A stretch of DNA of 61,481 nucleotides, filler included, from Dimargaris cristalligena (Eukaryota): NCBI GenBank assembly GCA_003614675.1. It is 8 parts of 8 records of this genome, joined end to end, with 100 filler letters (N's around TTAATTAATTAA, not from the genome) between each part and the next. Parts side by side here need not be neighbours in the genome. Positions count along the whole stretch, not along the records: positions 46,275 to 53,830 come from ML003404.1; 7 more parts are not named here. One strand, given 5' to 3'. Positions 1 through 61,481 of this stretch are shown here, in pieces. The translations under genes were made by a program, and so were the position numbers. Position 1 is the stretch's first letter, and each line of letters begins with the position of its first letter. Under the pieces are notes generated by a model, which did not search any database, was not told the DNA's origin, and worked only from the letters and a program-made list of their open reading frames with translations.

Positions 1-188
1 GAAAAGGGTGGATTAGCCAATAGAAATATATAGAAATCAAAGGGAAAATTTGTATAGAAAGAATGGGTTAAAGGGGAGGGGAAAAAAACTGGTTATACCA
101 GAAAAAAAAGCCACTTCATACCCTGCATAATAATAATAATAGTAATATAATTAGTGTGGCTTATAGGGGGACAGTACACCTTGCCACA
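1..188 (-). mobile_element. Terminal fragment of a putative LTR, homologous to 14942-15140
   Basis: The reverse complement of 1-188 aligns by eye with 14942-15140. Both begin TGTGGCAAGG and share blocks such as AACCCATTCTTT and TATATTTCTATTGG. Confidence 0.6.
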
Positions 189-1490
189 CCAGGACTCTTG
201 ATGGACTAAGAGTGGGTAACTCAGGTGACAGCACTAAAGTCCCAGGATATATACTATACTAACTATATCCCTAACATGACCATGGGGTTTGGTTATGTTA
301 AACTTAAATTCATTTAATAGCTGCTCCCAGGCAGGAACTGCCACCTCTGGGATTATTTAGTATGACAAAGCCACCACAAAATAATCCAATACCAATCAGT
401 CAATTATTTGGTCCAGTAACTTAGTACCTGAATTAGTATTACTCTCAGCAATATTACACTTGCTCCAGTTAAATCAAAGCCTGGGTTTAATAATAGGGCC
501 TCTAATTGTAATGGCTGGTTGATTAGGGACAACTACCAAGGTACTGCACAGTTCAGAATGATGAAAAGGCCCTTCCTTCTGGTTACCCAGTTGGATGTCC
601 AATATCTCTAATTAAGTACCTATCTTGGGCCACCCATTAGCTTTCCTGAAACCTAGATCAATGTCCTACTTAAACACCCTTTCCATTACTCAGGGCTATA
701 TAAATAAAACTACATTTGATAAGGCAAAAACTACTGGTTAAAAATTAATTGTCTACATGCTTTATCATGACCTATAATTAGAAATGTTATACAGCTGGTC
801 TGAATGCCACCATATGGAGGTTTGAAGAAGAGGGAACACATGTTAAACAAGTTAGTAAGCCCAGCTGAAATGAATGGAGCCACTATTCCTAAGTCAACTC
901 TTCTAATAACTATAGCCCAGAAACATATTCCTGGACATTTCCATAATAAATTATATTATATCCAGAAGTGCACTAGCTAATTGATCCTGTTTATGGTTGC
1001 ACTAACCCCTTCAGTGGCATTTTCTGCTTTACATTCCCAAACGGGAATAACATTTGCAATTAATCAGTACTTCCAGACTTGCCAGTGTTGTGGTCATATT
1101 TAATACCACAAGGTAATATAGCCTGATAACCTTATCAGGGCTGGCTGGAGCAGTCTCAGTCCAGTGGAAAAAACTAACTAACTAAGGAAAACATGCACTT
1201 AGAGGGGATGATTCTTATCTGATCTTCCGACAGGGACAACTAGGGTAACCAGGGATCACACAGGGATCCTTCTAGTGTATGGTAGATAAGGCACAATGAA
1301 TGGGCTTGGGCCAAATTGACAACAGGGATAGAGCAAGACTGGTGGATCGAAATAACTAACTGGTAGACTATACTGTTAGAATGTTTAAATGAATTATAAC
1401 TGCAAGCTTTATTATATAAGTATATAATCACAAGTAAAGAGGGTAATGAATAAAGAAGAAAGCCGCAAAAAGAAAATAATAACTCCAGTT
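189..1490. repeat. Degenerate, CpG-depleted repeat-derived DNA
   Basis: Only a handful of CpGs in 1.3 kb and no credible ORF. 195-230 (GACTCTTGATGGACTAAGAGTGG) recurs in reverse complement at ~15880-15913 on another contig. Confidence 0.5.
690..812. mobile_element. Degenerate MITE copy
   Basis: Shares CATTTGATAAGG, ACTACTGGTTAAAA and TTATACAGCTGG..TGAA..CACCAT with the intact copies; left TIR eroded. Confidence 0.55.
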
Positions 1491-1494
1491 GAAT

Positions 1495-1633
1495 TGGGGA
1501 GAAGTTCATTCAGGCTGTATAATGAAAAATTCATTGGGTGAGGCCAATATTACTGGTTAAAAGCTTTTCTCACATATATTCGCCCATACATGTATTATGT
1601 AAAACCTTATACAGCTGGTTTGAATTTCATCCA
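1495..1633. mobile_element. MITE copy (subfamily A)
   Basis: GGGAGAAGTTCATTCAGGCTGTATAA ... TTATACAGCTGGTTTGAATTTCATCCA imperfect TIRs; similar to 18679-18816. Confidence 0.75.
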
Positions 1634-2792
1634 TTGTTTTCTTGAATAGAGGATGCACCCATAAGAATGGGGATGCGGCCATTATAAAGTGAATAAAATA
1701 GTGCTCACAAGAGCTGAACAAGAATCGCGATAGGTCATGTGATTTCTAACATATACTTGGTGTAAAAAACTGCCTGTTTATTAGGAGAATACCCAACTGG
1801 TATTTATATGAAATGTAATAAAGAAGGCCGCTAATGTTGGTGGCTCTGAGGGTACTAAGTCTGGGGATATGCCCCAGACTTCTATAACTAAAAGATCCTC
1901 AAGTTATGAATAAGAACTATGAATACTGAATATTGAATATTGAATACTGGAAAACCGGCCTAGCCATTGAAGGGCTTGTAACTGGGTGGGAAAAGATGAA
2001 GACTGGCCTTTGGTGATGTTCTTCATCTTTTCTAAACTAAAAATAGTTTGGCCGGGATATGCTATTAGAGATTAAGTAGGCCTGGCCACAACAACAGTTT
2101 GCCTTAGTTTTTCATAGGAAAACCTTGTAAATGGACTAGCTTGTTGCCAAGTGGGGCGATAGTATCAATATTCCGCTCATTGTCTGGTAATTGGGAATAG
2201 TAGATGTAACAATCTGCCATGTCCGGTAGAGTGTTTGATGACTTGTTCATAAACGCCATTGACCATTACATCAATGTATGTATTAGACGTCTATTATAAG
2301 CCACCTACACTGTAGTCCTTCGTCAGCTAACGGGGCCCAGCCCCCGCTGATTAGGATTTACCTATACGCCCTTATTAACCAGAACGGTTGAATTAGATGG
2401 AAAATTCCGCTAAAACAATCTTAAGCACATTAAAATTTGGAGGGAAAGTGGGCGATTTCAATAGCATAACACCTACCCAGTCGGGAAAATTTTCCATTAC
2501 ACACTGCCAATTAGGAATTCATCCACAGTGCAAAGTAAGACTACCCAAGTGGAGTGAGACTTTCTAAAACCTAACATAGTTTTTTTTTGATAACGGACTT
2601 TGATGGGGCTAAAATATTTTAAATGTTTAGCAAGTAGATGTCCGCCTTTTGAAATACAGTCTTGTCCAGGCCCGTAAGGGAATCTCCACTATTTCCCATT
2701 CAACTTACAAGTCTCGTCGCCCCTTCTAGGCATTGCTTTTATCTTATTCCACCCATTATATATATTTTTTTTTGGAAACCCATACCTTCACA

Positions 2793-4200
2793 ATGCAAGC
2801 TTCTACACCCCCACCAGCGGCTCCTTCGCGTGCTCTTTGCGGAGTATGCCAGGCGAATGCCTGGAAATACAAATGCCCCGGCTGTCTATGCCTTACCTGC
2901 TCCCTCGATTGCTCCAAGGCCCACAAGAAATCGAGCGGCTGTACTGGACAGCGGTCCAAGACCCACTACATTCCTATTAAAGTATTTACCGACGACGACC
3001 TGAGCAGTGGTAAGTTTGCACCCTCCATTTCACCTGCAGGCCCACAATGGCCTCCTTTTCCTTGAATCTGCATCGGAAACTGTCTTCAAAAAGGGACCGC
3101 TGGTCTAGGCGATTTGCATTTCTAGAGTATATGCGGACTTTTTTCAGGTACTTTTCCAGCCCGGGTCCATATTAAACATATATTTTGCTTGTCCGCACAC
3201 GGGGATATCGTTTATATATATATCTATATCCACCTTATTACCATGCAGATCTTTCATTCATCCAGGATGTCTCTCGAGCTGCGGATCACTTCAGTCGTGA
3301 ACAAAAACAAGTTAGGAACCCCTCAAGCCGATTATCTGAACTCGCATCCACCCACCGGAGCATCGACCTTGTCATTTTGGCGGAAGGTATGTCTCGACAC
3401 CAGACTAACCAAACCTACTGGCACAAATCCAGCCAGCGGTTGGTATGGACTATAGAGTTCCGCATTCACTCGCCTACTCCATTGTCTTCGTCACCCGCTG
3501 CGTTAATGTCGATGGACGCGACCCCGCCAGACTCTCCGCCCGTTACTGAGAGCGCACCGCCGCTGGAAACCACGGTGGTGCTCGACACGGGCATCCATGA
3601 TGACCATACCTGGGCCCAAGTATTGGTACGACATTTCGGCAGGCCTTTACCATCGATGGAGTCCCTAGCTGACGAGGAGGGCCCTAAGCCTACTTCACCG
3701 GTTACCACCGGGTCGGATACCAAACCGGCCGCGAAACGGCGCCGTGGAGGCGACAAGTCCAAGTTGCCCGAGGTAGTCCAAGCAGTATATCAAAAAATTG
3801 ATACGGCCCAGATAATCTTGTTGATGCGCAATAATTCGTTGCCGGTAAGTGGATAAGCATTGGAAGAACCATTGGATACGAATACGCTATATACATGAAT
3901 TAGTTAGCCCTACCTGGTCCATGCAACCTCTAACCCTCTCTTTTTTTTTTCACATATCTTCACCACTGGGCGACGGTGACTGCAATTGGCCATGAATTGA
4001 TATTTTAAATGGGTGATACTGATTTGAAAATATAGGCCAACTGCGTTCAGTACTACCAGCTCAACCCCCACCAATCTATCGCAGACTCCCTTCGTGGTAA
4101 ACGGATAATTGAATACCCGACCGTGGATATATTTACCCAATTACCAACGGACCGAGTTCTAACCCCTAGTGATCCGCTCAAGGAGTCCACCGAATCCTAA
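2793..4200 (+). CDS. BCD1: Box C/D snoRNP assembly factor Bcd1/ZNHIT6 (zf-HIT); exons 2793-3009, 3249-3844, 4036-4200
   Basis: zf-HIT CGVC..KYKCPGC..TCSLDCSKAHK..GCTG, DLSFIQDVSR, MSRHQTNQT, WTIEF and C-terminal SLRGKRIIEYPT. GTAAGT donors and CAG/TAG acceptors keep the frame. Confidence 0.9.
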
Positions 4201-5522
4201 ATGAATAAAGTGTATGTTTCTACACCCACTCGCCCAACGATTCATGGGGCCACTATACGTAAACATATATATATATGGAAAGCGAAACGCCATCAAATCA
4301 CGGAAGAGGGGGCCGAGGGCTATTCCATAATTGCAGTTACTCGGATGACTGGGCATTTCTAACGTACATTTCACGCCATCACGAGGCAAACAGCCGACCA
4401 CTGAATGGCCGCAGAGTTGCGCCTATTCTGAGTGTTTGTGCAGCGATCCGCCACTCTCAGGTAAAGGTCCCAAATGGGAGGATATATACGTAGGTAAAAG
4501 GGCAGTACCTGATATAGTATATACGCGAGTGGCGCAAATAACGAGGCAGGGTCTGGGTTAGGCTCATTAAGTAGGACTACAATAGTGGAGGTGGAAGATA
4601 TAGTTTGCCTGGGCCGAAATAGATAGAGCTAAATGGCCACCGCATCCGGCCGTGCTCATATAGCTTGGCCAATGGGCGACTGGGTCGGTGGTTAGCTTGA
4701 GGATATTCGATTGGTATAGCCGAGGCAATCCTAGACGGGAAAACGAGTAGAGAACGAACTGAGATTATATTCGCTTCCCTATCTGGGCATATCGTCGAAT
4801 CAACGGCTAGGAGAACGGGAGGGGGGTGCTGATGAATCCCCTCCCCTCTTCCTTCTCCTCGTTTTTTGGCTACCCCAGGGGTTTTTTACTCAGGCCTTTC
4901 CCTAGTCCGTTGAGCTCAACGGTACGCGAAGAACGGAAGATACTTTCCCCGCTGCTATCCTGCCCCACTTTCTCACCGTTAGTGTTCCATGGTACGGAGG
5001 GTCTCGCCCTGCAATCGACGGCAGAAGCGACGCTTTTCGAAAATGCCACCAATCAGTGGGATAGATAGGCCTGGGTCGCTGTTTCATGAGAGGTATGTAT
5101 GCACACTGGGGTGGGCCCAGTTGGTTACACATGTCAGAGCCCTGGGGATGTCTTCCCCACCGCCTTGGGAAATTAGTCAGCCTATTTGGCTTGGAATGCC
5201 CCCTTTCTATACCTATCTGTTCTAAACTAAACTATATGCGTCCGTTGTGTCTGGTCTATATTTACCCAACCCTTCGGCCCCTTGGCTGAGCTCCTGTTTC
5301 GGCCCTTCTTTCCCGCTTTCGCATTCCTGCTTTGCCCGCAGACTCTCTCCTTTATCCGTTTACATTCTTCTCGCTTCGTCTCCTTCCCCTCTTCTTCACC
5401 GCATACCTTGATTTTGCACTATACTCCACCACCACTACTTCTTGATCGATTCCTTTCCTTTTTCGAGTGAAACCTCTTTCCCCAGTCCCACTTTCTCTGT
5501 GGTTATATAGTCCCCCACAAGC

Positions 5523-6590
5523 ATGGCCAAGTTCAATTCCTTGGACAGCTACCTACTAGGGTTAAACCCCGATTCCCCTGAGAATACTCCCGCCATCACC
5601 GCCCAGGAGTTTCAGGACGAGCTAGCCCTCTGGGCCGGCACCCAGTTTAATTTCGACCCCCAGGCGGCCGCCAGTTCCTTGAACCTACTTCAACCCGGTT
5701 TCATGTTCGATCCCACCTCGGCTCTACCCGCCAACCTAGCCGGGGTGGATTATCTGCAGCAGCTTACCCACGGGACGGCGTCCGCCACCTCAGCCGGTAC
5801 TACTGCCTCTCTCACAGGCCCCTCTACTACGCCAACCTCTGCCAATAACCCGAATCTCGGTCGGGGGATTCCCCCCAGTCCCCACCACCTGACCCACAAC
5901 GGAATCATGTCCCCTCTTCGTTCCTACAATCCTTTACTGGATCTGCTGGCCACTCAGACTAACCAAACCCCCGTCGGCCGGGAGGTGTATCTCCCCACCC
6001 TACTCCCCACCTCGGCCCCTGGTCGGCGGTCCTCCAAGCCCCCTTCCCCACCCCAGGCTCGCCATATCCAGCCCGTCCAACCACTGAACCCGGTCCAACT
6101 GGAGCCCACCACTCCCACCCAACCCGAGACTCCCCAAACTAGCACCGCTCGGTCGGTCATGTCCTCCCCCCCTCCTTCGGACTCCCATAACGGTCTGACC
6201 GATAACGAGAACAAATTCAGTGCCGAGGAGGACAAGCGTCGCCGCAACACCGCTGCCTCCGCCCGCTTCCGGGCCAAGAAGAAGATGCGCGAGCAGGCCC
6301 TGGAAACCAAGGCCGAGGAAATGACCGCTAAGGCCGATGCCCTGGAGAAACGCGTGCGGGAGCTGGAGACCGAGGTCAAATGGCTACGCGGCCTTGTCAT
6401 CGAAAAGGACCCCTCCCTGCTTAACCACCCCCCTGCCACTGGCCACCCGTCCTCTTTGGTTTTGTCATCGTCTAACAGCAGGGCCGTGGGTCTCGGGGAT
6501 CCTTACGGTCGTTCCCAGGTGATCTCAACTCTCACGTCCCCCCTTCCCTTGGCTAAGCGGGCTAAACTTTCTCCTTCTAACCAGCATTAA
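5523..6590 (+). CDS. bZIP transcription factor, Zip1/MetR/Cys-3-like
   Basis: Single-exon 355-aa ORF with basic region EEDKRRRNTAASARFRAKKKMREQAL, a leucine zipper ending ETEVKWLRGLV, and an N-terminal ELALW..TQF.FD motif. Confidence 0.88.
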   Translation: MAKFNSLDSYLLGLNPDSPENTPAITAQEFQDELALWAGTQFNFDPQAAASSLNLLQPGFMFDPTSALPANLAGVDYLQQLTHGTASATSAGTTASLTGPSTTPTSANNPNLGRGIPPSPHHLTHNGIMSPLRSYNPLLDLLATQTNQTPVGREVYLPTLLPTSAPGRRSSKPPSPPQARHIQPVQPLNPVQLEPTTPTQPETPQTSTARSVMSSPPPSDSHNGLTDNENKFSAEEDKRRRNTAASARFRAKKKMREQALETKAEEMTAKADALEKRVRELETEVKWLRGLVIEKDPSLLNHPPATGHPSSLVLSSSNSRAVGLGDPYGRSQVISTLTSPLPLAKRAKLSPSNQH

Positions 6591-7298
6591 CTTAGTTGAG
6601 AAGACACGAGAGAAATATTCAAATCTCGCCTTTCAACCCTCACTCCCTATTAAACGTATAGTATATCTCCGGTAGCCCTACATACGATTATTTTAATTTA
6701 ATTGTGAATATATATTTCAGCTTGATTAGAATTCTTGTTTTCGACCTTGCCAATCTCCTAGTATTGGTTTTTCCTTCTTTTTCGAATCATTTTAACACCC
6801 CTCACCCTCCCATCTTTTTATTGAAACGGACAATATTTAATTTATTTTTTATTTTTTAAAATTCATCTGCACATGCCATCTGGACATTTTCTACTTATTC
6901 TCAATCATAGATATCCACACTATTTTTTCTTTTCAAACTTAATTACTTTCTAAATATTAATTTAGCGAATAAACGGACGCTTTCTCTTTCAGCTACCGTT
7001 CAGAATTCAAATGACTGAAAACACTCGAGGATACGCTCCACGCCAACCTGCATATTAACTGAGCATAGTGCTTCGGAAAGTATATAACTATACCAGAAAT
7101 ACCCTAACACTATGAGCCAAGGGTGAGCCATGATCAGACTATGATATTCAAGAGTATTGAACCACAAACCCATACCAAGGCGTGTAAACATAGTCACAAA
7201 TCATTAATACGACATCCTTCGTTTCTAACATGGACTTCCACTATACTCAACCTCCCCAGAACTATCGCGGTCCATAGAGTACCGCAGTTAATAACTAA

Positions 7299-7631
7299 TT
7301 AGGCTTTAATTTCAGATGGATATATGTAAAAATTTAAAGAATCAAGCAAAAGTAAAATATATAAGAAATATTCCAACGGAAGTTGATCATCACCATCCGC
7401 ATTTTCTGCATCGCCATCGACGTCCATCCTGCTATCACTATTATTACCCTTCACGGCCTTGGCCTGATAACGGGCGGCCGATTTCGCGGAAGTGATGTTC
7501 GGAAGCATCTTCGTCTGTGCCCGGAAGGTCCGGAACTCTGCGGCCCGGTCACTCTGGGGGGCGATGGCCGGGAAATTCCGCATGAAATAGGCCAGGACCG
7601 CGGGGGCGCGCCGCGACGGGGCCAGGTAGAA
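7299..7631 (-). CDS. Fragment of an unidentified gene cut by the contig end
   Basis: GC-rich open frame running from the spacer (FYLAPSRRAPAVLAYFMRNF...MDVDGDAENADGDD). The 3' end is uncertain. Confidence 0.4.
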   Translation of the reverse strand, partial: FYLAPSRRAPAVLAYFMRNFPAIAPQSDRAAEFRTFRAQTKMLPNITSAKSAARYQAKAVKGNNSDSRMDVDGDAENADGDDQLPLEYFLYILLLLDSLNFYIYPSEIKA

Positions 7632-7731
7632 NNNNNNNNNNNNNNNNNNNNNNNNNNNNNNNNNNNNNNNNNNNNTTAATTAATTAANNNNNNNNNNNNN
7701 NNNNNNNNNNNNNNNNNNNNNNNNNNNNNNN
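7632..7731. other. Artificial contig spacer N44-TTAATTAATTAA-N44
   Basis: 100-bp linker with stops in all six frames; identical to the six other spacers. Confidence 0.98.
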
Positions 7732-10700
7732 ACTTAAGGAGTTGAGATTATACCATGTCCTTTTGTTATATATTATTCGGTTGGTTGCCTTGCTGGCTTA
7801 GGCGGCTACTGCTCACTACTTGCCCGGTGGGGGCGGATATAGGGGGAGGAATGAGCTGGACGATTTCATTGGTCGCGTGCTCTAATTGCTCTATAGTTGG
7901 GTGATCCGCCTCGCCCGGCGGTTGCAGGTTCTCTACGGCCTACCTGTCCGTGAAGAAACTATTACACTGTAGCAGACCTGTGCAATGAAGAATGAAACAT
8001 CCTGCGGGACGGGAGTAGTCGCCCCTGTTGGTTTTTATCTAAACGAACAGTTCCCGTCACCTTCTAGGCTGAGGACGCTTATTTTGTTAGCCATTTCGAT
8101 GCCAATAAATCATATAGGCACTACGTACCCACTTCTTCCTTTCCGTCTTTACCAGTCCAATTCCCTCTTTCCATTGTTCACCCTCGTAGAGGAGAAACGG
8201 GCAAATAGTTGTATTCATTATGTAGTTGGAGGAGTGAGGCATGTTACCCCATGGCCTTAGATACTCGCAGCATAATAAGCCAGCTATAGATGCAAAGATA
8301 CTTTGTTGCTTTATATTTACTAGTTTAGTGAGCTTAGTTTTTAGACAATGTTATCTGGCGGCATATATTAGCCCTCCATAATTAGCCCACCCATGTTAAA
8401 TAATGTGTGTATTGTCCTACCCCGTGGCATGGCTGGCAGTTCAATTATACACTCTACGGGCGTTCCTGTGGTACGCCACCCCAGGGTAAACAGGCCAATG
8501 CCATTTCCCCAGCAGCTAGCTGCACCTCTTCATCGTCGACACTGGTCTAGTGACTGAATGAAATCTGTTTTTTTTTTTCATTATCAAAATCCACCATAAT
8601 CCCAATTGACAAGGGATGTCCAGTATCGGGTAGGCCCACCTAAGTTGGATGTTGTGAAAAATGGATTCGATAACACAGTTTCAGACGCGCATGTATTTAT
8701 AGATATATACTATGACCCTAACCATGTACCTTTTAATCTGGACATAGTTACAATCTATACTGGATAAGTTCCAATATGTTATATATTGAATATTTCAGTT
8801 GGTTAAACTGATTTGACTGGTTCAAATATAAACCCCCACAACTAATACCATTCCCACTTTGTTCCAAATCGTATGCAGCTGTGCCAAATTTCACATATTC
8901 AAAGTGAAGACAATGTCTCTTCACAGCATATTATTACCCATTGATGGGCAAGTATAGTCTCCAGAATCCTTACAATCTACTTTTCCACCTATAAATACCC
9001 CGTGCTGTCCCATGTTAATTCCAATCACCATATATAAATAGTATTTATACTTGATTGATTTTCATCCAACCTCTCTCTCCGACCGAAGTGCAGGTTTCCT
9101 CCACTGATCCCCAATCAATAACCCAAGTAAAAAAACATCACTGTGGCATTCAGATACACGACTTACCCAGCATCCCCAAGGACAAATCCAATGCCAATCA
9201 GGAGACCGTTGGCGGGACTATGTGATTTTTAATCCCAAGGCCACGTATACTAGGCTGGTGGTATGGTGGTTTCTCTTATATATAGTTGGGAGATATCATT
9301 GCCCACCCTCCAACTGTTGGAATGATAAATACGATGGTAAACGCAAGTGCCTTCGGATACAACTAAAATGATTTGAAAAAGAGAGAAAGAACCGCAAGGG
9401 GCACAGCTAGATGCCCGCGGTTGGTTTTATTGAGTTGGGTATTGGCAGTAATAATGATAAAAACGGCGTCCCAAGTATAGGGTGATATAGCTATAGATAC
9501 AATAGGGTCCTGACTATAGAACGAGCCAATCAGAGACATTTAGTCAGTGGGACGGGAGAAATAGATTTCTGACAGATCCTCCTACCAGGCCACCTAGTCT
9601 AAACGCTACACCAGTAGCCATTCGGGTAGGTAGTATGGAGGTGCCCTCGGAGACCACAGGCTAGTTGTAGGCTAGGCAGGCTAACTAAGGTAATGTAGCT
9701 GCACTATTTTTTTAAGGGGGTGGCATAGGACCATGTAATAAAATTATATAAGCAGTAGGCCCAATAGATCAGACACGGTTGCCTTCAAAAGCAATCGGTC
9801 CCTATAGTAGATATGGGCGGCGAATACAAAACTGTGGTAAAGGGAATAGAGGGACAAGAAGAGAGGCTACGCAAGTGATCCTGGCCATAGTGATTACGGA
9901 CATTAGTTTAAATATTCCACCCATTATGCCCGGGTGGAAGAGGTGGTGGCTGTGGTTGGTAAGGGAGGATTTTAGCTTCTTTGGGTCCCCATCTACTAAC
10001 CAATGTGTTTCAAAGGGAGGCTGTTGAATAGTAAATAGCAAAATAGGAGAAGAGGAGCATTGTGTTTTGATTTTATATTAGTTAAAAAGCATCGTCGAGT
10101 ACACATAATGCCTATAGCCGGCGGTCGAAACTGTCGAAACAAGGATAATAAACGTAGATCATATAGGAAAAATTAGTACTTATCTAAAATACCAATCCAT
10201 CGAGCCATATTTCGCTATTGTAGCCGCTTGAACGCTCAGTAGTTAATTAGTGGAGGTATGTTAGAACATAGTAGGATGGGTAAATTTAGCTCGGTAAAAT
10301 GCAGATTAGATGGATGATTATGTGAGGGGGGGTTGGTGGCCATTGTAGTCTAAACTACTGGTAAATACTGGAATGTATCCGCCTGGGACGAATATAAGCA
10401 AGCACCACTTACGACAAGGATATGACGAGCTCTTTGTTGATAAAAATGGGGTCGGATATTGATAGAAGGAGTTGAATAGAAATGGAGGTATATGATAGTC
10501 GATACTGGACTGCTGCATTGGTATATGATTTGACTAGGTTATATATAGACAAGAAGACTTAAGATGTAGATTCTGTACCATCAGAAATGTACCAGAAAAC
10601 ACTACTATTAGTTGTAATAGATGGATATAATACCTACACCGGAATCGCGAATATAGATAGGTGTAATATGTGAATATCGAAGTAGGAATGACCGAAGGGA

Positions 10701-12454
10701 GGTGTTTTCTTCGCTGATTGAATTCCTACATCCCAGTTATAAAACTAGGGGATGTTGGCACCCAAAGCCCATAGACGAGTCAGTCGTAATATTCTTGATA
10801 ATTAAGAACGACATCAGTCGTCACCCACAAAAACACTTACAATATAGTAAGTACCGCCTTAAATATTACACTGGCTGAATCAAACTTACTAACCCTGCAT
10901 ATTCACCACAGTGTGGGGCATTGGCAAGGGGTGTAGGTAAAACAACTTATGCAGTATGAAAGCCACAATCTTCGATAAAAACCAATGGTGACTCTATGCG
11001 GGCCTTGACTAACCAAGAGGTTGTATCCGGATAAAGAATTGGTTGGGGATTTTGGGGAACGGGAGGGGTTGGCCCGAAAGAGGGTGGCCCTTGGCTGTAT
11101 ATCCGGGAACAGGTTTGTTATTTTAAACCCTGCTATAAAGCACCCAGAATTTGTCCCTGGGAAGTCGGTCGCCGTGACCCAGAGCAATAATGATTGGTAC
11201 GCACTGGAACTTGGAAGTTGATTATTACGGATGGCAGATGATATCCCCCAACTATCCTGAGAGATTAACAGTCGACAAGCTGGATAGCCACTTCCAAGGT
11301 ACTGCTAACTACCTGGATACATGGGCGAATAAAGAGGCGTAATGATCAACCATGCAAGTCAGTGGTTTTTCAACCCAAAAGTAGGCTGGTACCAGTTCAA
11401 AATCCAGGGTATATAGCGCCGAATACCAGGATTCTAATATGCCAATTAACATTTCACTGTTATGTATATAAAATAACTTAGATGTAAATGATTTAGTACG
11501 GTATGATCCTGAATAACTTCACCCAAGTTGCTTCTGATGCTGTTGTCGATGTGGCGATACACCCGTGTCCCTCCCAATATTGTGTGGGGAAAGGATCATT
11601 GGAATACTAAGTTGGTTGAATAGGAATAGAGGTCCCTTGGTATTTCTTTCGAGTCGATTGGTACACGGCTATCAACCTAGCTAATCACTTGTATCTTGGA
11701 GATCCAGTCGTTTTACAGTCAGACGTTCACAAGAGCTTATGAATAATTACCACGACCCCGGTGTTAGCGATTCCGGGAATACACTGGAAGTAATTTTCTA
11801 ATTTTAGATGGCGTGTGGTCCTTCAGTCGGATGCTTCTAGACTGTTGAACAATCAATACTACCCATCATAAACCTACATTTGCCCTTGATTGTTTAGAAC
11901 AGATGGACAGATGAATTAATTGGATAATAGCATTGTTACAAGAAGTACAACCCTGAATTGGTTTATTTAGCAAGTTACTGTTGCCGAATACCCACGTCCT
12001 GATATCTACTAATCAGAACAACAATGATACGGAGCCCCATTCAATATGGAAGGTAAAAGCCACTTTCGACTTCCCAGTGCTAATTTATGATACAAGGTAC
12101 ATAAAGCAACCTTCGACATTATTACCCATCTTGATTGGCCCAACCAATTCAGTGTTCATGCAAGAAGTATCCTAAATGGATAGGGGGAGTGGGGTTCCAC
12201 GTTGTGATGGGTCCGTCTATAAATACCCCCGGGTCATCCACGCCTTATTAGTCACCACCACTCGTATTGCACATTCTCCTTTTTACCACTCTCCTGGGTT
12301 CCGATACTTGGCTAAACTATACTTCAGAATACCGCGGCGCAGCACCCCCCCCCCCATTTTTTTTTTGAATTGATTGTTATAGGGGTTCAACCACCGACTA
12401 GTTGGAATTATCCCGATAAAAACCCGTCTCCCATATCCACCACCACGACCCACT

Positions 12455-12889
12455 ATGCCTTCTTCATCGACATCCCCCGTTTTGGCTCCCTTATCGGATG
12501 TGTCTGAAGTAATCTACGAGATACTAATAGCCGAACTGGCCGCCCAGAACCTTGTGCAATCCTATCACCGTTTTCATAAACCAGATGGCCAAATCAATGG
12601 CAATTCCCTAGTGTTCGCCCAACTACGCAAAACGCCGAATAAATCGGCCATCAGTATCGTCAAATTCCGCTACAGTTACCACCAAGAGTCTATCCACCGG
12701 ATTCTAAGAGATCTCTTTTCATCTTCTTTTGACTATACCGTTTATGTTGTTGATGATGAGATGGCCGCCAAGAAAATTACCTCCCTACTATTTTCCGGGA
12801 AGATTGACGAGCTGGTTCGACAGGATAATATCTCCGTGGCGCGTAGCAACATTTACATTGAGTTTTTCAGACCCCAAACGACCCATTAA
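12455..12889 (+). CDS. Orphan 144-aa alpha/beta protein
   Basis: ATG-started ORF with globular composition; TATA-like CTATAAATA at ~12217 followed by a pyrimidine-rich leader. Confidence 0.55.
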   Translation: MPSSSTSPVLAPLSDVSEVIYEILIAELAAQNLVQSYHRFHKPDGQINGNSLVFAQLRKTPNKSAISIVKFRYSYHQESIHRILRDLFSSSFDYTVYVVDDEMAAKKITSLLFSGKIDELVRQDNISVARSNIYIEFFRPQTTH

Positions 12890-13999
12890 TATTGGTGTAG
12901 TGGCTAGCACTGCTCTTTGAAAGAATTATGACCCCCATTAACTCCGACAGGCCGACGAGTCCAATCGTATCGACTACGGAGGTTCATTATTTGTTGGTTT
13001 ATCAGGGCCTGTGTTATTTTTTGCTTCTTTACGACTATGTCGTCCCGTCATTAGCCCAGATGACTGTACAGTACCTGTAGATGAATACAAGTAATTGGTA
13101 AAGAGACTTTCGACAACATCAGTAACTTATCACTACCGAAACTCGCTCACCAAACCGATATCAGTCCCAAGTATACTGCCCAGTCTTTTACACCAGCTTG
13201 GGTTTTCAGACCCAGGATATGTTCGATCATACCTATTTTTATTATTTTTGTTTTTGATGTATTGGAGTTCCTTTTTGCATGGTGGTTGTCACGATAATAT
13301 CCTATTCATTAACATTATATATACTAGGTGGGGTCTCTTCCCCCACAGTATCATTTAATTACGTTGTCTAATGCCCATCATTGTCAAGTTCCATTTTTTA
13401 CCGACTAAAGTCCACCACCTTCTTCCCCGGATATTTTAAATTCACAGTGTCTTTCTAATTATATTTATCTTGATGTATATATATTATTAGACCCAAGACT
13501 CGATTCCTCATTATAAATAAACCATCAAACAGAAAATCATACATTGTATTCAGTGCACTGCTCGGCCATCATTTATCTTTCTTGAAACCGATTGTTACAA
13601 TAGCACTGCGGATCTACTTACTGTAAAAGGGAATCCATACAGAAAGGGGGTACCATGGATAGCTCGAAACTTTAAGGCATTGTAGGCATCAAAAGTTTGC
13701 ACTATGCCTGGCATATTGTGGATGATTAATAAAACGGCCAATGCAACAGACATAATGGCTAACCACTTAAGTGAACATAGGAAACCATTGGTTATATACC
13801 AATAATAACGTGATATTTGCTAACTAGAGGTCCCAATGAACAGACTAGCATGGTTATATAAACAGGCAGCTTAGTGCAAGGTACGGAAAATGAGTGGAGG
13901 TATAAGTTATGTGTTAAGTAATGTTTGATAAGCTATCAGCACCAAGGAGTTCTACTGTGGGATAATACTATAACCTTCAGGCATCTAACCTAAATTTTT

Positions 14000-14941
14000 T
14001 GGGATAGAGGTCCACGCTGGTTTTGGATACCCTCTTGGGTTGTCCTGAGAAGGATACTGACCAGGGAATCTAGAAGCCATTGCAAAATAATTTGCTACTT
14101 CAGCCCTAAGTTCTAGTGATATACTGGAGAATCTGGTCTTATCAGCACAGCTACCATGGGTGATGGTGTCCACCTTATTATCAGTGATTAATTGACATCA
14201 TCCCATCTAGTACATATTTCAGGTCAATTGCCCCATACTCCAGATGTCACTTTATATTGATTATTAGATTTTGCTTATATAACCAACTAAATAAATCTAG
14301 TCGCAGGCATTTACCAATATCAACTGCAGCTCACTTGCATTCTTAATATTTTGCTGCATATCTAAAGGAAGGACTTGCATTGGCCATTTACTAATAGCAT
14401 ATCAATTGCATATGCCTTCAAAATCTAATGGTCTGAACTTAAAGGATCCAGTCGAATTCTTGGCAATCAACTTCATGATTCACTCACAATATAAATATTG
14501 TATTTTACCCTCAGCTTTTATACAATTGCCTACAGTAGGACTAGTAAAAGACTCACCTGGCTAATAATACAGCATTGCTACAGAAGGAACTACTAATAAA
14601 TCACCTGACCAAAATTCCCTGTTGAAGTGAATGGGGTAGCAGAGAAAGGGCAGATGTAACCTTCAGCAGAATGCACAATAAGGATAGAGAAGGCATAATT
14701 TGGAAGGTCATTGATACTATCCTTACATGACCTATTCAGAAGGTGAAGCAAACATTAATATGGGAGGCTTATGGATCTACAAGATAACAAAGGGTTGGTT
14801 TATGACTAATCTTCTTGTTCTGTACTTCATCATCTTAATGGGAAGAACTGCTTTGTATTAATACTAAGGGGAGGGTTACCATTGTGATGAGGCCCTACTA
14901 TTCCCCTGTGAATTAGTATTGAAAATAATATGGGGGGACGT
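14000..14941 (+). mobile_element. Decayed retroelement internal region ending in a polypurine-tract-like run
   Basis: CpG-depleted with stops in all frames; ends AAAATAATATGGGGGGACGT directly before the TG-starting LTR-like repeat. No intact domain is readable. Confidence 0.4.
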
Positions 14942-15355
14942 TGTGGCAAGGTGGTGTATCCCCTTAATTGCCACAGGTATGAATTATTACTATTTTTATT
15001 ATTATATTTATATATAAGGTATGAAGCAGCTTTTTTATCTGGTATATCCAGTTTTTTTCCCTTCCCTTTTAACCCATTCTTTCCACACGAATTTTTCCTT
15101 TGATTTTATTTATATTTCTATTGGTGGATGCATACTTTCCCTATGATTAAATATGCACATTTATGCTTGATTATTAGTGGTTATTTGATTTTATTCTTAT
15201 CCTTTATTCTATTGGTTTTATATTAAGAATTCTCTTTCCCCCTGTAATTAGTTATGCAGGTTCACTGTATACTTACTGGCCTTAATAGTTCTGTGTCTTA
15301 TACTGAGAATGGCTTGGCATTCTTAGCCATAGAGCCAAAAGTCTTGGCTTTTTTT
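14942..15355 (+). mobile_element. Putative 3' LTR, truncated by the contig end
   Basis: Starts with TG after a G-rich tract; a homologous copy lies at 1-188 on another contig. Confidence 0.55.
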
Positions 15356-15455
15356 NNNNNNNNNNNNNNNNNNNNNNNNNNNNNNNNNNNNNNNNNNNNT
15401 TAATTAATTAANNNNNNNNNNNNNNNNNNNNNNNNNNNNNNNNNNNNNNNNNNNN
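15356..15455. other. Artificial contig spacer
   Basis: N44-TTAATTAATTAA-N44. Confidence 0.98.
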
Positions 15456-15555
15456 TTTGATGAGGAAAATACTACTGGTTGAAAATAAACATCCCACCGA
15501 TTTTCCCATATACATATCGGTTAAAACCTTGTACAACTAAGCTGCACTTCACCCA
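15456..15555. mobile_element. MITE copy (subfamily B), left end cut by the contig start
   Basis: TTTGATGAGG..TACTACTGGTTGAAAATAAACATCCCACC..CACTTCACCCA followed by TA; matches 28283-28425. Confidence 0.75.
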
Positions 15556-17676
15556 TATTATTTATATAGTGAATATGTCTTTTTGTGGGGAGTCTTGAAA
15601 CTGTACCCAACTTTGTATGCCCTCTGCTACCCTCAGCCACATTCTACAAATACCTGAACTAGGCAATAGGTATTCCTTTTTTTCATTTTATATAATAGAA
15701 AACCTATAAACAACCTTTAAACCTTCTCAGGCACTATTCATACATATCACTTTTTGTAATTGGCAAAGTTATCAGCCATCTTGGTTTTTTCCTTAAACTA
15801 TATCTGTGCCCTAAATAAATAACAAATTCTATCCCCAAAGTAAACCCCTTGGCTTCCTTAGACTTCTACTAGCTATGTTACCTGGGTTAACCACTCTTAG
15901 TCCATCAAGAGTCAGGGATAGGCTTCTAATGGTAGGCAGGGCTCAGACTTGGCCAAGTGGGCTACTAGCATTAGGATGGGGGCACAGTACTAACCAATAA
16001 AGGCTTAGATGATCAGATTATGCAAGGGACATGCAGCAGGCACACTTACTAGTCAGTATAAGGGGGTGAGTATATATAGAGTTTATTGGGGTAAACTGGG
16101 GGGTAAGAATAAGCTGAGGAATCTAACTAGTCCCAATAGGGCCTAGTTATATATATGTGGAGATAACTCTAGAGGGAGGTCCTAAGGGAAGAATACTACT
16201 AAGACTAAGGTATAGACAAATGGGCCAACTGGATGGCTACTAGGACCTGGAAGACTCTACTGGTAACTAGAAGAGTCTTTGGATTAGCACTGGAGTAATT
16301 AGTATGAAGGGGCAGAGTGTAGAAGGGGAAGGGTTATATAATATACAATAATCCCATAGTACCAGGGGTGACCATGGGAAGTTTAATATGGTGCTATAAG
16401 GCCGAATATGGCCAGCTGCTTAATCTAGCTGGATTAAGGTAGATTAGAAGGGCAGACACCTATATTTACTAGATTAGTTGTAATTTATTATTTGTTAGCC
16501 TATTTCACATTACCCTACCCCTCCTTACTGACTAATGGTTTTATATGTATCATATATCCCTTTATAGAAGGAACCCATTTATACACCTTTTTTAGGGCAC
16601 AATAGATCTTGAGGGCTTGTTTGGATCATACCTTAAGCCAGGGGACATGTTATTCCATTAGGAAGCCCCTGAATTCTTGGGCTCAGTACACCTACATATG
16701 GACTTGGGCTAGTCAAACTGGAGTGGATATTTTGCCATCTGAAGGGAACCATTTCCTGTAATGGTGTACCAGACTCTAAAATATCCAAAAGAACAGTTTG
16801 CATCTCTTAGTCTGACATTGTTTAATCAGAAGAAACATACTAAACCAACATCGACCTGCTTCTTTGTATTGCTAAATTTTATTGTATCAGGTGCACAGCT
16901 AAATTAATCCATCAGAAGTGGACTTACTTAAATAATATTACCACTTTTACCTATTGGTATCTATTCGGGGTGTTCCAATAAATTGTATTGCTGAATGAAA
17001 AGTACATATCCAATAAATGAGTTGCCAAAGTCACCAAATGCCTGTTCCAATTGAAAGGATTCTAACAAACGTAGTGAACTATGGTCAACTATAGGTTTGA
17101 TGCTAAGATACTTCTGAATGACAGTGCAAAATATACGCTTAGCCCAGCATTCCATACACCTTTTTTGGAGATCTTCACTATTATAAATGGAAGCCTTCAT
17201 GCTGGGATCTCTAACGAAGCCATATAGTTCTGAAATCCCTGAATGGTCCGATTCAATTGTTGGTTTTTTTACTTGAACATCTAGTCAGGCATACACAATA
17301 AGGATTCATTGGAAAGAACCTGCGAAATGCCTGTAAGCCTACATCGGAAATCAAGTAACAATAAGATAGGATAAAGTGCTCTCAAATATCTTTTGACTAG
17401 TCATATTGTGCGGATATAAATAGGAATACTTATCCAGCTAGCCCTGTTCCGGCGTACATTGTGCTAAGCCCATTTTTCTCCACACTGCTTTTTTTGAATC
17501 CCGCCGTCTTACCTTTTCATATTTTAGTGATTTCAGTCATGTTTATTAACCACATATCTTCGAATCCGGATTTCAAGTCAACAGTTGCGGCATTCTCATT
17601 TTATTGTCAGTCCACCTGTGTTTAAGTATAGAATTATAGGCGACTTTCAGTATAAGCAACTACCATCTTGACCAAA

Positions 17677-18358
17677 ATGTGCATTTTTCCTCTCAGCTTT
17701 TCCAATATGCAGGCGCCAGCGAATGGCACAGGTAAGTGAAAGACCCTCATCAATATCTGCCGGATGCCAAACCATCATTTCCATTGTTGTGGTTCATATA
17801 CTGTGCCTTTTGCCGCCAGGTAATACAAGAGTCTCTAACTTATCCATTTGTACCCAAACTTACGTGCCACTTCTATTTTTCCTTTCCTGTCACAATTTTG
17901 ATTATCTACCCAAAGCGGCCCTCTTTGGCAAGGACAAAACCACCGAAACCATAGAGAGGCGTCTTATTCCAAAGTACTACATTTGCTCGCTCTACAAAAA
18001 TACCACTGGAGGTAATGCTTACTCCTGCGATTTTCCGCCTGATTCGGTTGGCCTCCTCAATGTACAAGACACACGAGATCACCATATTTGCTTTACCTAC
18101 CTCATCCGCCTTAAAGCGAATCACTTAGGTAGATTGATCACCTACGAAGGCGACTTTAACCGACAACTTCAAATCCTGTTGGATCGGGTTAGCCAAAGAA
18201 ATTCCCAAGCGGACTTATTTATTATCTACGCGGAGGATCTTGACCACCTCCAGGACTCTATAGACCTATTCGACATGTGTCCTATGTTTCTGGGGATGGG
18301 CCTCAAATGTTTACTTTGCAATAGGGATAGTGATATTTTAACCTTCCACTGGGGATAA
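17677..18358 (+). CDS. Orphan ~165-aa protein, paralogue 1; exons 17677-17731 and 17916-18358
   Basis: TATA at ~17414; 55-nt first exon ending ACAG|GTAAGT; AAG acceptor restores the long ORF frame. The same structure occurs in paralogue 2. Confidence 0.65.
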
Positions 18359-18678
18359 CCTCTAGCCTGCTGGAATCCTATCTCATGTGGCTCCTTCGGA
18401 GTTCCATTGGATTCAAACCATTTGGCCGGGGAAATATTACTCAATATTGGGGGGTCGTGAGACTATCCTGAACACGGCATACCCTCCTCCCACTTCCTAC
18501 CAATCCTAACTTCATTGTCGTGCTTAATAATCAAGGAGATTAAAAGCCAGCTGGGTCTTGGGAACTAGGTGCCATCGTCGCCTAGTTCTGTCAACAAGGT
18601 ACGGAAATTCCACCTTGCTAAAGGTCCACCTTCCTTCAGCTATCCCCACTACCTGATTCGTCTATTCTACATACCATA

Positions 18679-18816
18679 TGGGAGAAGTTCATCCAAGCTG
18701 TATAACGAAAAATCCATTAGATGGGGCCAATATTACTGGTTAAAATGGCTACTCCCGCATACTATCCCATACACAAATCATGTAAAACTATATATAGCTG
18801 GCTTGAATTTCACCCA
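18679..18816. mobile_element. MITE (138 bp, ~27-bp imperfect TIRs, TA target-site duplication)
   Basis: TA|TGGGAGAAGTTCATCCAAGCTGTATAA ... TATATAGCTGGCTTGAATTTCACCCA|TA. It is absent from the paralogous position at ~22308. Confidence 0.88.
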
Positions 18817-20214
18817 TATGCATTATACACTTCTAGTATTATCCACCATCCAGTACATCTTCTAGTAGCGTCTACCAGCATGGTCTGCATTGGTTCGACA
18901 TCTTAAACATTAGTATACTCGGCCATATAGAGGCAAGGCAGCTCTTATAGTTACCCTTTAGTCATTTAGTGTCCATTCTTTACCCCTTTTATATTTTAGC
19001 TCGACCTATCGATATATCCCTTTATTGTTATCAATAAAGCTCCCTTCGTATCAACTACTTGTGTATTCATCCGTATTACTCGTCCTGGGCGTAGACATTT
19101 AGTTACTACCGGGAGTATTGCCTATGGCTACCAGAACTAAGTATACTATTGTTGGAAGTGCCCACGCGGTCATCAGTGACGTTCTTTTATCACTGTTGTC
19201 CTTCATTTTTTGCACTGATATTTTAATCGGTGGTTAATCCCCCATCCACAATTGTGGAGGTAACAGAATAATAATTATTTGAGGCAATGGCAACTCCTTT
19301 ACCACAACAACATGAATAAATTTGAAAATGGCCATACATAGTCAAATCGATAATAAAATAACTGTCACCAATTGTTTCCATTACAGCAATAGATAATTGG
19401 AAGTACCAAGGGCATATCAACCAAACTGTATTAAAGGGAAGAAAATAGCTAGAGATTGGTAGGCGCTACTAGGTGGGTCAGTTTAATTGAATGGTATAGA
19501 CGATAGGGGGTATTTGAAGTGGCTAAAATGGTAAGAACTAAAGTAACTAAATAAGCAATATAATTGGCCAGAAGCAGGATATAAAAATATACCCACTGGG
19601 GTATATTTACCAATGAATTCTGCCCAACCCTTGATGAGGAGTACTGTTCCTATCTGGTGGGGCCTAACGAGTTCGAGTTTAGATTGTAGTCCTATGTTCC
19701 AGATAAGCCCATTTATTGCGTATAGTCAAAAATCGGATTCTAAGTAAGCCCCGGTATAGGCCCATTATGACAGAGACCATTCCCTCCCTACACTTTGTAT
19801 TTAATTGGCTAAGCACCCTATTTAAAATAGATTCAGAATTAAATTGGTAGCCTTGGGGTCCACGGCATACGCCGGGTATGCTTTAACATAGTTACACTGG
19901 AGAGTGGGTGGACTGAAAGCTATAAGCCACCTTTAGAATTCCTATTTACACCAACCTCCTACTCTTCAAGTAGCATTACGAAATCCTGTCGAGGCCGTTT
20001 AAATTTGCTTATCTCTCATCCCATATAAATAATAGCCACCCTTTGGTCGATAACAAGGGCTTATCTGGGTAAATAGAACCTAGTTCAACTCTTCATAAAG
20101 TTCATAGACTAGCTGCGTTGTTTTTATGATACTATCTATTAACCAATTATAAACTATTCACCTCCACTTTTCTGACTATTAGATACTAGTGAAACCTATA
20201 CACCTGGACTAAAA

Positions 20215-22960
20215 TGGACCATTTGTACACTTTATCTTGCCACGTCTCGAGGGCCTATTTTGGTCAAACCTGGTTACATTAGACATGCTGTAATGTTGGA
20301 AGGTGCCGAAATTCCTAGACAAGGTGTGGTAGACCAAAACACCAGACCCACTACCATGTGGATACTGGCTGGTCCAACTGTCGTGAATATTTTTTGTCTA
20401 AATAACCCTGCCTCCCATAACAATGGGCCAGGGCCTGTGAAATATCCAAATGACCGGTCTGCATCCCTTGGCTTGAATTGGTTTGAATTGGAAGACACGC
20501 ACTAAACCAATACTGGCGTGTTTCTTTGACCCACAGGATATATTTGTATCAGGTGCGCGGCTAAACAAAACCCTCGAGAGTAGCACTGTTTGCACAACAT
20601 TATTAATTTTACCCACCAGTACTTATTTGGAAGTATCCCATAAGTAACATCGCTGGGTGAAAGAAATACATCAATGTCCAGTAGGATGCATTAGTTACTG
20701 AAATCCTGATGCAATTGAAGGTATTCTAACACACGCAGTAAACTATCGGTATTTATGGGAGTGAAGCGAAGGGACTTCTGAAAAATATCGTGAAAAATCT
20801 ACTTGATCAAAAATTACACATCGACTGACAGATGACCTTGGTCATCGTACGTATAAACTCCCGCGTAGGTATCCCTAACAAAGACATATCTGCGAGATTC
20901 CCAAATAGGCTAAACCCATTGTTGGTTTTTCTATTTTAATATATTAAACCTAGCGACCACAACAAGGTCCCTTTGGAAGGAACCTACATACAACTTTCAG
21001 TCTTCATCGGAAACATAGTGACACTACAAAAAAGGGCATTCCAAAATGCCTCTTGACTAGCCACCGTATGTGGATATAAATAAGGATCCTTATCCAGCTG
21101 GCCCTGCTCCAGTGTACATTGTGCTAAGCTCATTCTCCCCCACACCATTTTCTCGAATTCCGACGCCTTAACCTCTCGAATCCTGCGATTTCAGTCATTT
21201 TATATTGTCCCCATACCGTCGGATCCGGATTTTATAGCAATAGGTTCATCGTTGATATTCCAGTGACGTCCCACTTGTGTTTAAGTATAGCATTTAGGCC
21301 ACTTTCAGTATAAGCAACTGCCATCTCGATTCAAATGAGTGAGCCACAGAGAAATTTACCCCGCCCATTGAAGCCCGCAGGTAGCACAGGTGAGTTAGAA
21401 GCCCTTATGAATACGTGCCTTATTTCAGACCACCATTTTCATTGATGCACTATTCGTACTACAATCATTGCCACCTCATAGTACGACTATTATTAATTTC
21501 ACCATATGTATTGATACGTGCATGATTCTCCTGATATTTATTTTCTACCATGGTTTCCAATGAATACACAAAGAAGGACCCATTGCAAAGGACCAAGTGA
21601 CTCACGGCCTACGAAATCAGCGGTTTTTTAGGGCCGCCAATATCGAGGTTTGCTATAATATCACCAAGGATAACGTAGACTACTTCAATTGCCCATCTGG
21701 TACAGTCGGCCTTCTTAATGTATCGGCTGTAAATTCTCCCAATATTTGCCAGAGCTATTTCATCTGTCTTCAGTTGAACAAGAGTAAAGTATGGGAGATG
21801 AGTGGTGTCGATTTTTCTGCGGAGCTCCGAATCTATCTGGATCACATACGCCCAGAATATCATAGGGCAGACTTATTCGTTGTTCCCCCAAACATGGCCG
21901 CGGACTTCGGGAACTTTATGAGCCCGCAACACCTCCGGCCCTTGTTGGAGGAATTCGGTATCATACCAGGTTGCTTAAAGAGGGTCGATTATATTTTGAG
22001 TTGGACCTGGAAAAACCCCTAGCCCGGCGAGATCATTTCCCATGGCTCCTTCGTCGATTCGTTGGACTCGCGTTTTTTACTTGGGAAACATCACTCTTCA
22101 TTGGAAGGGGGGGGTCTTGAAACCATCCCGAATATGGCATACCCCCCACTCCATACCTCCCTTAACCATGTTGTCGCTCTTAATAACCAATGGGATTAAA
22201 AGCAGACTGGGCCTTAAGGACTAGGTACCATCTTCGTCTGGTATCAACGAGGCGCGGGAATTCTACCTTGCTGAAGGACCTCATTCCTTCATTTATTCTA
22301 TATACCGTATTCATTATACCTATCTAGTTTTATACAGGTTTTAATATATCTTTTGAATAGCGTCTTAGAGCATGTTCTGCGCTGGTTTGACGCCTTTATC
22401 ATTAGCCTGCTTGGCTATATTAAGCCGAGCCAACTCCTATAATCAATTATTTAGTTAATTAGTGTCCATTCTATACACCCTCTTGTTGTTAACTCGTCCT
22501 ATCAATATATCTCTTAATTATTATCAATAAAGCTCCCTTCGCATCAATTACTTGTGTGTTCATTCCTTTTGCTCGAACTAGGCGTAAGCCTTTAATTACT
22601 ACCTGGGGTATCACCTACCACAATTAGAACTAAGTATAATATTACTAGAATTACCCACACTACCATCAGCAGCGTTCCTTTACCACTGCTGTCCCCCAAT
22701 TGTTGCTATAATATTTTAAGCGGTGGTTAATTCCTTATTCACAATTGTAGAGGTAACTGAATAATAATTCTTTACGACAATGACATCTTCTTTAAAATAA
22801 TAACATGAATAAATTTGAAAATGGCCATACATAGTCAAATCGATAATAAAATAACTGTTACCAATTGCTTCCATTGCAGCAATAGAAAATTGAAAATTCC
22901 AAGGATACATCAACCAAACTGTATTAAAGGGAGAAAAATAGCTAGAGAATGATAGGTGTA
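20215..22960 (+). repeat. Tandem segmental duplication, copy 2
   Basis: Collinear with 16575-19465 at an offset of ~3.5-3.65 kb; lacks the MITE. Confidence 0.85.
21335..22022 (+). CDS. Orphan ~167-aa protein, paralogue 2; exons 21335-21389 and 21574-22022
   Basis: 55-nt exon ending ACAG|GTGAGT; AAG acceptor; shares VGLLNV, IC.Y.I.L, DF..L.I.LD and ADLF with paralogue 1. Confidence 0.65.
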
Positions 22961-23073
22961 CTGCCATAGGCTCAGACGAATTTCCTTTCCCATGAGACAA
23001 CCTAGGTGTATTCCCTCGCCACATAACGACTGCACATTCAATATCCACAGTTACACTCTTTGAGCGAGTATTT

Positions 23074-23173
23074 NNNNNNNNNNNNNNNNNNNNNNNNNNN
23101 NNNNNNNNNNNNNNNNNTTAATTAATTAANNNNNNNNNNNNNNNNNNNNNNNNNNNNNNNNNNNNNNNNNNNN
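23074..23173. other. Artificial contig spacer
   Basis: N44-TTAATTAATTAA-N44. Confidence 0.98.
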
Positions 23174-23581
23174 CTCTAAGAACCGTCTGCCATCGATGTA
23201 GTAGGGATCACACTGTTTCACAGGGCGTGGGAAGTCCGTACGGTAGCAGAATCTCCACACAGCCACTGTCCACCAACTGGTCAGTAGAGCTATCCCCCAA
23301 ATCTCCTGCGTTAGTGACCTTGTCCCTTGAGTATTTGCCCAAGTCACGAGCAGCGAAAAGAGAAGACAAGAGTATGAATTTTGGTTACAGTCTCGAAGTC
23401 TAAAGAGAGGCGATTTATCCGTTTTTAAACCACTCGCCTGCCCTCTTCGCACCGTAGTTGTCGTATTTATTTACAGTCTTTTCTTGTTGCATATCCTTTT
23501 GTCACTGCTTTTGGTCTGGTTCCTCCCCTACTCATTTATTCACATTTCCCCCTACGTGATTCCCATTCCCTATTCCACACC

Positions 23582-25838
23582 ATGTCGCAGACCCAAAGCC
23601 CCCAGCCCATCTTCGACCTGCCCACCCTGACCCGTGAGCTTGAGCTCGACGACCGGGTTAAAGTTGCCGGAGTTGATATCGACGGTATTCTGCGGGGCAA
23701 AGTGATACTCAAGTCTAAGTTCTTCTCGAGTCTCAAAAGCGGTTTTGGTAAGTCTCTTCGCATTTTCGTCCGCGTTCGGCCCATTCCGTTTCCCCATTTC
23801 CCTAAATTTTGCCCCTTCCCCCACGCCCTAAGCATATTTCGAGTAGCAGCTGCCTACGCGGGGCGAGCTTATGGCGGGGGAAATGTAGTAGAGACCCGCC
23901 TTTTATGGGAGATGGCAGTGCCTTGTTCGTATTGGTATATCTATTGTTCTCCGATGCCCTTCGGTCCGCCGCTAGACCAATCAATGGACATTGAAGGGGT
24001 TACAGGGTGTAGTGGTAGAGATCACTTTCCAAATCCTCGTCATCAATATATTGCTGAACGGACATTGGTGATTAATCAGTCAATGGTACATCCCTTCTTG
24101 CCATTGGCACCAGTCGATTATTTGGCCTGGCCTTGTTTTACCAGTCACTAACGGTAATTCTGACCATTACATCTTCCCCGCCCCTTAATTCACCGGGCCC
24201 CTGTCTTCCCCTCATGTTACTCGTAACGGCCCTGACCCTGTGGTCTCTTACTAGGTTTTTGCAGCGTCATTTTCGGCTGGGATATGCACGACAAGGCGTA
24301 CACCACCCCAACCACCATTTCGAATGATGCCAATGGGTTCAGTGACATCATCGCCAAAATCGATCTGTCCACCTACCGTCGTCTCCCATTGGAGGACAAC
24401 CTCCCGTTCTTCCTATTGCGCTTCTACGACCGTAACCACCATCCACTAGCCGCCTGCCCGCGTTCCCTGTTGGCCCGGATCGTCGGGGAGTACGAAGCCC
24501 TGGGTTTAGAACCCCTCTGTGGAGCGGAGTTCGAGTTCTTTAACTACAAAGAGACTCCCGCTTCGTTGGAGACGAAGCAGGGGGTCGGATTGTCCCCCAT
24601 TACGCCCGGCATGTTCGGCTATTCGCTGCTTCGGCCTGCATTGGAGAAGGATTTCTTTACGGACATCTTCACCCAGTGCAGAGAGATTCGGGTGCCCATC
24701 GAGGGTCTACACACCGAGACAGGTGGGTCCTAAAGTGACATATATAGAGTACTCCATTGCTTAGCCGAACCATGTGTGGGCTAATTACGGTTGAAACGGC
24801 CTTGAAAAGCTCTCATCACGGGCATCTAACCGTATTCACATATGCCTTTATATATATATATATTGCATTATCACCAATAATCTAAACAACCCCCTAGGTC
24901 CCGGCGTCTATGAAGCCGCCCTCAAATACGCACCGGCACTTGAAATGGCCGACCGAGCGGTTTTATTCAAAACCATCGTCAAACAGGTGGGACTCAAACA
25001 CGGCATCATCGCCTCCTTTATGGCTAAGCCCGACCAAACGCTCCCAGGCTGCTCCGGCCATTTGCACTTCTCCATTCGCGATTCACAGAAAAACAACCTA
25101 TTCTTCGATCCATCCGCGGGTCCTTCCGAGGCGACTGACCCATACCGCATGCGTGGAATGAGCAGCACCATGGCCAGCTTCCTCACTGGACTTCTAGTCG
25201 GCCTCCCTAGTGTTTTGGCCCTCCTGGCCCCCACGGTCAATAGCTACAAGCGTCTAGTCGAGAACTACTGGGCCCCGGTGTATATTAACTGGGGCAAGGA
25301 ATGCCGCACTGCGTCCATTCGGGCCATCGGAGCCGACCTCCCCCCCGCCGATCAATGGGCCGCCATGGCGGACCAGGACGACGAACGGGCTCGACTCTTA
25401 GAAGAGGGCGCCTCTACCCGTCTGGAAATGCGGGTATCGGGCTCGGATATCAATACCCACCTGGCCATTGCGGCCTGTCTCGCGTGTGGGCTATGGGGAA
25501 TCAAAAACCAGCTCGACCGACTGCCGGTCCCGGCGCTGGGAACCCTGGACCCGGCTCAGGGCCGCATTCCCACCGTCATTCGTATGTCGACGGCCTCCGA
25601 TGCCGAGGGTAAAGTGGAGGTAACGGGTGAGGAGAACCTTGCCTATCCGCGGGGCCTCAAACTCAGTCGCACCCTCCAGGAGGCGGTCCGGGTTATGCAG
25701 GAGCCCCAGTCGATCGCCCGGCAAGTGCTCGGAGACGAATTTGTAGATCACTACGCTCTAACCCGGGAGCACGAATGGCAGGCCTGGGAGAATGCCGTGA
25801 CGAACTGGGAGGTCAAGCGGTATCTGGAGATCCTGTAA
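23582..25838 (+). CDS. Type I glutamine synthetase-like / gamma-glutamyl-amine ligase, paralogue 1 (~524 aa); exons 23582-23747, 24255-24722, 24898-25838
   Basis: DIDGILRGK, GFGFCSVIFGWD, GAEFEFF, HTETGPGVYE, GCSGHLHFS, NSYKRL, TRLEMR; introns 23748-24254 and 24723-24897 join in frame. Confidence 0.9.
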
Positions 25839-26081
25839 ATGGGAGGCTAAGGCTTTCAGATATCCTTTTTAATAGTATATTTATTTTACATTTTGATAGA
25901 CCCTGTATCGCTTGAAAAAACTGGCCAGTGCTAGATTTATTTCCGGGGCGGACTTGTTTTTTTTTTACGGGCAATGCGCGCCTAGTTGACAAACAAGTTT
26001 AAAGATATATGAGTATAAATAAAGAAATACATGTGTAATAACAAGACATCGGTGGGTAAGACCACCGAATGATAATGGGGA

Positions 26082-26657
26082 TTAAGGATACGACTTGACT
26101 TCGATTGCGGTGAGCCCGCTGCTTTGCCGCGACTGGGTCAGAGGAATTTCCATGGAGGCGGTGGATTTGATCCGTTCCCTTGGCATGGCGACGATTTGAC
26201 AATAGTAAACGACGAGCAGTATCATAAGGATACCAGCCCAGGCCCACTCAATGATCCGTAGGATCCAAAATACTTTCAGAACGAGGGCCCCCATACCGTC
26301 GCATTGGAACGCCGTAAATCCGGGCATGTCCCCGCTGTCGCAAATGATTTCGCCCATGTCGGGGTCCCGGAGCGCCCGCAAATTTACCAGGGCAAATACC
26401 ACCGTGGCCAATGTGTTAAGGATCAGAAAGCCCAAGTAGATGAGGACAATAACGGGTTGGCGGTGGTAGACCCCGATCAAGAAGAACAGAATGGCACCGA
26501 CCCGGAGTAGACCGACGACTACCGGGGCAATATGGGGATTGAGAAAGTTACCAGCCACATAGAGGATGACGTATATAAGGTGGAGGCCTGTAAGGGACAA
26601 TACGAGGTAGCGTAGCCAGTCCAAACCCCGTGGCTGACTCATGAAATTGGTAGACAT
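26082..26657 (-). CDS. Uncharacterised membrane protein with ~4 TM helices (191 aa)
   Basis: ATG ORF with four long hydrophobic segments and a two-Cys loop between helices 3 and 4. Confidence 0.7.
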   Translation of the reverse strand: MSTNFMSQPRGLDWLRYLVLSLTGLHLIYVILYVAGNFLNPHIAPVVVGLLRVGAILFFLIGVYHRQPVIVLIYLGFLILNTLATVVFALVNLRALRDPDMGEIICDSGDMPGFTAFQCDGMGALVLKVFWILRIIEWAWAGILMILLVVYYCQIVAMPRERIKSTASMEIPLTQSRQSSGLTAIEVKSYP

Positions 26658-28282
26658 GGTTACAAGAAATGTGAAGAGTATTGGTACAGAAAAGGGGGGG
26701 GAGGTTGTAAACTACCCGGCTATGGAACGGTCACTGAATAGATGGAGGGTATAGTAACTATGCTATTAGGTTAAAGGAAGCAGTAGTCGGGCAATTACGG
26801 ACAAATAAGAGTGAGTATGATTATTACCGAGAATCCGGTATTAAAAGATTATTAAAGATACGGCGATCATCAGCAGGAGAATTGATAGGTATTTATACTG
26901 TGGTTACCGATACATTGGGTGGAAACAATGCCCTTTTCGAATAAGTGCCAAATCGGGCGGCTTCCACCACCCATTTCACTCATAATCCCCAATGTACGAT
27001 ACCTCAATGGAAGACAAGGCCATGTCTTCCCTTCTAATTCTTAGGATTCCCAAAGGAAGGCTACTGTGGCTGGTGAGAAAAATGGCGTCGGGAAACCACC
27101 GCCGTTAGAGTGACGGAAACCATCAGGGAAGAAAAGGCAGGCAGGCAAGGGAGACAGGCCCCATGATCTAAGCCCTCTTAACCACCAGGGTAGCATGGGT
27201 ACAATGGCAGAGGAAAGCGTTGGCAGGGTTCACCCTCGACTCCTACCGTGGAGTAACCTTATCACCGGTTCTATACACAGGTTCAACCAATCTGGCACGC
27301 CGGTTCACAATAACTGGGATGGGCGGGGAAAGTGAAGAATACACGGCCAGCGTAGTCGCTATTCTCTGTAAAATGCCGCCCAATAATACAGGCAGCATAT
27401 TGGCCAGCTTGGGTTGCACACCCAGCTAGGTAGGCTGGGGGCTGTACTACCTAAACATTTCCTAGCCCCAGGGTAGTTTAAACTGAAAAAGACCTATTTG
27501 AATATATCCCATTAGGCTGGGGAGGCACTACTTAACGGTCCAGTCATTTGGACTCAATACACTGCCATACTTATCCTGTCGTCATCGTTCCCTAGTAAAT
27601 CCTTCCCAATATTCTGGCTATTTATCTAAGCAATAAAAAAAAATGGCGTTTGCGGGTTGAGGATCTATTGCTTAATTATCTTGATTAACCTCCTAAAATT
27701 CGCGATTTTAAATAAATAGAACTGGCCCTGGAATGGATGGTGTAATATTCCCCAATGGAAGCAACCTCGGAGATACCCAATTATATGGTTTACAGACACG
27801 TATATAGGGTGCCAATGGATAGGAAAAATAGAATAGTCTGCTCATACTATCCACAGAGCATCTGGACAGGGTTGAACAAGATTGGAGAGAAGGTGGTGGA
27901 ACCAACAGGGGCCAACCCATTAAATATGCAAGGAATACGAGAGGGAATGTTTAATTGCCGTGACCGTTCACCGTAGGTGGGTGGAAACAGCTCTAGTAGC
28001 AGCCGCTTAGCACATGATCTTCCCTATTCTGCTTAATTTTACACGGGGTTACCCTGGTGATTGGGAATGTCAAAGGGAGGTTAAGAGAGCAAGCCAGCTG
28101 GCTGAAAGAAAAGGGAAAATGTGATCACTATTTCCTGGGCCAGTGTGCTCTGAAGAGAATAGTATAATATGGTGTGTCCGATTTCTACACTGTAGGGCAG
28201 ACTGCTTATACAACTAGTGATGGGGGAATGTAGTGGCACCCGAAGCGACCTAACTGAAGGGACGTAGTCTGGGATATACATA

Positions 28283-28425
28283 TGGGAGTAGTTCAACAAG
28301 GCTGTATAACGAAAAATCCATTTGATGAGGCAAGTAAAGTACTACTGGTTGAAAATAAACATCCCACCAATTTTCCCATACACATATCGGCTAAACCCTT
28401 ATACAACCAAGCTGAACTTTACCCA
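28283..28425. mobile_element. MITE copy (subfamily B, 143 bp, TA-flanked)
   Basis: TA|TGGGAGTAGTTCAACAAGGCTGTATAA ... TTATACAACCAAGCTGAACTTTACCCA|TA. Confidence 0.85.
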
Positions 28426-28703
28426 TATCGAGGCAGCCGGTTCCAGACTGGTTTCCTGACGTCATCATCCGACAGTCAACACAGCCATTTGGTGCGCACT
28501 TGATGCGGGAGACAGTCAGTCGCAATCGCATACGATTGTGCTTGAAATCTAACCGGGGGACCCGACAGGCCACATTTTTTCAGCCGAGAAAACCCCCTTC
28601 AATATAACACTTTTTTTATTAAACAGCTGTTTAACTGTCTCTTTAGCGACCATCAGGCACCGGGGAGCAGGGGCTAATCCGGCGCCGATTATTTAGAATT
28701 TGA

Positions 28704-28712
28704 ATGACTCAT
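28704..28712. promoter_or_regulatory. Perfect Gcn4/CpcA (AP-1) consensus ATGACTCAT
   Basis: Exact 9-mer about 400 bp upstream of the TATATA at ~29098 and about 600 bp upstream of the second GS-like gene. Confidence 0.4.
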
Positions 28713-29313
28713 GCAAATGGGGAGGAACATAGCGGGTTGGCCGAACAAACCGCCCAATGCCGTGTCCTCACCATTCTTCCGCAAAACTATCCTTAGCCAA
28801 CCCCTCCTCTTGTTCGGCGACCAGATGAATCATCCATGCCATGCTTAGTGGTGCATTGTAGCATGGTTCACGGTCGAGTTACTTGGCCATGCATGTTGAG
28901 GGGAAATGGCAGTGTAAACGGCCCGCCGTGGAATGTGCGGTCTTCATTGAGATCTGATAATGGGTATTCGCTATATTAATAACGAGAACGGCTTACGCCC
29001 ATACTACAGAGCAGCCAAACTACTCTCTCCTACCCCGATAATAGAGACTGCGCATGCCCTCCCCCCTGGCATGACCTGCTCCCGACTAAGCTTTGCCTAT
29101 ATATAGGCGGCGGACTGTCACCCGTCTATATTCAGCTCATATAACTCACTTATTTAATCTTGCCGTGGTTCCGCTCTGATTTCAACTTTGCATCAACCCT
29201 CTTCGGCCTGGCTACATCACCTACTAGCTGACTCGGTTTCTGCCCTCAGGCCTTTCTTCCCTACCGCTTCCGTCAACCGACCACCCTCCCGGCAACATTT
29301 CGTGCCTGCCACT

Positions 29314-30787
29314 ATGCTTACATCCCCCGTAACCCCCTCTGCCCCTACCCACGCCCCGGGCTCCGCTCCGACCTCCTCGGCCCACCCTACGCTGCCGAGC
29401 GCGGGGCTCCCCACTGGCCAGGGGGTGTACAGTTGCTCGGGCCCCGAACTCACGTTTGACCAGATGCATGACCTCCTCCGCCATGACGCCCGCGTCAAGG
29501 TCGCCATGATCGATATTGACGGTGTGTTCCGGTGCAAAACATTCCTCAAGGAAAAGGTCCTTTCATCATTCGAAGACGGATTCGACTTTATCCCCATCCT
29601 GTTCGGCTGGGACGTCATGGACATGCCCTACACCGTGCCGACCCCCTTTGGCAATGCCGAGGAAGGCTTCGGTGACGTATGGGCCCGGTTGGATACCCGC
29701 TCGTTCCGTCGGCTACCGCTCGAAGACAATATGCCGTTTTTCTTACTACGTATCGCCGACCGGGCCGGGCGCTCCATTCCCGTGTGCCCGCGAACGGTGT
29801 TGGCGAAAGTCATGCGCGAGTATGCCGAATTAGGCCTGGAGCCCCTCTGCGGAATTGAGTTGGAGTATTTTAATTTCCGTGAAACCCCCCAATCCTTGGC
29901 CGAGAAGGAGGGGAGTAAGCTGGAGCACATCACCCCGGGGAAGTTCTGCTTCTCGGTAATGCGGCCGTTTGCGGAAAAGGCGTACTTCAACGATATTACG
30001 GAGAAATGCGACCAAATGGGAATCCCCATTGAGGCCATGCACACCGAACTAGGTAGGTCGAGTACTGTTCTAATGACATCGACTCCATGTACTAGTATTT
30101 CTTTCGTGCAGCATAGTTGGGCTAAGCACTTAGTGACATGCCCCTGGAATATCAATGTGGGGAACCTTTTAACCCTCTAGACTGATCCTGGTCTAACCCT
30201 AGACCAACTAACCTGCACTAATGTTCTTCCTCCAACCTCGAACCCACCATCGAATAGGGCCCGGTGTTTATGAGTGCGCTCTACAGTACACCAACGCCAT
30301 GGACCTCGCGGACCGCGCCGCCATGTTTAAAATGACCGTCAAGCAGGTTGCTCTCACCCATGGGATGATCGCGTCCTTTATGGCCAAGCCCGTCCCCAAT
30401 ATTCCCGGCTGCTCGGGCCACATGCACATGTCAATTCGCCACCTTGCGACGGGCGCCAACGCCTTTTTTGATCCCCTCGCCGGGCCCACCCCCGAGGACC
30501 CTTACCGCGCCATAGGTATGAGTGATACCATGTCCGCCTTCATTACCGGCCTCCTCGTCGGCTTACCCAGTATCTTGGCCATTTTGGCTCCCACGGTCAA
30601 CAGCTACAAACGTCTGGTGGAAAACTATTGGGCCCCAGTGTTTGTCAGTTGGGCTAACCAACAGCGGGCGGCCGCGGTTCGGGTGATTATCCCCATGCGC
30701 CCCCGGGCCGAGAATACCGCGGACCCGTCCAGTGCAACCGCTACGCGCGGGGCCCCGTCGGAGGCGGAACAATCCGCGGCGATGGCA
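29314..30787 (+). CDS. GS-like gamma-glutamyl ligase, paralogue 2 (3' truncated); exons 29314-30052 and 30258->30787
   Basis: DIDGVFRCK, LFGWD, GIELEYF, HTELGPGVYE, GCSGHMHMS, NSYKRLVENYWAP; the intron sits at the same position as intron 2 of paralogue 1. Confidence 0.85.
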
Positions 30788-30887
30788 NNNNNNNNNNNNN
30801 NNNNNNNNNNNNNNNNNNNNNNNNNNNNNNNTTAATTAATTAANNNNNNNNNNNNNNNNNNNNNNNNNNNNNNNNNNNNNNNNNNNN
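30788..30887. other. Artificial contig spacer
   Basis: N44-TTAATTAATTAA-N44. Confidence 0.98.
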
Positions 30888-31341
30888 TAATATATATGTA
30901 TATCGGGGGTAACAAAGCAGTAAAGTCTTGTAACAATGGGATGCATAAAGCATTTCACCTATAATCCCCGAGTGTCCCTAGTGAACTGTAGGCACATGAC
31001 GTACATTTACAATGAAAATAGTATAAAAATAGGGGTGTTTTACAGTTAGGCCTAACTTGCCGGGTTTCTTCTGGGTGGATTGCTGCTAATTTGCCTAGGC
31101 CCTGTCCGGTTGATTGGCCTTAGCTGAGACCATTTGCCCAAGAGCTGCGGAAAAAAGCAAAGTCATCGAGGCCTACTCAATAGGCACAGTAGAGCTACAC
31201 GCCAGCCCTCTTAACTCCCAACTTTGTACCTTTATCTCTTACTTTTTACCAAAAAGGATTGGTTTTCGCGAATCACTGGGTCGTACTTTTTTCCACCTAT
31301 ATATATATATATATTCAGGCCTTTTCGCATTCTGCACGGCC

Positions 31342-33130
31342 ATGGCAAGTAGTAATAACCCGTCCCAATCCGTACAGTCGAAGGGCGAGGCGCCCACTGC
31401 TTCGGGCCCCAGTCTAACCGTACCAACCGCAGCGAATGCTCCACGGGCCAAAAAAGGTAAATCGCCTACGCCGACTGAAGTCGAGGCTGTATCTAGCACC
31501 AGTGCTCCAACAAAGGCCCGAAAGAAGAAGGGCAAGGCTAAAGGCAAGGGTAAGAAGAAGGGCGAGGACGAGGACAAGACAGTGACGACCTCCCAACCTG
31601 CCACTGCTACTCCGACGACTAAGACCCCCCGGGCGAACGAACCAAAACCCCAACGGCAAGGGGGTCTTAAATGGGCTCCTAAACCGACCAAACGGAGCAC
31701 CCGGTCCGGCCCTAGCCAGCTGGTTGATTTGTCCCCCACATTGTCTGAATGCGACGTGCAACTGGATGACGATGGCGATATCCGTGAATACATCGAATAT
31801 GCCGATCTTTTAGCGGCTGGCTTCGGCCCCCAGGACTTCGTTGTACTTGCAGAAACCAGTAAGTTATAGGCCCTATACATTTCCCCATAGGACGTTGCCA
31901 GAATGGGTTGTGAAGTCAGCGCTTATCTCTTACCCTTCCACGATTATGTTCCTGCTTAATCATTTCTAGAAAACATGTCAATGGATGCGAGCTATGATTG
32001 TATTACATCTCATTTCACTGATCATCATTATATGACCTTATGTTATTACATGCACCCGGCATCTAGTGGATGAGCTCGAAGAGGAACTGGGTCAATCTGG
32101 CCTTACCTGGAACGACTACTACGATGAACTTACCAGCGACTCTGACGATGAGGACTGCACGGCCGACTCTAATCTGACGGATATATTTAGCCCCAACCAA
32201 AACGGCTTTTATTTGGGGGATGATTACTTGGAGCCGGATGACGAGGTCGATGCGTTACATCTCAATCTGTTAAATCTGAACCTTTCGGATCGGAGTGACC
32301 CCGGCTCTACCCTTAAAACTGGCCGAAAGGTCGTTCATCCAAGCAAGCCTGCCAAGGGCAGCCATGGTACCGCCTCTAAGAAAAAACCTTGCAGCTGCCC
32401 CCTTTGTGATCCCAAATACGCGGGGGAGCCCGTAACGTTGGAGTCACTCATCAAACACGCCCCCACCCACAATAAGAAACTCGATGATGTGAATGGTCTG
32501 CTCAAGCAGCTGGAGGCCCTCTCACTACTGAATGGTAGGCACGACGACGAGGATATTGGCACGCCAGTGAAGCGCCAAGACAAGGTGCATGTTGGGGTCC
32601 CCAAACCCAAATCCGGCCGCAAATCCAAGGCCCGGAAGCCCCCGCCATCGCCACCTCTACCTCCACCGCAGTCACAGCCGCCTAAACCCAAAGGGTCGTC
32701 GAAAAAGAAGAAAAACAAAAATAAGCCAATTCTCTTTATCGAAAAGCCCGTCCCCGGGTTTGTCTACGGCTCGACCATGCATACCAAAAGCACCACTCTG
32801 CGGACCGCTACTACTTCGGCTGAATCGGCCACCTCCACCACTTCCTCAACCCAATCCACAACTAAGGTCGCAGCATTGTCCAACCCTGCCGTTATCCAAT
32901 TGACCGCGCCAACAAAACAGACTGACAAACGGAACTCCAAACCACCTCCTACACCTTCCATCGGCTATACCCCCCTTCGAACCGGCAAAGCCCTAGACCA
33001 ATCCAACGCCGGTCACCGACTACTGAGTAAAATGGGCTGGACCGAGGGCACCGGACTGGGTGCCAATAAGCAGGGCATTACGGAACCCGTGCCCGTTAAC
33101 AAATGGAACCGCCGGCAGGGCCTAAATTAA
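31342..33130 (+). CDS. Low-complexity protein with a C-terminal G-patch domain; exons 31342-31858 and 32067-33130
   Basis: G-patch SNAGHRLLSKMGWTEGTGLGANKQGITEPV...GL; Lys-rich NLS-like runs; phase-1 intron GTAAGT...CTAG. Confidence 0.8.
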
Positions 33131-33909
33131 ACCCTGTGGAGGGTCGCTCACTTCGACTCCTTCGACTGATTAACGATAACCTGGCTGTAAGCTTGGGGGT
33201 GGGGTTATTTTTTGCTGAGCAATAAGTTGATCCAAACCCTTCGCATGTAATTCATGTTTTATTTTACAATGTAATTTATTTTCACCCTATGGAACGAAGT
33301 TACTCGATACGGTGTGCTGTCAACCTATCCTATATTGTCCAGTAATGATTTCCTTGATTTTCTGGTATTACAAATATGTGGTGGTGGATGGGCTTTGTCT
33401 TCGGAGTACCTGGTCTAGGAATGCGGGAAATAGGCTCAGCGTCCCTCTCCGGCAGAGATAAAGGGTATTAGAGTGCTCTGGCGGGCTAGCAAAAATAAGT
33501 AGATGTATTGAAATAAAAGACTTAGCAATGTAATGTTTATCGAATTATCGCCTATTTTCTTTTTTAAATTTTTATTTCGGTGGACTCTAATGTCCTTAAT
33601 ATGCAAAAATGTATAATTTACCATAGGTAATTTATCACGAAAAGGAGGGTAGTGATAGCAAGATGGAGAGTAGTGAACAAAAAATTGCTAGGAATCACTA
33701 CAATAATTAGAAGAAGCCATGGTATATCAATACGTTCGTAAAGAACTGTCAAACAGAACTTGGTGGGGTAGAAGCAAATAAAACATAAACTTGGTAAAGT
33801 GGTCATCGGCAGGAATTGCTATTTGCCGCTAACCATCAAGCATGATACGTTGGTCACGCACTACAGATGGAAGTTCTCCAATTTAGACATGAAAGGTCAT
33901 AAAATACGG

Positions 33910-36900
33910 TTAAACATGGGATAGTTCAAGAAGACATTCTTTCCATTGCAAAGTAAACCCGCTAATCGTATTCGCCCGGAACTGTTTTGAGTTGAAATTG
34001 GTAATGAGCTCCAATCCTCGTGTGGTGTTCCAAGCCGCAAAGTCAAGCACAAACGGGTATTTGTTTTCGCTCTTCGCTGTTCTCAAGTAGTTGAGCATCG
34101 CAGGTCGTTCAATTAGGAGAGTATTCGTGTCGGATGAATCACCGACGGCCATGTCGTCCAAATACGTGAAACCGAATTGGGGCTGTGCATTAAACTGCTG
34201 CTTAAGTTCGATTTGGTTCTCAGAAAAGGAGTGCAAATTCTTGGTTACGGTATATAGGAAACCGTTATCTACACCCGTGCTTAGTATGGCTTGAACAGCA
34301 CGTAAGGTGCCCATTAAGTCGCCATTCGAAGCACAATGGAAAACCAGGGGGAATTGGCTGGCGAAGAATCCTACTGTCCGAGAGACGTCGCATTGGCTAT
34401 GGGGATCCTTGCGCCCGTGGCCTAAATACCCCATATCCATCTGGTAAAGCCCGAAATAGCGGCTATAGGCACATACTAGGGTCGTCAAGATGAGTTCAAT
34501 TGGTGTGGCCCCAAGTTGTTTAGCTACGGTCGTCATGAGGTGGAGAGTAGCGCTGGGGTTGACGAGGTTCACTACACGTTCGCGGGTTTCGTTAGTAATG
34601 GGGGTGTCATCCACAGGGAGTTCTATTGGTAGTGGAACAGCGAATGTTGGCAGGTCAATACTACACGGGTCAATGGACTGGGCCAGGGACCAAAGGTGAT
34701 CGGCCCACAATTTGTAAGAAAGGGTTAGAGGTTCGAGAGTCTGGCCAGTCAAGAAAGCCGAAAGGTCTTCCCGAACAATCTGGACGGAGAGATAATCAAA
34801 AACCAGGTGATGGACGGATATGTAGATGTATTGAACTCCGTTGATGTCGAATACTCGAATCTGAGAGATCGGACCAACCTCGAAATTAATCTGGTGGTTA
34901 ATTTGGTTGAGCTGGTCCAGGGCATCGTGGATATCATCCATTTGATGGTATTCAAAACAGGTGGATGAAGGGTCATCCAAATCGGTATATTTAATCACTG
35001 TTTTCCCATCGACGGGTTGGAAGCGGGCCCGCAGCATGTCATGCCGCTGAACCACTTTATTCCAGGCAGCTTGCCACTGTTGAGCAGTAAATCGCGAGCG
35101 GGATTCAAATAGAGTGGGTAGCGGGAAGAAGTGGGGGTCAGCTAGTTGAAGGGCAAACAGCTCCAGCTGGGGCGGGGTAAGTCGGGCAACCCTTGATTCC
35201 AAATCGGCAGGACCATGGCTATCCTCATTAAACACTTCGATAGAACCGGGCAGGGTCGAAATTAGTTCAGAAATATAGGTGATCGTGTTGGACCGGTTAA
35301 TATCCACCAGTGCCAGTTGCAGGTTCTGGCGGCGACAGCGGGATACTAATTGAATGGCTGAGAGGGAGTTGCCGCCGAGCTGGAAAAAGGTGGCTGATGG
35401 TTCGATACCACTCGGATTAATTCGGAGGGTTTCGGCAACTAGCCCAATGAGCCGGGCTTCGGTTGGGCTGACTTGTACGGCCTCGGGGTTGCTACTGCTG
35501 GCGGTAAAATTATGTCTGGGCAGAGCCTTGCGATCCACTTTACCCACCCGGGTCAGTGGCAATTGGGTAAGTTCCACCAGAACGGAGGGCACCATGTAGT
35601 AAGGAAGTTGGGTTCGCAGAGAGTCCATGATAGCGGCCACCTGGCCAGAAGGGGGAACCACGTAGCCAATTAAGTGTTTCTCGTCCTGGACCACAACACA
35701 AGCCTGGTCCACAGCGGAGTGAAGTTCCAGAGCGCTCTCAATCTCCCCCAGTTCAATCCGGAATCCACGCAACTTAACCTGGTTATCGATCCGGCCGAGA
35801 CATTCAATCTGGCCATTGGGTAACCAGCGGGCCAGGTCTCCTGACTGGTAGATGCGCTCACCGGTAAACGGACTCAAAATAAATTTCTCCTGGGTAAGTT
35901 CAGGGCGATTGAGATAGCCACGCGCCACACCACGACCGCCCAAGTAGAGCTGGCCTATAGCGCCAACAGGGACCAGATGCAAATGGGCATCGAGGATGAT
36001 ACCGGTGGCGTTGGGTAGCGGAGAGCCGATGGGGATTACCGAGTCAGTGGAGTGGAGCCGAGTCCAGTGGGATCCACACGCCACCTCGGTGGGACCGTAC
36101 CAATTGATGAGATCAACTGAGTCGGCCCATTTATTTACTATCCCCTGGTTAGCCGGTTCACCAGTGATAATGACTTGCCGTAGGTTGGGAAAACTAGTCG
36201 GATCGAAGCTGGCAAGTAGGGAGGGAGTGCAGCAGGCTCGCGTAGACTGGACAAGGGCGTCTTCGTACTCCCCTTGGGTTACCAGAAGGGTACCACCGAA
36301 GGACAGAGTAGTCCATATCTCGGACAGGGATACGTCAAAGGTGGGGGTAACGAGGGTAGGGGTAATGGCGCCCGGAGCCATCTTAGTAATACTGCCCATA
36401 CCCTGCCAGTGGTTGGCTAAAGCGTGGTGTTCATGCATGACACCTTTGGGGGTACCAGTCGAACCCGAGGTGTAAATAATGGCAGCCAAATGGGTGGGCT
36501 CTATAGTTGGTGATGGATATAAACCAACCGGGCCATCAGCAAAAAGTGCAGCCCTATTAATTGGTATCGTAGAGATGGCTAAGCCGAGGGAGTCTAATGC
36601 CAAAAGGTAGGAGGGTTTACCCATAACGGCAATTGCTTGCGTATCTTCCAATATCAACTGGTGCCGCTCAAGGGGATAGTCAGGGGCCAGGACTACAAAT
36701 GCACATCCGGTCTTCCAAATAGCCAGCTGTCCTATAATGAGTTCCAGGCAGTTGTCGGCGACCAGTGCCACTATCCGGTCGGAACCACACGGTGTCTGCT
36801 GGGCTAGTGAGTGGGCCAGTCGATTGGCAGCCATATCCAGCTCGGTATAGGTGTATTGTTGGTTGTTATGAATGAGGGCCATGTGGCGGGGCACTTTCTC

Positions 36901-38485
36901 ACACTGTTGTTGAAATAGATTGTGAGCCAGGGCACGGGGGCTATTATGCGAGTTTGTGGCCCAACCTTCTAGCAGCTGTGTACGTTCGGGTAAAGTGAGA
37001 ATCGGTATATCTGTAAGTGGGCTACTGGAGTCCGCGGTAAGCAGGGACGTCAAAGCGGTCATGTAATGATCCGCAAATGAGTTGATGAATTCGGGGCCAA
37101 AATCAAGCGACCGGTAAGTGACTCGCAATTGAAGCAGATCTCCTTGGGTATGGGCAATAACTGCTAGAGGGAGGTCCGTGGGGTCCCAGAAGCTATCAAG
37201 TTCCATTTGGAATGGCAGGTCCGAATTGGCAGGAGCCTCGGGGTAGTTCTCTAGTACTAGAAGGGCGTTGAATAACGGGCGTTCCTGGTCCAGGCCACTC
37301 CAGCGGTGAATATCCGTTAGCCGGCAGTGTTCGAAGCCGTGGGCCTGGGTGCTCGTCGCATATACCGACTGTAAAGTATCCCGGACCGATGGATTGCTGC
37401 TGAGTGCCACTCGGCAGGGGATGGTATTGATGCACGGTCCGATGATATTCTCGACACCTTCCACGGGGACGTTTCGGCCCGAGACCACCACGCCAAATAT
37501 TACATCAGTCGATCCGGTATAACGGTAAAGTACCACCGCCATCGCTACTCGAAGGAGAGTCGAGAGAGTAACCCCCTGGTCGCTGATAAGCCTATTGATC
37601 GGGGCCACAATCGGTCCAGACCGTTCAACGGTTCCGTAAAATGCCGCGTTGCTAGATTGCGAATCGGGGATAGAGACTAAATGATGCGCTTGTATCAATA
37701 GGCTCGGTTCCTCAACTCCAGAGAACTGATGCGTCCAGAATTGTTTAGCCTCACTACTATCTTGGTCCCAAATATGGTCAACGAAATCACGGTAGCTCAC
37801 CGCCCTGGGTAACGGGTCATTTAAATAATTACGGCAGACGCCTTGTAGTAGCAACCCGATGGACCAGCCGTCAACTAAGGCGTGGTGGACTGAGACCAGT
37901 AATTTAAACGATTCAGGGGCCGTCCGGAAAAGGCCAAACCGGATCCAGGGTCGGTCGGGGGTGAACCCAGTAGTCCGCTCTTGTTGGAAGAATTGGTCAC
38001 ACATAGTATCAACATGGTCCTTTTCCCAGCTGCGAATGTGCCAATGGGCATTAAAATTCTTAGACACAACCTGCAGGTTCTTATCAGCGTCACACCCACT
38101 AGCGGTCAGGAAGCGCGTACGAAGGATTGGGTGGTCATGGGCGGCTTGGTCCCACGCCCAATAAAAGCGGCCGACATCTAGATGACCATTGACATTGAAT
38201 CCCAGTTGGACCATGTAAGCGGCCGGGTCCTGGAGGGTGGCAAACAGTAGACCTTCCTGGACTGGTAGGCAGGGGTAGATATCTTCGATGCCAGCCAGAG
38301 TTAGGTCCAGGGTGGGTAGGTCGTCCTGGACCAACTTGTACAAATCGGAGTCGGTTAGTCTGGCAGAGGAAAAGTCGCTAGTTGTTACAATCGAGGGCGC
38401 AGGAATGGTCTTGCATTCGAGAATGAGTTCCTCAAGAGAAGTACGCCACTGGTCGACCACCTTCTGAATTGTACTCGGGCGGTGC
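33910..38485 (-). CDS. Non-ribosomal peptide synthetase, C-terminal part: (E tail)-C-A-T-E/C(terminal); 5' truncated
   Basis: C: HHALVDG. A: YTSGSTGTPKG, FDVS, YGPTE, SGDLARW, QVKLRGFRIELGEIE, GKVDRK. T: FFQLGGNSL. Terminal domain: HHLVFDY, LGHGR, SRTVGFF. No introns over 4.5 kb. Confidence 0.95.
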
Positions 38486-38585
38486 NNNNNNNNNNNNNNN
38501 NNNNNNNNNNNNNNNNNNNNNNNNNNNNNTTAATTAATTAANNNNNNNNNNNNNNNNNNNNNNNNNNNNNNNNNNNNNNNNNNNN
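38486..38585. other. Artificial contig spacer
   Basis: N44-TTAATTAATTAA-N44. Confidence 0.98.
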
Positions 38586-40475
38586 AATGCGTCGATCCCA
38601 GCTGTGGGCGGTCTGGTAGAAGAGCCGTTCAATGACGGTTTCGGCGTAGCGCTCCTTAAAGATATCCTGACCGTCCAAGAACTCCAATTCCGGGTGATTA
38701 TCAATCACGTCCTCCAGAATCACCAAAAAATCATCGGGCTCCAGCCACGACCGGTCCTCCCTCCGCAGGAGATTAAACACCAGGGCGTCCTCGTCGGGAC
38801 TCGAGGTACGAAGGGGTTGCCAGAACCGGGCGAACTGGCGGTGAAGGTTGACCATGGGTTTTTGGCGATGGCTGAGTTGGGACAGGTCATGGTGGGGATT
38901 GGCATCCATGACGGAGGCCTGGGCGCCAAAAACCCGCTGGAACAGGGCCTTGTTAGTGAAGCGGGGCAGACCGCAAATTTCCGTCACCCGCAGGAAATCC
39001 TCGGAAGTAATGCCGAAGTCGTCGGTAAGAGCATATTTGACCTGTTGGACCTGACGGGCCGCCAATACCTGGAGATCAGGGCTCGCGGCCGGTCGACCGC
39101 CCGGGAAATAAAATGGGGGAATCTGACTAGAGGCAGGGGCCGCTGTGTCCTCCCGACTGATGGTGGTGCCCTTCAATGAAGAGGAGGGGGTCGATGCCAA
39201 GAGATCAGCTGAGGCGAAGCGAGGTAGTTTGGTGTGGCGAGGGGTACACGGGGTCCGCGGGCCGCGGGTATCCCGGGTAATACGGGGAGCGGTGGGGGAT
39301 AATTCACCCAGGTCATCGAATTTGCTTTTGGTGGTTTCCCGCACGGGGCTGGACGGTAGCTTTTTCGAGGCATCAAAGAGAGAACGGCAAACGGGACTCT
39401 GCTTGAACTCGGTTTCGGGAGCGGAAGTCAATGGGTGGAGGGGGCTGGACAGTGGCACCGGCTCCTGATCGGTTAGTAATTCATTGAAGTTGCGCTCGCG
39501 ACCGAAACCAGCCGAGACACGAGCGGCAGTGGGGGAATGTTCCGGATCTTGGCCGAGGCCCTGGTAGAGATGGGTGGGCAGGGCCAGGGTGTCCGGATTG
39601 GTGGTAGGGCTCACCCGCGATAGAGGCGAAGAGTATTGGTGGAAGCGATGGATATCATGCTTATCTGTTACGAGGACACATTTAATAGTTAGATGCAGTC
39701 AAGTTGGAAAGCGAGATAGTTAGACGGCCGCTGGTTAATTGGGGGTGGTGCAGTGATGTACCCGTCGGCTCCGAAAGCGAATTCGAGGCCATTCTACCTG
39801 AGCCACAATAAATATATACTATTGCGGACAGTATCCGTGACTCTACGCCAAAATAGGTCATTTACATCCCGGCTAGTCCACTGGGCCGGCGGGATATAAT
39901 TTGACATTAGAGGGCAATGTGCCTATCCATATTCACCAGTGGTATACCGCAATGGTACCCAGGCCCAAAGCAAGGTCCGATCTGGGATAACAAAAGCATG
40001 ACATATTAAAAAAGCCTGGGGCCTACTAACCTGTGGTGATGTGTTTTAATTTTTTGGAACTCAGCACGGGGCTCAACGGCGGGATGGACTTGGGACTAAG
40101 GAGCAGTCGCTGTGGGCTCCGGATAGCGGCCAACGCCGGGCTCTGACGCCGGGCGAAGGGGGAAAATACGGAGAAGGCGGGTTCCTTCGGTGTCCGGGGT
40201 TCCTTGTCCATCGGGAGGGCACCACTGCCTCCTTCTCCGGCCGTATGGGACAGGTCAGCCATGATCCGCTTGTTGCGCACGGCATCGGCCGAGGCGGTGA
40301 ATAGACGCTTCGAGCGTGGTGAAGGGGAGTGGGGGGACCATTTGGGGTTGATGCAAAGTTCATCGGCCTTGATGGGCGAAGCGAACAGGGAGACGGCGGA
40401 CTTGCTGGGGGTGCTGGGCAAACCGACCTTGTTGGGGGTGCGTTCGGGATTGGGGGGATGGCTGGCGGTGGCCAT
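38586..40475 (-). CDS. PP2A regulatory subunit B'' (PR72/PPP2R3-like), 3' truncated; exons 40475-40031 and 39664->38586
   Basis: IPPFYFPGG and ILEDVIDNHPELEFL...FKERYAETVIERLFY match B'' subunits; long S/T-P-rich N-terminus; phase-1 intron GTTAGT...TAACAG. Confidence 0.82.
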
Positions 40476-40789
40476 AGTCAAAGGTTAAAAAACGGCAAGG
40501 CCCAAGAGAAGGGAGGAGGTGTAGTAGAGATGGAGAGAGGAAGAAAAGGAAGGCAAGTGGAGTGAAGCAGGGGATAAAGTAGGCGGAAAGGGTGAGTAGC
40601 AGTGGGAGAGTAAGAGTGGCTGCTACACCGTACTTCGGCTGGGTTGGAATGGAATGGAGAAGGAATCCTCTCCTCCTATAACGGTGGGCGAATAGTAGGT
40701 ATAAAGCGCAGAGGGGTTTAGGGTCGAAAAGGCAACTACTGCTGACGGAGAAACGAGGGGTCGGTGGGGAAGGGGCGACTGTAGAGAGT

Positions 40790-40817
40790 TAGAGAGAGAG
40801 AGAGAGAGAGAGAGAGA
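40790..40817 (+). repeat. (AG)n microsatellite in the PP2A B'' leader
   Basis: About 14 AG units. Confidence 0.8.
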
Positions 40818-41436
40818 TTCGACAACAAACGGGGGAGGTTCAGGCAGGCGCAACAAAAAGATAGTACGAGAAAAAGGGAGTGCGCTTGGCCAGACTTGTG
40901 GATATCTAGTATAGTCTGGCCAAGCAGCGGGGGATGTAATGTGAAGCCATAGTTAGGTAGATTTGGCGTGGTATCTAACCAAACCCCCCCAAATCAAAAT
41001 AGACCCAATTGATCAATTCATTGGCCGCCGCTGTAGCAGGAACACATGCCACATCGGCTATATTATTCCCTTTCAACAACAGCGGAATAGCAACCATGGA
41101 CCCTTTCCTTTAACTCTTCCCCCGTTATTAACCGCCCGTCAAATATAAACAGCCGCCATGATTGGCAGATTCAAATGGTAAACAAACGTCCTGATCGCCC
41201 ATTGGCTAAGCCGCCGCTCCCTCCTTGCTTCCCTCACTTTGATCCAAGTATAGTATTCTACCTAATAGTTAAAGGGTCTGGGGAGTCAATTATCCTGCCC
41301 ATAACTCTCACTCCACTATTTAATCCCGCCTGTATTTAATCCAGCCCCTTAGTCCCCAAATGCTAGATATACACAGTCTGTAATTAAGCTCCCCCGTTTA
41401 CCACGGCCCACTGGTGACGAACAAAATACACCACTA

Positions 41437-41540
41437 TTATAGATTTATATATATATATCTATATATATATATAGATATCTTTATATATAAATAAGTATAT
41501 GGATATAAATTTGTTATAAATATAAAACTATAAAAATATG
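41437..41540. repeat. Imperfect (TA)n low-complexity tract
   Basis: Alternating TA array downstream of the F-box pseudogene. Confidence 0.7.
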
Positions 41541-41570
41541 GGGGGGGAAATCCCGGCAAACAGCATCCAT

Positions 41571-42396
41571 CTAATTAATGCTCATGGTTTCTACCATTGC
41601 CGAAAGGGATAACGCGTCGGCCGCAGCCGTATCCGCCTCGACGCCCAGGGTGGTCAGATAGTGCCGGTCGATCGTAATGACGAAGTCTCCAAGGGCATCG
41701 TTCAATGCAGCCTCAGTATTAAACACCCCGGGCTTAGGACAGTCTACGGCGAAGTCGGCGTAGGTAACACCGGGCCACAATTGTTCGTAAATCGGCATCG
41801 CCTTTGTGTGCATTTCGACAGTGGCGCAGCCTACCATTTTCTACTAAAGTGAACGAATCAAATTGGATCAGTTGGTTGATTTTGGTCGCAGTCTCACCCT
41901 GACCGTAGGCTGCTGCCATTGCCATGCTCAGATAGTGGAAATTGGCAAAGTCTACACCATGCTTCTTCAGCTCGGTCAATAAGGCGATTAGCAGGTCGTC
42001 TTGCTTACGGTAAAGCATACTGCTGCTTATCATGTGGATACCCACCAGTGAGTGTAGCTCGGGAAGGCCAATCCCACATCATATAATTACATTGTTATAA
42101 TTGGCATCCGAGTTTCTTACCGTCTCGCGTGTCGCATGGAGTGAATCATCGACAAAGTTTTTGCTCCCTTTGTTAACTCGGCGCAGCCCCAGCAATTCTT
42201 GGGTGGGTAATGTTTCTAGCATTGCTAACTGAAGTTCGTAGGGCAGACCCAGGAGATTAAACGACTTCTCCGGCTGCGATGTAACCTCATATGAGGGTTC
42301 GGACATTGTAGCTGGAGTAGCCATGGGCCGGCATTGAGATCCGTGTGGCCCAAATAACCTCAGGCCCAGGGCGGTAATGACTCCGATAAATCGCAC
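41571..42396 (-). pseudogene. Signal-peptide plus F-box protein pseudogene (~274 aa reconstructed)
   Basis: F-box LLGLPYELQLAMLETLPTQELLGLRRVNK. GTG in place of ATG, an in-frame TGA at 42079-42081 and a +1 A in the run at 41837-41840 split the gene into three ORF-track pieces. Confidence 0.65.
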
Positions 42397-45300
42397 GGTT
42401 CGTAGGATCGTTGGCCAATAAGCAACAAATTAGACTGGTCCGCAAACGACCAGTAAGTAATTCAATTACAAAGTAAAGGTGATCCTTACGGTTTGAGTAA
42501 ATACAGGTTCAGGAATATCAAAGGAAGGCCTTGATAAGAAATTCTACTAATAAAGAAAGTACGGTTGGTTTGAGGATGCGAAACGATCCTATATAAATAT
42601 GCATGGGCTTCTTTGAGGTCGTATCAGAGAGGAGAGAGCCTGCCATTAAGCTTGCGTATGGCATGAGTTCCCCCCATGGGCTAGTTATATTCCCCGATGG
42701 ACGAACGCTGCGCGCATCGATGGGCTTGGTCATCTATTTCAAAAATACGAGTATCGACACTACACCAACCACATCATATTTCAACGAACTGTGGAACCGA
42801 CCACAGTGCCCTCTTGGACGCTAATATATATCTTACAATTCCCCTCTTTTACACTCAACTTACTATTCCCATAATGCGCGTGTATATTACTTGGCCAATT
42901 TGGACTGAGGAATGGTCATGCCAGCTCTTCATACACAGCCCTTAACTTCTCCAAGTATGCCACCGTGTTCCTTATGGGTAGTCTGAATTCCACAATGACC
43001 AATCGACCGACAGCAAGTGGTTAAAATAATCAAATCACATTTTTTGTTTTCAAATCGACCACTCTGCCCCGTCGCAAGAGATGGCTATAAAACCAAGGCT
43101 ATCATCTCAATATAATGTTATACTTTGGTGTTGAGTCGTACAGCCATAATTAGCCAGTTATATGGTTTTAAAAGTATAAGGGGATATAGTAGGCATAGCC
43201 CCCCTAACAGGGACGAGGTCATTGATTAAAGACATATCCCTTAGTGGTTAGGGGAGGTGACATTTCGGCATACAGTGCTAAATTCCTATTTGGTTTGCTC
43301 TCCTTTCTCCAACCCCACAATTGCTTCACCGGCTTCTTTTGTTTGGGATGAAGCGCTCGAAAGAGACTAGGTCAAGCCCTGGCATTACTTTCGGGCCATA
43401 GATAGATATTGCTGTTGGTAGATCAAAAACCCAGTCGTCTGATCTGTGTTTCATCCGTAGTTCGTCGTTTTTAGTCATTCATCATTCAAGGTATGCCAAT
43501 GTTTTAGTGGCATTGGATACAACCAAACTATCCGCTAATCTGGAGGTATAGCTAGCCAGCCGATCATTAGATATGACAGCTACCATCGGCTTTCCTGTTT
43601 CCCTGCCACCAACTGCCTCATATTGCAACTGGGCCATATCTTTAACTGCCTTTGGCAATGCCCATAATTACCCCACTCTTAATGGGTTTTACTGGTAGCT
43701 ATGTTCGTCCGCTTGGCAGTCCTCGCTTCCCTAGCATTCCAGAAGCAGAACCTTCTCGGCTTGACATTAGACAAACAATTAAACCGGCGCTTTCCTTGTT
43801 TTAGTCTTAGAACATACTCCCCTCCCCTCCTGATTTACTATTATATATATACTTGTGATAGTTCTATTACATGTGTTGGAACAGCTTCATCCATTTAATA
43901 CCCACCACCGCTACTACGCAAACTATACCTACCCCTTTGTGCACTTGTATTACCCTTTCAAAAGGCTACCGTCTAATTTCCTTTGCTATTCCACTAGGGC
44001 TGTGGAATGTTTACCTGACCCTGGCTCTGACCCCGTGTTTCTACACCTATTATATCTGATTATATTACCATTCATCTAACACCTGCTGTATCAACCCATT
44101 AGTAAAATTACATAGTAGTACCCTTAGCTAACATTACCCTATCCAGTCTCCTCCTTCTTGAATCGTTTTAGCTTATGCTGAAATATGTTGCCAGAGTCCT
44201 GCCAAGCTCAGTGTCTCCCTCGTAAGCAGACTAGCACGGATGACCCACTAGATTTAACTTAGTGCTTTCCGGCACTTAATGGATAAATATTCTACGCTTT
44301 TAAATGGCAATCCAAATACCACCACGCTATATTACATGTTGCACATGCGGGCGATTTACTGCAGCTACAAAAGGGACCCGGTCAATCATGAGGGGAAAAA
44401 TTGACGCGATGGTGTTTATAAACCAGTATAACTACATTTAATAACCCTAATATTATCTTTTGCGTGGCTGAATCGACCGTATCATATTTCTCTGTGCGGT
44501 CATATCCAACACTAGCCCTCGTGATACCCAATGGTATTAATGGGACACTGGTAAGTTCCAGGCCAATATTACAAAGAGAAGTAGATAAGTAGAGGTTCAT
44601 CGTAGACGCTGTGAGGGACCCCTCTTCATAATGGTAGGTAGGAGGCGGCGGTCCCTTTCACAGGCCTTCCTACGCAACGGGGCGAATGATGCCCACTGGA
44701 TATACTAGGCCAAAGTAGCCAGTGAATTTGAAGTAAATAAAGTTACAATGAGCAAAATCGGTTACCACTAAATCAGGTGAGCTACAGTGGAACCAAACAG
44801 ACTTCCTTTAGACTCATATCATATGATCCCTTTCCTTTAGCCCTGTATACCCCATTTGCACCGTGTGTGAGAACTAGAAAAATCGGGAAAGCAAAGTGAT
44901 CACTAAACTGGGGAGAGTAATATTCGTGGTGGCACAACAGGTGGGAACCAAGTCGCTAATTAATGGGCAGTTCCGTTCCACCAACGGTGCCTAATATTTA
45001 CTTCGCTAATGTCCCGTGTCAGTAAGTATATTTTATACATCTGCCCAGCTAAGTTATAACAGACTTACCCTTCGATATCGGTAATCCCTTTGAAGGCTAT
45101 GGCCCCAGCCCTATCTCATTAACCATGTAGAGTACCCTGCCAATGCAAATTACATTTAGGGAATCAAGAACCAAATTATTTTACTAATCGACTAATTATT
45201 TTGTACATGAACAACATTCACTAAATAGTAATAAAATCTTTAACCACAAAACCAAAACCAAAAAATGTAAAAATAGAAAATGTGGAGAGTAAGTGTGCAA

Positions 45301-45698
45301 TGGCTACACTAACCAAATATCAAGGCAGGGTTAATCAACCGAAATATTCTATGATAAGGTCCTATGAACAACCGGCGGTTGATCTGATCACCGGTAGAAA
45401 TATAAATATAATAAAACGTCAATAATAGGTGCTATAGAAGAAAGCCAAAAAAAAATATAGGAATACCGCCAAGACTCGATGCGGAAAATCAGTTCAAAAG
45501 TAGAGGGCTACTCCAAACTTCAAGTATCACTCTAAATATTAAAACGAGTAAAATAATATCATAATCAGATGTGGGTATAGATTTGACAAACTTAAATAAG
45601 ACACATGCATATATCAGTATAGTTAGGGCCAAGTCCGAAAAGTGAATAGTGGTAGTAAGAAGGGATAGTATATAGTAAATATACGAGCAAGCGTCAAT

Positions 45699-46174
45699 CT
45701 ACGAGCTCTGCATCACCGAAGCGGAAGACGACGAGTGGATGGATGAGGTAGATAAACTATTCGCAGGGGAAGCGTCTGAACCGGAATAGGGCGGTTCGTC
45801 AACCGAATTAGCTTCACTATTGCTAGCAGAGTTGTCAGCTGAGCTGTTTACCGATAGGAGGGGCAGGGCGGTGGCAGCATTGATGTCAGCACTACTTCTC
45901 AGAATTTCCCTCTCGTCAACAACAGCGACGGTCCGCGAGGTAGGGAATGGCGACAGTGTAGTCGAAAGGGGCGAAGCGCTTACAGAACCGTTCGTAATGT
46001 GGTCCAAGTGAGTGGGTGACACACTGGGGACGGGGACTGGAGCAGTAGTCATAAACGAGGAGGGGGCTTCCGAGATGGCTTTATCGGCCAGAATACTTAA
46101 AAGATCATCGCAATTATCGTTAGCACTATCCACGAGAGTCGTTGTGGACTGAGCCGTCGAAGCCTGGGCTAGGG
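45699..46174 (-). CDS. Ser/Pro-rich 3' end of an unidentified gene (5' truncated)
   Basis: Open frame from the spacer to TAG at 45699; GC-rich, followed by AT-rich 3' UTR-like DNA. Confidence 0.6.
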
Positions 46175-46274
46175 NNNNNNNNNNNNNNNNNNNNNNNNNN
46201 NNNNNNNNNNNNNNNNNNTTAATTAATTAANNNNNNNNNNNNNNNNNNNNNNNNNNNNNNNNNNNNNNNNNNNN
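46175..46274. other. Artificial contig spacer
   Basis: N44-TTAATTAATTAA-N44. Confidence 0.98.
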
Positions 46275-47156
46275 TGATGTAGAGTACAGGGTGTGGTAAT
46301 AAAGTGAAAGCATTCTATTTTTCTGTTAAAAATTGAGCCTTATTTTATAACTATATGGAAGACACTTAAAAAATCCCAGCACTTCCTACAGAGAGCACAC
46401 CTGTACCATAAGTTGAAATAAAGGATCAGAGGGGAGTGTACTCCCCGGATCTGTTGCTCGTACTGCCTAATTTGTGTAGTAGCACCACTATGCCCCCCAG
46501 CCCGACTTTGAGCTACTACGGTGACACCTAAACTTACATCCAGTTATTCCCCTCGGCACTCGTGAGCCAATCAGGCTCCCCATTCGCTAAAAAATATAAT
46601 TAGAGTGAGTGCAACATCCAATTTACGGAAATACTACTGCGGTCGTTGTATAAATTATTGACCCAGCACTTTGACTTATTCTACTTATGCCATTAGGAAG
46701 GGGAGGAGAGGGGGAAGCTGGCATTACTTAATACATGGAAATACACAAAGTACCTTCCGCGATTGCACCAAGTAGTGCCTCCGTTGTACAGTTGGTTAGA
46801 CAGTAGGATTCTTTGGGGCAGTTGGATTTCGGGGGAGGAGTATAGAGTAATAGCGGTATGTATGTTCATTAATCGCCCCCCCCCCCTTATATTTGTTGAC
46901 CGGCCAGTAATACGGTAAATGATGTCCACCGCAAATTGTAAGGCTATATAAAGCCATTGGTGGCTCTTACCCCTTGCTAATCCATAGTTATATTCCAACC
47001 CGCTTTCCGGTCCCCACTATCCAACCCCACTGCCATTCTAAGTTTTGTCCGGTTATAGCCGCCTATTTTGGTTTTAATTTTATTCCAGTGCCCTTCTAAA
47101 GCCCCTCATTACTTCAATCCCTCACCAGCCGATCGTACGGGTCGTCGTTAACCAAC

Positions 47157-48888
47157 ATGAAAATCACTATCACAATTTTAGCCCTTGCAACTAGCGTATT
47201 TTTGGCCACGGGCGCCACAATTGCCTCACCCACCGAGGTGGGCATTCCGTCAAAAGAAGTGGCTACTGAAGAAGGGTTTGTTACCGAACCAGAAACTTTG
47301 GAAGCACCTCCGTACGAAACGGAGAATATATCCGTAGATATGAAATGGGCTGATTTGAGAAAACACCTCCGTGAGTCGGGGGGCATCGTCAGCCAAAATG
47401 CGCGTGAGGCTTGGAAACTTAAGGTAAGTGTGTCACTATATACACCATCGCCTATCATGACTCCTCCCCCCCTTCTAAAAATATATTAGAGCAAGCGTCG
47501 AGGGTATACTAAGAATAGGAGGGATCTCAATTGAGACTGGTGGCGACATCATCGCTGTCATTTAGCTTAGACGTTATCTTAACTCGGCTAATTTACCCAA
47601 TCCTTTTTATTGCTGCCATCTCCACCGATTATAGGTATCCGCAAACTACCCCTTCTACAGTATTAACGGACCGTTTGAAGGTACCAACGATATGTACTTC
47701 AACCAGGGTACTTGGAACACTATTGCCCCCACTTGGTTTAGCTTGGCCGGCCTGGAATCCTTGGACACCCAGCTTATGCAGATACAAATTGCGTTGGCCA
47801 GATGGTACAACGAAGGTCTCCAGAGTCAAGCTGCGGGGAACTACGTCATTAGTCGGGAACTGTTCGACCGTATCCGGAAATACGATGATTTTCTCCAACT
47901 TAACGGTGACAGTCCTTTCTTGACGGACAACCGCCGGGTGGCTATTAATATGGCCCGGTTGAGCTTGGCCGAACTCCAAGTGGAGTTTCCACTGGTCGCG
48001 GCGAGTAGTCCCGAGTATCTCGCGGCGCTCTGGAAAACCGCTGTCTATGGCGAAGTGGTAACGTTCGACCACCCCGTTAAGATGGGGGATGGCTCGGGTG
48101 GCCATTTGGCGCTGGGCATGGCGGCCGATTACCTTTCCTTGAACCGGTTGCTTCCCTTTACGGCCAGTCGGATCATTATAGCGGGTCTATGGCACCTTTA
48201 CCAGCAACCAGCCCCGTACCGGTATACCGCTATTCTGGCCTTTTTCCAAAGTGCGACCAAGTATCTGGTTCGGACCCTGCCCCTATTAAAAACCGGCGAC
48301 GCTATCGCGGCCCTGCGCAATACGGTTTATATTGTGCTGACGCTGGCTACCATCCACCGGGACTCGATGATGGTCAACGGAATTCGCCGATTATTGGGAA
48401 CAGTCATGTTTGCCACGAGACAAGGTCGGGTGCGGTTTATGACCCGGGAGTCGTTCCTGGCTACCCTTAAAAAACGGCGCATGAAGCGGGCCGTGGCGCA
48501 GCTGCCTATCGTGTGGCCTGAGAGTACCGTCGATACAAACTCCGGAGAGGAGGGAGCTCAGCCCGACCAACCACTGTCCTGGGCCACTGACTTTGTGTTC
48601 CACGTCATCTTTCGACTGACGAACGACGGCGACTTGATTCAGGCCGTTCCGTCCCACTGGATTAGCACCCCGGGATTGATTGAGCGTGCGGAGCATACCT
48701 TTAGTACCGGTGGGGAGTTTACCCCTTACCAATTACAGGACGCCTTAGCCGCCCGTAAGCAAAGAATGGCCTCGAATCCGACCGAAACCGGTACGGGCAA
48801 ACCAACCGGTATGGACCCCGGCCTGGATAAATTGAAAACTAAACTCAGAGTGGGCAACGTGAAACGTAGCGGTATCGTCGGTCATTAA
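47157..48888 (+). CDS. Secreted orphan protein (~506 aa); exons 47157-47423 and 47635-48888
   Basis: Signal peptide MKITITILALATSVFLATGATIA|SP; phase-0 intron AAG|GTAAGT...TATAG joins the 398-aa ORF in frame; helical body with no recognisable domain. Confidence 0.75.
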
Positions 48889-49648
48889 TATGGTTTAAGT
48901 TTCTGTAAGCGGGATTGATTTGGCCAAAATAGCTAAGATGTGTCTTTGAACTTATCATTACATAGGACATTTTTTCAAACGCCGGCTCTGTGACATGATA
49001 CCCGAGTAGAGTCCTTCCCTTTTAGATATTTCGCAACCTTAAAGCCTTTCAATCGATGACTTGTTCTCGCTCTCAGCATTTGTCGACTATTTTGTACTCA
49101 TACCCTCCGACAGTACTTCGTTCAGCCAAGCCATTATTATACACCGACCCACCGGCAATTTACCCGCCATTACAGCCTCTACTATGATATAAGGATCATT
49201 TTCCTAATTTAATTTACCATTTCATTCAATTTGAAGGTCATGCCAATTTCCCCCCTCTCTTTGAAATAAGGTGCATGCCCCACTTGGTTACGACAGTAAA
49301 TCCTTCAATTGGTAGCAAATAATGACTATAAGCGAGCGAAAGGGCAACGTTCCTAAACTGAAACGCATGGACACATTTTTCCTTTGAATTACTATATAAG
49401 CGATAAGTTTGGCACGAAATGGTAATTTCGACGGGTGGTTAATATAGGGTTAGAATCGCTAAAATAATACACTAAAACGACCCTACCTTATAGGATCCCC
49501 TATTTATAAAATGCGGTGGATAAATAATTTGAATTGCATAGTAGACGTCAATCTGCTATCGATAGTCATATAGACAGGTTATATGTGGTGGGCAGTTTGC
49601 CAGACGGACCACGTGCAAGAATCCCGCAGAAGCCCCCTATGAAAAACT

Positions 49649-51277
49649 CTAACAGCTGTCACTCATCAGATTCACCAAGTCGGTGTCATCTACTTCCGTT
49701 TTGGTTTGGGCCAGGTTCTTGAATTTAGCAAACAGCCGTTTCGACTTCTCACTAGGGATATCGGTGTAACCCAGCAAATTGAGGCGGGACAAGAAAGCGG
49801 ACCGGCCGCTCTGGTTGGACAAGATCAGAGCGTCACTGGTGGCGCCCACCTCCGCGGGGTTAAGGTATTCGTAGGTGGTCCGGTTCTTGAGCATACCGTC
49901 CTGGTGAATCCCGGAAGTATGCCGAAACACATTGCGCCCCACAATGGGTTTGTTAGCCGCCAAGGCTAGGCCACTGAGGGCGGACACCATTTGGCAGACC
50001 CGGGTAAAATGAGAGGTATTCAGTTGGTGGGTGGCATTATAATGCGCTGCATGGGTGGTTAGGCACATGGCCACTTCCTCTAGGGGGGAATTGCCCGCTC
50101 GTTCGCCGAGACCGGCCATGGTTCCGTCCACCAAAGTGGCCCCCGCTTCGATACCGGCCAAGGCGTTGGCGACGCCGAGTCCCAAGTCATTGTGGGTGTG
50201 GACCGCCCAGATAGCCTAGGGAAAGTAGTCCAAAGGGTGAAAAAAAATGGGTCGCCATCGCCATCGTAGAGAGTGGCAGCAAAAGGTATCCGAACATTAA
50301 AAAATAAAATGGGGTTAGAAATTGACTAGACAGGCCCTGGAGGTGGGGTCAGTAGCAGGGACCAAATAGCATCGGAAAGGTTGTTCCAGCATAGCCCAGG
50401 CGGAAATATACTTTTAATTAGGGGACTTCTAAAGCTAGGTGCTGTAGCTTTAACTACAAATACCTATTAATTTTTAATAAAGCGAACCACCCCTCCCTCC
50501 CTCCCTCCCTCCCTCTAATGACAATACGCGGCAGATGAAGGATTTATGCAACCTGTCCACCCCGCCTATCATATCGGCATCCTGCAAGGGTGATTCATTA
50601 TTAACATTTGTAGTCCCTTTGGGGAGTGAGAAAATTACCTTTTCGGAACCCGGCGTATTCTCGATACAGTATTTGACGATACGATGAAACTCGACGGGGA
50701 TGCAGCTTCCCACGGTATCCGTCAAAGCCACCGCGTGCGCCCCCTCTGCAATGGCCACCCCGAACACTTCGCAGAGGAAATCGTAGGAGGACCGACAGCC
50801 GTCTTCGGCCCCAAAGGCCACCCACGGGGTCAGTGACCGCGCTAGGCGGACACTCTCCCGCACGCGCTGGAGACACTCCGTCCGGGACATGCGGAGTTTG
50901 TGTTCCAAGTGCAGATCAGAAGTAGCGATAAAGAGGTTGATTTGGCAACGCGGGGCGTCCCGGATGGCCTCGTAAGTGCGCCGAATATCCGCTTCCAAAG
51001 TCCGACTTAGCGCCGAAATGATGGGGGGTTCACCCAGGTGTTCGCGATGGGTCATGTGGTGACCCACTTCCCGGGCAATCCGCTGGCAGGTGCTAAAGTT
51101 CTGCTCCGATGAGACCGGGAAGCCCGTCTCGATCATAGCAACCCCCAGTTCCGCCAGCGCCCGCGCGATGGTTACCTTGGCGTCGGGCGTGAAACTGACC
51201 CCAGGGGTCTGCGCGCCGTCACGCAGCGTGGTGTCAGCAAATATAATACGTTTGGGCGCCCCGTTGGTGGCAGACAT
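49649..51277 (-). CDS. leuA: 2-isopropylmalate synthase-like (LeuA/DRE-TIM) enzyme lacking the regulatory domain (~401 aa); exons 51277-50639 and 50215-49649
   Basis: DTTLRDG.Q.PG, IETGFP, FIATSDLH, DTVG, HTHNDLG, GLGERAGN, NKPIVG, SGIHQDG; phase-0 intron GTAATT...CCTAG. Confidence 0.85.
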
Positions 51278-53746
51278 GGTCTAAATGTAAGGATAGGCTA
51301 AGGAAATACTGGGTGTAAGATGTCCAACGAAAATTGATAAGGGTTTTTTTTTGGATGTATGAAAACAGAGAATAAACTGGTCTTGATCGGGGGGAGAAAT
51401 GGAAGGAAGGATAGAGGGGGGATTAATGAAGAAAATATTAGTGAAGTGCGACTTGCTCTGTAACCAACTGGAGTAGGTCGCCGGGGTGGATTTTATAGGA
51501 TTTGGTTTCGACAGTAGCCCGGCCCGGTTGAGCCCCCTGAGGTCTAAATAAAGTAGCGACCCGGGATAATCTGGGGGGGGGGTGGAATATACCAACTATT
51601 CTGACTGCTCGACCGGTCAATGACATGACATTGGTACCCCCGCCCCTTTGAATACACCAACCCTCCAAGAAGTCTGTCATCATTAGGTTTACATTACATC
51701 CCCCCGCTGCCCTGTCATCTGATGCGTGAGATCACTGTACCGACCTCTCAGCAGTACAAGCGACTATGAATTCACCTCCGGCAATGTGTGGGGAGTTTAA
51801 CTAAAAGAACCATCTAGCCTGCGACTTACCTAGTCTCCTCCACCTCTGCCACAGGGGGTGCATCAATCCGGCATCACCAAAATAAAGAGGGTGGTGCTTA
51901 GATGTCCAACCTATGAACTATAGGGAATTAGATGATGTGTTTCTACGGGTGAGCATGAGTAGGTGTAGAAAACAAATGGGAAAAAAGGTGAAATCCAAGG
52001 GGTGTGAATCCTACTAGCGGGGTGCATCAGGGATCTATTACGGTGTATCTGCACTTTCCCGGGGGATATATACCCATTATCGCTAGTGAGGTCTTTGTCA
52101 GTAGTATCTATGGGCTTTAACCATGGCCTCTGCGATGGATTTAGAGCTCCATGCTATATTAAATGGGATCCGGGCGGCCGAAAATGGGCCCGAAGTGGTT
52201 GTCCCGGTGATTTGATATATCCAACCCTACTAAGGGCTGGGCAAAGGAATTCAAGCACTTGGACTGGCTTAATGCAATCCTCTCTACTCAACACCAAAGC
52301 TATGATTGACGCGTGCAGATACAGGTGGGGGGGGGACTCGTATCAAACCGGTAATATGCTGGATCGGGAATTCAACGTAGTGCCTCTATACGGCTGACCC
52401 TGCGGAACCCTTCTCTACGTTTGTTCCCTCGGGTGGGGTCCATTCAATAGTGAACGGAATCCCAAGGCCCAATGAATTCAACGAGGGCGGTCTCTAAGCT
52501 CATTTAGCCATTTATTAGTGTAATATATCAAGTAGAACTATGTATATTTCGTTGAACAATGGGTTGATCCTGACAAACCTTGGGCATCAGATACCTGATA
52601 CCTATTTTATTACTTGGTGGGTTAACTGACCTCCCCTCCCCCTGCCTTAGTTAGGCAGAGATTGGGTCTTTCATAGCGCTTCTTTTCTCCCGACTATGAG
52701 ACTATTCTGTCCTCCTATATTCAATGCCCATTACATATTGGCTGACTATTCCGTCAAATGGCAATAGTCGGTGTTATACTATTAGGCAGACATGGGTTTA
52801 GATTTGCGACTGCATGGTGTAGTTTGACACACAAAGTCCCTAAACTGATTTTTCTTCCTTAAATTCAATGTTTTAACCAGCATCAGCAATTCAACAAACA
52901 AACTACCACCGTGTATCCGCTCTCGCCTTTAGAGTGTCGCGATGGGTAGATTCACCATCGGCATTGGCCTCGTGGTCGGTTTTATTATTTAGTAGCACCC
53001 ATGCCCGGGCTGCTGGCCCTGTCTGCAATGTAACAGATATGTAGGTCTCGACTGCAGTACTCTGGCTTGTGGGCTGGACGAACCAGTCCCATAGCAGTGG
53101 TATGTGCATGTGTGTATGTGGGGGGGGGGAGGTTATTCACACTTAGGGCTGAACTGGTTTGAGTCGGATATTACGGATGACATGTATCACGTATGGAGGC
53201 GCATTACAGCTACCAGGGTTATGATCATCACTCCAACTTAACGCATCCCTGTTATACCCATCGCCAATGAGCATCCCAAGTTACAACCTTCACCCCAAAG
53301 ACCGCCGAAAACGGCACCACCGTTCCCGAGCTTTAGGCAGTATGGGCCATTGGGCATGCCATGTATGGCGGGCGTATGTTTGCGTCTTCTGGGAATGTAT
53401 CACATGGGCTGGCGTCCCCTAAACAATAGTTGCCTTTATTTGTAAGCCACCTATTTTTTTTTTTAGGATCACTAGGGCCGAAGAACTGCCATTAGGTCTC
53501 GATGGTTTCCACCCCTCTCTCTCTCTTTCTATTTCCATCGCAGCCACTTTATGGTAATAATAGATTGGGCCAATTTGATGTCATCAGTCCATTATCCCTC
53601 AATACGGAACCCCTGTATATATTATTTTGGTATGCTTTCGGCGGCTTGGATATGAATAGGGATCCTGGGAGAAGTGGCGGAAACAAGGCCCAATACAATA
53701 ATTCCCTATTGAATACACCCCGATAAAAAAGAGAGATTATATCATA

Positions 53747-53830
53747 TAGGAGAAGTTCATCCAAGCTGTATAACGAAAAATCCATTAGATTCGGCCAATA
53801 TTACTAGTTAAAAATACATTTCCCATATAT
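53747..53830. mobile_element. MITE copy (subfamily A), cut by the contig end
   Basis: TA|TAGGAGAAGTTCATCCAAGCTGTATAACGAAAAATCCATTAGAT, nearly identical to the left half of 18679-18816. Confidence 0.8.
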
Positions 53831-53930
53831 NNNNNNNNNNNNNNNNNNNNNNNNNNNNNNNNNNNNNNNNNNNNTTAATTAATTAANNNNNNNNNNNNNN
53901 NNNNNNNNNNNNNNNNNNNNNNNNNNNNNN
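53831..53930. other. Artificial contig spacer
   Basis: N44-TTAATTAATTAA-N44. Confidence 0.98.
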
Positions 53931-54076
53931 TATTCATCTATCTTTTCATTTAGGCTTCCCCTTTTGAGTATAAATACTCCCCCTTACTGCTACCTCTTGG
54001 AACAACAAGTATATCATCATTTTTCCTTTTTTTTTTAAAAAAAATAAAGTTCAGTTTTCAAGGCTTTAATTTCAGT

Positions 54077-54214
54077 TAGGAGTAATTCAATAAGGCTATC
54101 TAACAAAAAATACATTTGATGAGGTAAGTACTACTGGTTGAAAATAAACATCCCACCAATTTTCCCATATATATATTAGTTGAAACCTTATACAACTAAG
54201 TTAAACTTCACCCA
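54077..54214. mobile_element. MITE copy (subfamily B)
   Basis: TAGGAGTAATTCAATAAGGCTAT...TACTACTGGTTGAAAATAAACATCCCACCAATTTTCCCATA...AACTTCACCCA. Confidence 0.75.
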
Positions 54215-54239
54215 GTTCTTTATGTTGGTCCTAGTAAAA

Positions 54240-55430
54240 TGGGTGGTTTAATTACCCTTTGGAATAATTAATTAGGTATTGGTAAAAATAATTCAAGAGT
54301 AGGCTTAGGGATGATTATTCCACCCCTTTGAAAGAGCCAACCCTATTAGCCACCCCTTGTTCAATATATAATGTTAATTTAGGCATTACCAATCTATGGC
54401 CAGTGGGCAATTCCACCAGTGGGGTCCCCCAGTTTTCTCCCAGAACTATTTATGAATCAGAGATGGAAAATTATTGTGGCTTAGTTCTAACAGTACTCCT
54501 GGTCTGGAGTAATTATTATTCCCTAATTACAGATTACTGGCTATCTCATTTAGCCCTAGGATTAAAAGAAAATAGCATAGTGGAGACCATTATGACCAAT
54601 AGTTTCTTGAAGGCCACCTGGAAGACCTATGGACACTATCATCACTGATTCTTACAGTTCTGCTAGTCTATTAGTCATTTGGTGTACCCCATTTTGAATG
54701 GCACCTTATTCACATATCTTGTTCACCTGTACACTTTGAGGGTGAACCCCCCCAGCTGTTACCTGGAGGATTGGCTCCATTGATGAAATTCAATAGGATC
54801 ACATATAGCCAGGTTAAATATTCAGAGGAAGTAGCATCACAATTTCACAAAGGATATGCTGTAACATTTTATCAAGGTTTCCCAGAGTTAAAGGATCCAC
54901 AGGGTGCCCATCTAGTCCCTACACACCTGTACAAGCATCTATACACCCTCAAGTGGAAACCCAATGGGGTGTAGTTGGAATGGGCTGCCCTATTTATCAT
55001 TGACAGTATATTTGGCCTGCACATGAGTTATTAGCCAGTTTGTGATGGCAAGATGTGACCCTAGAGAGTCAGTCTTTATCTGCCTTTATTGTTGGTGAAA
55101 AACAGAAGGCACATTTGGAGGGGTTTGTTGAGTTGCCTGCCCAATCTGCCTGGCTTTTAAGGCAATCCTCAGGCAATATCTAGTATCAACCAAATTGGCC
55201 AACCTGTGTGGACTGCTTTTAAAACAACTCCCGCAGATTGGGTCACAAGATATATCCAAGCACTTTTGGAATCCTTGAGGCATAATACTATGATTGCATT
55301 GGAGTATTTATCACATTGTTTGAGGAAGACTATGGTTGCAGGTATGCCTGCAGCTAACGTTAACCCATTACAAGTACTGAATTGGGGCCATTGGGAGGCC
55401 TTAGAAACCATGAGGGCCTATTGCTGAGTT
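54240..55430. repeat. CpG-depleted decayed element or pseudogene
   Basis: About two CpGs in 1.2 kb despite moderate GC; only short interrupted ORFs. Confidence 0.4.
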
Positions 55431-55926
55431 TCTTTCCCTTATCAGACATATCTACATTTCATTTTTTCGTTTATTATTTAAAATTTCAACTATTTAGATT
55501 ACATCGTTTCTTGCTTACTTTTAAATTTTCATCCATATAGTTTATCTTTTTTTGTCTATGTGTATAGTCTTGTAAAGCCTTTCGGACAACTCTAGTATAA
55601 TGGAGTTGTCATTTCGAGAGGTAGTGCTATTGGGAATAGGCATCCATTAACGATAATGACCGTTGTTGTGGGTCGCATTGCTGTGCCCTTCTTGTGTGTA
55701 AGCCAGGCGCCTTTCCCAAGGCGCATCGAATCTGTTGGCATTGGCTCTGCACCAGCGCCCCGTTTCTTTTAGGCCCAAGCCGACGCACCCCTACTGATAT
55801 ACCGCTGCCTAGGCCTGTGTCTTTTCCCCCCTCTTGTTTTTTTTTCATATTTCTTTCTGTTCAATACCCTTTAGGTTAGGTTTCCGTTTTTGATTCTTCC
55901 CGAGTCGCTGCGTTCCCCCTTCTGCC

Positions 55927-57700
55927 ATGCTGCTTTCCTTTAAGCGGCCTAGTTGGCCAGTAGGCCGATCCCTGAATCTTCGGATTGGTCCGGCCCAATG
56001 GTTAACTCAATCGGCCTTCCGAATTTATCGGCCATATTCGACTATTGGTGTTTCTGGACCGAAGTCCCGCCCCACTACCTCCCTTCGTGGCTCAGCGGCG
56101 GCCTCCACGGTGGTTTGCCACGCCCCGCTGGAGGTACCGGCCACTCCCACTCCCGGACCAGCCCAAGTTTCCCAGGCTGTACCTATTTACCCCAGCCGGC
56201 TCCATCCCTCCACCATTCAATCGTATGAAGCGGCTTTCAAGTTACTTAACCGCGGCTTGAGTTTAGAAGATGTGACCGCAAAGTCGATTGAATACCATTT
56301 TCCGGGAGCGATGGATGGGAAGCCATTTGATATGCGTCGGTTCCTAGGTACCTTTCGCTCGCGCAATAACAAGGTGTCGTGGTTTATTGCGAATTCTTCA
56401 GGTAAAATTCGGGCGTAGTGATACCTACTAGATCTATAGATAACAAGATGGATCAACAGAGTGGTGCACGGTTACTTGGCGGTTTTAGGCAATGTTCTAT
56501 CGCCTAAAATGACATTTAGCCAATAACACCAATGTCCATTTTCCACTTATGTTTTCAAATATCTGTTTTATAGGAAGTTCGACCAGTCGACTGGGCTAGT
56601 TTCGCCGTCGGCGTAAGCAACTCTAAGGGCTAAACCAACTTGACCTGGGAGGTGGGGGAATCTCATAAAAACAAATAATTAATCTGACTGTATCGGCCTG
56701 ATCCTCACCCCTTTCTATTACAGAAATTACCGAGCAAAACCTTGAACAATTTATAGAATGGGAACGGGCGGCCCCCCTTCCCCGTACCACAAAAACCCGC
56801 TGGACTCCCGAGGAGGATGTCCGCTTAATCCAAGCGGTCGAGAAATTCGGGGGTAAGAACTGGAGCGCCGTCGCCGCCCAGGTTGGAACCCGAAACAGGG
56901 TGTGCTGTAACCAACGCTCCCGGAAAATCATGCGGGACCCTACTTCCGTGACCACCGTGACTCCCGAACTGCTGGCCGATGTTGACCAACTTCTGCGCCG
57001 CTATAACCACGACTGGTCCAAGGTGCTCCCCCACTACCCCCACTTTAAGCCGTATCAGATCCGAAGTCGGTATGCCCTGTGGCTGAACCGGACCTCCCAA
57101 TTTTCGCGTATTTGGGATACCGTGGAGTTAGAGCGGCTCCGGACCGCGGTGGCCCAGCTCGGCCCATTCCGATGGTTCGATGTAGCCCAGGTGGTCCAAA
57201 CCAAATCCTTTACCCAGTGCAGCCTACAGTGGAAGAAATTTACCCTCTTGGCGACACGGAAAGCTACGACCCTCGAGGAACGGGTCCGTATTCTATTTTT
57301 CCTGGCCGTCTTCCATCCCGATCACATTCACCCCATTGTGCCCCAATGGCTCACCTGGCTCCCCGCCTCGTTACAGGACCGGGGACTTCAGCCGGGGGTC
57401 CATATCAACTGGCTGGTCGCTGCCCAGTGGTTACTGCTAACCCGTACTTCGGGCCAATGTAAAGATATTTGGCATAGTATGCGAAAACAACTCCGATTAA
57501 CCTGCCAGCAGGGGCCGTTGGATCAAAAGGTCCTACTAGACCTGTACCCCCAGTGCGACACGAACCTAAAACGGCGCCACATGGCGACAAAACTGCGCAT
57601 ATCCACTCGGGACTTCACCCGGCAGTTTAACTATGCCCGTATGGCGGTTCTATTTAAACAGCTGGCCGATAACCCACCATCATTGCCTTTATATATGTAA
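55927..57700 (+). CDS. Myb/SANT-repeat protein with a mitochondrial-presequence-like N-terminus; simplest model exons 55927-56401 and 56724-57700
   Basis: RWTPEEDVRLIQAVEKFGGKNWSAVAAQVGTRN and WDTVELERLRTAVAQLGPFRWFDVAQVVQTKS..QC..QW repeats. The internal splice pattern is uncertain; a mini-exon at 56574-56612 is possible. Confidence 0.75.
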
Positions 57701-58633
57701 TTTCCCTCTAACTAGAGTAAGGGGATCTGTATCGTATTAGTAATCCCATGATCAGGCTCCGATTCTCCAGTATCGCATCACTTCTGCCCTTGTTCTTTCT
57801 AAAATGGGAAATTGGGGCGATTCACGGTCCACTTATTGACTAATCCATGTACGAATTAAGAGTGTTAGTCGCCTTTGTAAAGCATGTAACAAGCCGGTGG
57901 ATATGAAACACTAGTCTAATTGTTGACTTTGACTGTATGACTGGCAATATTTATCGTATGAGGCACCGGTGTCCCTCGTTTAATGCACCATTAATCATGT
58001 GGTACCGTCAAAGGTTTGTTTAGAAAGGCGAACGTTTTCTCTTTCTATTGATAGATATGCTAGTAATAAATATCCGCTGAGTTGAAACCATCGATAATAA
58101 ATAGAGTTAATAGAGGGATGATGGTCATAAATAATCATTAATTGCAGCTCAATCCAAATGATGGGTGTTGAAGGAGGAATAGGAAGGTTATATTTACCCG
58201 TATTATTGGTATTAGGCTGAGAATCAACGGGGAAATCATCTGGAGCAGAATCGCTCTATATCGGGATCGGCGGGGAGCTAAACATTTCTGGGTGTTGTGT
58301 GGGGAGTGGGGCGATTGGCCCAATTTGTAAAGGTGGCGGTTTAGGTGATTCATCTATAAAAAAAGACAGAAGGAGCCACCACCTTACTAGCGGTGGTGGG
58401 ATATATATATGTATATATATGCTAGTAATAGCTAGTAATCACTCGACCACTTTGTTTGACTAATCTACTACAGGGTTTATTGGCGACTGAGTAGCCCTCC
58501 TACCACCCTTATATACCACTTCTGCATTGACGACCACTTTGCTTGTTTACCTTACTGCTGCCGAACTCCCCCTGTTATATTCCCTATACCCATCCATCAT
58601 TCGTTGATTTACCAGCCCAGCTCTTCATTCAAC

Positions 58634-60183
58634 ATGAGTTCCTTTGGCCAGCTCTTTCGCGTCACCACCTTCGGCGAATCTCACTGCAAAGCCGTTGGCT
58701 GTGTCATTGATGGCTGCCCCCCGGGAATGCAACTTACCGAGACCGACATTCAGCCTCAACTTACTCGGCGTCGGCCTGGACAGAGTAATCTGACCACTCC
58801 CGTAAGTTTAATCTACCCTCGCTACTATCCTTGCCTACATCCAGTAACGAGCAAGGTTCTCTTTGTTTTCGTTAGAGATGTTAATGTAGAGGCTGACCCT
58901 TGAATAGCTTACACCATATACCCCACCAACTGAGCAGTAGCAAATTCCCCGACTGCACCGGCCTAGGTAGACTGCCTGAAAGGGGCCAGGGCTTAGAACC
59001 GTATTTGTAGTTAACTATTTTTGGGAAAGCGCTAACTGTGGCATATCAATCATCATGTCCGACATTTGCCCTGCGAACCAACACCACCGATCCCTAATTA
59101 CACATACACTAACTCCTCGACCAATATGCAATTTATTACCTTTGTATTAAAATCGTGTAGCGTGACGAGAAGGACCAGGTCGTGATTCAATCCGGTACCG
59201 AATTTGGTGTAACCCTGGGAACCCCGATCGGCTTGTTCGTTCCCAACCAGGACCAGCGCCCCCACGACTATTCCGAGACCGATTTTTTCCCGCGCCCCAG
59301 TCATGCCGATTGGACCTACCTCCAAAAGTACGGAGTCAAGGCCAGCAGTGGTGGAGGTCGGTCATCGGCCCGGGAAACCATCGGCCGGGTTGCCGCGGGC
59401 GCCATCGCCGAGAAATACCTGCACACCGCCTACGGCGTGGAGATTGTGGCGTTCGTCAGTTCCGTGGGTCCCGTGGAGATGCCCTTCATCCAGCAGATGC
59501 GGTCGGGTAAAACGGACCCCGGCTTCTTCACCCTCCTAAACGAGGTGACGCGGCCGCAGGTCGATGCCGACGCTGTCCGTTGCCCGGACGCCAGCGCGTC
59601 CCCGGCCATGTGCCAGGAAATCCTGCGGGCCAAAGAGGAATCCGATTCCATCGGCGGGACCGTAACCTGTGTCATCCGCAAAGTCCCCGCCGGCCTAGGC
59701 GAGCCCTGTTTCGATAAACTGGAAGCCAAGTTGGCCCACGCCATGCTGTCCATCCCCGCCACCAAGGGTTTTGAAATTGGGAGCGGGTTCCCCGGTACCG
59801 CCATGAACGGCAGTGTGCACAATGACGCCTTTGTCAGCCGTACCGATGAACAGGGCCAAACTACCCTGGGTACTACCTCCAACTACTCTGGGGGTATCCA
59901 AGGCGGTATCAGTAACGGCGAAAACATCTATTTCCGCGTCGCTTTTAAACCCCCCGCCACCATCAGTCAGGCTCAGAATACCGCTAAATATAACGGTGAG
60001 GCCGGCGTACTGGCCGCCCGGGGTCGCCACGACCCCTGTGTCGTGGCCCGGGCCGTTCCCATCGTCGAAAGTATGGCCGCTTTGGTGGTGATGGATGCCG
60101 TGCTGATTCAACACTCCCGTACCATGTCGACTAGCCTTCTGCCCGTGGCGGAGAAGAAGAACCCGCTCATGTATGGCATTTAG
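58634..60183 (+). CDS. ARO2: Chorismate synthase (~396 aa); exons 58634-58801 and 59161-60183
   Basis: [59 protein letters not shown]. Confidence 0.97.
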
Positions 60184-60952
60184 AGAGACCAGGTACCTGT
60201 CCATGTTTTTTTAGAGAAAAGGTGCCCTGGGCCATTAGCTAACCGCTCAGACCAACGTGGTATATATATATATATCTTATTCGATCTCCTGGCAATCAAC
60301 ATCAGCCGGGGCGGTTGGAGATTTATTAGGGGGCACCAGATAGCCTCACCGCTTACCGATTTTTTATTACCTTCACTGGTTTATTATTCTTATTTTCCAT
60401 ATATTAAAATAGTATAAAATGCATTTTAGCACCCAATGTATCCTTTAAAAGACAATCTTTCTTTTATAATATCTGGCAATGAACCATTAGGGCTATGCCT
60501 AATTTTTCAGCGAATTCGGTCTAAACATCGTAAAAGAGTGTGCTCGAAGAGGTATACCATGTAAAACAATGTCGAGTTTTTTTGATACTAAATGATTTTA
60601 ACTGCCTCTGCTCCTAAGCTGCCAATTGGATAATATCCACAAATGGGGTCAAGAGTTTTCCAGAATTTAGATATCTCTGAGTATATGGGAGAGACTGTGG
60701 TAGTTTTATTACCATTGGTGCTTTGTTACTTATCCGTAGTCAATGCATTGGTTTCTGAATCACCAGAGTGGAGTCTTTCACATTATTCTCCAACTTCTTC
60801 TTATGTGTATACCCCCGTTTAGTAACTTATGCAATCCACGTAACATTCGATTTGCATTCCCCCCTTCTTATCCGGAAACCTTCAATAAGTTTATTAAAAC
60901 CTGTCCAGGCTATCGTTAGCCTCTCAACTCTCTATAGTTGTTTATTGCCCAT

Positions 60953-61481
60953 ATGGTCGCGCAACTCTGGGGTCGCTTGACGATTCTCCCCCGGTCGGTG
61001 CGTCCGGGTCTATCCCTCGCCTTCCCATGGGTCTCCACCTCTACCCGGTCGATCCGTCTACCTATATCCCCGATCCACCAGTCCTTACCCGGGCTTCTTT
61101 TGAATCGGGCCCGGGGTAATGATGGGACCTCCTCCCTTATCGCCTGCATGCACACCGATGCCCCGGTCCCGGCGACGACTGTCCAAGCCGAAGACAAAGG
61201 CACTTCTTCTCCACCCGACCACAGCGTCGGTGACCATGGCCATTTGACAGTTGGGAAGGGAGATAACACCCCACCTAACGATACCAAAACCCCCCAGAAT
61301 AAGGCCAATGCTGCCGATAGTACTAAGCGCCACCTGGCGGGTAATAATCCGCGGGCCAAGTTGTCCTCCCCCCCGAGCAGGACCCCTCCGAATTCCAATG
61401 ATTTAGTCGTCCAATACAGTTCCACCGGCCGGGTCCTCACCGACGACGCCTATATCCTCACGCAACCCTACCCGCCGAGCA
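60953..61481 (+). CDS. 5' part of an unidentified gene, possibly mitochondrially targeted; open to the window end
   Basis: ATG at 60953 with no stop to 61481 (absent from the ORF track). N-terminus MVAQLWGRLTILPRSVRPGLSLAFPWVSTSTRSIRL is Arg/Ser/Leu-rich and has no acidic residues. Confidence 0.55.
   Translation, partial: MVAQLWGRLTILPRSVRPGLSLAFPWVSTSTRSIRLPISPIHQSLPGLLLNRARGNDGTSSLIACMHTDAPVPATTVQAEDKGTSSPPDHSVGDHGHLTVGKGDNTPPNDTKTPQNKANAADSTKRHLAGNNPRAKLSSPPSRTPPNSNDLVVQYSSTGRVLTDDAYILTQPYPPS

Follow-up and report, generated by a model that had tools for sequence, protein, structure and literature searches.

The gene encoding protein P0001 of Dimargaris cristalligena, a mycoparasite of moulds, is best explained as derived from the LeuA of the fungus itself by neofunctionalisation, and it is fairly probable that the product is a feedback-free enzyme condensing acetyl-CoA with 2-oxo acids larger than 2-oxoisovalerate. 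The sequence-only reading had predicted a feedback-free 2-oxo-acid elongase, and the protein would still be assigned to this class by its lost regulatory domain, its kept catalytic set and its replaced pocket. We infer that P0001 is catalytically active, accepts a larger substrate and serves specialised metabolism. The window is the whole stretch of DNA that was analysed, 61,481 nucleotides composed of parts of eight genome records joined end to end, and the gene comprises two exons and one intron in it:

50639..51277, minus strand: exon 1, codons 1-213, with the ATG at 51277-51275; N-terminal two thirds of the HMGL-like TIM barrel, including the metal/substrate motif DTTLRDGAQ

50216..50638, minus strand: single intron of 423 nt, GT..AG, phase 0, between Lys213 and Ala214

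49649..50215, minus strand: exon 2, codons 214-401 (188 codons) and the stop at 49651-49649; remainder of the barrel and the HCS_D2 post-barrel domain

Splicing of both exons from the window gives a product of 401 aa identical to the deposited P0001, whose sequence is entered in the protein collection under two D. cristalligena accessions, one in each accession series. An enzyme of about 401 aa ending after subdomain II had been described from the sequence, and the match is exact, the C-terminus being placed 16 residues past the HCS_D2 domain. The five motifs quoted at that time (DTTLRDGAQ, FGAEDGCRS, ALTDTVG, HTSGIH and LSNQSG) are all present in the spliced protein. Exon 2 carries the metal ligands His219 and His221 and the catalytic His317 and Tyr328. 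The intron has a GC content of 0.45 and contains a (GGGA)n run. In the NCBIfam LeuA models the match of exon 1 runs from position 4 to position 197-198 and exon 2 starts at 199-200, therefore nothing is lost at the splice junction.

The Pfam domains of P0001 are HMGL-like (11-290) and HCS_D2 (304-385), with no further domain; the leucine-binding LeuA_dimer (PF08502) is absent from the protein. No regulatory-domain match was identified in the entire 61-kb window by tblastn with three full-length fungal LeuAs (E up to 10), so that the claim of an enzyme devoid of the Leu-binding domain stands in both protein and DNA. LeuA_dimer was identified by Pfam at 389-540 in P0164, the canonical LeuA of D. 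cristalligena. P0001 is below every NCBIfam IPMS cut-off (best 451.3 vs 532; 427.1 vs 598.7 for TIGR00973), whereas the NF002086 cut-off of 532 is passed by P0164 (695) and by the truncated Lichtheimia protein P0004 (624). Since the latter is equally truncated, has a canonical pocket and passes, the failure of P0001 reflects divergence of the core and not length. Like P0001, one member of subfamily B (described below) scores under all curated NCBIfam thresholds, those for HCS and citramalate synthase as well as those for IPMS.

The AlphaFold model of P0001, built on a 49-row alignment, has a pLDDT of 90.1 and a pTM of 0.84, and its top fold match is the Brassica MAM structure 6E1J (TM 0.90/0.88). 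The same structure is the top solved match by sequence (337 bits), followed by Neisseria IPMS (283), Schizosaccharomyces pombe HCS (121) and Mycobacterium tuberculosis LeuA (65). This first rank is owed in part to the lack of any solved type-1 IPMS structure from plants or fungi.

Full-length canonical LeuAs with the regulatory domain were identified with a profile of 19 Kickxellales LeuAs in D. cristalligena (P0164, 561 aa) and likewise in another Dimargaris (P0165) and in Tieghemiomyces (P0170). The gene had been called a LeuA paralogue, and P0164 bears this out in the same species; its existence also removes the objection that P0001 might be the only IPMS of the genome. A query formed by the regulatory domain alone (from a Coemansia LeuA) reached 35 proteins, all from Kickxellales, and is too insensitive to bear on Dimargaris. 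Truncated copies in D. cristalligena are three (P0001-P0003), of 399-401 aa and 76-82% mutual identity. Tieghemiomyces contains 411-aa truncated proteins plus a pair of 409 and 414 aa, this pair being 56-57% identical to P0001. A Dimargaris verticillata-type pair of 411 aa shares 62-63% identity with the Tieghemiomyces 411-aa protein.

In the maximum likelihood tree of 49 rows, from which P0121, P0005 and ten bacterial or unnamed rows of the first tree were left out, eight truncated proteins form a single clade (SH-aLRT 100). Subfamily A (SH-aLRT 99) comprises P0001-P0003 together with the Tieghemiomyces proteins of 409 and 414 aa, and subfamily B has an SH-aLRT of 100. Dimargaris and Tieghemiomyces are both represented in each subfamily, thus the truncation and the A/B duplication predate the split of the two genera. 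Judging from its three copies, subfamily A has radiated in D. cristalligena. An exhaustive HMMER search gave 16,347 proteins at E<=0.001, of which the best 150 were considered; among the matches listed by similarity, by profile and in these best 150 of 16,347, no clade member was identified outside Dimargaritales. A truncated protein is also present in Lichtheimia (P0004/P0005), nested in Mucorales and with a canonical pocket throughout; this truncation is a separate event from that of the Dimargaritales clade. No paper linking Dimargaris and isopropylmalate was found, and the clade is therefore apparently undescribed, on that single literature query alone.

The active-site set of MAM is formed by Arg89, Asp90, Gln93, Glu227, Thr257, His288, His290, His388 and Tyr399 (PMC11532901). 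The equivalents in P0001, located through the 6E1J alignment, are Arg19, Asp20, Gln23, Glu158, Thr188, His219, His221, His317 and Tyr328, and in the alignment the nine residues are kept in all nine clade members. P0001 thereby presents the feature of the LeuA class, a TIM barrel and post-barrel domain with the full Arg/Asp/Gln/Glu/Thr/His/His/His/Tyr set. Two groups of changes were identified around these residues:

51212..51214, minus strand: codon 22, GCG (Ala), one base from GAG; Glu stands here in 228 of 234 relatives and in the eight remaining members of the clade

49811..49918, minus strand: subfamily-A changes, HTSGIH (Thr313 at 49918-49916, canonical Glu) and LSNQSG (codons 346-348 at 49819-49811, canonical GKH)

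The reference for these counts is a background set of 234 other type-1 LeuA relatives, gathered by similarity search and so no random sample. Ala22 has the metal ligand Asp20 on one side and Gln23, which positions acetyl-CoA, on the other. The reading of GAQ in place of the usual GEQ was correct for P0001 itself, which has the Ala, but it does not extend to the group, because the remaining eight members keep Glu; Ala was found in 0/234 relatives. The canonical residue at the other changed positions is equally frequent in the set: 231/234 for the Glu313 equivalent and 233/234 for both Gly346 and Lys347. The subfamily-A changes adjoin motifs that are catalytic and may face the CoA, and those of HTSGIH, beside the catalytic His, and of the GKHSG motif could alter or weaken CoA handling; they might also indicate a different acyl-CoA donor.

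Changes at such places, together with the very long branches of the clade and the E22A replacement exclusive to P0001, would be expected if P0001 or its whole subfamily were catalytically crippled, either as a decaying duplicate or as a non-enzymatic protein. This is quite unlikely, given the complete retention of the catalytic set across the clade. Also against it are an intact frame with canonical splice sites, the identical sequence under two accessions, the age of both subfamilies, older than the Dimargaris/Tieghemiomyces split, and a fold predicted with confidence. A functional condensing enzyme is thus the preferred reading, and the residues of its pocket bear on the substrate:

50720..50938, minus strand: five replaced pocket codons, Asn114 (50938-50936), Ala154 (50818-50816), Gly156 (50812-50810), Ala184 (50728-50726) and Thr186 (50722-50720)

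The catalytic Glu158 falls within this stretch. The five residues align with H97, E137, S139, N167 and P169 of Escherichia coli LeuA (annotated K-12 record), the swaps being His to Asn, Glu to Ala, Ser to Gly, Asn to Ala and Pro to Thr; of the six pocket residues the Leu alone is retained, P0001 keeping the IPMS-type Leu90. A pocket changed at the MAM-diagnostic Ser and Pro positions had been proposed, and mapping through 6E1J and E. coli LeuA agrees with it. In the similarity-gathered relatives the canonical residue is present in 232/234 (His), 230/234 (Glu), 232/234 (Ser), 234/234 (Asn) and 228/234 (Pro). Conservation of at least 97% among these relatives is seen in 112 columns. None of them is changed in canonical fungal LeuAs or in the Lichtheimia copy, whereas each of the nine clade members retains 85-88. 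Of those columns 18 are altered in at least seven of the nine members, including the equivalents of E. coli LeuA H97, S139, N167 and P169. Also among these 18, near the active site, are Phe14, Tyr191, Ser217, Gln241 and Asn247.

A protein of the LeuA family cut exactly at the regulatory domain, with Leu90 in place, could also be a leucine-insensitive IPMS isozyme still making 2-isopropylmalate, for an unregulated supply of leucine or isovaleryl units, as are truncated IPMS copies elsewhere. Truncation alone does occur in zygomycetes, since the separately truncated Lichtheimia copy has a fully canonical pocket. For P0001 such a role is unlikely: the four engineering positions of E. coli LeuA are all replaced, and Glu154 too. 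The clade alters 24-27 of the 112 near-invariant columns vs none in the Lichtheimia copy, and P0001 fails the IPMS cut-off that this copy passes.

The same columns are specificity determinants in a comparison of HphA, HCS and IPMS, tabulated as Leu/Glu/Ser/Asn/Glu for IPMS and His/Arg/Thr/Ser/His for HCS (PMC12961565). The signature of P0001 is Leu/Ala/Gly/Ala/Asp, unlike IPMS, HCS or HphA, with polar and charged side chains lost. It is highly improbable that P0001 substitutes for homocitrate synthase (lysine pathway) or citramalate synthase. The HCS_D2 label given by Pfam to the post-barrel domain would favour the former, but canonical LeuAs receive the same label; the HCS signature differs from that of P0001, and the protein is far under the HCS and citramalate cut-offs (285 vs 463, exactly 462.9, and 249 vs 414, exactly 413.55, for HCS; 201 vs 450). 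The S. pombe HCS is also well behind MAM among the solved structures. The pocket is moreover reasoned to be widened, whereas pyruvate would need a narrower one.

The pocket of subfamily B is a single one (Phe, Met/Leu, Trp, Gly, Val, Ala), held across two genera at 62-63% overall identity. In subfamily A it differs among paralogues (Ala/Val/Gln; Gly/Ala; Ala/Val/Leu/Phe; Thr/Gly), the elements common to the subfamily being Asp243, HTSGIH and LS-x-x-SG. A stable B pocket and a variable A pocket form the pattern expected of selected specificities.

Regarding the origin of the clade, zygomycetes and chytrids use a plant/bacterial-type LeuA as working leucine enzyme (Larson and Idnurm, PMC2904702), and because non-Dikarya fungi natively carry this type the contrast with yeast Leu4 is no sign of transfer. 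In both unconstrained trees the clade is on the zygomycete side, in the first tree within a 28-row group of SH-aLRT 95 and in the second opposite to a 21-row group of SH-aLRT 97, and it adjoins Ramicandelaber with weak support. The single plant row is in the other part of both trees, away from the clade, and the proposed convergence with MAM gains support from this placement with zygomycete LeuAs. The best full-length relatives in the HMMER search (best 150 of 16,347) belong to the Dimargaritales canonical cluster (414 bits), followed by other fungi (376) and by the best bacterial cluster (343). P0001 and P0164 have short stretches of sequence in common, among them GSEKAIW where the intron lies. 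Columns shared exclusively with one candidate parent, 3 for the Dimargaritales canonical LeuA and 0-1 for the others, are not numerous enough to carry weight. The GC3 of the gene is 0.69-0.71, close to the values of 0.72 for the chorismate synthase and 0.70 for the bZIP gene. In its length and its 'RE..IG..P' pattern the loop that follows 'REV-G' is of the fungal kind; Anaerolineae-like bacterial LeuAs present a similar loop, one residue shorter, and for this reason the insertion was dropped as a fungus-specific mark.

An acquisition of the clade from a bacterium by horizontal transfer, with the intron gained later, is very unlikely as an origin. Identity is nearly equal to fungal (about 50%) and bacterial (45-47%) LeuAs, and the AU test leaves standing the union of the clade with the bacterial, plant and unnamed rows (lnL 8.07 lower, p 0.233, with long branches). 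However, the union with the Dimargaritales canonical LeuAs is likewise unrejected (p 0.351, again with long branches). Both free trees, the top HMMER rank, the loop of fungal length, the GC3 resembling that of the two neighbours and the native character of plant/bacterial-type LeuA outside Dikarya all argue against a bacterial source. The suggestion of a horizontal origin followed by intronisation consequently finds no support, on the grounds of the native LeuA type, the top full-length match and the GC3. The clade would very probably be the product of a duplication internal to the lineage, although the trees have very long clade branches and are not decisive.

For the enzyme derived from this duplication the proposed mechanism is simple. 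The machinery for Claisen condensation is intact, with its metal site, its Arg, Gln, Glu and Thr residues and the post-barrel His-Tyr pair, and because it is kept in full the reaction of acetyl-CoA and a 2-oxo acid to a 2-alkylmalate is predicted to persist. Since the C-terminal leucine-binding domain is gone, shut-off by leucine should no longer be possible. With smaller or apolar residues in place of those that wall the pocket, 2-oxoisovalerate would be shut out or less favoured, and larger, hydrophobic 2-oxo acids could enter. The product of the condensation would next be taken on by an isomerase, a dehydrogenase and a transaminase, with the net gain of one CH2 on the amino-acid skeleton. 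Speculatively, the resulting homo-amino acids would be supplied to the many NRPSs of the lineage. The genomic context contains one such gene:

33910..38529, minus strand: single-module NRPS frame (C-A-T-C), 1539 aa, 11 kb from the gene along the window; context only

The interval of about 11 kb between this frame and the gene is occupied by frames without Pfam match. Two tandem glutamine-synthetase-like genes are located beyond the NRPS frame, and the chorismate synthase is 7 kb away on the other side of the gene. No isomerase, dehydrogenase or aminotransferase gene was identified in the 61-kb window, and a neighbouring frame of 417 aa had no usable match in the ESM Atlas. D. cristalligena contains 27 NRPS genes and Dimargaritales are far above other Kickxellomycotina in NRPS number (PMC6784888, PMC9866270); the Dimargaritales clusters are described as resembling nothing known (PMC9866270). 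An NRPS-rich lineage and an NRPS 11 kb off are circumstantially in keeping with the idea of NRPS supply.

A wider reading, held tentatively and with somewhat less than even confidence, is that the LeuA duplicates of Dimargaritales form a small family of feedback-free amino-acid-homologating synthases. It would comprise two ancient subfamilies and the three-copy radiation of D. cristalligena, with different pockets, and would supply the expanded NRPS repertoire of the lineage with non-proteinogenic homo-amino acids that may be of several chain lengths. It would be the first of its kind in early-diverging fungi and, at the level of residues, a third case of convergence after plant MAM and laboratory-evolved LeuA. 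If so, the same few pocket residues would have been reached three times, in Brassicaceae MAM, in engineered E. coli LeuA and in mycoparasitic fungi, an IPMS being turned each time into a chain-elongating synthase with leucine feedback removed. Homologated amino acids would be predicted in the uncharacterised peptides of Dimargaritales, a handle for natural-product chemists, and the three D. cristalligena copies would be natural pocket variants for the engineering of '+1' pathways. The deposited names '2-isopropylmalate synthase' and 'pyruvate carboxyltransferase' would, if the reading is right, mislead metabolic reconstruction.

The first of the closest known systems is the MAM of Brassicaceae (BjuMAM1-A, 6E1J), which is like P0001 derived from IPMS, without the leucine-binding domain and with the same catalytic residues. 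The steps from IPMS to MAM are L143I, H167L, S216G, N250G and P252G plus the loss of the regulatory domain, S216G and P252G being the first (PMC8490860). These two replacements together with the domain loss shift a plant IPMS towards MAM (PMC8490860, PMC6603273), and the loss of the domain in MAM is also reported in PMC6603273 and PMC8468904. Gly225 and Ala253 of 6E1J align with Gly156 and Ala184 of P0001 at the IPMS Ser216 and Asn250 positions, and the IPMS His167 position is replaced in both (Val182 in 6E1J, Asn114 in P0001). P0001 therefore presents the MAM-type features, i.e. regulatory-domain loss, S216G and changes at N250 and P252, with the Pro replaced by Thr here and by Gly in the MAM series. 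In contrast, MAM keeps Glu223, Pro255, HESGIH, LGK and the Gln/Glu/Asn of the QVEVTIN strand, all of them altered in P0001. The clade of P0001 also differs from MAM in having many more near-invariant columns changed and in descending from a fungal and not a plant LeuA. The trees support a likeness to MAM that is convergent, with a separate origin.

The second system is the engineered '+1' LeuA of E. coli, where S139G and then N167A, H97A and P169A, added to a feedback-resistant enzyme, extend the range step by step to longer 2-keto acids, with wild-type LeuBCD carrying out the downstream steps (PMC3370425). The engineered enzyme (S139G, N167A, H97A, P169A, G462D) is altered in the same four pocket columns as the clade (PMC3370425). 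Two replacements are identical, S139G to Gly156 and N167A to Ala184, and P169A is matched in subfamily B. Feedback was removed in the E. coli enzyme by point mutation, whereas the Dimargaritales protein has lost the whole domain. The latter also alters the Glu137 equivalent, the Tyr equivalent at 191 and other residues, beyond the engineered enzyme.

The third system comprises HphA of cyanobacteria and the HtyA-type, IPMS-like enzymes of the echinocandin cluster, relatives of LeuA and HCS in secondary metabolism, which condense acetyl-CoA with a large 2-oxo acid towards homophenylalanine or homotyrosine for NRPSs (PMC12961565, PMC7778625). Like P0001, these enzymes have a small residue in place of the Ser and something other than Asn in place of the Asn (PMC12961565, PMC7778625). 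The HphA signature is Ala/Asp/Ala/Met/Ser vs Leu/Ala/Gly/Ala/Asp in P0001. The HphA and HtyA genes cluster with their own isomerase, dehydrogenase and transaminase, unlike P0001, whose window contains none.

The last system is the canonical zygomycete LeuA (Phycomyces leuA type; P0164), of the same family as P0001 and about 50% identical to it over the catalytic part. P0164, unlike P0001, has the LeuA_dimer domain, a canonical pocket (112/112) and scores above the IPMS cut-offs. This type of LeuA is probably the parent gene of the clade. Taken with the three systems above, the sequence comparisons support the gene as an independent fungal case of an 'IPMS turned chain-elongation synthase', a kind of enzyme already known.

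The surroundings of the LeuA paralogue comprise the following features.

8000-23000: long AT-rich stretch (GC 0.35-0.43), between a bZIP gene and the glutamine-synthetase-like genes
24236-25838 and 29158-30835, + strand: tandem pair of glutamine-synthetase-like genes (Gln-synt_C), both interrupted by an intron
33910-38529, - strand: one-module NRPS in an open frame of 1539 aa, domain order C-A-T-C
38538-39698, - strand: EF-hand_13 (PP2A B''-like) frame, upstream of the NRPS and on its strand
47635-48888, + strand: open frame of 417 aa, in convergent orientation to the LeuA paralogue
50490-50515: (CCCT)n / (GGGA)n microsatellite, roughly six repeat units long, within the sole intron of the LeuA paralogue
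55894-57700: Myb-domain gene, between the LeuA paralogue and chorismate synthase
58460-60183, + strand: chorismate synthase gene of two exons, at a distance of 7 kb on the upstream side of the LeuA paralogue

The end of the 417-aa frame and the stop of the LeuA paralogue are separated by 760 bp; this frame had no Pfam match and the ESM Atlas search returned no usable one. On the other side, no functional link between chorismate synthase and the LeuA paralogue was evident.

Only a few bases separate the stop of the EF-hand_13 frame from the start of the NRPS frame. The glutamine-synthetase-like pair is located immediately past this single-module NRPS in the window, shares 64% identity (146 aligned residues) and has type-I GS as the closest solved structures for both members. 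These genes could be glutamate-amine ligases belonging to a cluster or else plain duplicates. None of the open frames scanned in the AT-rich stretch had Pfam matches, and this region may be repeat or transposon debris.

The plant LeuA-like record P0119 (Acer saccharum, 595 aa) presents Asn at the His pocket position and Thr at the Pro one, and in the alignment its catalytic 'IHQ.G' stretch is missing. The record may represent a specialised paralogue, or its gene model may be faulty.

A LeuA copy of 410 aa, ending at the same site as the Dimargaris cristalligena paralogue, was identified in Lichtheimia hyalospora and L. ornata (P0004 and P0005). Its shortening arose independently of the Dimargaris one. 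The Lichtheimia copy has a wholly canonical pocket (112 of 112 conserved columns intact) and passes the IPMS model cut-off. It sits inside the Mucorales LeuAs in the tree and so probably represents an ordinary IPMS isozyme free of feedback.
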